From contig CAVPPB010000001.1 of assembly GCA_963707215.1 (NCBI GenBank), positions 448,001 through 512,000 of the forward strand: a DNA stretch of 64,000 bases. The letters are read 5' to 3'. Under the pieces are notes generated by a model. The model saw only the letters and a list, made by a program, of their open reading frames with translations. It was not told the DNA's origin and searched no databases. Made by a program: the position numbers and the translations under genes. Shown here piece after piece: positions 1-64,000 of this stretch. Every line of letters begins with the position of its first letter. Within the stretch, counting starts at the first letter, position 1. This stretch comes from an uncultured Chloroflexia bacterium (lineage in GTDB: Bacteria; Chloroflexota; Limnocylindria; Limnocylindrales; CSP1-4).

Positions 1-1160
1 CTGACCATGATCCTTGCCAGCATCACGAATGGGCTCCAGAAGGGGACGAACGAGGCGATCCGGGCGAGGGCGTCGAAGCCGCCCGGGATCGACACGATGG
101 CGATCAGATAGCCGGCCATCGAGAGCAGGCTCAGGGGCAGGGCGACGACCTGGAGGTCCTCCTGACGGCTGACCAGCGATCCGGCGGCCGCGTAGATGAC
201 CGCGTAGAAGGCGAAACCCAGGACGAAGTAGGCAAGGAAGGCGACCAGGAGCCCCGGGGTGAGCCCGGCCAGCGAGACGGTCTCTCCGGCCGCAGGCCCC
301 AGGATGGCAGCCGCCAGCACCTCCTGGACGACCAGGATGAGGCCAGCAGGCAGGAGGATCGCCAGGTACTGGGTCAAGCCGGCCGCACCAAGCCCGACGA
401 CCTTCCCGGCCAGCAGCTGCTCGGCCGACGCCGCGCTGACGAGCAGCTCCATGACTCGCGAGCTCTTCTCGGTGGCCACGCCGGCGGCCACCCACATCCC
501 GTAGATGACCAGGGTGATGAAGATCAGGACGACGAAGGCGATGGCCAGGAACGAGCGGCTGGCGGCCACCGTGGGGTCGACCGGCCGACCGCCCTCGGTC
601 GCCCCGCCGCTCGCCACGATGTCGTAGCCCGGGACACGGAAGGCGTCGGCTCCAGGGTCGATCGTGCCGTCGGCCTGCCAGTCCAGGATGGCCGCGCCCA
701 GGGCCGCGAAACCGACCAGCTGGGCCGTCGTGGAGCCGCGCGGCCCGGCGGTGTGGAAGGTGAACGAAAGTCCCCCGGACTCGAGCCGCTCGACGATGAC
801 GGTGCCGGCGATCGAGCTCGCCTCGACGGCGGCGATCTCGGCCTGGGCCGAGGTTCCGGCGACGATGTCGTAGGGCTCGACCCAGCCGGGCGGCCCGGTA
901 CCCGTCGGCGGCATGTTGAGCACGCCGCCCAGCGAGGCGATGGTCAGCGACTCGACCGCCGGATCGTCGGCGACGACGGTGAGCGTCTGGATGGTCGTCC
1001 GCTCAGCCAGCCGGATCACCAGCGGCCCGAGGGCGATCGTGCCGGCGATGAGCGCCAGGATCACGGTCGAGACGATGAAGAGGCGGCTGCGCACGCGCTC
1101 GCGGTACTCGCGAGCGGCCACCCGTCCTGCGTTGGGGACGAGCGGCTCGTGTCGGCTCAT
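1..1160 (-). CDS. ABC-2 type transporter permease (NatB/YhaP-like), 3' end runs off window
   Basis: Not in the ORF track; translated by hand from ATG at 1160: MSRHEPLVPNAGRVAAREYRERVRSRLFIVST...VATEKSSRVMELLVSAASAEQLLAGKVVG (ABC-2 EK motif). ATGA overlap with upstream ATPase. Confidence 0.88.
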   Translation of the reverse strand, partial: MSRHEPLVPNAGRVAAREYRERVRSRLFIVSTVILALIAGTIALGPLVIRLAERTTIQTLTVVADDPAVESLTIASLGGVLNMPPTGTGPPGWVEPYDIVAGTSAQAEIAAVEASSIAGTVIVERLESGGLSFTFHTAGPRGSTTAQLVGFAALGAAILDWQADGTIDPGADAFRVPGYDIVASGGATEGGRPVDPTVAASRSFLAIAFVVLIFITLVIYGMWVAAGVATEKSSRVMELLVSAASAEQLLAGKVVGLGAAGLTQYLAILLPAGLILVVQEVLAAAILGPAAGETVSLAGLTPGLLVAFLAYFVLGFAFYAVIYAAAGSLVSRQEDLQVVALPLSLLSMAGYLIAIVSIPGGFDALARIASFVPFWSPFVMLARIMV

Positions 1161-2185
1161 CGCCGCGCCTCCCCCGCCGTCGCGGGATCCGACGGTGCCG
1201 GTACCGGCCCGTCGGCAGCCGCGTCCGGGGGTTGCCTCGTCGGCGAAGGCACGTGCGAGGGCCCCAGCGAAGCCGCCTCGCTGGCCGGCCGGCCGACACG
1301 CTCGATGAAGAGCTGCTCCAGCGAAGGCTCAAGGACCTCGAACCGACGGACCTTCAGGCCCCGGGCCAGCGCGGCCGCCAGGACGTCGTCCGGCTCGACC
1401 GCCGGATCGAGCGCCAGCTCGACCTCGTCGACGCCGGGTCGGACGACCCGAACGCCGTGGAGATCGTCGAGCCAGGCCGTCTCGCCGGCCGTCTCGAAGC
1501 CGATCCGGATGGCCCGGCCACGGGCCGCCCGCTTCACCTCGCGCAGCTCGCCTGCCACCACGAGTCGGCCCCGGTCGATGATGGCCACGGACTCGCACAT
1601 CGCCTCGACGGTCTCCATCTGGTGGGTCGAGAAGACCAGGGTGCGGCCGCGCTCGCGCAGCTCGAGGAATGCCTCCCGGAGCAGGGCGGCGTTGACCGGG
1701 TCGAGCCCGGTGAACGGCTCGTCCATCAGGAGGACCTCCGGATCGTGGAGGACGGCCGCCAGGAACTGGATCTTCTGCTGGTTGCCCTTCGAGAGCTCCT
1801 CGGCCGGGCGATCGGCCAGGTCCGGGATGCGGAGCCGATCGAGCCAGTCGAGGGCGTCGCGCCGTGCCCGGTCGGCGGACACGCCGTGGAGGCCGGCGAA
1901 GAAGACCAGCTGATCGACGACCCGCATCCGGGGATAGAGACCGCGCTCCTCGGGCAGGTAGCCGAAGGTCGACCGAGGCAGGTCGAGGGTAGAGCGGCCC
2001 CGCCAGGTGATCGCCCCGGCGTCGGGCCGGACGACCCCGAGGGCGATCCGCATCGTGGTCGTCTTGCCGGCCCCGTTGGCGCCGAGGAAGCCGAAGACCT
2101 GACCGGCGGGCGCCTCGAACGACAGGTCGTCGAGAGCCGTGACCGGCCCGAAGCGCTTGACGACGCCGTCGACGACGAGGCTCAT
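1157..2185 (-). CDS. ABC transporter ATP-binding protein
   Basis: Walker A GANGAGKTT, signature LSKGNQQ, Walker B LLMDE, H-loop STH; GGAGG upstream of ATG 2185. Confidence 0.93.
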   Translation of the reverse strand: MSLVVDGVVKRFGPVTALDDLSFEAPAGQVFGFLGANGAGKTTTMRIALGVVRPDAGAITWRGRSTLDLPRSTFGYLPEERGLYPRMRVVDQLVFFAGLHGVSADRARRDALDWLDRLRIPDLADRPAEELSKGNQQKIQFLAAVLHDPEVLLMDEPFTGLDPVNAALLREAFLELRERGRTLVFSTHQMETVEAMCESVAIIDRGRLVVAGELREVKRAARGRAIRIGFETAGETAWLDDLHGVRVVRPGVDEVELALDPAVEPDDVLAAALARGLKVRRFEVLEPSLEQLFIERVGRPASEAASLGPSHVPSPTRQPPDAAADGPVPAPSDPATAGEARR

Positions 2186-2393
2186 GGACGTGGCTGCCTC
2201 CGGGAGGTGACGCTGCGCCGAGGATATCCCCGACCGGTCGGAGCATCCTCGGCCCGGTCCGGTCGGGGGCAGCGGCCGATGGTCCCGGTGGCAGGGAGGC
2301 GCTGGCCCCACGGGGCCCATCATCCCGCACGGTCCCGGGACGCGCATCCGGGGTTCTCCCGGCATCGCCGGGCCTGCCCCTAGAATGCGCCCC

Positions 2394-2789
2394 GTGACGA
2401 ACCCCATGACGAACCCCGTGCCGAACCCCGACCCGAACCGGCCGACCCGCATCCACGCCGACCGGACCGCCGCGCGGCTGGAGATCGCCTGGGCCGACGG
2501 CCACGAGACGACCTACGAGCTCGTGGCCCTGCGCTGGCTCTGCCCGTGCGCCTACTGCCGGGGCGAGGCGGGGCTGCCCGGCTGGCTCGACTCCGGCCCG
2601 ACCCTGACGCCGGAGCAGACCCGCCTCGTCGACCTCCAGCTCGTCGGCAACTACGCGGTCGCCCCGACCTGGGGCGACGGTCACCACACAGGCTTCTACG
2701 CCTTCGATCTGCTCCGCGACCGCTGTCCGTGCCGCGACTGCGCCACCCGGCGAGCGTCCTCGTCGGCGGACCTTCGCCCGCCCGGCTAG
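2394..2789 (+). CDS. DUF971 / GBBH-like N-terminal domain protein
   Basis: W-x-DGH...LRWLCPCAYC...VGNYAV...WGDGH-x-TGFY motifs; GTG 7 nt downstream of TAGAAT (start inferred). Confidence 0.85.
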   Translation: MTNPMTNPVPNPDPNRPTRIHADRTAARLEIAWADGHETTYELVALRWLCPCAYCRGEAGLPGWLDSGPTLTPEQTRLVDLQLVGNYAVAPTWGDGHHTGFYAFDLLRDRCPCRDCATRRASSSADLRPPG

Positions 2790-2882
2790 ACAGGCGCCCA
2801 CGCCGGGGCGGAGCGCCGGCCCGTGCTACGATTCGCGGTCAGTCCAGCGTCGAGCGCCTGTCGGGGACGCGATCCCGCGGGC

Positions 2883-5075
2883 ATGCACCGGGAGCAGACC
2901 GCCGTGACCGCCGTCGAGTCGCCGCAGACCCGCCCCACGGGCGCGCGGTCCGGCCGTGGGCGGCGGGCCCGAGCCACCGTCCCCTACCTCAACCGGGAGT
3001 TCTCCTGGCTGCAGTTCAACGCCCGGGTCCTCCACGAGGCGCGCGATCATCGGAACCCGCTCCTGGAGCGGGCCAAGTTCCTGGCCATCTTCGCCAGCAA
3101 CCTCGACGAGTTCTTCCAGGTCCGGATCACCGGCCTCCGGGAGCAGGTCCGATCCGGATCGACGAAGTCCTCGATCGACGGCAAGAGCCCGGTCGAGCAG
3201 CTCGCCGAGGCCCGGACGCGGGTCCTCGAGCTGGTGGCCGAGCAGTCGGCCATCTTCAACGACGTCAAGGCCGGCCTCGCCGAGCACGGCATCACGATCG
3301 CCGAGTACGCCGAGGTCCCCGAGCATCATGAACAGCTCCGCCAGCGGTTCCTGGAGGAGATCTTCCCGGTCCTCACCCCGCTGGCCGTCGACCCGGGCCA
3401 CCCCTTCCCGTACATCAGCACGCTGAGCCTGTCGATCGCCGTCGGCCTCCACGACCCCGACACCGGCGACCGGCGCTTCGCCCGGGTCAAGGTCCCGCCG
3501 ATCCTGCCTCGCTTCGTCGAAGTCGAGCCGTCGCGGTTCGTGCTCCTGGACCAGATCATCGAGGCGAACCTGGACCTGCTCTTCCGGGGCATGGAGATCG
3601 TCGAGACCCACCTCTTCCGGGTCACTCGCAACGCCGACCTGGCGATCGAAGAGGACGAGGCCGACGACCTGCTCATGGCCGTCGAGGAGGAGCTCCGGCG
3701 GCGTCGCTTCGGCGGTCCGGTGCGGCTCGAGGTGGAGCGCTCCATGCCGGGCACGACGCGCGACATCCTGCTCCGCGGCATCGGCCTCACCGAGGACGAC
3801 TGCTACGAGATCAGTGGCATGCTCGACCACACGGCCCTGTGGCAGCTGGTCTCCCTCGATCGACCCGACCTCTCGATCGCCCCCTGGTCGCCGATCACCC
3901 CACCGCGCCTGCTCCCACCGGACGAGGACGAGCCGACCGACATCTTCGCGGTCATCCGCAACGGCGACCTCCTGGTCCACCATCCCTACGAGAGCTTCGC
4001 GGCCTCGACGGAGCGCTTCGTGGCCCAGGCGGCCGACGACCCCGAGGTCATGACGATCAAGGCGACGCTCTACCGGACCTCCGGCGATTCGCCGATCGTC
4101 CACTCGCTGATCCGGGCGGCCGAGCGCCGCAAGCAGGTCGTGGTCCTGGTCGAGATCAAGGCCCGCTTCGACGAGGAGGCCAACATCGTCTGGGCCCGCA
4201 AGCTCGAGCAGGCCGGGGCCCACGTCGTCTACGGGCTCGTGGGCCTCAAGACGCACTCCAAGATCGCCCTGGTCGTCCGTCGCGAGGGCTCGATCCTCCG
4301 TCGCTACGTCCACATCGGGACCGGCAACTACCACCCCAGGACGGCCCGCCTCTACGTCGACCTGGGGCTCCTCAGTTGCCGCGAGGACCTCGGCGCCGAC
4401 GTCACAGACCTCTTCAACGTCCTGACCGGGCTCTCGCGCCAGCGCGAGTTCCGCCGCCTGCTCGTGGCCCCGCACACGATGCGCCAGCGATTCCTGGAGC
4501 TGGTCGATCGCGAGATCGCCCACGCCCGGGCGGGCCGGCAGGCCCGGATCATCGTCAAGACGAACGCGATCGTCGACCTCGCCTCGATCGAAGCCCTCTA
4601 CCGGGCCGGCCAGGCCGGCGTGGAGGTCGACCTGATCATCCGCGGCATCTGCTGCCTGGTGCCCGGGATCGAGGGCGTCTCGGACCGCATCAGGGTCCGC
4701 TCCGTCGTCGGCGAGTTCCTGGAGCATTCCCGCATCTGGGGCTTCGCCAACGGCGGCCGCGACGAGTGGTACCTGGGCTCGGCCGATCTCATGGAGCGCA
4801 ATCTCGACCGCCGCATCGAGGCGGCCACGCCGGTCGACGATCCGATCGCCCAGGAGCGGCTCCGGGAGGTCGTCGAGGTGATGATGGCCGACGATCGGCA
4901 CTCGTGGCAGCTGGGCTCCGATGCGATCTGGCGCCGGACCGAGGAGATCGACGGCCGAGAGGGGCATCTCGGCACCTTCGAGGTGCTGAAGGACCGCGCC
5001 CTGGCCGCCCAGGAGGTCGCGGTGACGCCGCACCGGCCGGGCGAGGGCACCGGCTCGCTGGACCCGAGGGCCTAG
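2883..5075 (+). CDS. ppk1: Polyphosphate kinase 1
   Basis: YLNREFSWLQFNARVL, SNLDEFF, GHPFPYI, HHPYESF, LKTHSK, GTGNY, NLDRRIE motifs; start uncertain (2823/2883/2904). Confidence 0.97.
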   Translation: MHREQTAVTAVESPQTRPTGARSGRGRRARATVPYLNREFSWLQFNARVLHEARDHRNPLLERAKFLAIFASNLDEFFQVRITGLREQVRSGSTKSSIDGKSPVEQLAEARTRVLELVAEQSAIFNDVKAGLAEHGITIAEYAEVPEHHEQLRQRFLEEIFPVLTPLAVDPGHPFPYISTLSLSIAVGLHDPDTGDRRFARVKVPPILPRFVEVEPSRFVLLDQIIEANLDLLFRGMEIVETHLFRVTRNADLAIEEDEADDLLMAVEEELRRRRFGGPVRLEVERSMPGTTRDILLRGIGLTEDDCYEISGMLDHTALWQLVSLDRPDLSIAPWSPITPPRLLPPDEDEPTDIFAVIRNGDLLVHHPYESFAASTERFVAQAADDPEVMTIKATLYRTSGDSPIVHSLIRAAERRKQVVVLVEIKARFDEEANIVWARKLEQAGAHVVYGLVGLKTHSKIALVVRREGSILRRYVHIGTGNYHPRTARLYVDLGLLSCREDLGADVTDLFNVLTGLSRQREFRRLLVAPHTMRQRFLELVDREIAHARAGRQARIIVKTNAIVDLASIEALYRAGQAGVEVDLIIRGICCLVPGIEGVSDRIRVRSVVGEFLEHSRIWGFANGGRDEWYLGSADLMERNLDRRIEAATPVDDPIAQERLREVVEVMMADDRHSWQLGSDAIWRRTEEIDGREGHLGTFEVLKDRALAAQEVAVTPHRPGEGTGSLDPRA

Positions 5076-5079
5076 CTCG

Positions 5080-6939
5080 GTGGACACGGCGCGGCCCGTC
5101 GAGGTCGAGCTCAAGTACCGTGTCACCGACCCCGCCGTCGGCCGCGAGATCCTCGACGGACCGACGCTCGGCCCCCTGATGGCCCGCGACACGGTCCGCT
5201 CGTCCCAGACCGAGGATCGCTACGTCGACACGCCGGACGGGTCGCTCGCGCGGGCCGGCTTCGCCGCCCGACTCCGGCGGACCGGTGGCGGCGACATCAT
5301 CTCGGTCAAGTCGCTCGCCTCCGTCCGGGTCGGCTCGATGAACCACCGCGAGGAGCTCGAGGGACCGGCCATCCGGGGTGACGCCCCGTCCGACTGGCCA
5401 CCATCGTCCGCCCGCTCGTTGGTCCTGGAGCTGGCCGGCGACGCCTACCTGGTGGAGCTCGTGACGATCCGCCAGCTCCGCCATCGGCGCCACTTCGGCG
5501 ACGCCGACGGCGCCCTGGTCGAGCTCAGCCTCGACGAGGTGGACGTCGTCGCGAGCGGTCGCATCGTCGAGCACTTCACCGAGCTCGAGGCGGAGCTGAA
5601 GGACGGCTCCGAGCCCGCGCTCAACGCGGTCGCGGAGGTCCTCGACGCTCATCCCGGGCTGACGGCCGATCCGGCGTCCAAGCTGCAGCGCGCGTTGACC
5701 GCTGCCGGGATCCCCGCCGGCGGGACCGGGACTGCCGCACCATCGAGCGCCGAGGAGGGGTCGATGACCGACGAGACTAGAGCGCCCGCTCTGCCGCAGG
5801 GGTCCGACGCGTCGCTGTCCGAGCCCGCGGTGCCCGTCGAGACGGGGATCGCCGCGGTGGAGGCCTCGACCGACGGCGAAGCCGAGGCGCCGACGGCCGA
5901 GGTGGCGAGCCCCGAGGCGCCACCGACCGAGGTGCCGGCCCTCGAGGCGCCGCCAGCCAAGATCGCGCCGGTCAGGCCGCAGCGTCCGCCCCGACCGAAG
6001 CTGAGCGTCGGCAAGAGCCCGGGGGTCCGCGGCGATGACACCCTCGCCGAGGCGGGTCGGAAGGTCCTCCGTTTCCACTTCGCCCGGATGCTCGCCCGGG
6101 AGGAAGGCACCCGGCTCGGCGAGGTCGCCGAGGAGCTCCACGGGATGCGGGTCGCCACTCGCCGGATGCGGGCCGCCTTCCGGGTCTTCGGGGAGGCCTA
6201 CCGGCCCGGCCGGACGCGGCGCTACCGCCGCGACCTCCGCGACGTGGCCCGTCGGCTGGGCGCGGTCCGCGACCTCGATGTCCTGATCGAAGGTCTGACG
6301 GTGTATGCGGCCGACCTGCCCGCGGCCGAGGCCGCGGCCCTCGAGCCGCTCGTGGCCGGCTGGCGCCAGCAGCGCGAGGACGCCCGGACGCTGCTCGGTC
6401 GGACCCTCGACTCCGCTGACTACCGCCGCTTCGTGGATGGCTTCCTGGAGTTCGTCCGGACCGAGGGCATGGCCGTGCAGCCGGTCGCCCCGACGGCCCC
6501 GCACCGGGTCCGCGACGAGATGCCGGCCCACATCTGGGCGGCCTACGCTCAGGTCCGAGCCTATGAGCCGGTCCTCCGCTGGGCCGACGTCGAGACGCTC
6601 CACGAGCTGCGGATCGCTGCCAAGTGGCTCCGGTACACGATGGAGTTCGTCCGCGAGCCGCTCGGGCCCGAGGCGGAGCCGCTCATCGAGCGGGTCGTCG
6701 CCCTCCAGGACCATCTCGGCTGGCTCCACGACGCCGACGTCGCTTCCGCCCTTGCTCGCTCATTCCTCGTCGAGCACGCAGCCGACCTGTCCGAGGAGCA
6801 GACGGGGGCCATCGGCCGCTACCTCGTGGAGCGCGAGCGCGAGCTGGCCCGCCTTCGGCGGTCGGTCGGCGCACCGTGGCGGCGGGTCGCCGGCCTGGCC
6901 TTCCGCCGAGCACTCGGGCGGGTGGTCGCCGGGCTCTGA
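5080..6939 (+). CDS. CYTH domain + CHAD domain protein (polyP-associated)
   Basis: N-terminal EVELKY...ELEAELK (CYTH ExExK); C-terminal LHGMRVATRRMR, LGAVRDLDV, LHELRIAAKWLRY, LQDHLGWLHD (CHAD). Confidence 0.92.
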   Translation: MDTARPVEVELKYRVTDPAVGREILDGPTLGPLMARDTVRSSQTEDRYVDTPDGSLARAGFAARLRRTGGGDIISVKSLASVRVGSMNHREELEGPAIRGDAPSDWPPSSARSLVLELAGDAYLVELVTIRQLRHRRHFGDADGALVELSLDEVDVVASGRIVEHFTELEAELKDGSEPALNAVAEVLDAHPGLTADPASKLQRALTAAGIPAGGTGTAAPSSAEEGSMTDETRAPALPQGSDASLSEPAVPVETGIAAVEASTDGEAEAPTAEVASPEAPPTEVPALEAPPAKIAPVRPQRPPRPKLSVGKSPGVRGDDTLAEAGRKVLRFHFARMLAREEGTRLGEVAEELHGMRVATRRMRAAFRVFGEAYRPGRTRRYRRDLRDVARRLGAVRDLDVLIEGLTVYAADLPAAEAAALEPLVAGWRQQREDARTLLGRTLDSADYRRFVDGFLEFVRTEGMAVQPVAPTAPHRVRDEMPAHIWAAYAQVRAYEPVLRWADVETLHELRIAAKWLRYTMEFVREPLGPEAEPLIERVVALQDHLGWLHDADVASALARSFLVEHAADLSEEQTGAIGRYLVERERELARLRRSVGAPWRRVAGLAFRRALGRVVAGL

Positions 6940-6990
6940 TCCGGCCCCGTCAGCGAGGCGACGACCACCGGAGTCGGTCGACCAGGGTGG

Positions 6991-8727
6991 TCAGTCGACC
7001 CAACCGTGGGCCAGCGACTCGAGTCGGTCGCGCCAGGACGCACCCGCGTGACCGAGCGCCCGGACGAGACCTTCGCGGAGGCCAGAGCTCGATGCGACCA
7101 GTCGATCAAGGCCGTAGTGCTCCAGCAGCATCGCCAGGATGACGGCGCCGGCCGGCAGCATCCTCGCCCGCTCGGGCCGGATCACATGTCGTTCGGCGAA
7201 GGTCGCCGCCGGTTCGGCCATCAGGATCGCCAGGGCGTCCTCGAGACGCCGCGCCGTCAGGATCCGGTCCGTGGAGGCGGCAGGCACGACCAAGACGAGG
7301 TTGTCCGCGGTCCCTCCCACCGCGACAAGGTCGGACATGGCCGCCACCGGCGCCGCCGCCAGGCGCTCCCGGACTGCCGCTCGGAGCGTTTCGATCTCCC
7401 GGGGCGCCGGCGGATCGTCGCTCAGGTAGCTGTCGGTCAGCCTGGCTGACCCCACCGGGAGGCCGAACGCGGACGCCCGCCGCCCGGGGCTCACGAGGAC
7501 GAGCTCGCTGCTTCCGCCACCGACGTCGATGACACCGAGCTCTGAGGTCACCGGGCGCCCCTCGGTCGCCCCGAGGAGGGTGAGAAAGGCTTCCTCTTCG
7601 TGACCCAGGACGTGGACCGGGACGCCGGAGGCCCGCTCGACATCGGCGATGGCCCGCGCCGAGTCGCCCGAGCGACGCAGGGGCTCGGTGCCGACGATCG
7701 CGATCGAGGTCGCGCCGAGCTCCCGGGCCGTGTCGACGTAGCGTGCGAGCGCGGCTGCCAGCTCGGCACGGAGCTCCGGCCCGAGGACTCCGGCATCTGC
7801 CGCCCGGCCGAGCCCGAGGAACACGGACTCGTCGACCAGCGGCTCGATCCGATGGTCCTCGAGAGCCGCGACAAGGAGGTGGACCGAATTGGACCCAGCG
7901 TCGATGGCGGCAGCGATCATCCGGCCCGGAGCCGGGGGCTCGATCACGGCCTGCTCCGGCTCGGCGACCGGAGTGGGCAACACGGCCGCGGGGGGCTCAG
8001 CCACCGGCGGCGACTCGACGGACGCACGCGGCAGGTCCTCCGACACGGGAGCCCCGGCGGGTGCGGCCAGGTCCAGGCCCGCAGGTCCGGGCCCCTCGGC
8101 CTCCTGCGGCTGCCCTGGTGCCGTCGGGACCCCGACCTCTGATCCCACGGCAACCTCGGGACCGGCCGACCACTCGGGCCCTCCGGGCTGGGGTTCCCCG
8201 GTCGCCTCGGGGTCCGCGGTCGCTTCGGGCTCGTCGGGCTCGTCGGGCTCGTCGGGCTCGTCGGCACGCGCGGCCTGCTCGGCCGCCTCGGCCTCGTCGA
8301 TCGACTCGGCGGCGTCGTCGGCAAGCGTGGAGGCGATGTCGGCGTGATCCTCACCCGCGTCCGCGTGCTGGAGGCTCGACTCGCCGAGCTGCGCGAGGGC
8401 GCCCTCCGCCATCGCCACGGATGGCCACACGTAGGCAGCTGCCGGCCCGGAGATGGATCGACTCGCGTTGAGGACGTCCTCGGCCGCCGCCCGCACGTCG
8501 GCCTCGGCCGCGCCCAGACGTCGCCGGCGCTTCCGGCCCTTGCGCCCGGCGGCGATCGCCTCGGAGAGCCGGCGGCGGCGGCGCTCGGCCTCGGCAAGTG
8601 CCAGCGAGAGCGACGCATCGCGCCGGGCCAGGCGACGGAGAGCGCGACGGCCGCCGCGGTCGAGGGACGCAGCGATCTCCTCGTCGACCCCTGGCGGCCA
8701 CCGTCGGCCCTGGTCACGCTTGCCCAT
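6991..8727 (-). CDS. ppx: Ppx/GppA family exopolyphosphatase with long N-terminal extension
   Basis: AAIDAGSNSVHL, DVGGGSSE, GLREG motifs in the C-terminal ~310 aa; GGGAG upstream of ATG 8727. Confidence 0.85.
   Translation of the reverse strand: MGKRDQGRRWPPGVDEEIAASLDRGGRRALRRLARRDASLSLALAEAERRRRRLSEAIAAGRKGRKRRRRLGAAEADVRAAAEDVLNASRSISGPAAAYVWPSVAMAEGALAQLGESSLQHADAGEDHADIASTLADDAAESIDEAEAAEQAARADEPDEPDEPDEPEATADPEATGEPQPGGPEWSAGPEVAVGSEVGVPTAPGQPQEAEGPGPAGLDLAAPAGAPVSEDLPRASVESPPVAEPPAAVLPTPVAEPEQAVIEPPAPGRMIAAAIDAGSNSVHLLVAALEDHRIEPLVDESVFLGLGRAADAGVLGPELRAELAAALARYVDTARELGATSIAIVGTEPLRRSGDSARAIADVERASGVPVHVLGHEEEAFLTLLGATEGRPVTSELGVIDVGGGSSELVLVSPGRRASAFGLPVGSARLTDSYLSDDPPAPREIETLRAAVRERLAAAPVAAMSDLVAVGGTADNLVLVVPAASTDRILTARRLEDALAILMAEPAATFAERHVIRPERARMLPAGAVILAMLLEHYGLDRLVASSSGLREGLVRALGHAGASWRDRLESLAHGWVD
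8228..8263. repeat. 9-bp tandem repeat (GGCTCGTCG)x4 encoding DEP repeats in the Ppx extension
   Basis: Seen directly: ggctcgtcg repeated four times in tandem; protein reads ADEPDEPDEPDEPE. Confidence 0.85.
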
Positions 8728-8837
8728 CAGGATCTCCCGCCTGTGCTGGGGTGGGCCGGCGACTCACCTGGGCCGCCGGTGCCCCTCCAGTGTGCCACCC
8801 TCGGGACGCTGTCTGGGCGCGGACCCCGATCGCCCGC

Positions 8838-9248
8838 TCAGGACCCGCCGACAGCGACAGCGTCGATCGCCCGCCGAAGCCGTTCGGCGGCTTCCTCGGC
8901 GACCCTGGCGACCTCCGGGTCGCCGACGATCCCCATCGCCGCAAGGGGGTCCATCGCCTCGACGATGGTCCCATCGCTGTCCGCTCGCAGGACGACGTTG
9001 CACGGGAGCAGGACGCCGACTGATGGGGCGGCCTGGAGAGCCCGATGGGCCAGCGGCGGGTTGCAGGCGCCCAGGATCACGTATGGAGCGAGGTCGACGC
9101 CCAGCTTGGCCCGCATCGTCGCGGCCACGTCGATCTCGGTCAGGACCCCGAACCCCTCGGTCCGCAGGGCCGCCTCGACGACCGGGCGGACCTCTTCGAG
9201 GGGCGCCTCCAGGCGAGTGCCGAAGGAGTAGCTCGTTCCGATCGCCAT
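8838..9248 (-). CDS. DUF302 domain protein
   Basis: EGFGVLTEIDV..., ILGACNPPLA, GVLLPCNVVL motifs; GGGAGG upstream of ATG 9248. Confidence 0.93.
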   Translation of the reverse strand: MAIGTSYSFGTRLEAPLEEVRPVVEAALRTEGFGVLTEIDVAATMRAKLGVDLAPYVILGACNPPLAHRALQAAPSVGVLLPCNVVLRADSDGTIVEAMDPLAAMGIVGDPEVARVAEEAAERLRRAIDAVAVGGS

Positions 9249-9305
9249 GTGTGACCTCCCGGGATGCATACCTTGTACTTGCGTTCTTGCGCAAATACTA
9301 AAGGA

Positions 9306-9337
9306 GTCCGGGCATCTCGTCCTGTCCGGGCATCTCG
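9306..9337. repeat. 14-bp direct repeat GTCCGGGCATCTCG x2 (period 18) in divergent promoter region
   Basis: Copies at 9306-9319 and 9324-9337, next to an AT-rich tract containing TTGCGCAA. Confidence 0.75.
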
Positions 9338-9437
9338 GCATGGGACCGAGGACCGTTCGGCGAGAGCCGTCGTGGCGCCACGATGATTAACGCTGTCGAA
9401 ATGACGCGTTGCCAGGGCCGTCCGAACCTGCCTCCCG

Positions 9438-10144
9438 ATGGCTGCTCCAAGCGTCGCCCCCAAGCGCTGGCTCGTCCTCGCGACCGACGGCCCCGGACCC
9501 GCGTTGGCGGCCCACACGGCCGCGGAGGTCCTCCTCGTGGCCACGCCCGATGCGTTCGCGACAGCCCTCCGCGATGTTGCACCGACGGTCGCGGTGCTCA
9601 CCAGCCCGCCGGCCGATCGTGCCACGATCGAGCTTGCCCTGCGGGAGCGTGGCCGGCGAAACCGACTGCGGATCGTCCTCCTCGATCACCCGGGTGCGGT
9701 GGACGAACGACTGGCGGCCCTCGAGGCGGGCTTCGACGAGGCGTTCCCGACGTCGGTCCATCCACTGGAGCTCACGGCCAGGATCAGCCGAGTGTCCCGG
9801 GATCGCCGCCCGCCAGGTCCCGCGTCGTTCGAACTCGGCGGGAGGGTTCACGCTCGATCTGGCCGGCCAGGAGCTCCGGCGGGATGGCGTTCGCATCCAC
9901 CTGCGGCCCAAGGAGTACCGCCTCCTGGCAGTCCTGGCCGCGGACCCGGGTCGAGCGTATACCCGACAGCAGCTGCTCGATCGGGTCTGGGGTCGGGGCC
10001 ATCGTGGCGATCCCCGGACGGTCGACGTCCACGTCCGCTGGCTCCGCTCGAAGATCGAGGAGACCCCCGAGGAGCCCACGTCGGCTGATCACGGTCCGGG
10101 GGACCGGCTACCGGTTCGACCCGGCACCGTTAACGGACTCTTAA
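9438..10144 (+). CDS. Atypical OmpR/PhoB-family response regulator (degenerate receiver); 2 apparent frameshifts (~9840, ~10080)
   Basis: Joined frames give receiver-like ...ALEAGFDEAF... and wHTH LRPKEYRLL...TRQQLLDRVWG...RTVDVHVRWLRSKIEE...LITVRGTGYRF. Confidence 0.8.
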
Positions 10145-10167
10145 CCCGCCACACATCTGTCGTTGAA
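10129..10167 (+). promoter_or_regulatory. Candidate PHO box: 11-bp-period repeats upstream of pstS
   Basis: GTTAAC (10129), CTTAAC (10140), degenerate ACACAT (10151), GTTGAA (10162), spaced exactly 11 nt. Confidence 0.65.
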
Positions 10168-10246
10168 CCGCCCGGCGGACGCTTCGCTCCGCCTGGCGAA
10201 CCAGGCTCAGCGCCCGCATGGGCGCACCGAAACGGAGGAACCCTGC

Positions 10247-11256
10247 GTGACCATCACCGCAACGAAGCGCGTGACCGCCCTGATCCTGGGCGCCGCCTTC
10301 GTCGTCGCCGCCTGCGGCAGCAGCTCCACCCCGGCCCCTGATCGGTGGCTCGGGCGACGGCGGCTCGATCATCGTCTCCGGCAGCTCGACGGTCGAGCCC
10401 ATCTCGACCGGGGTCGCCGAGCTCTTCAAGGAGTCGAACCCCGACTTCCAGTACCAGATCGAGGGACCCGGGACCGGCGACGGCTTCAAGCGCTTCTGTG
10501 CCGGCGAAACCGACATCAGCGACGCCTCCCGTGCCATCAAGGAGGAGGAGGCCCAGGCCTGCGCCGACGCCGGGATCGAGTACGTCGAGCTCAAGATCGC
10601 CTACGACGGCCTCAGCGTCCTGACCAGCGTCGAGAACGACGCGATCGCCTGCCTCAGCTTCGCCGACATCTACGCCCTGGTCGGTCCCGAGTCACTGGGC
10701 TTCACCAGCTGGGCCGACGCCGCTGGCATCGCCGGGGAGCTCGGATCGCAGACCGAGTTCCCGGACGCCGACCTGACGATCACCGGCCCGGGCGAGGAGT
10801 CGGGGACCTTCGACAGCTTCGTCGAGCTGGTCCTGGCCGACATCGCCGAGGAGCGCGGCCAGGACGCCACCACCCGACCCGACTACACGCTCGAACGCCA
10901 ACGACAACGTGATCGTCGAGGGCATCACCGGCAGCCCGACCTCGCTCGGCTGGGTGGGCCTGGCCTTCGCCGAGGAGAACTCGGACGTCGTCAAGGAGAT
11001 CGCGATCTCCGAGGAGCCCAACGGCGAGTGCGTCGAGCCGAACGCCGAGACCGTCTCCGACGGCACCTACCCGATCTCCCGGCCGCTCTTCATCTACGTC
11101 AACACGGCCAGGGCCGCGGAGAACGAGGCGGTCAGCGCCTACGTCGACTTCTACCTTGCCGAGGGCACCATCGCGACCGTCCTCGAGACGGTCCCCTACG
11201 TCAACCTCCCGGCCGACGAGCTCGACGCGACGCGAGCGGCCTGGGACGGCCGCTGA
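10247..11256 (+). CDS. pstS: Phosphate ABC transporter substrate-binding lipoprotein; 2 apparent frameshifts (~10340, ~10890)
   Basis: GGAGG + GTG 10247, lipobox VAAC, SGSSTVEP, GTGDGFKRFCAGETDISDASR, SGTFDSF, YPISRPLFIYVN. Confidence 0.9.
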
Positions 11257-11275
11257 AGCTCCCTCCTCCTCTCGG

Positions 11276-11313
11276 GAGACCGGCCGGGCCAGCTCGGAGG
11301 CCCGGCCGGTCTC
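11276..11313 (+). terminator. 15-bp perfect hairpin between pstS and pstC (terminator or mRNA-stabilising stem)
   Basis: GAGACCGGCCGGGCC-agctcgga-GGCCCGGCCGGTCTC. Confidence 0.75.
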
Positions 11314-11346
11314 TCCGTCCATCGCTAGACTTCGATCTGATCGACG

Positions 11347-12286
11347 ATGACGACGCAGACGCACGAGCCCGACCACGCCGCCGCGCACGCTCGCGGGCAG
11401 TCGCTCCCTGCGCTCGCGGGAGCGGGCCATCGGGCGCTTCTTCTTCGCCAGCGCCCTCGTCTCGATCGCCGTCACCGCCTTCATCGTCTTCACCGTGGCC
11501 GAGCAGGCGGTCGAGTTCCTGCTGGCCATCGATCCATCCCAGCTGATCGCGGACGGCTGGTTCCCGCGGCGCGGGATGTTCGACATCGCGACGCTGCTCA
11601 TCGGCACCTTCATCGTCACGGCCATCGCGATGCTGATCGCCGGGCCGATCGGGCTGCTGTCGGCCATCTACCTCGCCGAGTACGCGAGCCCGCGGACCCG
11701 TGGCGTCGTCAAGCCGGTCCTCGAGATCCTGGCCGGCGTCCCCAGCGTCGTCCTGGGCTTCTTCGCGCTGACGTTCATCAACCCGACGCTCATCCAGACC
11801 TTCGTCCCGGGAGCCAAGGGCTTCAACCTCGCCTCCGCAGCCGTGGCCGTCGGGATCCTGACGATCCCGCTCATCGCCTCCATCTCCGAGGACGCGATGA
11901 AGGCCGTGCCGGCCTCCCTCCGCGAGGCCGCCTACGGCCTGGGGGCACGCCGGGTGGCGGTCGCGGCGCGGGTCGTCGTCCCGGCGGCGATCTCCGGGAT
12001 CGTCGCAGCGATGATCCTGGGACTGTCCCGGGCGGTCGGCGAGACGATGGTCGTGGCCATCGCCGCGGGCGCCTCCGGAGGCTCTCTGCGGTCCTGGAAC
12101 CCCTTCGAGCCCGGCCAGACCATGACGGCGGCCATGGCGTCCCTGGCGACGGGGTCCGACCAGGTCGTGGGCGACAACGCCGCCTTCCAGAGCCTCTTCT
12201 TCGTCGGGCTCCTGCTCTTCGCGATGACGCTTCTGCTCAACCTCATCGGCGACACCTTCGTCCGCCGGGTCCGCCAGAGCTACTGA
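11347..12286 (+). CDS. pstC: Phosphate ABC transporter permease PstC; apparent frameshift near 11362
   Basis: AIYLAEYA, EILAGVPSVVLG, EAAYGLGA, SRAVGETM. The in-frame hydrophobic N-terminus upstream of 11495 needs a frameshift after ATG 11347. Confidence 0.92.
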
Positions 12287-12294
12287 GGCACGAC

Positions 12295-13224
12295 ATGGCG
12301 AACCCCTCCGTCACGACCGTCGCCGTGCAGCGATCCCTGGCCGGGACCGGCCGCGACTGGGCCGGGACCCTGTTCGCCCTCCTGCTCCTGGGCGCGCTGC
12401 TCCTGACACTGGTCGTCCTGGTCGTCCTGATCGTCGACCAGCTGACCCGCGGGCTACCGGTCTTCCAGGAGCGAGGGTTCGACTTCCTGACCTCCGGCCT
12501 CTCGTCGAACCCGGCCAAGGCCGGCGTCGGGCAGGCCATCGTCGGTTCGCTGGTCATCGGCCTGCTCGTGGCGATCTTCTGCTTCCCGCTGGGGATCCTG
12601 ACCGCGGTCTACCTCGAGGAGTACGCTCCGGACAACGCCCTGACCCGGTTCATCAACGTCAACATCCGGAACCTGGCCGGGGTCCCGTCGATCGTCTACG
12701 GCCTGCTGGGCCTGACCGTCTTCGTGGCCCTGTTCGCGGCCCTGGGCTTCCCCAACAGCGGGCGGAACATCCTCGCCGGGGCCGTCACGCTGACCGCCCT
12801 GATCCTGCCCATCGTCATCATCACCTCGGCAGAGGCGCTGCGAGCCGTGCCGCAGTCGCTCCGCGAGGGCGGCTACGGGGTCGGCGCCTCGCGTTGGCAG
12901 GTGACCCGGCAGCTGGTGCTGCCGGCCGCCCGGCCCGGGATCCTCACGGGAACGATCCTCGCCCTGGCCCGGGCGCTGGGCGAGACCGCTCCGCTCCTGC
13001 TGGCCGGGGCCGTCCTGGGGAGCTTCTCGACCTCGGGATCGCTCGGCGACATCCTGACCGGGCCGTACACGGTCCTTCCGGTGACCGTCTACGACTGGTC
13101 CCGCAAGCCGCAGGAGGAGTTCCGGGAGCTGACGTCGGCGGCGATCCTGGTCCTCCTGGTGCTGACCCTCTCGTTCAACGCGCTGGCGATCCTCCTGCGC
13201 AACCGCTACCAGAAGCAGCTCTGA
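12295..13224 (+). CDS. pstA: Phosphate ABC transporter permease PstA
   Basis: [34 protein letters not shown]; ATG at 12295. Confidence 0.95.
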
Positions 13225-13273
13225 CCACGAGACCATGATGACCACCGAAGACCCGGGCCCGCAGGAGGACCCC

Positions 13274-14116
13274 ATGACCACCGAGACCACCACGCCGAGC
13301 ATCGACCTGACCCTCGCGGCGGCCGGCGTCACCAGCGAGACCATGTCATCGCTGCCGAGCGCCGTCGCCCTGCGGGACGTCTCCGTCTACTACGGCAGCT
13401 TCCGGGCCGTGAAGGAGGTCACGATCGACATCCCCCGGCAGCGGATCACCGCCTTCATCGGCCCGTCCGGCTGCGGCAAGTCGACGCTCCTGCGCTCGAT
13501 CAACCGGATGAACGACCTGATCCCGAGCGCCCGGGTCGAGGGGCACATGGTCTACCACGACGAGGACCTCTACGCCGACTACGTCGACCCGGTCGAGGTC
13601 CGGCGGCGGATCGGGATGGTCTTCCAGAAGCCCAACCCGTTCCCCAAGTCGATCTACGACAACGTCGCCTTCGGCCCCAGGGTGACGGGCTTCAAGGGCG
13701 ACATGAACGAGCTCGTCGAGTCGTGCCTCCGTCGGGCGGCGCTGTGGGACGAGGTCAAGGACAAGCTCCAGGAGTCCGGCCTGGCCCTCTCGGGCGGCCA
13801 GCAGCAGCGGCTGTGCATCGCCCGGGCGATCGCCACCGAGCCGGACATGATCCTGATGGACGAGCCATGCTCCGCGCTGGATCCGCGCTCCACGCTCCAG
13901 ATCGAGGAGCTGATGGCCGAGCTGAAGGAGAAGTACACGATCGTCATCGTCACCCACAACATGCAGCAGGCCGCACGCGCGTCCGACTTCACGATCTTCC
14001 TGACGATGGACGACGACCGGGCCGGCTACGTCGTGGAGCAGGGCGACACGATCGGGATCTTCACCAATCCCAGGAACAGGCTGACCGAGGACTACGTGTC
14101 CGGTCGGTTCGGCTGA
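13274..14116 (+). CDS. pstB: Phosphate ABC transporter ATP-binding protein
   Basis: [51 protein letters not shown]; AGGAGG before ATG 13274. Confidence 0.97.
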
Positions 14117-14129
14117 GCGAGGTGCCGAG

Positions 14130-14912
14130 ATGACCGAGGAGCAGCAGCCGACCGAGCCCACGGCCGACGCCCGGGAGGTGCCGGAGGAGGTTCCCGAGGA
14201 GGTCGAGCGGCTCCTCCAGCGCGTCGAGGGTGACCGAGCCCTGCCGGTCGGCATCGTCCACCGCGACGTCCTGGACCGCGAGATCCGGTTCATCAAGGAC
14301 GCCATCCTGCGGATGGGCTCGCTCTGCGAGGACGCCATCCGGGGCGCCGCCGAGGCGCTCATCCGCCACGACGCCGACAAGGCGCTCGAGGTGATCCGTG
14401 GTGACGCCCTGGTCAACGAGGTCCAGGTCTCGATCACCCGGCTCGTCTCGGTCACGATCGCCACCCAGCAGCCGGTCGCCCGGGATCTCCGGCTGCTGTT
14501 GACCCTCGACCACGTCAGCTACGAGCTTGAGCGCGTCGGGGACCACGCGGCCTCGGTGGCGAAGGCGGTCATCAAGCTCTCGCCGGAGCCGCCCCTCGAG
14601 GGCTACGTCCACATGCCCGAGATGGCGGATCAGGCGGCAAAGGTCATCCACGGGGTCCTGCGGGCACTCGTCGAAGTCGACCCAGAGGCGGCCCGCGAGG
14701 CTGCCAGGCTCGACGACGAGATCGACACGCTGTACCACGCCACCTTCGACGAGACCGTCAAGCTGATGCGCCAGGACCCGGCCAACGTCGAGCGCGGCGC
14801 CCGGATCATCCTCGCGTCCCACTACCTCGAACGGATCGGCGATCGGGCGACGAACATCGCCGAGGACGTCGTCTTCCTGGCGACCGGCGAGGTCGAGGAC
14901 CTGAACCCCTGA
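14130..14912 (+). CDS. phoU: Phosphate signalling protein PhoU
   Basis: QQPVARDLR, ELERVGDHA, DDEIDTLY, LERIGDRATNIAE. Confidence 0.96.
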   Translation: MTEEQQPTEPTADAREVPEEVPEEVERLLQRVEGDRALPVGIVHRDVLDREIRFIKDAILRMGSLCEDAIRGAAEALIRHDADKALEVIRGDALVNEVQVSITRLVSVTIATQQPVARDLRLLLTLDHVSYELERVGDHAASVAKAVIKLSPEPPLEGYVHMPEMADQAAKVIHGVLRALVEVDPEAAREAARLDDEIDTLYHATFDETVKLMRQDPANVERGARIILASHYLERIGDRATNIAEDVVFLATGEVEDLNP

Positions 14913-14971
14913 CCGGGTGGCGGGCTCCGATCGCCCGCACCGAGGCGTTGCCAGCGGGGTAGCATCCCCGC

Positions 14972-15478
14972 ATGAGCACGGACCGCCTGAAGCTGCACCT
15001 CCTCCGACATGCCGACGCCGGCGACAGCGCCGCGTGGGTCGGCGACGATGCGGAGCGGCCCTTGTCGCGCAAGGGACGTCGCCAGTCCGAGCTGCTGGGC
15101 CGATTCCTGGCTGCGGGCGGCTTCCGGACCGACGCCATGATCACGTCGCCCCTGGTCCGTGCGGCCGAGACGGCCGAGCTGGTCGCGGCCGAGCTCGTGA
15201 CCCCGGTCCTGGTCGACGAGCGGCTGGGGTCCGGCTGCGGTCCGGACGAGTTCGTCGCCATCCTGGCCGATGCCGGCGACCCGGTCCGACCGGTCCTGGT
15301 CGGCCACGATCCGGACTTCAGCGAGCTGGCCTCGTGGCTGACCGGCACGGCGATCGACATGAAGAAGGGCTCCATGGCCAGGATCGACCTCGACGGGCCG
15401 CCCGGGCCGGGCAGCGGTCGGCTCCGCTGGCTGCTCCCCCCGGACCTGCTGGCCACCGATCCCAGCGAGCGCTCCTAG
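14972..15478 (+). CDS. sixA: SixA-like histidine phosphatase
   Basis: LLRHADA, D-x-ERPLS-x-KG, TSPLVRA-x-ET, LVGHDP. Confidence 0.88.
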   Translation: MSTDRLKLHLLRHADAGDSAAWVGDDAERPLSRKGRRQSELLGRFLAAGGFRTDAMITSPLVRAAETAELVAAELVTPVLVDERLGSGCGPDEFVAILADAGDPVRPVLVGHDPDFSELASWLTGTAIDMKKGSMARIDLDGPPGPGSGRLRWLLPPDLLATDPSERS

Positions 15479-16215
15479 CCCGCAGGCAGGGAGGCTCGAT
15501 CGTCGTCGGGGCCGCAGCCCATCTCGAGGGCGGCCCCCTCGACGCATAGAGCTGCCACGCCGAGGCTCGCCAGCCGGCGGGCGTCCGAGGTCCGACGGAC
15601 CGTCCAGCCGGCGACCTCGAGGCCGGCATCCCGGGCCAACCGCATCGAGCGCTCGTCGATCGCCGCCCAAGGCACCGAGACACCCGAGCAGCCGAGAGCG
15701 AGCGCCTGACCCACGGTCGCGCGGTCGAGCGCATCCGAGTTGAGCCAGCGGGCCCAGCCTGGAGCGAGGCCGGCGAGTCGCCCGAGGAGCGCTTCGTCGA
15801 ACGACGAGAGCGCCAGAGCCTCCGGGGGATCCCCGCGAACTGCACGGACGATCTCGACCGAGGCTGCGACCACGTCGTCCTTCAGCTCGACGTCCAGGAA
15901 GGCTGGAGCCGGCATGGCCGCCAGGGCCGCCTCCAGGGTCGGGACGCCGTGCGCGGCCAGCTCGGCGATCGTCATCCGGGCGGCGGTGGTCGCCACGCCC
16001 TGGACCCGACGGAGCGTCGCGTCGTGGAGCACGATCGGGGTGCCGTCGGCGGCGGTCCGGACGTCCAGCTCGACCCCGTCGCACGCTGGGACCGCCAGGG
16101 CCGCCCGGAAGGCGGCCAACGAGTTCTCCGGGACCGCGCGGTGATCGCCGCGGTGGGCCAGGAGGAGCGGCCGTGGCCGACCGCCGGGCGCCACTGCCCG
16201 CTCGATCGACGGCAC
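15475..16215 (-). CDS. Glycerophosphodiester phosphodiesterase
   Basis: AHRG...PENSLAAF, GVELDVR, VLHD, DVELK, WTV. Confidence 0.92.
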   Translation of the reverse strand: MPSIERAVAPGGRPRPLLLAHRGDHRAVPENSLAAFRAALAVPACDGVELDVRTAADGTPIVLHDATLRRVQGVATTAARMTIAELAAHGVPTLEAALAAMPAPAFLDVELKDDVVAASVEIVRAVRGDPPEALALSSFDEALLGRLAGLAPGWARWLNSDALDRATVGQALALGCSGVSVPWAAIDERSMRLARDAGLEVAGWTVRRTSDARRLASLGVAALCVEGAALEMGCGPDDDRASLPAG

Positions 16216-16216
16216 G

Positions 16217-16975
16217 TCAGCCGACCCGGAGGATCGCCGCGACACCCAGGTGGTCCGATGGGTAGAGGGTGGGATCGTGGACGGCCGGACGGTCGAAGAC
16301 CATGCGGGCGGACTCGACGGTCGCCGCGCCGCGGACCCAGATGTAGTCGAGGCAGCCGGGCAGGCCGGCGGTGTCCATGGCAGGGGCGACGAGTCCCGAC
16401 GGCCAGGTCGCCTCCGGTTCGGCGCCATTGGCTTCCGCGTGAGCAGAACGGAAGCCGGCGCCCTGCATCCGCACATGCGTCGGCTCCCCCGGTCGGGCGT
16501 TGAAGTCGCCGACGACGACCTGCGCGTCCGATGGAGGTGCGGCGTCGAGCCAGGCGACCAGGCGCTCGGCCTGCTGATCGCGGACCGCGTCGTGCTCGGG
16601 CCCGACGAGGTGATGGAGGTGGACGACGGCCACGAGGAGCCCTGCGCCGCCGGGCGGCTCGACCCGGGCCCGGATGGCCGCGCGCTGGACATCCAGGTCG
16701 AGGCGCTCGTCGGCCATCGGCGCCAGCGGCGCCCGAACGAGCAGGCTGTTGCCGTACTCGGGCCGCCCGGCCCAGCCGCGGACGATCCGGTACTGCCCAT
16801 CGCCGGCCGCCCCGACCAGCCGGTCCTGCTCCATCGGGTAGACGACCTCCTGGAGGCCGAGCAGGTCGGGCTGGAGCGCGGCCATGTCGGCGAGGATCAG
16901 GGGCAGCCGCTCCGCCCAGCGGTCGACGAAGTGGAGCAGGTTGAGCGTCGCGACGGTGACCCGGTCCACGATCAT
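16217..16975 (-). CDS. Endonuclease/exonuclease/phosphatase (EEP) family protein
   Basis: ATLNL, LQEV, YGN, HLH, GDFN, LDYI, SDH motifs. Confidence 0.92.
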   Translation of the reverse strand: MIVDRVTVATLNLLHFVDRWAERLPLILADMAALQPDLLGLQEVVYPMEQDRLVGAAGDGQYRIVRGWAGRPEYGNSLLVRAPLAPMADERLDLDVQRAAIRARVEPPGGAGLLVAVVHLHHLVGPEHDAVRDQQAERLVAWLDAAPPSDAQVVVGDFNARPGEPTHVRMQGAGFRSAHAEANGAEPEATWPSGLVAPAMDTAGLPGCLDYIWVRGAATVESARMVFDRPAVHDPTLYPSDHLGVAAILRVG

Positions 16976-18261
16976 GCCCCCCTCCCGGGTGCCGCCGGCT
17001 CGTGCTGGTCGCCGCGGGCTTCGGGATCGGCAGCGACCGGCAGCACCACCGTGAACGTCGACCCGATACCCTCGCCCGACTCGAGCTCGATCCGCCCGCC
17101 GTGCGCCTCGACGATATGGCGAGCGATCGCCAGTCCCAGGCCGGTCCCGCCGCCCCGGACGCGCGCCCGGTCGACCTTGTAGAAGCGTTCGAAGACGCGC
17201 GCCTGGGCCGCCGATGGGATCCCGATCCCGCGATCCTCGACCGCGATCGAGACCTCGTCGTCACGCTCCGCGACGTGGACCACGACCTGGCCGCCGTCGG
17301 GGCTGAACTTGATCGCGTTGTGGACGAGGTTGACGAGCACCTGGGCAAGCCGGGCCTCGTCACCGCGGACGGCTCGGACGGCGTCCGGGGCATCGACGTC
17401 CAGGCGCACGCCCTGGCGGTCGGCGAACACCCGCAGGCGGTCGGTCGCGGCCACCGACAGCGCGACCGGGTCGACGATGTCGAGCAAGTGGATCGGGCCA
17501 CCGGACTCGATCCGCGAGAGGTCGAGCATCTCGTTGACCATCTGGGCGAGGTTGCCCGTCTCCACCTCGATCTTGGCGACCCGGTCGCGGGTCCGCGGCT
17601 CGACACTGTCGCCGGCTGCGTCAAGGTCGCGCGCCAGCGTCTCGGCCAGGAGCCCGATGTTCGTGAGCGGCGTGCGAAGCTCGTGCGAGAGATTGTCGAT
17701 GAACTCCGCTCGGATCCGCTGGAGCCTGCGGAGCTCGGAGACATCCTCGAGGACCAGCCAGACACCGCCGGCCGGCGACCGCCGGGAGCGGACCCGCAGC
17801 TCACGCACCCCTTCATCGCGAACGGTGAGATCCTCGGAGAGCGAACCGACCTTGGGCGCGGACCGGACGAGGTCCTCGACGCGTCGGTCGAGGAAGATCT
17901 CCATGACCGTCCGGCCGGTCAGGCCCCCCTGTCTTGGACCCACGAGCATCGTCGCCGTCAGGTTCGCCTCGTCGACCACCAGGTCATCCGTGACATGGAT
18001 GACGCCGAACCCGCCTAGACCGGTGACGACCCGTCCCTCCGGCCCGAGCCTGGAGGTGTCGGCGTCCGCCGCGGGGATCTCCGGGTCACCACTGCCGGCA
18101 GGCATCGCGCCGGCGCTCGTCCGTTGGATCGGAGCGGAAGACCGCGTCGGCCGTTGGCTCGCTGCTCCGCTCGAACGGGCCCGTCGCGCACCGAGGAGGA
18201 AGCCGATCCCGAGCCCCGACACCAGCGCCACCGGGATGATGAAGACGACGAGTGGGTCCAC
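16972..18261 (-). CDS. phoR: PhoR-like sensor histidine kinase
   Basis: N-terminal TM helix, PAS-like region, SHELRTPLT, NLVHNAIKF, DRGIGI, FERFYKVDRAR, GTGLGLAI; GTG start inferred. Confidence 0.88.
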   Translation of the reverse strand: MDPLVVFIIPVALVSGLGIGFLLGARRARSSGAASQRPTRSSAPIQRTSAGAMPAGSGDPEIPAADADTSRLGPEGRVVTGLGGFGVIHVTDDLVVDEANLTATMLVGPRQGGLTGRTVMEIFLDRRVEDLVRSAPKVGSLSEDLTVRDEGVRELRVRSRRSPAGGVWLVLEDVSELRRLQRIRAEFIDNLSHELRTPLTNIGLLAETLARDLDAAGDSVEPRTRDRVAKIEVETGNLAQMVNEMLDLSRIESGGPIHLLDIVDPVALSVAATDRLRVFADRQGVRLDVDAPDAVRAVRGDEARLAQVLVNLVHNAIKFSPDGGQVVVHVAERDDEVSIAVEDRGIGIPSAAQARVFERFYKVDRARVRGGGTGLGLAIARHIVEAHGGRIELESGEGIGSTFTVVLPVAADPEARGDQHEPAAPGRGA

Positions 18262-18332
18262 GGGCCCATGGTCGCATGGGCCCGCCGGTCCCGGGTAGCG
18301 TCTGGTCCCGCGGGCCGCTCCCGGGACCGCGC

Positions 18333-20057
18333 TCAGGCGGTGGTGGCCGTCTCCGGAAAGCCGTCGCGGAGCATCGCCTCGACCTCGGCGATGGGGAGCT
18401 GGCCCCGTTCGCCGGTCCGGCGCTCGGTCACCTCGATCGAATCGGCGGCCAGCGACCGCGGACTCACGGTCAGGATCCAGGGCATGCCCAGGAGCTCGGC
18501 ATCGGTGAACTTCACCCCGGGCGACTCGGGTCGGTCGTCCCAGAGGAGCTCCCGTCCGGCCTCGAAGGCAAGGTCGTGGAGTCGCTGGGCCACCTCGAGG
18601 ACGCGCGGGTCCTTGTCGCTGCCGATCGAGACCAGGTGGGCCGCGTACGGCGCGATCTCGGCCGGCCAGGTGATGCCCTTCTCGTCGTGGTGGGCCTCGA
18701 CGACGCAGGCCAGGTTGCGCCCGAGCCCGATGCCGTACGAACCCATGACGATGGGGTGGCGCTCGCCGTCCTCGCCGAGGTAGTAGGCCCCCAGCGCTTC
18801 GGAGAAGTCGGTGCCGAGCTTGAAGATGTTGCCGACCTCGATCCCACGGCGGAGCTTCACCGGCGCTTCGCAGCGAGGACACGGGTCGCCCTCCCGGGCG
18901 CTCGCGATGTCGGCGACGAGGTCGGGCTCGTAGTCACGCGGGACGTTGACGTTCCGGACGTGCCAGCCCACGCGGTTGGCGCCGGCTACCAGGTTCGGTG
19001 AGCGCGCGACCAGGTCGTCGACGACGACCGTCGCGTCGCGGGCGGCCATCGGCGATCCGTAGCCTGGCTCCATGCCGTGCTCGCGGATCTCCTCGACCTG
19101 GGCCGGCCGGAGCTTGCCGGCGGGCGTCCGGAGGGCGTTGGCCAGCTTGGTCTCCCCGACCTCGAAGTCGCCGCGGACGATGGCGACCACGAACCGACCA
19201 TCGCCGGTCACGAAGAAGGTGGCCTTGGCGGTCCGGTCCTCGCCGACCCCCAGGAAGCGGGCGAGGTCGGCGATCGTATCGGTGCCGGGCGTCTCGACCT
19301 CCTCCATCGGCAGGGGTGCCTCGTCGGCGGGCTCGCGCTTGCCGACCACGGCGATCTGCTGGTTGTCGGCGTACCCGCAGGCGTCGCAGAGGACGAGGGT
19401 GTCCTCGCCGTACTCGTTGACGACCATGAACTCGTGGGCCCCGCTTCCGCCCATGACCCCGACGTCGGCCCCGACGGCGATGGCGTCGAGCCCGAGCCGC
19501 CGGAAGATCCGCTCGTAGGCCGCGTAGTGCTTGCGGTAGCTGACGTCCAGGCCGGCGTCATCGCGGTCGCAGCTGTACGAGTCCTTCATGACGAACTCGC
19601 GGACCCGGATGAGGCCGCCTCGCGAGCGAGGCTCGTCGCGGAACTTGGTCTGGAAGTGGTAGACGAGCAGGGGGAGCTGGCGGTAGGACTTGACGATGTC
19701 GCGGAGCAGCAGCGCGACGACCTCCTCGTGGGTGAACGCCAGGACGAGGTCGCGGTCGGCTCGATCCTTGAACCGGAGAAGCTCGGGTCCGATCTTCTGG
19801 TAGCGGCCGCTCTCGCGCCAGATCTCGGCCGGGTGGACGACCGGCATCTCCATCTCCTGGCAGCCGATGGCGTCGAGCTCCTCGCGGATGACCTGCTCGA
19901 TCCGCCTGGTCGCCCGGAAGCCGAGCGGCAGGAGCGTGTAGATCCCGGCCCCCAGCTGGCGAACGTAGCCGGCCCGGACGAGGAGGCGGTGGGATGGCAT
20001 CTCCGCGTCGGCGGGGTCGTCACGGAGGGAGGTGAAGAAGAGCTCGCTCACACGCAT
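18333..20057 (-). CDS. proS: Proline--tRNA ligase (bacterial type with editing domain)
   Basis: SHRLLVRAG, KFRDEPR, REFVMKDSYS, GIEVGNIFKLG, MGSYGIG. Confidence 0.97.
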   Translation of the reverse strand: MRVSELFFTSLRDDPADAEMPSHRLLVRAGYVRQLGAGIYTLLPLGFRATRRIEQVIREELDAIGCQEMEMPVVHPAEIWRESGRYQKIGPELLRFKDRADRDLVLAFTHEEVVALLLRDIVKSYRQLPLLVYHFQTKFRDEPRSRGGLIRVREFVMKDSYSCDRDDAGLDVSYRKHYAAYERIFRRLGLDAIAVGADVGVMGGSGAHEFMVVNEYGEDTLVLCDACGYADNQQIAVVGKREPADEAPLPMEEVETPGTDTIADLARFLGVGEDRTAKATFFVTGDGRFVVAIVRGDFEVGETKLANALRTPAGKLRPAQVEEIREHGMEPGYGSPMAARDATVVVDDLVARSPNLVAGANRVGWHVRNVNVPRDYEPDLVADIASAREGDPCPRCEAPVKLRRGIEVGNIFKLGTDFSEALGAYYLGEDGERHPIVMGSYGIGLGRNLACVVEAHHDEKGITWPAEIAPYAAHLVSIGSDKDPRVLEVAQRLHDLAFEAGRELLWDDRPESPGVKFTDAELLGMPWILTVSPRSLAADSIEVTERRTGERGQLPIAEVEAMLRDGFPETATTA

Positions 20058-20134
20058 GGCCCGAAGCATAGCCGGAGCGCCACGAGCCGCGCGGGGACGG
20101 CCGCGAGCGAGGCCCCCGGGGGCCGCCGCCACTC

Positions 20135-20151
20135 GTTAACATCGGATGAAC
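20135..20151 (+). promoter_or_regulatory. Candidate PHO box upstream of pit
   Basis: GTTAAC (20135) and ATGAAC (20146), 11-nt period, ~40 nt before the pit start. Confidence 0.55.
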
Positions 20152-20188
20152 GCCCCACCGCGCCCGCCGCGAGGTCCCCTGCCCACTC

Positions 20189-21220
20189 GTGGAAGCTGTC
20201 ACCCTGTCGCTGGTCATCGTCGTCGGGCTCGCGCTCGTCTTCGACTACATCAACGGCTTCCACGACACGGCCAACGCGATCGCCACCTCGGTCGCGACCC
20301 GGGCACTCCGCCCGCGCGTCGCCGTCGCCATGGCAGCCTCGTTCAACTTCATCGGGGCCTTCTTCGGCACGGCCGTGGCCAAGACGATCGGCAGCGGACT
20401 GGTCGACGACGCCACGACCACCCAGGCCGTCGTGGCGGCCGCCCTGATCGGCGCCATCGCCTGGAACCTGCTGACCTGGTGGTGGGGCCTGCCCAGTTCA
20501 TCGAGCCACGCCCTCATCGGCGGCCTGATCGGCGCCACGGTCATCGCCGCCGGCACCGGAGCCCTCAAGATCGACGGCATCGTCAACAAGGTCCTCATCC
20601 CGATGGTCAGCTCGCCGATCATCGGGTTCAGCCTGGCGTTCGTCTTCATGCTGTCGCTGTACTGGATCTTCCGGAACCAGCTACGCAAGCCGATGGCCCG
20701 GATCTTCCGGCGGCTGCAGGTCCTGTCGGCGGGCTACATGGCGTTCTCCCACGGGACGAACGACGCCCAGAAGACGATGGGCATCATCACCCTCTCGCTG
20801 GTCGCCGCCGGGGGCATCGAGAACGGCTGGGTGACCCTCGACGCGAACGGACAGGCCAACATCCCGACCTGGGTCATCATCGCAGCGGCCAGCGCCATCT
20901 CCCTGGGGACCGCCGTCGGCGGCTGGCGGATCATGCGGACCATGGGCCACCGCGTGGTCGAGCTGGAGCCGGTCCACGGCTTTGCCGCCGAGACGACGGC
21001 CGCCACCGTCCTGCTCGGCACCGCTCAGCTCGGGATGCCCGTTTCGACGACCCACGTGATCTCGAGCTCGATCATGGGCGTGGGATCGAGCAAGGGGCCG
21101 CGCGGCGTCCGCTGGGGCGTGGCCCGGAGCATCCTCATCGCCTGGATCGTGACCATCCCCGCGACCGCCACGACCGCCGCGGTGGCGTGGCTGATCATCC
21201 ACAACCTCTTCGTCGCTTAG
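20189..21220 (+). CDS. pit: Inorganic phosphate transporter (PiT family)
   Basis: NGFHDTANAIAT, PSSSSHALIGG, HGTNDAQK, PVSTTH. Confidence 0.96.
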   Translation: MEAVTLSLVIVVGLALVFDYINGFHDTANAIATSVATRALRPRVAVAMAASFNFIGAFFGTAVAKTIGSGLVDDATTTQAVVAAALIGAIAWNLLTWWWGLPSSSSHALIGGLIGATVIAAGTGALKIDGIVNKVLIPMVSSPIIGFSLAFVFMLSLYWIFRNQLRKPMARIFRRLQVLSAGYMAFSHGTNDAQKTMGIITLSLVAAGGIENGWVTLDANGQANIPTWVIIAAASAISLGTAVGGWRIMRTMGHRVVELEPVHGFAAETTAATVLLGTAQLGMPVSTTHVISSSIMGVGSSKGPRGVRWGVARSILIAWIVTIPATATTAAVAWLIIHNLFVA

Positions 21221-21245
21221 CCACCGCGCTGCTCAGGAGTCACCG

Positions 21246-21863
21246 ATGACCTTCCGCCTGCTACCCAAGGACCAGCGCTTCTTCGAGCTCTTCATCAAGG
21301 ACGGCGAGAACCTCCTGGCGGCGGCCCGCGAGCTCCAGGACCTTGTGACCGACTACCGCGACATCGAGGAGCGGGTCGCCCGGATCCGGGTCCTCGAGCA
21401 CCGCGGTGACGAGATCGACGAGGAGGTCAACCGCAAGCTCGACGCCGCCTTCATCACGCCATTCGACCGGGAGGACATCCACGAGCTCGTCGTCCGGATG
21501 GACGACGTCGTCGACGGGATCCAGGAGATCGCAGAGACGTTCCTCATCTACGGCATCGCCCGCCCGACCGAGGAGTCGATCCGCCTGACCGGGATCCTGA
21601 CGGCCCAGGCCGTCCAGATCGTCGAGTGCCTTGGCAAGCTCGAGAAGCTCAAGGGCCTGGAGCCGCACGTCGCCCAGATCCATGAGCTCGAGAACGAGGC
21701 CGACGGCCTCTCGCGAGCCGCCGTCGCCCGGTTGTTCCACGAGGCTGGCGACCCGCTCGAGGTCATCAAGTGGCGGGACGTCTACATCGCCCTCGAGGAA
21801 GCGATCGACGCCGCCGAGGACACCGGCGAGGTCATGGAGCGGATGGTCCACAAGGGGACCTGA
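21246..21863 (+). CDS. DUF47 PhoU-like Pit accessory protein
   Basis: EHRGD, FITPFDREDI, LENEAD, IKWRDVY; follows pit. Confidence 0.94.
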   Translation: MTFRLLPKDQRFFELFIKDGENLLAAARELQDLVTDYRDIEERVARIRVLEHRGDEIDEEVNRKLDAAFITPFDREDIHELVVRMDDVVDGIQEIAETFLIYGIARPTEESIRLTGILTAQAVQIVECLGKLEKLKGLEPHVAQIHELENEADGLSRAAVARLFHEAGDPLEVIKWRDVYIALEEAIDAAEDTGEVMERMVHKGT

Positions 21864-21915
21864 GCAGGCTCACCGCGGTCTTCGGTCGACCGCCGCCCTC
21901 GATCAGCCAACGGAC

Positions 21916-22644
21916 TCAGCCGACCGGCGCGGGCTCCGAGGCCGGCTCGACGGGCGTCGGCCGCCGGAAGACGTAGCCGACCCCACGGACCGTGTGGACG
22001 AAGACCGGCGTCGACGGGTCGTCCTCGATCTCACTTCGCAGCCAGTGCACGTGGACGTCGACCGTGCGCGTCTCGCCAGCGTACTCGTAGCCCCACACCC
22101 GCTCCAGGAGCTGGTCCCGGGTGAAGACCTGGCCGGGGTGTCGGACGAGGAAGGACAGGAGCTCGAAGGCCTTCGGCTTGATCGGCACGGGTCGGCCGTC
22201 GCGAAGCAAGCGGTGCCCGGCCAGGTCCACCTGCACGGAGCCGAGGTCGACGATCCTGGCCCCCTCGCCCGCGGCCACCTGCTCCGCCCGCCGGAAGAGG
22301 GCCCGGATGCGGGCCGAGAGCTCGCGGAGGCTGAACGGCTTGGTGACGTAGTCGTCGGCCCCGAGCTCCAGGCCGACGACCTTGTCGAGCTCGGAATCCT
22401 TGGCCGTCAGCATGACGATCGGGATGCCGGATTCGGCCCGGATGATCCGGCAGACCTCGATGCCGGACAGCTCCGGCAGCATCAGGTCGAGCAGGATCAA
22501 GTCGGGGGCATCGGCCCGGAAGCGGGTCAGCGCCTCGCGCCCGTCGGCCGCGGTGAGCGTCCGGTAGCCGTCGGCCTCGAGGGCCTCGGCGAGGGTCTCG
22601 CGAAGGGTCGGCTCGTCTTCGACGACGAGGATCGTGCGTGCCAT
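21916..22644 (-). CDS. phoB: PhoB/RegX3-like response regulator
   Basis: VVEDE, LLDLMLP, LTAK, GADDYVTKPF, RTVDVHVHWLR, TVRGVGY. Confidence 0.9.
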   Translation of the reverse strand: MARTILVVEDEPTLRETLAEALEADGYRTLTAADGREALTRFRADAPDLILLDLMLPELSGIEVCRIIRAESGIPIVMLTAKDSELDKVVGLELGADDYVTKPFSLRELSARIRALFRRAEQVAAGEGARIVDLGSVQVDLAGHRLLRDGRPVPIKPKAFELLSFLVRHPGQVFTRDQLLERVWGYEYAGETRTVDVHVHWLRSEIEDDPSTPVFVHTVRGVGYVFRRPTPVEPASEPAPVG

Positions 22645-22697
22645 CGATGGGAGTCTCCACCGGGCATGTTAACGCGGCATTGGCTGCCGCCCGCGGA

Positions 22698-23087
22698 TCA
22701 GCGCTCGAGGGCGTACCACTCCACGAACGAGCGACAGCGACCGGCGACGTCGAACTCCAACAGGAACACGTTGTGGTAGCGCCGGGCGACCGGCCCGCCC
22801 GGTCCCGTGAAGTACTCGCTGGTGCCGACCGCCACGGCCCGGTCCCCGTCGACGAGCCAGGGGACGTAGCTCGCGGCATAGGTGCCGGCCTGGTCGCGCT
22901 CGGACGCGTCGCCGTCCGGCGCCAGCCAGGATCCCACGATGGCGTCGCGGCCGCGGATCGGCAGGCCCCACGGGGCAAAGCGGTACTCGGCGTCGTCGGA
23001 GAAGAGCTCGCCGATCGCGTCCGGATCGTAGGTCTGCCATGCCCGGATGTAGCGTTCGAGCCAGTCCCTGACGTCGTCCGTCGTCAT
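22698..23087 (-). CDS. NTF2/SnoaL-like domain protein
   Basis: WLERYIRAW...LFSDDAEY...GRDAI...F-x-EWY pattern; GGAGG upstream. Confidence 0.85.
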   Translation of the reverse strand: MTTDDVRDWLERYIRAWQTYDPDAIGELFSDDAEYRFAPWGLPIRGRDAIVGSWLAPDGDASERDQAGTYAASYVPWLVDGDRAVAVGTSEYFTGPGGPVARRYHNVFLLEFDVAGRCRSFVEWYALER

Positions 23088-23172
23088 CGCCGGTTCCCTC
23101 CGTCGCTCGGTGCTGAGGATGCCACGCTCGGCGGTGCGGTTCCGGGCCGGTCCGCAGCGACCCAGCTTCGGC

Positions 23173-24714
23173 TCAGCCGTCGGCGGCGTCGGCGGGCCCC
23201 GCGGCCAGGGCGGCGATCGCGGCGTCGAGTCGCTCGAGGGTCCGCTCCCGCCCCAGTGCCACGAGCGTGTCGAAGAGTGGAGGCGCCGCCGTCCGGCCCG
23301 TCGTCGTCACGCGAATGGCCATGAACAGGTCACCGGCCTTCCAGCCCCGGGCCTCGGCCAGGGCCCGGATCGGCGGCTCCAGCTCGTCGGCCTCGAAGGC
23401 GACCGCCCCGAGCCCCTCCACGGTGGCCCTGACCGCGACGAGGGCATCGAGGGCCGTCGCGACGTCCCAGCGCTTCGGTACCAGGAGCGCTGGGTCCACC
23501 TCGACCTCGTCGACGAAGAGGAAGCCCACCAGGTCGCCGACGGCACCGAGCGTCGGCAGGCGCTCCTGGATGACCGGCAGCAGCGCCCGGATCTCGTCGT
23601 CGGCCGGGAGGCGGTCGATCCGCCCGTCCGTCAGATCGGCCTCCAGGAACGGTCGCAGCCGATCCACGAGGTCCTCGGCATCGAGCCGACGGATCCACTG
23701 GCCGTTGACCCAGTCGAGGCGCTCACGGTCGAACACCGCTCCGCCCTTCTGGACCCGCCCGAGCTCGAAGCGCTCGACGATCTCGGGCAGCGACATGATC
23801 TCCTCCTCGGTGCCCGGCGACCAGCCGAGCAGGGCGAGGAAGTTGACGAAGGCCTCCGGCACGAAGCCCTGCGCCCGGTAATCGGAGACCGCGGTCTGGC
23901 TCTTGCGCTTGCTCATCTTCGAGCGATCGGGGTTCAGGATCAGCGGCAGGTGGGCGAAGGCCGGGACCGCCTCGCCGAGCGCCCGGAACAGCAGGATGTG
24001 CTTCGGCGTGTTCGAGAGGTGGTCCTCGCCCCGGATGACGTGGCTGATCCGCATCGCCGCGTCGTCCACGACGACGGTGAAGTGGTAGAGCGGCGTCCCG
24101 TCGGCCCGAACGATGACGAAGTCGCCACCGAGGTTGGCGGTGTCGATCTCGACCCGGCCCCGGACCAGGTCGTCGAAGACCACCGTCCCCTCCCCCACCC
24201 GGAAGCGGATCGTCGGCCGCCGGCCGGCGGCCTCCCGGGCGGCCCGCTCGGCAGGGGTCAGCGCGGCGCAGCGGCCGAGGTAGCGGGGAGCCTCGCGGGC
24301 CGCCTCGGCCGCCTTCCGATCCGCTTCCAGCTCACCGGGCGAGCAGTAGCACGGATAGGCCCGGTCCTCGGCGAGGAGGCGGTCGGCGGCCGCCCGGTAG
24401 CGGTCCAGCCGCTGCATCTGGCGGTAGGGACCGAAGGGCCCGCGATCGGGACCACCGGCCACGTCCGGGCCCTCGTCCCAGGTCAGGCCGAGCCAGTGCA
24501 GCCCGTCGAGGATGTCCTTCTCGTAGGCGATCGACGAGCGGGCGACGTCGGTGTCCTCGAGACGGAGGACGAACGTGCCGCCGACGTGCTGGGCGAAGAG
24601 GTAGTTGAAGAGCGCGGTCCGGGCCGTGCCGACATGGAGGGGACCGGTCGGGCTGGGGGCGATGCGGACCCGGATCTCGGGGGCGGATCCGCGGCGGGGC
24701 TGGTCGTCGGTCAT
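23173..24714 (-). CDS. gltX: Glutamate--tRNA ligase
   Basis: APSPTGPLHVG (HIGH), RLEDTD, CYC, HVIRGEDH, KMSKR. Confidence 0.97.
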   Translation of the reverse strand: MTDDQPRRGSAPEIRVRIAPSPTGPLHVGTARTALFNYLFAQHVGGTFVLRLEDTDVARSSIAYEKDILDGLHWLGLTWDEGPDVAGGPDRGPFGPYRQMQRLDRYRAAADRLLAEDRAYPCYCSPGELEADRKAAEAAREAPRYLGRCAALTPAERAAREAAGRRPTIRFRVGEGTVVFDDLVRGRVEIDTANLGGDFVIVRADGTPLYHFTVVVDDAAMRISHVIRGEDHLSNTPKHILLFRALGEAVPAFAHLPLILNPDRSKMSKRKSQTAVSDYRAQGFVPEAFVNFLALLGWSPGTEEEIMSLPEIVERFELGRVQKGGAVFDRERLDWVNGQWIRRLDAEDLVDRLRPFLEADLTDGRIDRLPADDEIRALLPVIQERLPTLGAVGDLVGFLFVDEVEVDPALLVPKRWDVATALDALVAVRATVEGLGAVAFEADELEPPIRALAEARGWKAGDLFMAIRVTTTGRTAAPPLFDTLVALGRERTLERLDAAIAALAAGPADAADG

Positions 24715-24798
24715 GGCCGGAGGGTACACGGCCCGCCGGGGGGCTTCCGATGCGGGCCGCCGGATGGGAGCGCCGGTCCCTCGGACCTCTCGAGCGGG

Positions 24799-25545
24799 TC
24801 AGGCGCGGTCGAGCGTGCGGCCCTCGCGCTCGGGAACCCGGTGGAACAGGGCCGGGTCGGCCTCGCCGGGCAGGACCCGGATCAGCGATGCCGGCCGGAG
24901 GCCCAGGGTGGCCCGACCGATGGGCCCGTCGAGGGTCAGCGAGTCGAGCGACTCGGAACGGGCCAGGACGGTGATGTGAGCCCCCGGCGTCAGCCCGCGG
25001 GCTTCGAGATAGGACAGCAGGCCGGCATCCTCCTCGGCCTCTTCGGTGATCCGGTAGACGGTCGCCCGGTTGCCGGCCTCGACCTGGCTCAGGGGGATCC
25101 CGGTCGGGCGGCGGCGGGCGGTCTCGAGGTCGATCGGGTTGCCGTGCGGGCAGGTCTCGGGGTGCCCGAGCAGCGCGTCCAGCTGCGCCTCCACGCGCGG
25201 CGACAGCGCCCCCTGGAGCCGGGCTGCCTCCTCGTCGGACTCGGCCCAGCCCAGGCCGACGACCGACGTCAGGAGCCATTCGAGGAGGGCATGCCGCCGA
25301 AAGATCCCGTCGGCGGCGGTCCGTCCAGCGGTCGTGAGATGGAGCTCGCGGGACGGCGACGACTCGACGAGCCCATCGGCCCCGAGTCGCCGGAACATCT
25401 CGGAGGCCGCCTGGGTGCTGACGCCGAGGCGGCGGCCGACCTGGGCCGCGCTGACCCGGTCGCCCTCGCCGGTCATCACGCGCAGGGCGAGCAGGTACTC
25501 CTGGGCCGCCGAGGAGAGATCGCCCGGGCCGTGTCGACGCTGCAT
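24799..25545 (-). CDS. DtxR/IdeR/MntR metal-dependent transcriptional regulator with FeoA domain
   Basis: EYLLAL, HTH, RRHALLEWLL, EAARL, TCPHGNPI; own ATG 25545 with TACGAT 6 nt upstream. Confidence 0.9.
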   Translation of the reverse strand: MQRRHGPGDLSSAAQEYLLALRVMTGEGDRVSAAQVGRRLGVSTQAASEMFRRLGADGLVESSPSRELHLTTAGRTAADGIFRRHALLEWLLTSVVGLGWAESDEEAARLQGALSPRVEAQLDALLGHPETCPHGNPIDLETARRRPTGIPLSQVEAGNRATVYRITEEAEEDAGLLSYLEARGLTPGAHITVLARSESLDSLTLDGPIGRATLGLRPASLIRVLPGEADPALFHRVPEREGRTLDRA

Positions 25546-25592
25546 GGGCCCATCGTAGCGGGCGCCGCCGGTCCCGCGGGAGATCGACGTCC

Positions 25593-26574
25593 CTAGCGCG
25601 GGCCGGCGATCCGGATCGCGGCGCCGGTCGCGAGCCCCACGGCGAACGGCGCGAGCAGCGCCGGCAGGAGCAGGTCGTCGGCAGCGGCCACCGCCGCCCA
25701 GCAGGACGAGCGCGGAGACGACGGCCGTCAGCAAGCCGGCGAGCAGGCCGGCCGAGGCCGCGGTATCGCGTCGGGCCGCTCCCGTCGTCCGGGATGCGGA
25801 GGTCGGCGTCGTTGGCCAGGGCCCTGGGGCCGGGCCTGCCGCCGGGCCGGCCGTCGGGCCGGGAGCCCGCCCCGACCCGGAGATCGGCGGGGTAGCGCCG
25901 GGACCCGGGGGGCTCCCCGTCGCTCGGCGAGCCCGGGCCTGGTACTCGGGGCCGTGCTTCCGCGGGTCCGCGTACTCCTTCGGGTTGATCGTCCAGTAGG
26001 TGCCGCTCGAGGCGCCGTACCAGCCCGCGCCCTCCCAGCTCGGCTCGAACGGCTCCTGGCCAGCCTCGTCGTAGCTCGTCGAGTTGAGGGTCGCCCGGCG
26101 GCGGCTCCCGGATCGCCGGCGGCTGCTCGGTCCACCGTCCGTCCGGCTGCCGGGACCTCCGCCCGCGCTGGCACGACCGCCCGGCGTGGCCCCGTCCTGC
26201 GAGGCCGTCGGGCCATCGCCCGGGGACCCGGTCGGTCGCCCGGTCGACCACCAGCTGCCACCCGACCAGCCCGTCGACGACCAGCCGGCTCGGCCACCGG
26301 ACCGGGTGCGGTATCCCTGCCGGGATGCCCTGGCTCGCGTCGGGTCGGCGTCCCATGGCGCCTGCTGGCGAGCAACACGACCGGCGGGGCCCGGCCGCCC
26401 ACCGACGATCTGCTCGTACGCGGCCTGGATCGCCAGGAAGCGACGGACCTCGATCTCGCCGGCGGAGTCGGGATGGTAGCGCTTGGCCAGCCGGCGATAG
26501 GCACGCTTGACCTCGTCGACCGGGGCGCCCGGCACGAGCCCGAGCGTGCGATACGGATCGGCGCTGAAGGTCAT
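25593..26574 (-). CDS. J-domain (DnaJ class C) membrane protein; apparent frameshift ~25690
   Basis: DPYRTLGL...KRAYRRLAKRYHPD; the shifted frame gives a second TM helix LLLPALLAPFAVGLATGAAI and TAG at 25593. Confidence 0.8.
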
Positions 26575-26604
26575 GGTGGCGCGGTCACCCCCGAAGGGTC
26601 CGGG

Positions 26605-27777
26605 TCAGCCGACGAGCTCGCCGACCGGCACCAGCTCGAAGTCGACGACCGACTCCGCGCTGACGCGCCCATGCGGGTCGCGCTCGGTCGGCCGATGGTA
26701 GCGAGCGAGCTCCCGAAGCGGCCGTCCGTCGACCACCCCCACCTGGCGGAGCGCCTCGACGGTGGCGGCCCAGGTGGCCCGCTCGTACCCCCCACCATCT
26801 TCGATCTTGATGGCGAGGCCGGATGGTCCCTTACGACGGCCGACGTCGGCGCGCGGCCCGGGCAGGATGGCGACGCCCCGGAGTGCCTCCATGCCGCCCT
26901 TGCTGACCAGGCGCCCGGGCAGCGCCTTCATGAGCGAGGTGTCGAGACGGTCGCGCGTCCCGCCGATCATCTCGGGATGGGCGAGCATCGCGTCACGGAC
27001 GATCGTCAGGGCCGGCGCGACGGCCCGCCTGGGGTCGGTGGCCGGGAGGGCCGCGGGCTCGGCAAGGACAGCGTAGGCCCGGGCGACCTCCCGCAGCGCG
27101 ACCGCGTAGGTCGGCACGCCGCAGCCATCGATCGCCATCGGGATCCGGTCCGGCTCCCGGCCGAAGACGCGGGCGACCGCGGATCGATAGGCCACCTGGG
27201 CCGGATGGTCCGGCAGCCAGTAGCCGTCGGGATCCCAGCCGTGGAGCTTCGAGAGCAGGATGAAGACGCTGTGCTGGCCGGAGCACATGTGGCGGACCGG
27301 GCCCGGTCGCTCGCCGTCGCGGGCGAGGCGGGACGCGGTGAGGTCGTCGAGGGGCATCCCTTCCGCCCCGCAGGCGAGGATCGACTGACTGACCCGGGCC
27401 CGGCGGTACATGCCCTGGAGCGTCCGGACGTGCAGGTCCTCACCGCTGTGGGACGAGGCCATGAGCGCGAGCTCGGCCGCGGTCAGGTCGAAGGCTTCGA
27501 TCCCACCCGTCTCGACGAGGCTCACCAGCCCGAACGGCTTGACGGTGGAGCGTAGGGTGACGACCCGATCGGGCTCGCCCACGGCCATGAGCTCGCGGCC
27601 ATCGGCGTCGACCTCCACGACATCGCCACGGTGGACGCTCTCGACGATGCCGTCCCGAGCCACCCTCACCAGGACGGGAGCGACGCTCCCGCGGGTCGAC
27701 CGCGAACGCGACGTGGCGGACCGCCGTTTGGCAGAGCCGCGGGGCTTCGGGGCTGGGGACGCGGCGGCGTCGGGCAC
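26605..27777 (-). CDS. Rhizobium-type (class 3) L-asparaginase family protein
   Basis: ESVHRG, RSTVKP, SHSGE, CSGQH, DGCG-x-P, KGG, KIEDG; GGAGG before GTG 27777. Confidence 0.88.
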   Translation of the reverse strand: MPDAAASPAPKPRGSAKRRSATSRSRSTRGSVAPVLVRVARDGIVESVHRGDVVEVDADGRELMAVGEPDRVVTLRSTVKPFGLVSLVETGGIEAFDLTAAELALMASSHSGEDLHVRTLQGMYRRARVSQSILACGAEGMPLDDLTASRLARDGERPGPVRHMCSGQHSVFILLSKLHGWDPDGYWLPDHPAQVAYRSAVARVFGREPDRIPMAIDGCGVPTYAVALREVARAYAVLAEPAALPATDPRRAVAPALTIVRDAMLAHPEMIGGTRDRLDTSLMKALPGRLVSKGGMEALRGVAILPGPRADVGRRKGPSGLAIKIEDGGGYERATWAATVEALRQVGVVDGRPLRELARYHRPTERDPHGRVSAESVVDFELVPVGELVG

Positions 27778-28065
27778 GGATGCGGCCTCCGGGTCGGGAC
27801 GATGCCCCGAGGATAGCGCGGGTCCGGGTATGCGACCGGGCGGGCGGATCACCGTTCGTGGGCACCCGACCGGCGAGCCGCCTCGGCCCGGTCGCTGGCG
27901 CGACGCTAGGTCGCGGCGGGACCCGCGTCAATGCCTCCGGCCGTGGGAGCGAGCGGGACCACCCTGATGCCGGTGCGCCCGGGCACCGCTCCGGTCGCGG
28001 CGGCCGGTGCTAGCATCGGGCGCGGTCCCCTTCGCCCCGGCCCTGTCCGCCCCGGAGATGCCACC

Positions 28066-28719
28066 GTGACCGAACTCGACCTTCCGAAGACCCTCCACGT
28101 CTCGAGCCACCCGGCCGTCCAGCACAAGCTCGCGATCCTGCGCGACGAGGACGTCGAGCCGAAGAAGTTCCGCGAGGTCGTCCGCGAGCTGTCGTGGCTC
28201 CTGGGCTACGAGGCACTGGCCGACACCCGCGTCCGTCGGATCACCGTCCGCACGCCGCTCGAGACGACCGAGGCCCACGAGCTGGCCGACCGGATCGGCC
28301 TGGTCCCGATCCTGCGGGCCGGTCTCGGCATGGTCGACGCCATGCTGGAGCTGATGCCGACGGCCCAGGTCTGGCATCTCGGCCTCTTCCGCGACGAGCG
28401 GACCCTGCGGCCGGTCGAGTACTACAACAAGCTGCCCGATTCCGCGAGCGTCGACGTCTGCCTCATCCTCGACCCGATGCTGGCGACCGGCGGCTCCGCC
28501 ACCGCCGCCATCGAGGTCCTCAAGCGCTGGGGCGCGGTCAGGATCAAGCTGGTCAACCTCATCGCCGCCCCCGAGGGCGTCCGGGCCGTCCACGAGGCGC
28601 ACCCGGACGTCGAGATCTACAGCGCCGCTCTCGACCGGGAGCTCAACGACAAGGGCTACATCATGCCCGGCCTCGGTGACGCGGGCGACCGCCAGTTCGG
28701 GACCGGCCACTCGAGCTAG
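28066..28719 (+). CDS. upp: Uracil phosphoribosyltransferase
   Basis: VPILRAGLGM, DPMLATGGS, GYIMPGLGDAGDR. Confidence 0.97.
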   Translation: MTELDLPKTLHVSSHPAVQHKLAILRDEDVEPKKFREVVRELSWLLGYEALADTRVRRITVRTPLETTEAHELADRIGLVPILRAGLGMVDAMLELMPTAQVWHLGLFRDERTLRPVEYYNKLPDSASVDVCLILDPMLATGGSATAAIEVLKRWGAVRIKLVNLIAAPEGVRAVHEAHPDVEIYSAALDRELNDKGYIMPGLGDAGDRQFGTGHSS

Positions 28720-28863
28720 GCCCCATGCTCGGTCGCCCATCGCGGTGAGACGTCGTCCGGGTCTTGGATCGCGCGTTCACGCCACTTCCGTCGACGGCGT
28801 GGCACCGACCGACCCGGGCACGGAGCCCGAGGCGGCCAGCGGTGCCACGGGGGTCTGCCCCGG

Positions 28864-29202
28864 CTAGTCCGTATCGATCACGAGCTCCGACGGGGCCTCG
28901 GCCGGCGGCGTCGACAGGTCGACCCCGTGGACCGACTGCACATGCTCCAGGAACCATGTGCTGAATTCGTCACGGGAGCCCATCATCTGCCCGAACGATC
29001 GCAATGGATCTTCCCCCTCGAGGGTGACGATGACGAGATCACCCATCGGGGTCGACTGGAGGAAGGTCCGCTCGCGGACTCCGGCCCGCTTCCTCGACTC
29101 GACGAATTCCGCCCGGCGTGGCCCGTTGATCTCCTCCATCCAGGCCCGCCACTCGTCGGTCTTCCCGGGTAGGATCGGGAACGTCGCTGCCATCAACGCC
29201 AT
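28864..29202 (-). CDS. Small conserved hypothetical protein (dimeric alpha/beta barrel-like)
   Basis: 112 aa, AAGGAGG RBS, PILPGK...ERTFLQ-x-TP-x-GD pattern; fold assignment is inference. Confidence 0.7.
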   Translation of the reverse strand: MALMAATFPILPGKTDEWRAWMEEINGPRRAEFVESRKRAGVRERTFLQSTPMGDLVIVTLEGEDPLRSFGQMMGSRDEFSTWFLEHVQSVHGVDLSTPPAEAPSELVIDTD

Positions 29203-29461
29203 GGGACGCCTCCTTGGTAGGGCCCGCCCTCAACGCATGGGTCGCACGGGTGCTGGGCCTTCCCCGATTCTGACAGCCGACCGCAAGCAGACCGCACTCG
29301 CAGTGGATGGACCCCGGGCCGACACCGCTCGTTCGGCGCCCCGGCAAGGGACGGGACCGGTCAAGCCAGCCGCCTTCATCACCGGCGCGCTGGCACCGGT
29401 GAGGCGCGAGCCCCCACGCCCCTCGGGGGGCTACGCCCCGGGATCCGGAGGCCCCTGACCC

Positions 29462-30394
29462 ATGGACCTGGAGCGCGTGGCGCCAGAGCTGCGGGAGCGC
29501 CTCCGGTTCGCCAGCGTGGGCCCTATCGACAAGCCCTGGCGACGCGGCCTCGCTCGTGCTGTCCTGCGGTTGATGCGGTCACCGAAGGTGGAAGGTGTCA
29601 CGCTCGAGCTGAGCGCCGGGTCCGGTCTCGGCGCCCGGGTCTACCGTCCGCAGGGCATGGCCGCGTCCGGGACCGTCCTCTGGATCCACGGCGGCGGCCT
29701 GGTGATCGGGCGGGCGGCCCAGAACGATCGGCTGTGCGGCGAGCTGGCCCGCGAGGCCGCGGTCACGGTCGTGTCCGTCGAGTACCGCAAGGCGCCAGAG
29801 CATCCCTTCCCGGCCGCCCTCGACGACTGCCACGCGGGCTGGTCGTGGATCCAGCGCGAGGCTGTGCAGCTGGGCCTCGACCCGGGTCGGGTCGTCGTCG
29901 CCGGCGAGAGCGCCGGCGCGGGTCTCGCGGCGGCGCTGGTCCAGCGGCTCCACGATGAAGGTGGCACCCAGCCGCTCGGCCAGCTCCTGTTCTGCCCGAT
30001 GCTCGACGATCGCACTGCCGCTCGCCGGGAGCTCGACGAGATCGACCACCCCGTCTGGGACAACCGGCTGAACCGCTTCGGCTGGCGGTCGTACCTGGGC
30101 GTCGAGCCCGGGGCCGCGTCCGTGCCGCCCTACGCGGTCCCAGCCAGGCGACCCGACCTGGCGGGACTCCCTCCCGCCTGGATCGGCGTTGGCGAGCTCG
30201 AGCTGTTCCACGAGGAGGACGTCGTCTACGCCGAACGCATGCGCGCGGCTGGCGTACCGGTCGACCTGGACGTCGTGCCCGGCGCCGTCCACGGCTTCGA
30301 GGTCTGGGCCCCCGACAGCGCTCTCGCCAGGGCCCATGTCGGTCGGGCCCACCGGTGGCTCCGTCGGCTCCTCGGCGAGACCGGGGACGCCTAG
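29462..30394 (+). CDS. HSL-family alpha/beta hydrolase (esterase)
   Basis: HGGG, EYRKAPEHPFPAALDD, GESAG, HGF. Confidence 0.93.
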   Translation: MDLERVAPELRERLRFASVGPIDKPWRRGLARAVLRLMRSPKVEGVTLELSAGSGLGARVYRPQGMAASGTVLWIHGGGLVIGRAAQNDRLCGELAREAAVTVVSVEYRKAPEHPFPAALDDCHAGWSWIQREAVQLGLDPGRVVVAGESAGAGLAAALVQRLHDEGGTQPLGQLLFCPMLDDRTAARRELDEIDHPVWDNRLNRFGWRSYLGVEPGAASVPPYAVPARRPDLAGLPPAWIGVGELELFHEEDVVYAERMRAAGVPVDLDVVPGAVHGFEVWAPDSALARAHVGRAHRWLRRLLGETGDA

Positions 30395-30444
30395 CTTCCC
30401 GCTTCCACGACCGGCCACGATGCAGCGCCGGCCCGGGCCGGCGG

Positions 30445-31767
30445 TCAGTCCACCGGACCGGCGTCCGCCGTCGGCTGCTCGCTGGCGTGGGCGATGTACG
30501 GGAACTGGCGCCAGAGCCCCAGCACCAGCGCCGCCGACCCTACGAACCCGAACCAGAACGGGGCGGTGATGCCGAGCTCGCGGGCCAGCAGGCCGCCGAT
30601 GGGCGTGCCGATGACGATGCCCAGGACGACGCCGATCGTGTAGATCCCGGTCACCCGGCCCAGCAGCGGGTCGGGGACGGCCCGCTGGCGGACGACGGTC
30701 GAGGTCGTCCCCCAGATGAAGGCGTGGGCCCCGAAGACCACGAACGTCGCCAGCGCCACGACCGGTGAGGTCGTGAGGGCCAGTACCAGGTGGGTCGCCG
30801 TCTCGATGAGCAGGCCGACCCGCATGATGTCGCCGAGCGAGAACCGCCGCTCCAGCCGGCCGTAGGCGCTCGTGCCGACGAGCCCCCCGACGGCCATCGC
30901 CGTCGTCAGCAGCCCGAACCCTACCGCCCCCATCCCCAGTCGCTCATCGGCATACAGGACGAGGATGGACCAGGCCGCCCCGAAGGTCACGTTGAAGGCG
31001 AAGATCGTGAGAGCGAGCGTTCGCATCGGGGGGTTGCCGACCAGCCAGCGCATCCCCTCCAAGAGGTCGGCCCGGATGCTCGATCGTGGGCCGGCCGGCT
31101 CGGCTGGGCTCGACAGGACGATCCGGCTCACGAGCAGCGCGCCAAGCGCGAAGCAGACCGCCTCGGCCGCGAACGGGATCGCCGTCCCGACGACGAACAG
31201 GAATGCGCCGATCGGCGGGGCGAAGAGCTGGTTGGAGAGCAGGAACGCGCCGATCAGGCGGGCGTTGGCGATGCCGAGATCCTCGCGACGGACGAGCCGT
31301 GGCAGCAGGCTGCCGCTGCCGACGTCGGCGAACGTCTCGGCGGTGCCGAGGACGAAGAGGGCGGCCAGGATGAGCGGGACGGTCACCGCACCGCCGGCGA
31401 TCGTCGCCGCGAGTGCCCCCAGCACCACGGCCCGTCCGAGGTTTACGACCACCAGGATCCGCCGCCGGTCGTAGCGGTCGGCGGCCGTCCCGGCGACCAG
31501 CCCGAACACGAGGGTCGGCAGCATCTGAGCGAGGAACGCCATCGAGACGACGAGCGGGTCGCGGGTCAGCGAGGCGACGAGGAGCGGTCCGGCGGCCAGG
31601 GCGAAGCCGTCGCCGACGTTGGTCAGGATCGACGAGGCCAGCAGCCAGCGGAAGCTCCGGCCGAGCCGCTGCGGCACGACGGCTTCGAGGGCCGCCTCGA
31701 GGGGCACGACGATCGCGGACCGCGGAGGCTCGGATCCCATACCGGACGACTCTAGGGGGTCGATCAT
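30445..31767 (-). CDS. MFS transporter
   Basis: ~12 hydrophobic segments, motif A GTAADRYDRRR, RQRAVPDPLLGRV. Confidence 0.9.
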   Translation of the reverse strand: MIDPLESSGMGSEPPRSAIVVPLEAALEAVVPQRLGRSFRWLLASSILTNVGDGFALAAGPLLVASLTRDPLVVSMAFLAQMLPTLVFGLVAGTAADRYDRRRILVVVNLGRAVVLGALAATIAGGAVTVPLILAALFVLGTAETFADVGSGSLLPRLVRREDLGIANARLIGAFLLSNQLFAPPIGAFLFVVGTAIPFAAEAVCFALGALLVSRIVLSSPAEPAGPRSSIRADLLEGMRWLVGNPPMRTLALTIFAFNVTFGAAWSILVLYADERLGMGAVGFGLLTTAMAVGGLVGTSAYGRLERRFSLGDIMRVGLLIETATHLVLALTTSPVVALATFVVFGAHAFIWGTTSTVVRQRAVPDPLLGRVTGIYTIGVVLGIVIGTPIGGLLARELGITAPFWFGFVGSAALVLGLWRQFPYIAHASEQPTADAGPVD

Positions 31768-31950
31768 CGCCCCTGCTGGCCCGCCCGACGGCGACCCCGA
31801 CCCGGGCTCGGGGAAGCCCGGTGGCGGCCATCTCGCGGGCGAGGGTGACCCGTGCCACAATGCCGTGCGCTGCGCCGACGGGCCCGGCGATCACGCGGTG
31901 ACCCTCGAGACCGCAGCATGGCGGCCGGGGACCGCACTCGGGAGGCGAGC

Positions 31951-33408
31951 ATGAGCGCGATGCAGGGACCGGGTCCGGGCCCGGAAGTCGCGATCCGGAC
32001 GGTCGTCCGGGGTCGGTCCGCGGCGGCCCGCCGGGCGGCTCTCTCGGTCGATGAGCGACGGGCTCTCGGCCAACGACAACGCGACCGGGTGCCACGCAGG
32101 AGCCACGGCGACTGGACCCCACCGCCCGAGCGAGCCGACCCGGTCGCCGTCCTCCAGGCGCAGGACGAGGCCCGGGTCCCCGAGCTGGTCCCCATCCGGC
32201 ACGGACGGATGGCGGTCTCACCGTTCGCCTTCTACCGGGGCTCGGCCGCGGTCATGGCCGGGGACCTCGCGTCATCGCCGAAGTCCGGGTTCGACGTCCA
32301 GGCCAGCGGCGATGCTCACCTGCTCAACTTCGGGGTCTTCGGGACGCAGGAGCGCAATCTCGTCTTCGGGATGAACGACTTCGACGAGACGCTGCCGGGG
32401 CCGTGGGAGTGGGACGTGAAGCGCCTGGCTGCCAGCTTCGTGCTCGCCGGCCGCGAGGGAGGCGCCAGCGACTCGAAGTCGCGGGAGGCCGCCGAGACGG
32501 CGGTCCGGAGCTACCGCGAGCGGATGGCCGGGTACGCCGAGCTCGGAGCCCTCGGGACCTGGTACTCCAACCTCGACACGACCGCCCTGCTGAAGGTCCT
32601 CTCGCCCTCGACCCGCGAGCGGGCGGAGGAGATCATCGCCAAGGCCAGGACGCGGACGAACCTGCAGGTCCTCGAGAAGACGACCGAGCTGATCGACGGC
32701 GACTTCCGGATCGTCACCAGCCCGCCCCTCGTGGTGCGCTCGAACGAGCAGATCGACGGCCAGCCGGTCGAGGTCATCCTCCAGCGCTGGCTCGACGGGT
32801 ACCGGAGCTCGCTGGTCAACGACCGCCGCCGGCTGCTCGACCGCTACCGGGTGGTCGACGCGGTCCGCAAGGTGGTCGGGGTCGGGAGCGTCGGGACGCG
32901 CTGCTTCGTGGTGCTGCTCCGCGGCGACACGGACCGGGACGTCCTCTTCCTCCAGGTCAAGGAGGCGACGACCTCCGTGCTCCAGCCGCACGTGGCGCCC
33001 AGCCGGCACGACTACCACGGCCGACGGGTCGTCGAGGGCCAGCGGCTCATCCAGCCCGCGCCGGACATCTTCCTCGGCTGGGGCCGGATGACGAATCGCG
33101 AAGGCCACTGGTTCGACTACTACGTCCGCCAGCTCCGCGACATGAAGGGCTCGGTGACGATCGAGCCGGGCAACGTCCGGCCGGCCGCCATGATCGAGTA
33201 CGCGGCCCTGTGCGGCTGGGCCCTCGCCCTGGCCCACGCCCGCTCCGGGGACGCCGCGGCCATCTCCGGCTACCTGGGGTCTGCCGACACCTTCGACCGG
33301 GCCGTCACTCGCTTCGCCGTCGCCTATGCCGACCAGACCGAGCGCGACCACGCCGCCCTGGTCGAGGCGATCAAGACGGGCAGGATCGTCGCCGAACCCG
33401 ACCAGTAG
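31951..33408 (+). CDS. DUF2252 family protein
   Basis: RHGRMAVSPFAFYRG, GDAHLLNFG, NDFDET, KVVGVGSVG, LQVKEA, RQLRDMK, LAHARSGD. Confidence 0.93.
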   Translation: MSAMQGPGPGPEVAIRTVVRGRSAAARRAALSVDERRALGQRQRDRVPRRSHGDWTPPPERADPVAVLQAQDEARVPELVPIRHGRMAVSPFAFYRGSAAVMAGDLASSPKSGFDVQASGDAHLLNFGVFGTQERNLVFGMNDFDETLPGPWEWDVKRLAASFVLAGREGGASDSKSREAAETAVRSYRERMAGYAELGALGTWYSNLDTTALLKVLSPSTRERAEEIIAKARTRTNLQVLEKTTELIDGDFRIVTSPPLVVRSNEQIDGQPVEVILQRWLDGYRSSLVNDRRRLLDRYRVVDAVRKVVGVGSVGTRCFVVLLRGDTDRDVLFLQVKEATTSVLQPHVAPSRHDYHGRRVVEGQRLIQPAPDIFLGWGRMTNREGHWFDYYVRQLRDMKGSVTIEPGNVRPAAMIEYAALCGWALALAHARSGDAAAISGYLGSADTFDRAVTRFAVAYADQTERDHAALVEAIKTGRIVAEPDQ

Positions 33409-33493
33409 CCGGACAGGCGTCGAAGTGGCCCTCTCGGCCACGCCAGGCTGCCGTACCGTGTCGGAATCCACCGTCACCAAGAGGTCGAGACCG

Positions 33494-35122
33494 ATGACTC
33501 GCTGGGGTTCGCTCGCCGCGCTCGCTGCCGCCCAGTTCCTCATGGTGCTGGACCAGGCCGTCATGAACGTCTCGATCAGCCAGCTGGTCGAGGACTTCGA
33601 CACGACGGTCACGACGATCCAGTCGGTCATCACCCTCTACGCGCTGGTCATGGCCATGTTCATGCTGACCGGCGGCAAGATCGGCGACATCATCGGGCGG
33701 CGGCGGGCGTTCGTCGTCGGCCTTGTCATCTACGGCAGCGGGTCGGCACTCACGGCGATCGCCCCAACGGTCGGGATCCTGACGCTCGGCTGGTCGGTCC
33801 TCGAGGGGATCGGCGCTGCGCTGGTGCTCCCCGCGCTGGCAGCCCTGATCGCCGGCAACTTCCAGGGACGCGAACGGGTGACCGCCTACGCGATCATCGG
33901 TGGGGTGGCGGGCGCCGGCATCGCCGTCGGACCGATCGTCGGCGGCTGGGCGACGACCGTGCTCACCTGGCGCATCGTCTTCGCCGGCGAGGTCGTCATC
34001 GTGCTCGCCATCCTCGCCATGAGCAGGCTGGTCGCGGATGCGCCGCGAGAGGGGCGTGCCCCGAGCCTGGACGTGATCGGGGCAGCGCTGTCCGCGCTGG
34101 CCCTCGGAGCCATCGTCTATGGCGTCCTCCAGGCGAGCACCTGGGGCTGGATCACTCCGAAGGACTCCCCGGTGGAGCCGCTGGGCTTCTCGCTGACCGT
34201 CTTCGTCGTGACCGCAGGGTTCGTGCTCGGTTGGCTCTTCGTCCGTTGGGAGCGCCACCGCGAGGCGACCGGCCAGGACCCGCTCGTCCATCTGGACCTG
34301 CTTCGCATCCCGCCGCTCAGGTCGGGGCTCGTCAACCTGCTGAGCCAGAACCTCATCCTGATGGGCGTCTTCTTCACCGTTCCGCTGTACCTGCAGCTGG
34401 TGCTGGGCCTCGATGCGCTCGAGACCGGGATCAAGATGCTGCCGGTCTCGGTGACGATGTTCATCGCCTCGGCGCTCGGGTCCCGGCTGAGCCTTCGCTA
34501 CTCGGTCCGCACCATCGTCCGGGCCGGCCTGGCCGTCATCACGGTGGCCGTCCTCGTCCTCCTTGCGGTGATCGATCCCGAGCTGCGAAGTCTTGGGTTC
34601 GCGGCCGCCATGGCCCTCCTGGGGGTCGGGATGGGGCTCATCGCCTCCCAGCTGGGCAACGTCGTGCAGTCGTCGGTGGACGCCTCCGGCCGGAGCGAGG
34701 CCGGCGGCCTCCAGTACACCGGCCAGCAACTGGGCTCGTCGCTCGGCGTCGCCCTGATCGGTGCGATCGTCCTGAGCGGCCTGGCCTCCAACTTCCTGGG
34801 CAACGTCCAGAACGACGAACGGATCAGTGCCGAGGTCGCCAGCCAGGTCGCGATCGCGGTCGACGGGAGCACGGACTTCGTCTCGACCAGCCAGGTCGAG
34901 GAGGCCGCGACGGCGGCGGGCCTGGACCAGCCGACCGTCGACGCCCTCGTCGAGGACTACGCCGAGGCGCAGCTCCTGGCCCTCAAGACCGGGCTCCTGG
35001 CGTCGGCGCTCATCGCCATCGCGACGCTGCTGTTCACCCGCGCGCTGCCGAGTCGACGGCCGGGCGAGGAGGATCAGGCGAAGCCGGACGTCGCCACAGG
35101 AGCGACCGGATCGATCTCCTGA
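33494..35122 (+). CDS. MFS transporter (DHA2/EmrB-like)
   Basis: QFLMVLD, GKIGDIIGRRR, GPIVGG, ~14 TM segments. Confidence 0.92.
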   Translation: MTRWGSLAALAAAQFLMVLDQAVMNVSISQLVEDFDTTVTTIQSVITLYALVMAMFMLTGGKIGDIIGRRRAFVVGLVIYGSGSALTAIAPTVGILTLGWSVLEGIGAALVLPALAALIAGNFQGRERVTAYAIIGGVAGAGIAVGPIVGGWATTVLTWRIVFAGEVVIVLAILAMSRLVADAPREGRAPSLDVIGAALSALALGAIVYGVLQASTWGWITPKDSPVEPLGFSLTVFVVTAGFVLGWLFVRWERHREATGQDPLVHLDLLRIPPLRSGLVNLLSQNLILMGVFFTVPLYLQLVLGLDALETGIKMLPVSVTMFIASALGSRLSLRYSVRTIVRAGLAVITVAVLVLLAVIDPELRSLGFAAAMALLGVGMGLIASQLGNVVQSSVDASGRSEAGGLQYTGQQLGSSLGVALIGAIVLSGLASNFLGNVQNDERISAEVASQVAIAVDGSTDFVSTSQVEEAATAAGLDQPTVDALVEDYAEAQLLALKTGLLASALIAIATLLFTRALPSRRPGEEDQAKPDVATGATGSIS

Positions 35123-35496
35123 CGTTGCCCAGGGAGGGCCCCTGGCAGCCGGTGAGCCAGGGCCAGGAGCCAGAAGCAGACAGCGGGAGGCGACGCGCAG
35201 CTCGGATGCGAGTCGCCGGGGCACAGCGCGCGGGCTGAGCCAACGGCGAGGATCGGCGCTCGTCGTCCCCTCCTGGTTCGACCACCGCCAGGGCGAGATC
35301 CAGCGCGGCGACCACCCGCACCGACGGTCCTGTGCCGACGCGCCAAAGGGCCCTTGCCGGCGGCGCGCGAGCCGTCGTCTCATGAGGGGCGAAGGCTGGC
35401 TCCGCGGCCGATCCTCCCCGGCGCAGAGCTTCGCTGTCCGGCTCCGAGGCCGGGGCGATCAGCCGAGGGAGTCCTGGCGTCCCGGGGAGCACCTCG

Positions 35497-35706
35497 ATGA
35501 CTGCCGGCAGCACCACCACCCACCTGAGATCGAGCCGCGAGATTCGGACGGCGGTGGGCCTCACCGTGGTCGCCATGGCGGCGATCCTCGGCCTCCTCGT
35601 CGCCGGTCAGGCGGGCCTACTGCCCCGATCGCCGGCGTGGTCCGGCAGCCCGGCCGACCAATACCTGTCGCAGCAGACCGTCGGAGAGCGCCTCGCCGCG
35701 CCGTAG
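35497..35706 (+). CDS. Small single-pass membrane protein (69 aa)
   Basis: GGGGAG before ATG; hydrophobic AVGLTVVAMAAILGLLVAG. Confidence 0.55.
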   Translation: MTAGSTTTHLRSSREIRTAVGLTVVAMAAILGLLVAGQAGLLPRSPAWSGSPADQYLSQQTVGERLAAP

Positions 35707-35738
35707 GACCGCCTCACCGAGCCCGACTCAGCGCACCG

Positions 35739-36830
35739 TCACTCACCACCGGGCGTCAGCTCGACGGAACCCTTGCTGAAATCGGCGCCGACGACATCGC
35801 CCGTGATCGCATCGAGGGCGCGCTCGGCGAGGTCGGTCCGATACGCGTCGGCCGCCGGGGCAGCAGTGAGCAGGCCGGCATCGAGCATGACCGTGACCGT
35901 CTGGTCGAAGAGGACCGCGTCCATGAGGCCGACGCCATCCGGCGAAGGCCAGATCAGCGGGTTGACCTCGTTCATCTGCCAGGCCTGGTGGCTCCTCCCG
36001 GTCGCGCCGCCGGCCTGGAGCACGTAGTCGACGCAGACCGACACGTTCTCGCGGCAGAACATCCAACCGCGGAAGGCACCGGTCAGGAACCGGACGGCCA
36101 GGTCCTCGCCGTCACCCTCGGCAAGCCAGGCAGCGCGGGCGAAGATGCCGTCCTGGAGCATCGCCGTGCCCTCGCTGTTGTAGTCGATGACGTTGAGGTC
36201 CTCCGGTCGGTAGAGCTCGCCGGTGGCCGGATCGATCGTCTCGAGCACCAGGGCGTACTCGTTGTAGATCATCGCCTGGGCGACGTCGATCTCGCCGCCG
36301 AGGAAGGCGTCCATGTCGGTCTCCTGGAGGATCCTCTCGTAGTCGACGTCTGCCTCGAGGCCATACTGCCGGGCGGCAGCCGTGACCTCGTGCTCGTTGC
36401 CCGCACCCCAGAGGCCGACCTTGCGGCCCTCGAAATCCTCCGGGGAGGTGATGCCGCTGTCGGACCAGGCGACCGACAGCGTGCCGGAACGCTGGAAGAC
36501 CTGGGCGATGTTCACCAGGTCGGAGCCGCCCTCCCGCGCCTCGAGGACGCGTGGCAGCCACGAGACCGTGAATTCGGGGCCGTCCGGTCTCGAGCCAAGC
36601 TCCTGGGGAGCCACGTCAGGACCACCCGGGACGATCACCACGTCGAGCCCCTCCGCGGCCCAGTAGCCCTGCTTCAGGGCGGCGTAGTAGCCGGCGAACT
36701 GGGCCTGGGGCTGCCACTGGAGGAGGACGCGGACCGGCGTCAGCGGGCCCCCTGTCGCGGCATTCGAGCAGGCCGTGGCCGCCATGGCGATCGCCATGCC
36801 CATCGCCAGCACTCGGCGTGGAGCCATCAT
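35739..36830 (-). CDS. ABC substrate-binding lipoprotein, NMT1/THI5 family
   Basis: Lipobox ATAC, LQWQPQAQFAGYYAA, AQAMIYNE. Confidence 0.9.
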   Translation of the reverse strand: MMAPRRVLAMGMAIAMAATACSNAATGGPLTPVRVLLQWQPQAQFAGYYAALKQGYWAAEGLDVVIVPGGPDVAPQELGSRPDGPEFTVSWLPRVLEAREGGSDLVNIAQVFQRSGTLSVAWSDSGITSPEDFEGRKVGLWGAGNEHEVTAAARQYGLEADVDYERILQETDMDAFLGGEIDVAQAMIYNEYALVLETIDPATGELYRPEDLNVIDYNSEGTAMLQDGIFARAAWLAEGDGEDLAVRFLTGAFRGWMFCRENVSVCVDYVLQAGGATGRSHQAWQMNEVNPLIWPSPDGVGLMDAVLFDQTVTVMLDAGLLTAAPAADAYRTDLAERALDAITGDVVGADFSKGSVELTPGGE

Positions 36831-37717
36831 CGGGTCTTCCTGGGGCTATCCCACGCCACCGGCGCCGGGGCACCCTCGACGCCAGCCCCTGCGCCGTCGC
36901 CACGGAGCGCCGCGCGAACGGCCGTGACCAGGTCGAAGTAGTCCGGGATCGCCCTGGTGGCCTCGTTGCGGGGACGCGGCAGATCGATGTCGATCACGCG
37001 GGCGATGCGACCCGGTCGGGGGGTCATCACGGCGACCCGGGTCGACAGGAACACCGCCTCGGGAACCGAGTGGGTCACGAAGACGATGGTCGTCCCGGTC
37101 CGCTCCCAGATGCGGAGGAGCTCCTGGTTCAGCCGCTCTCGGCTCATCTCGTCGAGGGCGCCGAACGGCTCGTCCATGAGCAGGATCGCCGGCTCGAAGG
37201 CCAGGGCACGGGCGATCGCCACCCGCTGCTGCATGCCACCCGACAGCTGGTAGGGGTGGTGGCCGACGAACCCGGACAGCTCGACGAGCTCGAGCATCTC
37301 CCGTGCCCGTGCAGCCGTCCGGGCCTTGTCGTAGCCCAGGATCTCGAGCGGCAACCCGACGTTGCCCTCCACGGTCCGCCAGTCGAAGAGCACCGGGGAC
37401 TGGAAGACGATCCCGTAGTCACGGTCCAGGCGGGCGCGCTCGGCCGACTTGCCGTTGACCCGGATCGAGCCGGCGCTCGGTGCCGTCAGGTCGCCGACCA
37501 CCCGGAGCAGCGTCGACTTGCCGCAGCCGGAGGGACCGATGACCGAGACGAACTCGCCGCGCCGGATGTCAAGATCGATGTCCTCGAGCGCGCCGGTGCC
37601 GCCACCACCGGCAGGCCCGAAGCGCTTGCCGATCCCGCGGAGGCTCACGACCGCATCGTCAGGTCGGGATCGGGGCCGCCGATCCGTCTCGCCCGCGGGC
37701 CCCTCGGCCAGTGCCAT
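36827..37717 (-). CDS. ABC ATP-binding protein (TauB/SsuB-like)
   Basis: [30 protein letters not shown]. Confidence 0.93.
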   Translation of the reverse strand: MALAEGPAGETDRRPRSRPDDAVVSLRGIGKRFGPAGGGGTGALEDIDLDIRRGEFVSVIGPSGCGKSTLLRVVGDLTAPSAGSIRVNGKSAERARLDRDYGIVFQSPVLFDWRTVEGNVGLPLEILGYDKARTAARAREMLELVELSGFVGHHPYQLSGGMQQRVAIARALAFEPAILLMDEPFGALDEMSRERLNQELLRIWERTGTTIVFVTHSVPEAVFLSTRVAVMTPRPGRIARVIDIDLPRPRNEATRAIPDYFDLVTAVRAALRGDGAGAGVEGAPAPVAWDSPRKTR

Positions 37718-37735
37718 CGCCAGCCCGCCGGCCAC

Positions 37736-39067
37736 CTAGCCGGTCACCGCCCGGTCGGCGATGTCGAGGGCCGCGTCGATGACCTCGAAGCCGTCGGCCA
37801 GCTGCTCCTCGGTGATGCAGAGGGGCGGGTTCGTGTGGATCGAGTTGTTGGCGAGCATCGCGTACACGCCGTGCTCGCGGAGGTACTTCCCGATGGCCTT
37901 CATCTCATCGCTGGAGCCGTTGAACGAGGTCATCGGCGTCCACGGTTCGTGGCTGCGGACGAGATCGATGATCCCGAAGAGCCCCAGATTCCGATGGGCG
38001 CCCACCGATGGATGCTTCGCCGCCAGCCGCTCATGGTGCGCCCGCATGACGGGCCCGAGCCGGGCGGCGTTCCCGATGAGGTCGTCCTCCTCGTAGACGC
38101 CGATCGTGGCCAGGGCGGCTGCAAGGCTCACCGGATGGCTGCTGTAGGTGAGCCCGCCGTAGAACATCTTCGTCTCGAAGGCCTCGGCGATCCCATGGCG
38201 CATGGCAACGGCGCCGAGCGGCAGGTATGAGCTGGTCAGGCCCTTGGCCATCGTCATCAGGTCGGGCACGACGTCCCAGTGATCGATGGCGAACCAGCGG
38301 CCGGTCCGGCCGAATCCCGCCATCACCTCATCGGCGACCATCAGGATGCCGTAGCGGTCGCAGATCTCACGGACGCCCTGGATGTAGCCGTCGGGTGGGA
38401 TGAGGATCCCGTTGGTCCCGACGACGGTCTCGAGGAAGACCGCCGCAATCGTGTGGGGACCCTCGTAGCGGACGACGTCCTCGAGCCCCTGGAGGCTCTC
38501 CTCGACGGGTCGGGGCTCCGCCTCGCCCCATCGATGCGTGTCCGGGTAGCGGACGACCCCGACCAGACCGGGCTCGTTGGCCCAGCGGCGGGGGTCGCCG
38601 GTCAGGGTCATGGCTCCCATCGTGGCCCCGTGGTAGGCCCGGTAGCGGGCCAGCACCTTGGTCCGACCCGTGTAATGGCGAGCCAGCTTGATCGCGTTCT
38701 CGATGGCCTCGGCGCCACCGAGGGTGAAGAAGACCTTGTCCAGGTCGCCGGGCATGATCTCCGCGAGCTTGGCCCCGAGCCGTCCGCGGATCTCGGTGGC
38801 GAAGGCCGGCTGGACGTACTGGAGCTGGGTCGCCTGCGCGGTCATCGCATCGACGACCCGGCGATCGCCGTGGCCGATGTTCACCGACATGAGCTGGCTG
38901 TTGAAGTCGAGGATCCGCTGGCCCTCCGGCGTGTAGATGTAGACGCCCTCCGCGTGATCGATGGCGATCGGATCGAGCGCCCCCTGCACGGACCAGGAGA
39001 AGAAGGTGTGGGCGCGGTTGAGGGCGACGATCTCCTCGGACGTCGCCTTGCCGGTCTGCGCGGTCAT
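37736..39067 (-). CDS. Class III aminotransferase (beta-alanine:pyruvate-like)
   Basis: YHGAT, ADEVMAGFGRTG, MAKGLTS, GLTYSSHP; pyrimidine-cluster context. Confidence 0.9.
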   Translation of the reverse strand: MTAQTGKATSEEIVALNRAHTFFSWSVQGALDPIAIDHAEGVYIYTPEGQRILDFNSQLMSVNIGHGDRRVVDAMTAQATQLQYVQPAFATEIRGRLGAKLAEIMPGDLDKVFFTLGGAEAIENAIKLARHYTGRTKVLARYRAYHGATMGAMTLTGDPRRWANEPGLVGVVRYPDTHRWGEAEPRPVEESLQGLEDVVRYEGPHTIAAVFLETVVGTNGILIPPDGYIQGVREICDRYGILMVADEVMAGFGRTGRWFAIDHWDVVPDLMTMAKGLTSSYLPLGAVAMRHGIAEAFETKMFYGGLTYSSHPVSLAAALATIGVYEEDDLIGNAARLGPVMRAHHERLAAKHPSVGAHRNLGLFGIIDLVRSHEPWTPMTSFNGSSDEMKAIGKYLREHGVYAMLANNSIHTNPPLCITEEQLADGFEVIDAALDIADRAVTG

Positions 39068-39228
39068 CGGTCACCTCACGGGAGGACGGGGAGGGCCGGC
39101 GTCGCGCCGGCCCGGCGCGAACGGGCGCACGGGATCACAGGAGCGATTACACCACAAGGCGGCCGGATCGAGCGCCCGGCGAGTCGCCGAGCGAACCTCC
39201 TGACGAGGCGATCCCGGATGGGGGAAAC

Positions 39229-39259
39229 GCGGAGGCCCCTCGGTGGGAGGGGCCTCCGC
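39229..39259 (-). terminator. Intrinsic terminator downstream of the NCS1 gene
   Basis: 12-bp stem GCGGAGGCCCCT/AGGGGCCTCCGC followed by GTTTCC on the minus strand. Confidence 0.75.
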
Positions 39260-39305
39260 TGCGAGCGTCAGGTGGCCGGGCAGCCGGCCTGACAGGGGAT
39301 GGCCG

Positions 39306-40940
39306 TCAAGCCGCGGTCGGAGCAGGCTCCGGCGCCGCTTCCTCGACCTCCTGGCCCTTCTGCGGGATGAAGCGCGCGAGGATCCAGTACAGGACGAATC
39401 CGACGAGGAAGGCCACGACCCAGCTGTAGTCGTACAGGTTGAAGATGAACTCGCCGAAGGCGAGATCCCACTTGAGGAACGGCAGCACGCCGGTCTCCGG
39501 GAACGGCCCCGTGCCACCGGCGGGGGTGTAGGCGCCGCCGATGGCGAAGAAGGCGCCGACCACGAGGGCGACGACCGCTCGCCAGTTCCAGCCGGCCGCA
39601 TAGCGGTAGATGCCGCTTTGCCGGTACAGGTCGGCCAGCTTCAGGTTCCGCCTGCGGATCAGCCAGTAGTCGGCGATCAGGACGCCGGCGATCGCACCGG
39701 TCAGTCCGCCGTAGGTGCCGAGCCAGGTGAAGATGTAGATGCTCGGGTCACTGAACAGGTACCACGGCATGATCAGGATGCCGATGATGCCCGTGATGAT
39801 CCCGCCGGTCCGGAAGCTGATCTTGCTCGGCCACGCGTTCGAGAAGTCGTAGGACGGGCTCACGACGTTCGCCGCCACGTTCGTGGACAGCGTCGCCAGG
39901 GCGAACGTGAACAGCATGAACAGGACGATGGGCACGCTGTCGATCTGGGCGACGAGCTGCGTCGGGTCCCAGATCGCTTCGCCGTAGACGACCACGGTGG
40001 CCGACACGGTGAGGACGCCGATCAGGGGGAACAGGGTCATCGTCGTCGGCAGCCCGAGTGTCTGGCCGAGGGCCTGCTCGCGCTGGCTGCGCCCGAACCG
40101 GGTGAAGTCGGGCATGTTCAGCGAGAGCGTCGACCAGAAGGCGATCATGCCCATCAGCGAGATGGGGAACACCGCCCAGAAGTCAGCGCCCCAGCCCAGG
40201 GTGCCGCTCTGGCTCACGACGGGCCCGAGGCCGCCGGCCTGGATGACCATCCAGATCATCAGGATGACGAAGACCGTCACCAGGAACGGGGCTGCCAGGT
40301 TCTCGAACCGCTTCACCGCGTTCATGCCGTACAGGATGATCGCGATGTTGGCGGCCCAGAAGAGCAGGAAGCTCAGCCACATCGTCCACGGCTGCGCGGC
40401 GGCATCGCCGAAGCCGATGGAGATGGTGGCGGCATCCGTCCAGAAGTTCCCTTCTCCAAGGACCCAGTTGAAGAAGGCGGCCCCGATCCCGAACACGGCA
40501 AGGGCGCCGATCCAGGTCTGGATGCCGAACCAGATGCAGGCGATCCCGGCCCGCAGGAGGGCGGGAAGGTTGGCACCCCAGACGCCGAATGCCGCCCGAG
40601 AGACCACCGGATATGGGATCCCGTACTTCGTGCCCGCGTGGCTGATCAGGAGCATCGGGATCAGGACGATGATGTTGCCGAGGGCGATCGTGAGGATCGC
40701 CTGGACCCAGTCCATCCCGAGGGCAATCAGGCCGGCGGCCAGCGCCCAGGACGGCAGGTTGATCGACATTGCGACCCAGAGGGCCAGGTAGTTGTAGGTC
40801 GTCCACGTGCGCTTGGGCAGCGCAGCGGGCGCGAGGTCGCCGTTGTGGAGCGGCGAGCCCTCCAGTGATGCGTCCGTCGCCGGGCTCAGCTCATGACGCC
40901 CGTCGGGATGGACGATCTCCTCCATCGTTGCCGCGGTCAT
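39306..40940 (-). CDS. NCS1 nucleobase:cation symporter
   Basis: RTWTTYNYLALW, GTKYGIPYPV, WFGIQTW, NMPDFTRF, NVAAN. Confidence 0.95.
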   Translation of the reverse strand: MTAATMEEIVHPDGRHELSPATDASLEGSPLHNGDLAPAALPKRTWTTYNYLALWVAMSINLPSWALAAGLIALGMDWVQAILTIALGNIIVLIPMLLISHAGTKYGIPYPVVSRAAFGVWGANLPALLRAGIACIWFGIQTWIGALAVFGIGAAFFNWVLGEGNFWTDAATISIGFGDAAAQPWTMWLSFLLFWAANIAIILYGMNAVKRFENLAAPFLVTVFVILMIWMVIQAGGLGPVVSQSGTLGWGADFWAVFPISLMGMIAFWSTLSLNMPDFTRFGRSQREQALGQTLGLPTTMTLFPLIGVLTVSATVVVYGEAIWDPTQLVAQIDSVPIVLFMLFTFALATLSTNVAANVVSPSYDFSNAWPSKISFRTGGIITGIIGILIMPWYLFSDPSIYIFTWLGTYGGLTGAIAGVLIADYWLIRRRNLKLADLYRQSGIYRYAAGWNWRAVVALVVGAFFAIGGAYTPAGGTGPFPETGVLPFLKWDLAFGEFIFNLYDYSWVVAFLVGFVLYWILARFIPQKGQEVEEAAPEPAPTAA

Positions 40941-41291
40941 TCACTCCCTCCGTCGTGTCGTCCCCCGCGGTTGATGCCACGGACCGACCGTATGGTCGTG
41001 CTCGGATCGATCTACGCTCGGTTCCTCCTCCTGCTGCGTCCAGTGCCGGGTGCGTCGCATCGTACGGGACCGTGCAAGCGTCGCGTGAGCGATCCGTGCA
41101 CAGGCGACCCGCCGCCGATGCCGAGCCGGTCGGGCCACCCGTGGACCGGATGGACCGTCCCGCCGGGAGGCGCACGCTGCGAGACCCGGACCGCACGGGT
41201 GTACGCTTCCGTCGCTCCCGCGGGGCGGCCGAGTCGTCCGGTGGGCCGTCGATATGCAGAGAGGACCGCAGGGTCGAGGAGGGTGACCGAG

Positions 41292-42146
41292 ATGCCCCGT
41301 ATCGTTCGAGGTGCACTGCTGCAGGCGACCTGGACCGGCGACAAGGAGTCGATGATCCAGAAGCACGAGGCGGCCGCCCACGAGGCGGCAGAGCAGGGCG
41401 CCCAGGTGATGCTCTTCCAGGAGCTCTTCTACGGGCCCTACTTCTGCCAGGTCCAGGACGCCCAGTACTACGCCTACACGGAACTGATCCCGGACGGTCC
41501 GACGACGAAGCGGATGCAGGACCTCGCGAAGCAGACCGGGCATGGTCCTCATCGTGCCGATGTACGAGGAGGACTCGACCGTCGTCCGGCATCTACTACA
41601 ACACGGCGGCGGTGATCGACGCCGACGGCTCGTACCTCGGCAAGTACCGCAAGACCCACATCCCGCACGTCAAGGGCTTCTGGGAGAAGTTCTACTTCCG
41701 GCCCGGCAACCTGGGCTATCCCGGTGTTCGAGACGGCCGTCGGCAAGGTCGGCGTGTACATCTGCTACGACCGCCACTTCCCCGAGGGCGCGCGGGCGCT
41801 CGGCCTCAACGGCGCGGAGATGGTCTTCATCCCCAGCGCCACCTCGCGCGGCCTGTCGGAGTACCTCTGGCGGATCGAGCAGGTCAGCCACGCGGTGGCC
41901 AACGGCTACTTCGTGGGCACGATCAACCGGGTCGGCATCGAGGCCGAGATCGGCGACGACGACTTCTACGGCCAGAGCTACTTCTGCGACCCGCGCGGCC
42001 AGTTCATCGGCTCGGTCGGCAGCCCGTACGACGAGGAGCTGATCGTCCGCGACATGGACCTCGACGTGGTCACCCAAGTCCGCCAGACCTGGCAGTTCTA
42101 CCGCGACCGCCGGCCCGACCAGTACGACGACCTCGTCCGACCCTAG
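41292..42146 (+). CDS. Nitrilase-family N-carbamoyl-beta-alanine amidohydrolase (beta-ureidopropionase-like); 3 apparent frameshifts (~41540, ~41585, ~41722)
   Basis: Joined frames give the FQELF / YRKTHIP / ICYDRHFPE catalytic E-K-C triad, plus FWEKFYF and TINRVG. Confidence 0.88.
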
Positions 42147-42204
42147 CCCGACCCTGGGTCCGGCAGCCACCGTCCCGGCCTCGCGCCCGCACCGGAGGTA
42201 CCAG

Positions 42205-43213
42205 ATGGAATTCGGATTCACCCTCAAACCCGAGCACTCGCTCGAGCGCACACTCGCCCTGACCCGGCAGGCGGAGGCGGCCGGCTTCAGCCACGGCTGG
42301 CTGTTCGATTCGCACGTCCTCTGGCGCGACCCGTACCCGCTCCTGACGCTCATGGCCCAGGCGACGACGACGCTGCGGCTGGGGACCTGCGTCACCAACC
42401 CGGCAAGCCGCGAACCGTCCGTCACCGCCTCCACCCTGGCCGTGCTCTCGGAGCTGTCACGGTGGCCGTGTCGACCTGGGCATCGGGCGCGGGGACTCGG
42501 CCCGTCGGGTGCTCGGCAAGCCTCCGACCACGATCAAGGATCTCGAAGAGGCGGTCCACGTCATCCGGGCGCTCGTCGAGGGTCGGCCGATCGAGTTCGA
42601 GGGAACGATGCTCCAGTTCCCCTGGACGGCCGGCTGGCCGCTGCCGGTCTGGATCGCGGGCTACGGCCCGGTCGCGCTCCGCCTGACGGGACGGATCGCC
42701 GACGGGGCGATGCTCCAGATCGGCGACCCGGACCTCATCCGCTGGTTCGTCGGCCAGGTCCGCGGATCGGCGCGGGAAGCGGGTCGCGACCCAGCCTCGG
42801 TCCGGGTCATGGCGGCGGCCCCGGCCCACGTCGGCGACCTTGCCGCGGCCCGCGATCGCACCCGCTGGTTCCCGGCCCTCGTCGGCAACCACGTCGTCGA
42901 CCTCGTCAACCGCTACGAGGGCGAGCTGCCCGAGGCCCTCACCCACTATGTCCGCGGACGCGAGGGCTACGACTACCTCCATCATGCCGAGGTCGGCAGC
43001 GACAATGCGGAGTTCGTGACGGACGACATCGTCGACCGTTTCGCGATCGTCGGCGACGTCGACGCCCACGTCGCCAAGCTGCTCGAGCTGCGGGCGGCCG
43101 GGGTCGACCAGTTCAACCTCTACCTCATGAACGGAGATGAGGAGGCCCAGCTCGAGTACTACGCTAGCGAGATCATCCCTCGCTACCGAGCAGCCGCCGC
43201 CAGCGACGCCTGA
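42205..43213 (+). CDS. LLM-class (Mer-like, probably F420-dependent) oxidoreductase, TIGR03842-like; apparent frameshift ~42460
   Basis: W-x-FDSHVLW, GTCVTNP, GIGRGDS, FPALVGNHVVD, YDY-x-HH, DRFAIVG. Confidence 0.85.
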
Positions 43214-43345
43214 CCAGAGCCCTCCTCGAGCTCGCAGCGATGCGCGCGGAGGCCGATCCGCGCGGGCACGATAGCCCTTCCGTCAGGCTCGACGACGGGA
43301 CCCTTCATCGGCCAACATCGCCTTGAACCGATCGAAGGAGGATGC

Positions 43346-43537
43346 ATGGCACGGCTGTCGTTGCGTCGGGCCGACCCCTGGTGGGACGTCGAGGGTCGGG
43401 CCGTGCGCCGGGACCGCACCCATCGCCGGGTCGTGGGCGGGATCGCGTTCGCTCTGGCCATCGGAGCCTGCGGCCTCACGGCGGCGACCTGGGCCCGGCA
43501 GCTCGAGCCCCTCGTCGCGCGGCTCCTGGCCGGCTGA
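43346..43537 (+). CDS. Small membrane protein (63 aa)
   Basis: AAGGAGG 4 nt before ATG; one TM segment VVGGIAFALAIGACGLTAA. Confidence 0.65.
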   Translation: MARLSLRRADPWWDVEGRAVRRDRTHRRVVGGIAFALAIGACGLTAATWARQLEPLVARLLAG

Positions 43538-43618
43538 CAGACCCGCTCGCCCTGCGCATCAGCCACGCCGGGCGCGTCGCCGGGACCCCTATCCTCTGGG
43601 CCACACCCGGAGGCAGGC

Positions 43619-45106
43619 GTGAGCACCCCAGACCAGCCGCCCAGCATCCACGACCCGAACGCTCCCACGTTCCGCGTCCTGTCCGAGGAACAGCGCCGGC
43701 GCATCCACGACGCAGCCCTGGCCGTGCTCGAGGACCCGGGCGTCCGGATCACCACGAACGCGGCTCGTGACATCCTCCTGGGCGCCGGGGCGACGACCGG
43801 CCCGGCCGACACGGTGCGGATCCCGTCCCGCCTCGTCGCCGAGGCCCTGGCGGTCGCTCCGAGGGCCTTTGCCCTGTATGACCGCGATGGCCGGGAGCGG
43901 CTCCGGCTGGGTGAGGGTCGGGCCTACTTCGGGACGGGCGTCACGGCCCTCGCCTACGAGGACCCGGCGACCGGAGCCGTCGCCGACTTCACGCTCGACG
44001 ACGTCGCGGCGCTCGCTCGCCTGACGGACGCCCTGCCGAACCTCGACTTCATCGCCACGCCGGGGGTCGTCCGGGCCGGCCCGGACCTGCCCCAGGCGAT
44101 CGTCAACCAGCGCGAGTTCCTGGCGATGCTCACCGGGACGACCAAGCCGATCATGCCGCTCATCGAGGACGCGACCGCCCTCGCGGACATCGTCGAGATG
44201 GCGGCGATCGTCGCCGGTGGGCGCGAAGCCCTCCGCGAGCGTCCCTTCGTGGTGCCGTACCTGAACTCGGTCACCCCACTCGTCTTCAACGCGGAGACCC
44301 TCGACAAGCTCATCCTCTCCGTCGACCATGGGCTGCCGGTCGTCTGCCAGGCGGCCCCGACGCTCGGCGCGACCGGACCCGTGACCCCGGCCGGGACCGC
44401 CGTCCTGTGCGCCGCCGAGACCCTGGCTGGCCTGGTCCTGGCCCAGGCACGCCGACCCGGCGCCCCGTACATCACCGGCTCGATGCCGATGGCGATGGAC
44501 ATGCGGACCGGCGACGTGACCGGCGGCGGCGCCCCGGGTCTCCTGGTCTACCTCGCCGGGGTCGAGATGGCCCGCCACTGGGGCCTCCCGCAGGTCGGGT
44601 CCGGGGGTTCCGCCGATTCGAAGATCGCCGACGAGCAGGGAGCCCGAGAGGCGGGTATCGCGATCGTCCAGGACGTGCTCGAAGGAGTCGACCTCTCCTT
44701 CGACGTCGGCTCGCTGGAGATGGGCCTGGCGACCTCGGCCATCCAGGTCGTCATGGCCGACGAGGCGATCGAGGTCGGCCGGGGCCTGCTCCGCGGCATC
44801 CGGACGGACGACGAGGCGCTCGCCGTCGACGTCATCCGCGAGGTCGGCATCGGCGGGCACTTCCTGGCGACCCGTCACACGGCCGACCACCAGCGGGAGC
44901 TCTGGATGCCGACGCTGACGAGCTGGGAGTCCCGGCGGGCCTGGGAGGCCGACGGGTCCCGCTCGATGCGGGAACGGGCCCGCGAGCGAGCGATCGAGCT
45001 GATCGGGACCCACCGGCCGCCGGAGCTGCCGGATCCAGTGCGCGCGGCCCTCGACGAGGTCGTGGAGCGTCGTCGGGCCGTGGCGACCAGAGCAGCCAGC
45101 GCCTGA
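43619..45106 (+). CDS. Trimethylamine methyltransferase (MttB) superfamily protein, non-pyrrolysine
   Basis: IHDAALAVLEDPGV, GATGPVTPAG, AETLAGL, MDMRTG, DSKIADEQ, GGHFL-x-x-x-HT; no in-frame TAG. Confidence 0.9.
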   Translation: MSTPDQPPSIHDPNAPTFRVLSEEQRRRIHDAALAVLEDPGVRITTNAARDILLGAGATTGPADTVRIPSRLVAEALAVAPRAFALYDRDGRERLRLGEGRAYFGTGVTALAYEDPATGAVADFTLDDVAALARLTDALPNLDFIATPGVVRAGPDLPQAIVNQREFLAMLTGTTKPIMPLIEDATALADIVEMAAIVAGGREALRERPFVVPYLNSVTPLVFNAETLDKLILSVDHGLPVVCQAAPTLGATGPVTPAGTAVLCAAETLAGLVLAQARRPGAPYITGSMPMAMDMRTGDVTGGGAPGLLVYLAGVEMARHWGLPQVGSGGSADSKIADEQGAREAGIAIVQDVLEGVDLSFDVGSLEMGLATSAIQVVMADEAIEVGRGLLRGIRTDDEALAVDVIREVGIGGHFLATRHTADHQRELWMPTLTSWESRRAWEADGSRSMRERARERAIELIGTHRPPELPDPVRAALDEVVERRRAVATRAASA

Positions 45107-45225
45107 GGCTCGATCGACCGACGGCGAGGCCCCGGCGGGTCGCGCGCCGCCATGCCCGAGGCGTATCCTCGTGGCACTCGCGACCCTTGTAGCGGCCCCC
45201 GGCCGCGGCGCCCAGGAGGATCGGC

Positions 45226-46641
45226 ATGCGAACGCTCATCAAGAACGGGACGGTCGTCACGGCTGAGGGTTCATACGACGCCGACGTGCTCGTCGAGGAC
45301 GAGCGGATCGCCGCGATCCTGCGGCGATCCTCGGGAGCGGTCGAGACCGCCCTGGCGGGGCTCGTCGTCGACCAGACGATCGACGCGACCGACAAGTACG
45401 TGATCCCCGGCGGCATCGACGCCCACACCCACATGGAGCTTCCGTTCGGCGGGACCTTCGCCAAGGACACCTTCGAGACCGGGACGCGCGCCGCCGCCTT
45501 CGGCGGGACGACGAGCATCGTCGACTTCGCGGTGCAGCCCAAGGGCGGATCGCTCCGCGAGGGCCTCGACACCTGGATGGCCAAGGCCGAGGGCAACGCC
45601 GTCCTGGACTACGGCTTCCACATGATCATGAGCGACGTCCGTGACGACTCGCTGGCCGAGATGGACCAGCTGGTCGCCGAGGGTATCCCGGACTTCAAGC
45701 TGTTCACTGCCTACCCGGGCGTCTTCCTCAGCGACGACGGGGCGATCTTCCGGGCGATGCAGCAGACCGCCGGCAACGGCGGCCTGATCATGATGCACGC
45801 CGAGAACGGCCCGACCATCGACATCATCGCCAACCAGACGGCCGAGGGCGGCACGACGGACCCCATCGGCCATGGCCTGGCTCGCTACTCGATCCTCGAG
45901 GGCGAGGCCACCAACCGGGTGATCCGCCTGGCCGAGGCGGCGAACGTACCCGTGTACATCGTCCACCTCTCGTCGCGGGACGCCCTCGAGGCGGTCAAGG
46001 GAGCCCGTGACCGGGGCGCCAAGGCCTTCGCCGAGACGTGCCCCCAGTACCTCTTCCTGTCGCTCGACGACATGGGCAACGGCTTCGAGGGCGCCAAGTT
46101 CGTGTGCTCGCCGCCGCTCCGCCCGAAGGACCACCAGGAGGACCTCTGGACCGGGCTCATCAAGGACGACCTCCAGCTCGTCGGGACCGATCACTGCCCG
46201 TTCGACTTCCACGGTCAGAAGGAGCTCGGTCGGGGCGACTTCAGGAAGATCCCGAACGGCCTGCCGGGCGTCGAGGAGCGGGTCGATCTCATCCACGACG
46301 GCGGCGTGGTCGGTGGCAGGATCAGCCGTGAGCGGTGGGTCGAGGTCGTCTCGACGGCGCCGGCCCGGGTCTTCGGGATGTACCCGCAGAAGGGCGCGAT
46401 CGCGGTCGGCTCGGACGCCGACATCGTCGTCTACGACCCGAACCGACGCCACGTCCTCAGCGCGGCGACCCATCACATGGACGTCGATTACTCCTGCTAC
46501 GAGGGGCGCGAGGTCCAGGGCGGCTCGGACGTGGTGATGAGTCGGGGCACCGTGGTCGTCCGCGACGGCGAGTGGGTCGGACCGGCCGGCCACGGCCGGT
46601 TCATCAAGCGGGCACCCGCCGATTTCGTGCGGGTCTCCTGA
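45226..46641 (+). CDS. hydA: Dihydropyrimidinase
   Basis: PGGIDAHTH, GGTTSIVDF, FKLF, HAEN, ETCPQYL, TDHCPF, IPNGLPG. Confidence 0.95.
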   Translation: MRTLIKNGTVVTAEGSYDADVLVEDERIAAILRRSSGAVETALAGLVVDQTIDATDKYVIPGGIDAHTHMELPFGGTFAKDTFETGTRAAAFGGTTSIVDFAVQPKGGSLREGLDTWMAKAEGNAVLDYGFHMIMSDVRDDSLAEMDQLVAEGIPDFKLFTAYPGVFLSDDGAIFRAMQQTAGNGGLIMMHAENGPTIDIIANQTAEGGTTDPIGHGLARYSILEGEATNRVIRLAEAANVPVYIVHLSSRDALEAVKGARDRGAKAFAETCPQYLFLSLDDMGNGFEGAKFVCSPPLRPKDHQEDLWTGLIKDDLQLVGTDHCPFDFHGQKELGRGDFRKIPNGLPGVEERVDLIHDGGVVGGRISRERWVEVVSTAPARVFGMYPQKGAIAVGSDADIVVYDPNRRHVLSAATHHMDVDYSCYEGREVQGGSDVVMSRGTVVVRDGEWVGPAGHGRFIKRAPADFVRVS

Positions 46642-46663
46642 TCGACGGGGCCCGGACGCCGCC

Positions 46664-47627
46664 TTGACCGGCACCGCGTCGACGTCCTCGGGCGAGCGTG
46701 GCCCCAGCCTGCCCGGGCCGGGCGAGGTCGTCGTCCTCGACGGGGGATTGGCGACGGAGCTGGAGGCCCGCGGTCACGACCTCTCGGACCGCCTCTGGTC
46801 GGCCCGACTGCTCCGTGACGACCCCGCCGCGATCGAGGCCGTCCACGCCGGCTACTTCGGGGCGGGGGCCCGGGTCGCCACCACCGCCAGCTACCAGGCG
46901 ACGGTCGAGGGGTTCGCCGCCGTCGGGATCGCCCGCGACGAGGCGCTGGACCTGATCCGCCGGAGCGTCGATCTGGCCCGCAGGGCCCGTGACCGGGCCG
47001 TCGCCCGAGCGGTAGCCGCCGGAGACACCCGCCCCAGGCTCGTGGCCGGCTCCGTCGGGCCCGTACGGGGCGATGCTCGCCGACGGCTCCGAGTACACCG
47101 GTGCCTACGACCTGACCGAGGCCGAGCTGGTGGCCTTCCACCGGCCCCGCGTGGAGGCCCTCGTCGAGGCCGGCGCCGATCTCCTCGCCTTCGAGACGAT
47201 CCCGAGCGCAACGGAGGGCGCTGCCCTGGTCCGGCTCCTCGACGAGCTGCCCGGCGCCCGGGCCTGGCTGTCGTTCCAATGCCGCGACGGGGAGCGCACG
47301 GCCAGGGGCGAGCCGATCGAGGAGGCCGTGGCCGTGACCGCGGACCAGCCCCGGATCGTGGCCGTCGGCGTGAACTGCACGGCGCCAGGGGACATGCCGA
47401 CGCTGCTGGCGGCGGCTCGCCGGGCGACCACGCTCCCTCTCGTCGCCTATCCCAACGCCGGACGCGGCTGGGACGCCGAGAGCCGGACCTGGCTCGCCCC
47501 CGACGGCGTCCCCTTCGACCCGGCGACGGCGGCGGGCTGGCGCGAGCTCGGCGCGACCTGGCTTGGCGGCTGCTGCGGCGTCGGGCCGTCCGGGATCGCG
47601 GCCCTGGCGAGCCGGCTGGCGGCCTGA
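46664..47627 (+). CDS. mmuM: Homocysteine S-methyltransferase (MmuM-like); apparent frameshift ~47060
   Basis: LDGGLATEL, LWSA, TASYQA, GSVGPYGA-x-LADGSEY, FETIP, GVNC, YPNAG, GGCC. Confidence 0.88.
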
Positions 47628-47658
47628 CCGAGAGCGTCGATGGACCCGGTCGGGTCAC

Positions 47659-48750
47659 TCAGGCCCCGCCGCCTCCGAGGACGACCGGCAGCCGTCGAGC
47701 CCCCCAGGTACCGGGCTCGGCCTCGAAGACGCCGGCGATCCGGGTCCCGCACCTGCCGCAGCGGCCCTCGGCGTCCAGGCCCCAGTGCCCGAGGTCGTAC
47801 CAATCGCGCTCGATGAGCAACGCGTCGCAGGTCGGGCATCGCGTGCTCTGGCCATCGCGATCGTGGGTATTGCCGGTGTAGGCATAGAGGATGCCGTTGG
47901 CCCGGGCGATCTCGCGGGCACGCCGCAGGGTCGACGGTTGCGTCGGCGGCGTGTCGAGCATCCGGAAGTCGGGATGGAACGCGGTGAAATGGACCGGCAC
48001 GTCGGGCCCCAGCTCGTCGACGATCCAGCGCGTCATCGCGTCGGTCTCGGCCTCGTCGTCGTTCCAGCCGGGGATGACCAGGTTCGTGATCTCGACCCAG
48101 ACATCGGTCTCCCGGCAGAGGTAGCGGAGGGTATCCCTGACCGGCCCGAGATGGCCTGCGGTGAGATCGGCGTAGAAGCGCTCGCTGAAGCCCTTGAGGT
48201 CGACGTTGGCAGCGTCGATGTGCTGGTACAGCTCGGCTCGCGGCTCGGGGTCGATGTAGCCGGCCGTGACCGCCACGGCCTTGAGCCCTCGTTCGCGGCA
48301 GGCATCGGCCACGTCGATCGCGTACTCCATGAAGACGACCGGGTCGTTGTAGGTGAAGGCGACGCTCCGGCAGCCGAGCCGGACCGCCGTCTCGGCGATC
48401 AGCTCCGGGGAGGCCGCGTCGGCGAGGGTATCCAGCTGGCGGCTCTTGCTGATGTCCCAGTTCTGGCAGTAGCGGCAGGCCAGGTTGCAGCCGGCCGTGC
48501 CGAAGGAGAGGACCGACGTACCCGGCAGGAAGTGGTCGAGTGGCTTCTTCTCGATCGGGTCGACGCAGAAGCCCGACGAGCGGCCGTAGGTCGTCAGAAC
48601 GATCGCATCGCCGAAGCGGGCCCGGACGAAGCACATGCCCCGCTGACCCTCGCCGAGGCGGCAGTGCCTGGGACAGACGTCGCATTGGACGCGACCGTCG
48701 TCGAGGCGATGCCAGTGGCGGGTGGGGTGGGTCGTCCCGAGCTCCATCAT
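47659..48750 (-). CDS. amrS: AmmeMemoRadiSam system radical SAM enzyme
   Basis: CDVCPRHC, DPIEKKPL, GCNLACRYCQNWDIS, AFTYNDP, FHPDFRM, C-terminal CxxC pairs. Confidence 0.93.
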   Translation of the reverse strand: MMELGTTHPTRHWHRLDDGRVQCDVCPRHCRLGEGQRGMCFVRARFGDAIVLTTYGRSSGFCVDPIEKKPLDHFLPGTSVLSFGTAGCNLACRYCQNWDISKSRQLDTLADAASPELIAETAVRLGCRSVAFTYNDPVVFMEYAIDVADACRERGLKAVAVTAGYIDPEPRAELYQHIDAANVDLKGFSERFYADLTAGHLGPVRDTLRYLCRETDVWVEITNLVIPGWNDDEAETDAMTRWIVDELGPDVPVHFTAFHPDFRMLDTPPTQPSTLRRAREIARANGILYAYTGNTHDRDGQSTRCPTCDALLIERDWYDLGHWGLDAEGRCGRCGTRIAGVFEAEPGTWGARRLPVVLGGGGA

Positions 48751-48837
48751 CGGTGGCCTTCCGGGTCCATCATGCTCCTGTCCGGCCCGCCGGTCATCGG
48801 CCGAGCGGACCCGATCCGCAGCCCGGAGGCAGCTTCG

Positions 48838-49146
48838 ATGCACGTCACCCTGGTGTCCGTCCACGTCAAGCCCGAGCACCTCGACGAGTACCTCGACGAG
48901 CTGCGGGCGAACCACGAGGCGTCGGTCCGCGAGCCCGGCAACCTCCGCTTCGACGTCCTGCGCTCGCCCGAGGACCCGACCAGGTTCCTGCTTTACGAGG
49001 CCTACATGGACGCCGACTCGGCCGCGGCCCACAAGGAGACGGCTCACTACCTCCGCTTCCGGGACACGGTCGCCGACTGGCAGGTCGAGCCGCGGACCGG
49101 CGTCCGCTGGGACGGGCTCTACCCGGAGGTCGGGGCCGGATCGTGA
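48838..49146 (+). CDS. ABM-family protein (LsrG-like)
   Basis: SVREPGNLRFDVL...RFLLYEAY...HKETAHY. Confidence 0.88.
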   Translation: MHVTLVSVHVKPEHLDEYLDELRANHEASVREPGNLRFDVLRSPEDPTRFLLYEAYMDADSAAAHKETAHYLRFRDTVADWQVEPRTGVRWDGLYPEVGAGS

Positions 49147-50375
49147 CGCGGGATCCGGCCGTGCAGGCACACTGGTCGTTCATCCTCGCCCGGGTCCCCC
49201 GGATCGACTTCGGCCCCGGCCGGATCGAGACGCTGCCGGAGACGATCGCCGGCCACGGTCGGCGAGCCCTGCTCGTCACCGGCGTTCGCTCGTTCCGCAC
49301 GTCGGAGCGCTGGCCGTGGCTGCTCGGAGCCCTCGACGAGCGTGGCATCGGCGTCGAGACGGCGACGATCGGGGGCGAGCCGTCGCCAGCGATGATCGAC
49401 CGGGCGGTCGCCGACCTGCGCGACGAGGGCATCGAGGTCGTCGTCGGCATCGGCGGGGGCAGCGTCCTCGACGGGGCGAAGGCGATCGCCGGTCTCCTGC
49501 GGACCGGCACGTCCGCCGGAGACCATCTCGAGGGGGTCGGGCCCGGGCTCCCCTACCCGGGCCCGGCGGTCCCGTTCATCGCCGTTCCGACGACCGCGGG
49601 AACGGGCAGCGAGGCGACGAAGAATGCCGTCCTGAGCGAGGTCGGGCCGGACGGCTTCAAGCGCTCGTTCCGCGACGATCGGCTCGTGGCGGTCCAGGCG
49701 ATCGTCGACCCGGATCTGCTCCTCGGCTCGCCGCCGTCCGTCGTGTCGGCCAACGGGATGGACGCCCTGACCCAGCTTCTCGAGTCGTATGTCTCGAGGC
49801 GCCGCGATCCGGTCACCGACGCCCTCGCCCGCCGCGGCCTGGAGGCCGCCCGGGACGGGCTGGTGCCATGGTTCCGGGCCGCAGCGTCGGGAGCTCCGGT
49901 CGAGGCGAGCCTCGGGGCACGGGCAGCCATGTCACTGGCCGCCCTGCTGTCCGGCATCTGCCTGGCCAACACCGGGCTCGGCGTCGTCCATGGCCTGGCC
50001 GCGGCGCTGGGCGGGACCTTCCCGATCCCTCACGGCGCGGCTTGCGGCGCGACGCTCGTGGCCGGCACCGCGACGAACATCCGGGCGCTCGAGGAGCGAG
50101 TGCCGGGCGATCAGGCGCTCGACCGTTACGCGGCCGCCGGGCGGCTCCTGGCAGGCCTGCCCGAGAGGACCGACGACGCCGACGCCCGGGCGGCCCTGCT
50201 CGCCACCCTCGACGGCTGGCGGCAGGCACTCGAGGTCCCCGGGCTGGGGACCTGGGGCGTCGGCGAAGCGGACGTCGATCGGCTGGTGGCTGCGTCGCGG
50301 GGCAGCTCCATGCGGACGAACCCGCTCGAGCTCACCGACGCCGAGGTCGCCGCGGTCGTCCGGACCAGCCTGTAG
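49143..50375 (+). CDS. Iron-containing alcohol dehydrogenase
   Basis: GGGSVLD-x-AK, PTTAGTGSE, DALTQ, VHG, PHG; GTGA overlap with upstream gene. Confidence 0.93.
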   Translation: MTRDPAVQAHWSFILARVPRIDFGPGRIETLPETIAGHGRRALLVTGVRSFRTSERWPWLLGALDERGIGVETATIGGEPSPAMIDRAVADLRDEGIEVVVGIGGGSVLDGAKAIAGLLRTGTSAGDHLEGVGPGLPYPGPAVPFIAVPTTAGTGSEATKNAVLSEVGPDGFKRSFRDDRLVAVQAIVDPDLLLGSPPSVVSANGMDALTQLLESYVSRRRDPVTDALARRGLEAARDGLVPWFRAAASGAPVEASLGARAAMSLAALLSGICLANTGLGVVHGLAAALGGTFPIPHGAACGATLVAGTATNIRALEERVPGDQALDRYAAAGRLLAGLPERTDDADARAALLATLDGWRQALEVPGLGTWGVGEADVDRLVAASRGSSMRTNPLELTDAEVAAVVRTSL

Positions 50376-50397
50376 GGTCGCGGCCGGCCCGACCACG

Positions 50398-50820
50398 CTA
50401 GACGCCCTCGATCGGCTCCCAGAGTTCGATCTTGTTGCCCTCGGGGTCGACGACCCAGCCGAACCGACCGAACTCCATCTCCTCGATCCCGTCGACGACG
50501 GCGCAGCCGTCCCGGCGCAGCTGTTCGAGCATCGCGTCGAGATCGGCGACCCGGAAGTTGACCATGTACGGGGCCTCGGATGGCGCGAAGTAGGTCGTGT
50601 CGGCCGGGAACGGGGCGACCACGGTCGAGCCGGGCGAGCCGTCGGTCTGCTGCCAGGGCACGACGATCACGCCGGTCCGATCGAGTGGCAGGCCCAGGCG
50701 TTCGACGTACCAGGCCTGCAGCGCCGCCGGGTCGGCGGCCTTCCAGAAGACCCCGCCGATACCGGTCACCCGCTGGCGGGTCACCCCGGATGGATCGGTC
50801 GCCGCGGGTCGGTCAGCCAT
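50398..50820 (-). CDS. VOC/glyoxalase family protein
   Basis: RVTGIGGVF, MVNFRVADL, FGWVVDPEGNKIELW. Confidence 0.92.
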   Translation of the reverse strand: MADRPAATDPSGVTRQRVTGIGGVFWKAADPAALQAWYVERLGLPLDRTGVIVVPWQQTDGSPGSTVVAPFPADTTYFAPSEAPYMVNFRVADLDAMLEQLRRDGCAVVDGIEEMEFGRFGWVVDPEGNKIELWEPIEGV

Positions 50821-51037
50821 GGCCGGCGGGTCCGGGTCCGGACGGGTGCTCGACGAACTTGACCATGCGACGCCTCATCGGTACCGACCCTGCCGCGCGG
50901 CCACGACTCGAAGGCGACCGTTGTCTCGCCACCGCGGGACCGGCCCACTCGAGCCACGGACTGCGTGCCCTGAGGACGCAACGATAGCGACTCGGCCACC
51001 GGGAGGCCATCGGTCCGATCTGGATCGCCCGGCAAGC

Positions 51038-51071
51038 CGAAGGCCCGCTCGGTGGACCGGGCGGGCCTTCG
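51038..51071 (-). terminator. Hairpin downstream of the S8 peptidase gene
   Basis: CGAAGGCCCGCTCGGT-gg-ACCGGGCGGGCCTTCG (one mismatch). Confidence 0.7.
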
Positions 51072-51091
51072 AGTGACTGCGACCGGGTTCG

Positions 51092-54088
51092 TCAGTTGAT
51101 GGCGACGACCGTCAGGCCAAGCAGCCCACTCGGGCCGCTGTGGGAGACCGCGCCAAGGTACTTCTGGGCCGGGTCGAGGCCCGTCCAGGAGACGTCGATG
51201 GCGCCGGTCTCGGCCGTCACGGCCGAGGTCGGCGCGGTGACCGTCATGTTGCCGGCATCGTCGACGAGGCCGATCTGCCAGCTGAAGAGGGTGAAGTCCG
51301 AGTCCGGCCCATCGGTCTGCCAGCCATGGACCCACACCGTGTAGGTGTCGGCGGCCGGCAGGACGAGGTTGACCTCCTCGGTCGACGTCCCGGACCCGCT
51401 CGCGCCGACCAGGGTCGAGCCCCGGTAGACGTAGAGGTCCAGGTCGTCGTTGCCGTCGGTGAAGTCGTCGAACAGGGCGAACCGCGCGTACGCGGTGCCC
51501 GCCGGGATCGCGACGTCGTACGAGATGGTGCCCGGGCCACCTGGCTCGAAGCTGTCACCCGGGTCGTCCGGGACATTGCCCTCGAACGTCGAGGCCGGGT
51601 TCAGGCCGTGGGTGCCGGCGGTGTAGGCGCCGTCGAATCCGAAGGTGACATCGAAGCTGAGCGAGCCCTCGGCGCCGGTCCCACCGACCTCGGCCGGAGC
51701 CGCGATGGCGACCGGCCGAACGACCATCGGGATGCGGACCGCGTGCGGCCCATGGGTCCAAGTGAGCTGGCCGCCCACGTAGGCGTCGAGCGCGGCGGTC
51801 GTGCGGGTGAAGGTGACGGTGAAGTCGCCCGACTCACCCGGGCCGAGCGTCAGGGTGCTGGGAGCCACGGCAACGGTGATCCCGGACATGCCGGTCACGC
51901 TGGCCGTGTAGGTGTGCGTGCCACCGCTGACGTTGGTGACCGTCCGGGTCACCGTCTGGAGGCCCGCCAGGTCACCGATCGCGATCGAGGCGACGTTCAT
52001 GTCGCTCGGGTCGGTCGAGTAGCCCAGGCCCTCGAGGGCAGCACAGGTGCCGGCTCCGACGAGGCTCGAGGTCCCGCAGAGGAAGGCGAGCCACCCATTC
52101 CAGCCGGCATCGAAGACCAGGCCCGGATCGGCCGCCGCGTTCGGGGCCACGTGGCCGGCGCCCTGGCGGAAGATCAGGACCGGGTTCGTGTTCGGGGCGG
52201 GCGAGCCGCCGTCGAGCACATCGGTGCCAGTGGTCATGAGAGCCGACTTGATCGCCATCGGCGACCAGTCCGGATGGAGGTCCTTGAAGAGCGCGGCGAG
52301 GCCGGCCACGTGCGGGCTCGACATCGACGTGCCGCTATAGAGGTCGAAGAGGCGGTCGGCGTTTCCGGGAGGGGCCACGCCGGCGAGGACGTCCACGCCG
52401 GGAGCGCTGACGTCGGGCTTGAGGAGGTCGCCGCCGGCCGCACGGAGCGGGCCTCGGGACGAGAAGCTCGCCGTGATCGGGGCGACAGCGTCATAGACGA
52501 TCGTCGCCTCGTTGATCGTGGCGGTCGCGCCGGAGGTCGCTGCGTACGCCTTGACGGCCGCGCGATCCGTATGCGACAGGTGGACGGTCGGCACGAAGTG
52601 GAAGTCCGCGTTCAGCGAGCTCGCGCTCGTGTTGACCAGCACCATCCCGACGCCACCGGCCTCGGCGACGGCGAGGCTCTTGTCGACCCGGGCGATGACG
52701 CCGCGGTCGCAGAGGACGATCTTGTCGGTGACGACCGCCGGGTCGAGCGTGCCCGGATAGCAGAGGGCGACCTCGGCGGGATCGGCTCCCGCCATGCCGG
52801 CGGTCGTCGAATCGATGAAGGGGGCCGGGCCGACCGCCGTCGCGACCGACGCGCCGGCGTAGGTGGAGCCGTTCCCGAGGGTCACCGAGCCGTTGCCGTT
52901 GCGGTTGTGGCTCGCCGCGGCGACGGTCGTGATCCAGGGGCTCGGATGGGCGACGGTGCTCGAGGCCGGGCCGGCGTTGCCGGCAGACGCGGCGACGAAC
53001 ACGCCGGCCCGAGCGGCGAAGAGGAACGCGATCTCCACCGGGTCGGCGAAGTTGGTCGACGTACCGCTGATCGAGAAGTTGATCACGTCGACGCCGTCGG
53101 CGACGGCCTGGTCGATGGCAGCGATGCTGTCCGAGTTGAAGCAACCGCCCTCGTCGCCGGTCCCCCAGCAGACCTTGTAGGCGGCGACCCGGGCGCGTGG
53201 GGCCATGCCACTGATCGTGCCGAAGACCTCGGCGGGCCCGGTGGCCGCAACGCCGTAGTTGCCGGCCGCGGTGGTCGCAGTGTGCGTCCCGTGGCCGTCG
53301 AAGTCTCGCGGCGAGTTGTACTCGTAGGGGAACTGCTGGTCGATGCCGACGTTGCCGCCCCACCCCGAGTTGTAGTACTGCGCGCCGATGAGCTTCTGGT
53401 TGCACAGCGAGGCGTTGAACTCCTCGCCGGGGACGCACTTCCCGTGCCAGCCGGGGAGTTGCTGGAAGACGAGCTTGCCGTTGGCATCCCGGTCGGAGAC
53501 GCTCGGGTGCTCCGGCCAGATGCCGCTGTCGACGATGCCGACGACGACACCTTCGCCTGGGCCGTCGGTCTTCTTGCCGCCGGCGCCGACGCCACCGAGC
53601 TGCTCCCATAGGCCGCCGGAGGCGGTCAGGCCGAGGAAGTCGGGGGTCGACGACGTGTCGAGGCTCTTCTTCTCGTCCGGCGTCACGGCGACGACGCCGT
53701 CCGTCACGGCGAGCTTGCTCGCCTGGGCAGCCGTGAGGCGGGCGGCGAAGCCGTTGAAGGCGAAGACATAACCATAGAGCTTCGTCCCGCCGGACTTGGC
53801 GATCGCCGCGTCGTGCTTGCCGTTCAGGTAGCCGGCGTAGCGCGTCACATCCGTGCTGTTCGGGTCGATCTTCTTGCCCTGGCCGGGCGCGGTGGCCTTG
53901 AGACCCTTGACGCCGCCCTCGTAGGCGACGACCGGCGCGTCGATCATCTGGACGATGAAGACGCCGCCCTTCTCGAACTTGGCTTCCTTGGCTCCATCGA
54001 GCTTCGGCGAGGCCGCGAGCACCTGGCTCGGCAGCAGCATCGCGAGCAGCGCGACGGAGGCGAACAGGGCGACCAGCGACCTGCGCAT
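51092..54088 (-). CDS. Secreted S8 subtilase (I9 prodomain, PA domain, Fn3-like and PPC-like C-terminus)
   Basis: Signal peptide; triad VGIVDSG / HGTHTA / SGTSMSSPH; KIVLCDRG (PA); DLDLYVY. Confidence 0.95.
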   Translation of the reverse strand: MRRSLVALFASVALLAMLLPSQVLAASPKLDGAKEAKFEKGGVFIVQMIDAPVVAYEGGVKGLKATAPGQGKKIDPNSTDVTRYAGYLNGKHDAAIAKSGGTKLYGYVFAFNGFAARLTAAQASKLAVTDGVVAVTPDEKKSLDTSSTPDFLGLTASGGLWEQLGGVGAGGKKTDGPGEGVVVGIVDSGIWPEHPSVSDRDANGKLVFQQLPGWHGKCVPGEEFNASLCNQKLIGAQYYNSGWGGNVGIDQQFPYEYNSPRDFDGHGTHTATTAAGNYGVAATGPAEVFGTISGMAPRARVAAYKVCWGTGDEGGCFNSDSIAAIDQAVADGVDVINFSISGTSTNFADPVEIAFLFAARAGVFVAASAGNAGPASSTVAHPSPWITTVAAASHNRNGNGSVTLGNGSTYAGASVATAVGPAPFIDSTTAGMAGADPAEVALCYPGTLDPAVVTDKIVLCDRGVIARVDKSLAVAEAGGVGMVLVNTSASSLNADFHFVPTVHLSHTDRAAVKAYAATSGATATINEATIVYDAVAPITASFSSRGPLRAAGGDLLKPDVSAPGVDVLAGVAPPGNADRLFDLYSGTSMSSPHVAGLAALFKDLHPDWSPMAIKSALMTTGTDVLDGGSPAPNTNPVLIFRQGAGHVAPNAAADPGLVFDAGWNGWLAFLCGTSSLVGAGTCAALEGLGYSTDPSDMNVASIAIGDLAGLQTVTRTVTNVSGGTHTYTASVTGMSGITVAVAPSTLTLGPGESGDFTVTFTRTTAALDAYVGGQLTWTHGPHAVRIPMVVRPVAIAAPAEVGGTGAEGSLSFDVTFGFDGAYTAGTHGLNPASTFEGNVPDDPGDSFEPGGPGTISYDVAIPAGTAYARFALFDDFTDGNDDLDLYVYRGSTLVGASGSGTSTEEVNLVLPAADTYTVWVHGWQTDGPDSDFTLFSWQIGLVDDAGNMTVTAPTSAVTAETGAIDVSWTGLDPAQKYLGAVSHSGPSGLLGLTVVAIN

Positions 54089-54319
54089 CGTCAATGCACC
54101 CACTCCCTACCCGTGGCTGGGTGCCGGCCCACTCCCACGGACCGGCACGACGACAAGCACCCGGGATCCGGGCCGGGTGCGATGCGGAGCAGTCTAGTAC
54201 CGCCGAGGGACCTCGGTGGTTCGAACGGATCGTCAGACGGGCCACGACCCAACGAGGTGGTGCATCGCGGCACCGGACCGTCGTCGCGCTCGGCCGAGCA
54301 GCGGTCGACCGCCCGGGGG

Positions 54320-55279
54320 TCAGTCGTCGACCGGGATCCCTGGCGACCCCGGCGTCGACGAAGCCGAGGGGAGATCCGAGCGGGGCGGCGTCTCCGGCCG
54401 CCGCAGCGTCGCCGCGGCCGACTCGTCCGGCCACGCCACGGTCGGACCGGGCGCGGCATCCTCCGAGGTCATCGGTCGTCGCCCGACCGCAAGCCAGGCG
54501 ACCGCGACGACCCCGATGAGCACGAGCGAGATGACCTGGTCGGCGTTGAACGGGCCGAGGACGCCCTGGTCGCGCCAGGTGACGGCGACGGCGGTCCGAC
54601 CGACCAGCCAGATGCCAACGCCCGCCAGGAACAACCGGCCGTCGCGGCGCTCGAAGGCACCGGCGGCGAGCAGTCCGACGAGCACGATGCTCGCGAGGAT
54701 GGCGACGCTCGACTCGAGGAGCTGCGACGGGACCGACGGGATGGCGGGGCCCAGCGACCCCCACGGCCCGGCGCCCAGGTAGGAGGTCGTCGGCAGGTCG
54801 GTCGACGGGGAGCCCTGGCCCGAGCCGCCCCAGGCCATGGCCGCCTTGCCTCCCTCGATCGCCAGCAGGAGCGGCAGTGCGGCGACGTGCATCCAGCCGC
54901 GGACCGACGCGCCGACGAGCGCGGCGACATAGCCGCCGGTCAGCGCCCCACCCAGGACCGCGAGGCTCAGCTGCAGGCCGCCCTGCGCAGGATCGAGGAT
55001 CGCCTCCGGTCGAGCCTGGTAGAAGTCGAGGTGGAGCAGGACGTACCCGAGGCGCCCGCCGACGACGGCTCCAGGCACCGAGCCAAGCGCGATGTAGAGG
55101 AGGTCGTCGGCGCGGTAGCGCTCCGGTCGCTGGCCGCGACCCGGGCCGCCGCGACGACCCAGGACGGCTGCGAGGCCAAGAGCGAGCAGGATGCTGCCGG
55201 CGATCCCGATCGCCTCCCAGCGGATCGCCAGATCGCCCAGCCGGAGGAGCGGATCGAACTCGAAGACGAAGACCGGCAC
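54320..55279 (-). CDS. Lgt-like (prolipoprotein diacylglyceryl transferase) membrane protein, divergent
   Basis: IRWEAI, GGRLGYVL, GGL, PSQLLE, Q-x-IS motifs and TM pattern. Confidence 0.75.
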   Translation of the reverse strand: MPVFVFEFDPLLRLGDLAIRWEAIGIAGSILLALGLAAVLGRRGGPGRGQRPERYRADDLLYIALGSVPGAVVGGRLGYVLLHLDFYQARPEAILDPAQGGLQLSLAVLGGALTGGYVAALVGASVRGWMHVAALPLLLAIEGGKAAMAWGGSGQGSPSTDLPTTSYLGAGPWGSLGPAIPSVPSQLLESSVAILASIVLVGLLAAGAFERRDGRLFLAGVGIWLVGRTAVAVTWRDQGVLGPFNADQVISLVLIGVVAVAWLAVGRRPMTSEDAAPGPTVAWPDESAAATLRRPETPPRSDLPSASSTPGSPGIPVDD

Positions 55280-55311
55280 GGTCAGCCGAGTGTAGCCGGG
55301 CCGGCCACGCC

Positions 55312-55339
55312 GACGCCCCGGCCGTCCGGCCGGGGCGTC
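55312..55339 (-). terminator. Hairpin downstream of the trypsin-like gene
   Basis: GACGCCCCGGCC-gtcc-GGCCGGGGCGTC. Confidence 0.7.
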
Positions 55340-55362
55340 AAGCGACGGCTCAGGGGATCAGG

Positions 55363-56184
55363 TCAGTCGAGGAACGAGCTGACCCAGTCGAGGCTCCAGG
55401 AGCGGTCCATGCGGAAGACCCCGCCCGTCCCGGCGCAGTTGCCGTTGATGCCGAACGAGGTGACGCCACCGACGACCAGGGAGTCGCCGACGAAGTTCGG
55501 CCCGCCCGAGTCGCCGAAGCAGGTCCCGCCGCTGTTGGCGTTGTTCGACAGCAGGAGCGAGTAGTCACCGGTGAAGCCCGGGACGTTGATCTGGTTGAGC
55601 TTGGGGTGGGCCACCATGCGGACACGATCGGCGACCGTCTTCCATCCAGCGGCATCCGGGAAGCTCTGCTGGAGTCCGTAGCCGACCGCCGTGAACGTGG
55701 TGTCCTGCTTGCCGCGCTTCGTCTTGAGGGCGTCGAGCTGGTCCAGCGCCGGGAGCTCGCCGTACATGGGCATGGCCACGGGCTCGTCGAGGACGACGAC
55801 GCCGAGGTCGCGGTAGAAGAACGCGCCTGGCAGGTAGTCCGGGTGCGTGTACGGGGTGCCGCCGACGTCGCCCGTGAACGGGTAGCCGTTGTCCGGGCGT
55901 CCGGCGTCGACATCCGCATCGAACCAGATCTCGACGTGGGCGGCCGGCGCCTCGGTGCAGTGACCCGCGGTGAGGTACACCGTCGGCGAGATCAGGGTCC
56001 CGCTGCAGCGCCACATCGGCGCACCGCTTTCGTCCTGGGCGACCATCAGGCCGACGAACGGATGGGCGTTCCCGTCCAGCTCGCCATTGCGGATGGCGGC
56101 GGCTGGAGCCGCGAGGGCGACCGTGAGGGCCACCGTCGTCGCCGTCGCGGCGGCGAGGATTCGGAGCTTCCGCGAAAGGCTCAT
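55363..56184 (-). CDS. Secreted trypsin-like (S1) serine protease
   Basis: Signal peptide, CSGTLI, TAGHC, DLGVV, CFGDSGGP. Confidence 0.93.
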   Translation of the reverse strand: MSLSRKLRILAAATATTVALTVALAAPAAAIRNGELDGNAHPFVGLMVAQDESGAPMWRCSGTLISPTVYLTAGHCTEAPAAHVEIWFDADVDAGRPDNGYPFTGDVGGTPYTHPDYLPGAFFYRDLGVVVLDEPVAMPMYGELPALDQLDALKTKRGKQDTTFTAVGYGLQQSFPDAAGWKTVADRVRMVAHPKLNQINVPGFTGDYSLLLSNNANSGGTCFGDSGGPNFVGDSLVVGGVTSFGINGNCAGTGGVFRMDRSWSLDWVSSFLD

Positions 56185-56467
56185 GGGCCAGGTCCTCCAC
56201 TCCGGCTGCGCATCGATCTCGACCCGCCCGCCCGGGACCCGCCGGACGGCCGACGGGCGGGTGCGGCAGCGCGGCTGCCGTGGGGTCCCGACGATAGTAC
56301 CCGCGGTGGTGGCAGGGTAGGACGAATGGCCTATCGCGACCGCCGCCGTGGTGCGCCCGGGCACCGCCCCGTTCCACCCGGACGACCCCGGTCCGTCGCG
56401 GAGCGCCCCGGACCGCTCCGCGGCGGGAGGCCACCTCCGGGGGGGCCGCGTGCGCGGGCCGAGGCGC

Positions 56468-60495
<4,028 letters not shown>

Positions 60496-60796
60496 GGGGG
60501 TCACCTCGGTCGGTCGGGCAGGCTCGGCGCCCGCCGGGGGCTCCGGCATTCTGGTGACCGGCCGCGCGTGACGGCCGGGACGCCCGCAGGGGACGGCAAC
60601 GACCGAGAGTCGGCTTACGCAGTCCACAACAGCATACCGAGCCCTCCCGAGCCGGTCCAGCCGGCCCGGAACGCGGGTCGAGCGGCTCTCGGCGATCGTC
60701 CCTACGGCATCAGCCCGATGCTCGGCGGTCGGCTCAGGACCACTGTGTCAGGTGATGGTGTCCGACGGTCGGGCACCGGGCCGATGGGAGCATGAG

Positions 60797-61012
60797 ATGT
60801 ACGGCACACGGATCCTCGATCGGATCGCCAGGGACCACCAGGCCGAGGAGCGACGGTCCGCCGCCGAGTCGAGGCGGGCCGCCGGGGCTCGAGGCTGGCC
60901 GGCGAGCGCGGGCGCCGAAGCCGTCACCGGGACGGCCCGGGTGCCCAGGCCCGCGGGCTGGTGGGTCCGCCCGGGCCTGCTCCGGCGACTCCTCGGCGCG
61001 CACGGCGCATAG
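60797..61012 (+). CDS. Small hypothetical protein (71 aa)
   Basis: GGGAG before ATG 60797; helical RDHQAEERRSAAESRRA segment. Confidence 0.5.
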   Translation: MYGTRILDRIARDHQAEERRSAAESRRAAGARGWPASAGAEAVTGTARVPRPAGWWVRPGLLRRLLGAHGA

Positions 61013-61036
61013 CGCGCTGCCGAGAGGATCGCGACC

Positions 61037-62296
61037 TCAAGCCTGGTCGAGCGACCGGGCCAGGTCGCCGATCAGGTCGGTCGCCGACTCGATCCCGACC
61101 GACAGGCGGATGAGGGCCGGATCGACCTCCAGCTGGGTCCCGGCGACCGACCCGTGGGTCATGGCGGCCGGGACCTCGATGAGCGACTCGACCCCGCCCA
61201 GGGACTCGGCGAGGGTCCAGAGCCGGGTCGACTCGGCGACGGCGACCGCCCGCTCCGATCCCGAGCGCCCGTGACGACCGCCCGCCGCCGGCACGAAGGA
61301 GACCATCCCGCCGAACGCCGACGGGCCATCGGGACCGCCGAGGCGCATCTGGTGGGCCGCCACGCCGTGGCCCGGGTGCGCGTCCCGACCGCTCGCCAGC
61401 CCCGGGTAGTGGACCGCCGCGACGTCCGACCGGGCGGCCAGGAACCCGGCGATCGCCGCGGCATTCGCCGAGTGCCGCTCCGCTCGGAGAGCCAGCGTCC
61501 GCAGGCCCCGCAGGACCAGGAAGCAGTCGAACGGCCCGGGCACCGCGCCCATGGCGTTCTGGAGGAAGCGGAGCCGCTCGGCCAGCTCGTCGTCGTCGGT
61601 GACCGCGATCCCGCCGATCGTGTCCGAGTGGCCGGCCAGGTACTTGGTGGACGAGTGGAAGACGACGTCCGCCCCGGATGCCAGCGGCCGCTGGAGCGCC
61701 GGCGAGGCGAAGGTGCTGTCGACCACGACGAGGGGTCGCGATCCGCGAGCCCCCGTGAGGCCCTCGACGGCACGGGCGACTGCGGCGATGTCCACGACCT
61801 TGAGGTGCGGGTTGGAGGGCGTCTCGAACCAGACGAGGCGGGTCGCCGGGCCTGACGCGACGCCGAGCGCCAACGCCGGATCGTTCGCCAGGTCCACGAA
61901 CCGGGTCGCGACCCCGCGGGGTCCGGCGACCCGGACCAGGTATCGGAAGGTGCCCCCGTAGACGTCATCGCCGACAACGACCTCCTCGCCCGGGCCGACC
62001 AGCTCGGCGATGGCAGCGGTGGCCGCCGACCCGGAGGCGAAGGCGATGCCGTGGCGGCCACCCTCCAGCGCCGCCACCGCCCGCTCCAGGCGCTCCCGCG
62101 TCGGGTTCTGGCTCCGGGCATACTCGTAGCCGCGGGTGGGCCGGCCGACCGCCTCCTGGCGGTAGGTCGAGGTCTGGTAGATCGGCGGGGCGACCGCTCC
62201 GGTCAGCTCGTCGGGCTCCTGGCCGGCATGGACGGTCAGGGACTCGAAGGCGAGCCTGTGCTCGTCGTCGGTCGGCTCGGTTCGTTCGTTCGCCAC
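61037..62296 (-). CDS. Cystathionine gamma-synthase/lyase family PLP enzyme
   Basis: PPIYQTST, YARSQNPT, ETPSNP, HSSTKYLAGHSD, LAESLGGVESL, RLSVGIE. Confidence 0.94.
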   Translation of the reverse strand: MANERTEPTDDEHRLAFESLTVHAGQEPDELTGAVAPPIYQTSTYRQEAVGRPTRGYEYARSQNPTRERLERAVAALEGGRHGIAFASGSAATAAIAELVGPGEEVVVGDDVYGGTFRYLVRVAGPRGVATRFVDLANDPALALGVASGPATRLVWFETPSNPHLKVVDIAAVARAVEGLTGARGSRPLVVVDSTFASPALQRPLASGADVVFHSSTKYLAGHSDTIGGIAVTDDDELAERLRFLQNAMGAVPGPFDCFLVLRGLRTLALRAERHSANAAAIAGFLAARSDVAAVHYPGLASGRDAHPGHGVAAHQMRLGGPDGPSAFGGMVSFVPAAGGRHGRSGSERAVAVAESTRLWTLAESLGGVESLIEVPAAMTHGSVAGTQLEVDPALIRLSVGIESATDLIGDLARSLDQA

Positions 62297-62339
62297 GTCG
62301 CCTCCCGGGGGCCGACCCCCCTGATGAGCGGAGGGCAGG

Positions 62340-64000
62340 GTGCCATTCTCGCAGCCGGATGCCAGCGGGGTCGTCTGGGAGGGCCGGGACGAGCTCGTCC
62401 GGGTCGAGGCCTGGGGCGATCACGGCTTGCGGATCCGGTCGGCGCCGGGCGACCGCCTGCCCGTGCCGCTCGGCGAGGACGGGGCGCTGCTCGAGGTCGG
62501 CGGACGGCCCGCGATCATCGAGATCCGGGCCGAGGTGGCGGTCGTCCGCAACGGGGACCTGGCTGCCGAGCTCTCGGCGGACGGCCGGCTCCGGTTCCTC
62601 CGATCCACCGACGGCCGCGAGCTCCTCGCCGAGGAGGCCCGCCACTTCGTCGGCCCGCTGGCCCGCCACTACTTCCAGCGTCCCGACGGACTACCTGCGG
62701 GTCGAGGCGAGCTTCCGCGCGTATGACGGCGAGCGCCTCTACGGGCTGGGCCAGCACCAGCACGGGCGGCTCGACCAGAAGGGCTGCGTCATCGACCTGG
62801 TCCAGCGGAACACCCAGGTCGCGATCCCCTACCTCCTCTCGTCGCGCGGCTACGGGTTCCTCTGGCACAGCCCGTCCGTCGGGCGGGTGGAGCTGGGCGC
62901 GAACGGCACCCGCTGGGTCGCCGAGGCGACTCCCGGTCTCGACTACTGGGTCGTCGCCGGCGACGAGCCGGCCGTCACCCTCGAGCGCTCCACTGCCGCG
63001 ACCGGCCGCCCGCCGATGCTCCCTGAGCGGGCGGTCGGCTTCTGGCAGTCGAAGCTCCGCTACCGATCGCAGGAGGAGGTCCTCGCCGTCGCCCGCGAGC
63101 ACCGGCGACGTGGACTCCCGCTGAACGTGATCGTCATCGACGCGGGGCACTGGCCGGTCATGGGCGACTGGCGGTTCGACCCGGAGCGCTGGCCGGATCC
63201 GTCGGCGATGGTCCGCGAGCTCGACGAGCTCGGCGTCGAGGTCATCGTCTCCGTCTGGCCGACGGTCAACGACCTCGAGCGAGAACCTGGCCGCCATGCG
63301 CGACCACGGCCTGCTGGCCCGGACGATCCGCGGCGATCCCCACCCCACCTGGCTCTTCGACAACCGGCCGGACGGACCGGTCCCGCTCCACCTCTACGAC
63401 GCGACGGACCCGGAGGCGCGACGCTTCCTCGGCGCGCGGCTCCGCGACGGCTACCTCCGGCACGGGATCCGCTGGTTCTGGCTCGATGCCGACGAGCCGG
63501 AGCTGAAGCCGCTGGAGGCCGATCGCATCGCCTATCGGGCCGGCCCGGGAGAGGCCATCCACAATGCCTACCCCCACCTCCATGCCCGGGCGGTCCACGA
63601 GGCGATGAGCGAGGCGGGCGTCGACGGACGCCATCACCCTGAGCCGGTCGGCCTGGGCCGGCAGCGCTCGCCACGGAGTGGCGGTCTGGTCGGGCGACAT
63701 CGATTCGACCTGGGACGCGCTCCGGGCCCAGGTCCCGGCCGGCCTCAACGCGGGCATCAGCGGCATCGCCCTGGTGGACCTCGGACATCGGCGGGTTCAA
63801 GGGCGGCGATCCGGATGACCCGGCGTTCCGCGAGCTGCTCATCCGCTGGTTCCAGTTCGGCGCCTTCTGCCCACTCTTCCGGCTCCATGGCCTTCGCCGC
63901 ACCGACGGCGTCCGGTTCGACGACCTAGCCGAGCTGGCCGAGGAGCCCGGCACCGTCACGGCCATCGGCTGCCCCGGGCCCCCCCTTCAACCTGGCCGAG
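62340..64000 (+). CDS. Glycoside hydrolase family 31 (alpha-xylosidase-like); ~4 apparent frameshifts; 3' end incomplete or unclear
   Basis: Joined frames: ERLYGLGQ, GFWQSKLRY, WPDP, FWLDADEPE (nucleophile), VWSGDI, WTSDIGGF, RWFQFG-x-F-x-P-x-x-RLHG. Confidence 0.85.

Follow-up and report, generated by a model that had tools for sequence, protein, structure and literature searches.

A TIGR03842-family luciferase-like oxidoreductase as a candidate F420H2-dependent uracil/thymine reductase in a Chloroflexota pyrimidine-breakdown cluster

Introduction

Which enzyme takes the first step of reductive pyrimidine (Pyd) breakdown where a gene cluster encodes the later steps and the usual dehydrogenase is missing? 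The question is raised by positions 35739-47627 of the window, the 64,000-nucleotide stretch analysed here (C1:448001-512000), from the five-contig, 84.8% complete assembly of an uncultured Chloroflexia bacterium (G000). An earlier note on this DNA had proposed that a luciferase-like (LLM) gene in the cluster encodes an F420H2-dependent uracil/thymine reductase. We consider it probable that the TIGR03842-family LLM has this activity and would supply the missing first step of the Pyd pathway, and the comparative support for this reading, drawn from gene content and neighbourhood, is strong. A literature search found no publication that assigns such a role to a TIGR03842 LLM.

Gene content of the cluster

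The transport and pathway genes named in the earlier note were all recovered by profile matches. On the reverse strand, the gene for an NMT1/THI5-like ABC substrate-binding protein (35739..36830, 363 aa; PF09084, 95 bits) abuts that for an ABC transporter ATPase (36827..37735, 302 aa; PF00005, 112 bits). The same strand carries a class III aminotransferase (37736..39067; PF00202, 294.5 bits; NF004718, 534.9 bits), a candidate PydD-like beta-alanine/beta-aminoisobutyrate aminotransferase, and a 544-aa NCS1 nucleobase:cation symporter (39306..40940; PF02133, 392.5 bits; TIGR00800, 388.8 bits, cut-off 353.1). The forward strand opens with a frameshifted nitrilase-superfamily N-carbamoyl amidase (41292..42146), a candidate beta-ureidopropionase (PydC); it reaches no equivalog cut-off in the NCBIfam profile search, its C-terminal fragment scoring 112.7 bits on TIGR03381, below the cut-off of 410. 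The LLM gene (42205..43213, forward strand) begins 58 bases downstream, so the Mer-like gene does lie directly behind the nitrilase, as had been claimed. Further along the same strand is an intact 471-aa dihydropyrimidinase/D-hydantoinase (PydB; 45226..46641; TIGR02033, 560.5 bits, cut-off 393.25). The reported lack of a dihydropyrimidine dehydrogenase also stands, as matches to PreA and PreT all fall outside the window.

Family and cofactor of the LLM protein

The LLM is read in two fragments, both of which match TIGR03842 in NCBIfam, residues 1-85 with 84.5 bits and the C-terminal fragment with 326.8 bits; the latter alone exceeds the family cut-off of 295.45, which settles the membership that the earlier note had put forward for checking. 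An intact orthologue (P0002), 87-89% identical to the window protein, scores 435.3 bits. In a PDB comparison the nearest solved proteins are all F420 enzymes, with Mer the best (E 1e-34) and Adf, Fgd and hydroxymycolic acid dehydrogenase among the matches, while FMN-dependent LLMs appear at E 1e-6 or worse.

The genome's capacity to make the cofactor, a second check named in the earlier note, is borne out in part. Genes cofD, cofC and cofE lie ~43 kb upstream of the window, but cofG and cofH (Fo synthase) were not found in this 84.8% complete genome, nor was Fno or Fgd over cut-off. Among sampled genomes, the LLM co-occurs with F420 tail biosynthesis: of the Chloroflexota genomes with the LLM, 61 of 62 have cofD, compared with 257/401 in the sample as a whole, and among 161 Acidobacteriota, where 12 carry cofD and six the LLM, all six are among those 12. 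The two genes can also be close together, with cofD 1.4 kb from the LLM in one genome (G127) and 10-14 kb away in seven genomes of family f3.

Conservation of the gene neighbourhood

Of the 401 Chloroflexota genomes sampled, 62 have a TIGR03842 match above the cut-off. Neighbourhoods were compared in two sets, one spanning 9.5 kb on either side of the LLM in 40 of the 61 foreign LLM-positive Chloroflexota genomes, the other comprising 80 named loci from Chloroflexota, Acidobacteriota and one Binatus. A dihydropyrimidinase homologue lies within 10 kb of the LLM in 37/40 and 64/80 loci, respectively (the three exceptions in the first set are L018, L035 and L052), a nitrilase is near it in 28/40 and 58/80, and aminotransferase homologues in 24/40 and 25/80. 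Among the 80 named loci, NCS1 stands beside the LLM in 28, mostly Acidobacteriota, and NMT1-type binding-protein homologues in 16. No PreA-like gene occurs near the LLM in either set (0/40 within 9.5 kb; 0/80). Genome-wide, a dihydropyrimidinase is found in 61/62 LLM-positive versus 85/339 LLM-negative genomes, counts that, like the number of PreA-less genomes given below, we cross-tabulated by hand from the profile-search rows of the sampled Chloroflexota genomes.

Across five bacterial phyla the LLM turns up together with a dihydropyrimidinase, and its association with pyrimidine-breakdown genes suggests a uracil reductase of a new kind. One locus (L037) holds the full pathway, with NCS1, LLM, nitrilase, dihydropyrimidinase, a CoA-acylating methylmalonate-semialdehyde dehydrogenase (TIGR01722, 625.8 bits) and aminotransferase, and on a Streptomyces replicon the nitrilase, dihydropyrimidinase and LLM are consecutive. 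A plasmid of Leisingera caerulea carries the operon cofG-cofH-cofD-cofC-cofE-npdG-TIGR03842, in which the LLM scores 506 bits, and divergent from it are pntAB, the omega-aminotransferase AptA (750 bits), an M20 carbamoylase (TIGR01879), dihydropyrimidinase (615 bits) and NCS1. By its gene content, this plasmid set makes up a Pyd pathway in which PydC is non-homologous and PydA is lacking. A plasmid of Paracoccus alcaliphilus also has the cof-npdG-LLM operon, with no dihydropyrimidinase on the same plasmid.

Two genes of the interval that the earlier note did not mention fall outside this pattern. Between the LLM and the dihydropyrimidinase is an uninterrupted MttB-superfamily methyltransferase gene (43619..45106, forward strand; PF06253, 317.6 bits; TIGR02369, 353.5 bits, below the cut-off of 525). 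MttB homologues occur near the LLM in 0/40 Chloroflexota loci and 1/80 named loci (27% identity), and the gene is an insertion specific to this genome, outside the conserved cluster. The last gene of the interval encodes a frameshifted, MmuM-like homocysteine S-methyltransferase (46664..47627, forward strand), with one frame covering profile positions 1-101 of PF02574, another covering positions 105-282, and the C-terminal fragment scoring 207.8 bits on NF007020, a model whose whole-protein cut-off is 215. In the two sets of loci it lies downstream of the dihydropyrimidinase in L023, L065 and L068 only, and it is an occasional neighbour rather than a core cluster gene.

Relation to the canonical dehydrogenase

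Neither PreA nor PreT reaches its cut-off anywhere in this 84.8% complete genome, although a PreA-like FMN-domain protein is encoded elsewhere in it. The anticorrelation between LLM and preTA foreseen in the earlier note is loose: 54 of the 62 LLM-positive Chloroflexota genomes lack a PreA-family match at E<=1e-60, and PreA over cut-off is found in 0/5 and 0/5 LLM-positive genomes of other phyla, but eight relatives from the window's own family have a true PreA-containing dehydrogenase and all eight also carry the LLM (G079, G221, G245, G253, G301, G349, G365, G397). One enzyme thus does not exclude the other, and their substrates may be different. Both arrangements can be seen side by side in G365, where a canonical cluster (L143) of methylmalonate-semialdehyde dehydrogenase, PreA-containing dehydrogenase, dihydropyrimidinase and nitrilase, with divergent aminotransferase and NCS1, is matched by a second cluster of the same build in its LLM version (L022). 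We take this pair as an argument for an in-situ replacement of the dehydrogenase by the LLM. Among the 85 LLM-negative genomes with TIGR02033, PreA is present in only three; in four LLM-negative loci (L138-L141), the dihydropyrimidinase is 39-43% identical to that of the window and no nitrilase or NCS1 is nearby.

Proposed pathway and alternatives

In the proposed pathway, uracil or thymine would be imported by the NCS1 permease or, in relatives, by the NMT1-type ABC system. The LLM would then reduce the pyrimidine at C6 with the hydride that F420H2 carries at its own C5, and protonation of the pyrimidine C5 would follow; substrate, direction and hydride mechanism are what we infer for this family. 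Dihydropyrimidinase would open the ring, the nitrilase-type carbamoylase would yield beta-alanine or beta-aminoisobutyrate with NH3 and CO2, and the class III aminotransferase would produce malonate or methylmalonate semialdehyde. Such an LLM reductase would be a metal-free TIM-barrel enzyme, not homologous to PydA/PreTA. Chemical precedents exist. LxmJ, a luciferase-like hydride transferase that depends on F420H2, carries out the reduction of dehydroalanine (PMC8498797). Genetic evidence shows that the uracil ring of mureidomycin is reduced at C5-C6 only with SSGG-03002, a putative F420/FMN oxidoreductase (PMC10714638); an in vitro assay of this protein failed. The reductase claim of the earlier note is supported in part: family, cof genes, the lack of PreA and PreT over cut-off and the link to dihydropyrimidinase speak in favour, while PreA co-occurrence, the PreA-like FMN-domain protein, the missing cofG and cofH and the frameshifts weigh against it, as do the missing Fno and Fgd, the LLM loci without a nearby dihydropyrimidinase and the LLM-negative genomes that have one.

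How specific the cluster is for uracil and thymine depends on its ring-opening enzyme, and the family name TIGR02033 alone does not fix the substrate because it takes in hydantoinases: E. coli HyuA, which belongs to a reductive uric-acid route (PMC12507026), also matched as a control. The cluster could then serve to break down a cyclic ureide of another kind, for instance a hydantoin or dihydropyrimidine with substituents, or a ring that stems from a purine, like that of the reductive uric-acid route; this ring, in place of uracil or thymine, would be what the LLM reduces. The nitrilase scoring below every equivalog cut-off would agree with this, as would the LLM clusters kept beside a true dehydrogenase in relatives, which would fit two substrates; PMC12507026 also proposes, based solely on gene neighbourhoods, that in the SsnA clusters of Chloroflexota 'yanthine' is reduced by an F420-type enzyme of the luciferase family. 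We nevertheless think another ureide unlikely. No SsnA, XdhD or YgeW-type gene lies among the window neighbours or in the scanned gaps of relatives, beta-alanine-type aminotransferases and methylmalonate-semialdehyde dehydrogenase in the clusters are both specific to uracil/thymine products, and the dihydropyrimidinases of the LLM and dehydrogenase clusters of G365 are close relatives (76% and 73% identical, respectively, to that of the window).

Two further roles for the LLM presuppose a different first enzyme or a different step. The organism's uracil reductase could be the PreA-like FMN-domain protein (380 aa, C1:828296-829342), leaving the LLM an accessory or unrelated redox role. It scores 306 bits over positions 1-329 of 422 in the PreA model (cut-off 335), an 82% identical orthologue adjoins nitrilase, dihydropyrimidinase and NCS1 in G349 (L142), an orthologue in G301 adjoins dihydropyrimidinase, and there is a known PydA variant that lacks the FAD domain and depends on ferredoxin (PMC7332683). 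Against this, the protein has neither of the two ferredoxin domains retained by PydAc, with no electron donor evident; its gene lies ~316 kb from the LLM cluster among unrelated genes; beyond G000 it occurs in only 6/401 genomes, all of the window's own family; and the 54 PreA-less genomes indicate that LLM clusters work without it. This makes it an improbable candidate. The LLM might instead act late, reducing malonate or methylmalonate semialdehyde with F420H2 as an analogue of PydE, or serving as some other carbonyl reductase, given that the characterised F420 LLMs among its PDB matches (Adf, Fgd, hydroxymycolic acid dehydrogenase) include alcohol/ketone oxidoreductases and that the Pyd pathway is known in an extended form that includes a semialdehyde reductase, reportedly from work by Yin et al. 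in 2019. Yet the LLM tracks dihydropyrimidinase more tightly than the semialdehyde-making aminotransferase, several clusters already contain a semialdehyde dehydrogenase, and the 54 PreA-less genomes would be left without a first step, so that a late role seems very improbable.

Frameshifts and the missing permease

Whether the cluster functions in this particular genome is a separate matter. Five +1 frameshifts fall in three genes, three of them in the nitrilase (~41541, 41575-41586 and 41719, located from stop-to-stop frames, a GC3 frame plot and tblastn with the intact L020 orthologue). The LLM, the only one of the three for which the earlier note had implied a frameshift, has one: compared with P0002, residues 1-85 (87% identical) end at 42459 and residues 86-333 (89%) restart at 42461, leaving one extra base at 42460 and no residue lost. 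In the homocysteine S-methyltransferase, the sequence at the break places a single extra base near 47063. In relatives, the ATPase and binding-protein genes flank one for an ABC permease (1654-2529 in L020). This permease is cleanly absent from the window, a loss that the earlier note did not mention, and the whole genome holds no orthologue of it, the best match being 36% identical, on C3.

These insertions and the lost permease may mean that the cluster is decaying here, or that the assembly is wrong at those sites. That it is a non-functional remnant in this genome, whatever the family does elsewhere, is possible but somewhat doubtful. The insertions crowd into genes of ~2.9 kb in all, no such insertion is seen in ~21 other genes of this genome compared with relatives or in ~17 window genes with full-length Pfam matches, the MttB gene has been inserted, and in the same-genus genome G425 the LLM is intact and the nitrilase is in one frame. 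However, each of the five events adds one base only, with no residue loss, stop codons or extra substitutions beyond it, in an assembly of five contigs that scored only 84.8% complete. GC3 of at least 0.9 and orthologue identity of 85-90% are maintained, and the pattern suggests either a fault in the assembly or something that happened very recently.

Gene content and organization of the cluster

The window's genome (3.26 Mb in 5 contigs, ~71% G+C, 84.8% complete) carries the cluster as two divergent gene sets, resolved by GC3 frame analysis and family scans. The minus strand encodes an NMT1/THI5-like binding protein (35739-36830), an ABC ATPase (36827-37735), a class III aminotransferase (37736-39067) and an NCS1 permease (39306-40940). 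On the plus strand lie a nitrilase-superfamily carbamoylase (41292-42146), the TIGR03842 luciferase-like oxidoreductase gene, hereafter LLM (42205-43213), an MttB-superfamily methyltransferase (43619-45106), a dihydropyrimidinase (45226-46641) and an MmuM-like homocysteine S-methyltransferase (46664-47627). Every gene named in the earlier note was found in the window, and the list was correct apart from leaving out the two methyltransferase genes, one between the LLM and the dihydropyrimidinase and the other 3′ of the dihydropyrimidinase. The dihydropyrimidinase (PydB) scores 560.5 bits on TIGR02033 (cut-off 393.25). The candidate PydC is the nitrilase-superfamily amidase, of which an intact orthologue reaches 267 bits on the nearest model, N-carbamoylputrescine amidase (cut-off 410); it matched no specific beta-ureidopropionase model. 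The class III aminotransferase is matched at subfamily level only. No PydA or PreT-PreA was found in the window, as the earlier note had observed for the cluster. The window also holds no semialdehyde dehydrogenase, an enzyme present (TIGR01722) in the clusters of relatives at loci L037 and L143. Searches with Rfam (34000-49000, E ≤ 0.1) gave no match, and a promoter and terminator scan of 40800-47900 found nothing.

The MttB gene is uninterrupted and has no in-frame stop, so it is not the pyrrolysine form, and no corrinoid protein gene was seen near it. The cluster is preceded, 7 kb upstream, by a uracil phosphoribosyltransferase gene (27910-28719, plus strand; PF14681, 256 bits), and uracil salvage is therefore encoded close to putative uracil catabolism. 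Other neighbors are a DUF2252 protein (31852-33408, plus strand) and a 503-residue radical SAM protein (47659-49170, minus strand) convergent with the cluster end.

Conservation of the LLM neighborhood

Of 401 genomes sampled from the window's phylum, 62 have a TIGR03842 match over cut-off. Stretches of ±9.5 kb were taken around 40 of the 61 foreign matches, a choice that spanned families and favored long contigs, and were searched with the window's proteins. A dihydropyrimidinase lies near the LLM in 37 of the 40 loci, a nitrilase in 28, an aminotransferase in 24 and NCS1 in 9, while a homocysteine methyltransferase occurs once and MttB and PreA-like proteins not at all. At 80 loci from named genomes of Chloroflexota, Acidobacteriota (Terriglobia and others) and one Binatus, where short contigs account for many of the misses, the corresponding counts are 64 for dihydropyrimidinase, 58 for nitrilase, 28 for NCS1, 25 for aminotransferase and 0 for PreA-like proteins, with MttB missing from 79. 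The MttB and homocysteine methyltransferase genes are missing at almost every related locus and for that reason were rejected as core parts of the cluster.

The genes between the LLM and the dihydropyrimidinase differ among loci. On a Streptomyces replicon, nitrilase, dihydropyrimidinase and LLM are consecutive. In one family (f18), the order is NCS1, LLM, nitrilase, dihydropyrimidinase, a CoA-acylating methylmalonate-semialdehyde dehydrogenase (625.8 bits on TIGR01722) and aminotransferase, which is the whole Pyd pathway provided that the LLM catalyzes step 1. A uricolytic (SsnA) cluster was also considered, and no SsnA- or Xdh-type genes were found in the gaps or stretches scanned.

Four loci (L138-L141) come from lower-GC Chloroflexota whose genomes (G043, G258, G076 and G242) contain neither LLM nor PreA. 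Their TIGR02033 match shares only 39-43% identity with the dihydropyrimidinase of the window and has no nitrilase or NCS1 nearby, and for these reasons it probably serves a different, hydantoinase-type function.

Genome-wide co-occurrence and a second candidate reductase

Searches over the same 401 genomes were cross-tabulated by hand. A dihydropyrimidinase (E ≤ 1e-100) is present in 61 of the 62 LLM-positive genomes (the exception being G347) versus 85 of the 339 LLM-negative ones, and cofD in 61 of 62 (exception G376) versus 196 of 339. In a set of 161 Acidobacteriota, 12 genomes have cofD and 6 the LLM, all 6 within the 12, where one of the 6 was the center picked for its LLM and related genomes are not independent. 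By the cofD counts and the cof operons, the LLM keeps to genomes capable of making F420 (cofC/D/E), with G376 as the one exception.

Given the conserved context in five phyla and this co-occurrence with F420 genes, the best-supported reading is that the LLM is probably an F420H2-dependent uracil/thymine reductase. We also consider it fairly likely that TIGR03842 constitutes a non-homologous class of dihydropyrimidine dehydrogenase, which would use F420H2 and no iron-sulfur clusters.

The anticorrelation with preTA that the earlier note anticipated is borne out in part: 54 of the 62 LLM-positive genomes lack PreA, but eight have both, so the two are not mutually exclusive. PreA exceeds its cut-off in 11 of the 401 genomes, and the 8 that are LLM-positive all belong to the window's own family, their PreA matches lying in open frames of 885-1426 residues, much longer than PreA alone. 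In one genome (G365), a canonical cluster (L143) exists alongside an LLM cluster (L022) of like gene arrangement. No PreA over cut-off was found in five LLM-positive genomes from outside the phylum search (four Acidobacteriota and one Ardenticatenaceae), nor in five further Acidobacteriota.

A search for preTA elsewhere in the window's genome likewise gave nothing over the cut-off of 335 bits; the best match (304-306 bits) spans the FMN domain only, and it is this protein that is the candidate rival reductase. Located at C1:828296-829342 (L001 1501-2643), the 380-residue protein covers PreA positions 1-329 of 422 at 306 bits and has an FMN/DHO_dh domain with no ferredoxin or FAD domains; the Fer4_20 matches of the genome are in other proteins, none of them near it. 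Its orthologues (375-380 residues) adjoin NCS1, nitrilase and dihydropyrimidinase in G349 (L142 8957-10084) and a dihydropyrimidinase in G301, and the FMN-only protein may be another dihydropyrimidine dehydrogenase variant. Apart from the window's genome, just 6 of the 401 have it, and it therefore does not explain the LLM clusters in general; for the window's genome it is a rival.

Family assignment and comparison with known enzymes

The assignment of the LLM to TIGR03842 proved sound: its C-terminal fragment alone scores 326.8 bits (cut-off 295.45), its N-terminal fragment 84.5 bits, and its intact orthologue P0002 435.3 bits. The protein is a single luciferase-like barrel of ~335 residues with no Fe-S motif. 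NCBI annotates the family only as 'TIGR03842 family LLM class F420-dependent oxidoreductase', and among 8000 scored candidates 7885 proteins match it at E ≤ 1e-20. The best PDB relatives are F420 enzymes without exception, the closest being Mer enzymes (1z69, 1f07, 8qpm) at E 1e-34 over the full length; this is indirect evidence that the LLM would bind F420 rather than FMN. With Mer the LLM shares a fold family and, presumably, hydride transfer from F420H2. However, P0002 falls below both Mer cut-offs (models TIGR03555 and NF002619; 147.9 vs 348.7 and 159.4 vs 276 bits), and the LLM resides in a bacterium without methanopterin context, among pyrimidine-catabolic genes.

The proposed reaction, reduction of uracil or thymine to the 5,6-dihydro form in step 1 of the Pyd pathway, is that of PydA/PreT-PreA and of the ferredoxin-dependent PydAc, and the position of PydA in its cluster, beside dihydropyrimidinase, carbamoylase, aminotransferase and NCS1, matches that of the LLM (L143 vs L022). 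The two proteins are not homologous: PydA has a DHODH-like FMN barrel, four [4Fe-4S] clusters and a FAD/NAD(P)H module or ferredoxin donor, whereas the LLM tracks F420 biosynthesis. RutA has superfamily PF00296 in common with the LLM and acts directly on uracil. It opens the ring with FMNH2 and O2 and requires a flavin reductase. No RutA model appeared among the NCBIfam matches of the LLM fragments (E ≤ 1e-5) or of P0002 (E ≤ 1e-40), and no RutB-G genes were found near the LLM.

As described in a 2021 review on F420, LxmJ from the lexapeptide pathway of Streptomyces is an F420H2-dependent LLM that delivers hydride onto a C=C bond, converting dehydroalanine to D-Ala (PMC8498797). That double bond is in conjugation with an amide carbonyl, and reducing uracil at C5=C6 would call for chemistry of this type, but the LxmJ substrate is a peptide of Streptomyces secondary metabolism. 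SSGG-03002/NpsU, of mureidomycin and napsamycin biosynthesis, acts on a uridyl-peptide antibiotic; SSGG-03002 is a putative F420/FMN oxidoreductase on which, by genetics, uracil-ring C5-C6 reduction in mureidomycin depends, and an in vitro assay of it failed (PMC10714638). The nearest published idea, from a 2025 paper, is a 'yanthine reductase' of the F420 luciferase family, proposed from neighborhoods only in uricolytic clusters of Chloroflexota (PMC12507026). There, in the same phylum, an F420 LLM would replace a PydA-like reductase and dearomatize a uracil-type ring, but the clusters are of the SsnA/XdhD kind with a substrate derived from purines, and the window's cluster showed no such genes. 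According to the 2021 review, in which the word uracil is absent, experimental work on F420-dependent enzymes had not gone beyond Actinobacteria (PMC8498797), and the PydAc paper mentions neither F420 nor luciferase (PMC7332683). A search of open-access papers found none that connects TIGR03842 or F420 with the Pyd pathway.

F420 supply

The F420 biosynthesis genes for which the earlier note called are present in part, as cofD, cofC and cofE at C1:403442-405861, while cofG and cofH had no match in the window's genome at its 84.8% completeness. In the window's family, cofD is found in 22 of 23 genomes and cofH in none of 31 genomes from 30 genera. For F420 reduction, Fno reached 21.8 bits, not over its cut-off, and all 16 Fgd model matches fall below the cut-off of 420 (best 204.7 bits at C2:271181), so that genes for head-group synthesis and F420 reduction were both not found in this genome. 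The presence of cofC/D/E without cofG/H suggests that the F420 tail is synthesized on an imported deazaflavin, or that there is an unknown Fo synthase; the window's family may import Fo from outside. Two further LLM paralogues (C1:401384-401686 and C1:406007-406501) flank cofD-cofC-cofE.

Frame interruptions and a missing permease

In this assembly, the LLM frame is split by just one extra base, at 42460: residue 85 of P0002 ends at 42459 and residue 86 begins at 42461, and the parts before and after the break are 87% and 89% identical to P0002; the gene thus does not read as one frame of about 330-340 residues, and it may itself be broken. The nitrilase changes frame three times in 180 bases (at about 41541, 41575-41586 and 41719) and then returns to its first frame, and a single extra base near 47063 breaks the homocysteine methyltransferase. 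Each of the five breaks is a +1 insertion, and the genes show no decay beyond these. In G425, a genome of the same genus with 86-88% nucleotide identity, neither the LLM nor the nitrilase changes frame, and the LLM frame has no internal stops in any of the 61 foreign matches over cut-off. Relatives in contigs from four public runs (85% likeness) lack the extra bases at ~41575-41582 and at 41719, and none of those contigs is near-identical over 42460; the window's strain was in none of the public runs searched, each of which contained at most 18% of the words sampled from 41200-43300. Among 22 distinct genes of the window's genome matched at ≥55% identity, 21 are in one frame and the LLM is split, in a small and imperfect sample (170 ORFs of relatives as queries) whose script missed the nitrilase. 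Recent pseudogenization, as opposed to assembly error, is a possible but somewhat less likely cause of the five breaks.

The ABC permease gene that relatives carry between the ATPase and binding-protein genes (L020 1654-2529, L023 3418-4296) is absent from the window's genome, where these two genes overlap by 4 bases (36827-36830). Its closest counterpart anywhere in that genome lies on contig C3 and shares 36% identity.

Alphaproteobacterial plasmids and implications

Paracoccus alcaliphilus and Leisingera caerulea each carry, on a plasmid, a cofG-cofH-cofD-cofC-cofE-npdG operon that ends with the LLM (506 bits on TIGR03842). In Leisingera, genes for pntA, pntB, the omega-aminotransferase AptA (750 bits), an M20 amidase of the hydantoinase/carbamoylase family, a dihydropyrimidinase (615 bits) and NCS1 diverge from the cofG side. 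Judged by gene content, this would be a Pyd pathway with a carbamoylase of another fold, again without PydA, and its genes would adjoin a complete route from NADH through NADPH and F420H2 to the LLM. A dihydropyrimidinase was not found on the Paracoccus plasmid, the plasmid sequence only having been searched.

If the LLM is indeed the reductase of step 1, this would be the first catabolic role assigned to F420 in Chloroflexota, Acidobacteriota and Alphaproteobacteria, a concrete and assayable one outside Actinobacteria. The orphan family TIGR03842 would then have a function, and the most widespread route of pyrimidine degradation would have a fourth way of taking its first step, unrelated to the others. 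Some Alphaproteobacteria have complete cofGHDCE-npdG operons ending in a single LLM, and the proposed role would account for these, the whole cofactor system there being kept to feed pyrimidine breakdown. Dispensing with Fe-S clusters at step 1 would plausibly be of benefit where oxygen is present or iron is scarce. The 'incomplete' Pyd calls that annotation pipelines make for soil Chloroflexota and Acidobacteriota would have to be revised. Leisingera caerulea is a cultivable marine bacterium, and its plasmid region (NZ_CP081074.1, 155760-171227; loci L150 and L152) forms a self-contained F420 and pyrimidine-catabolism island.
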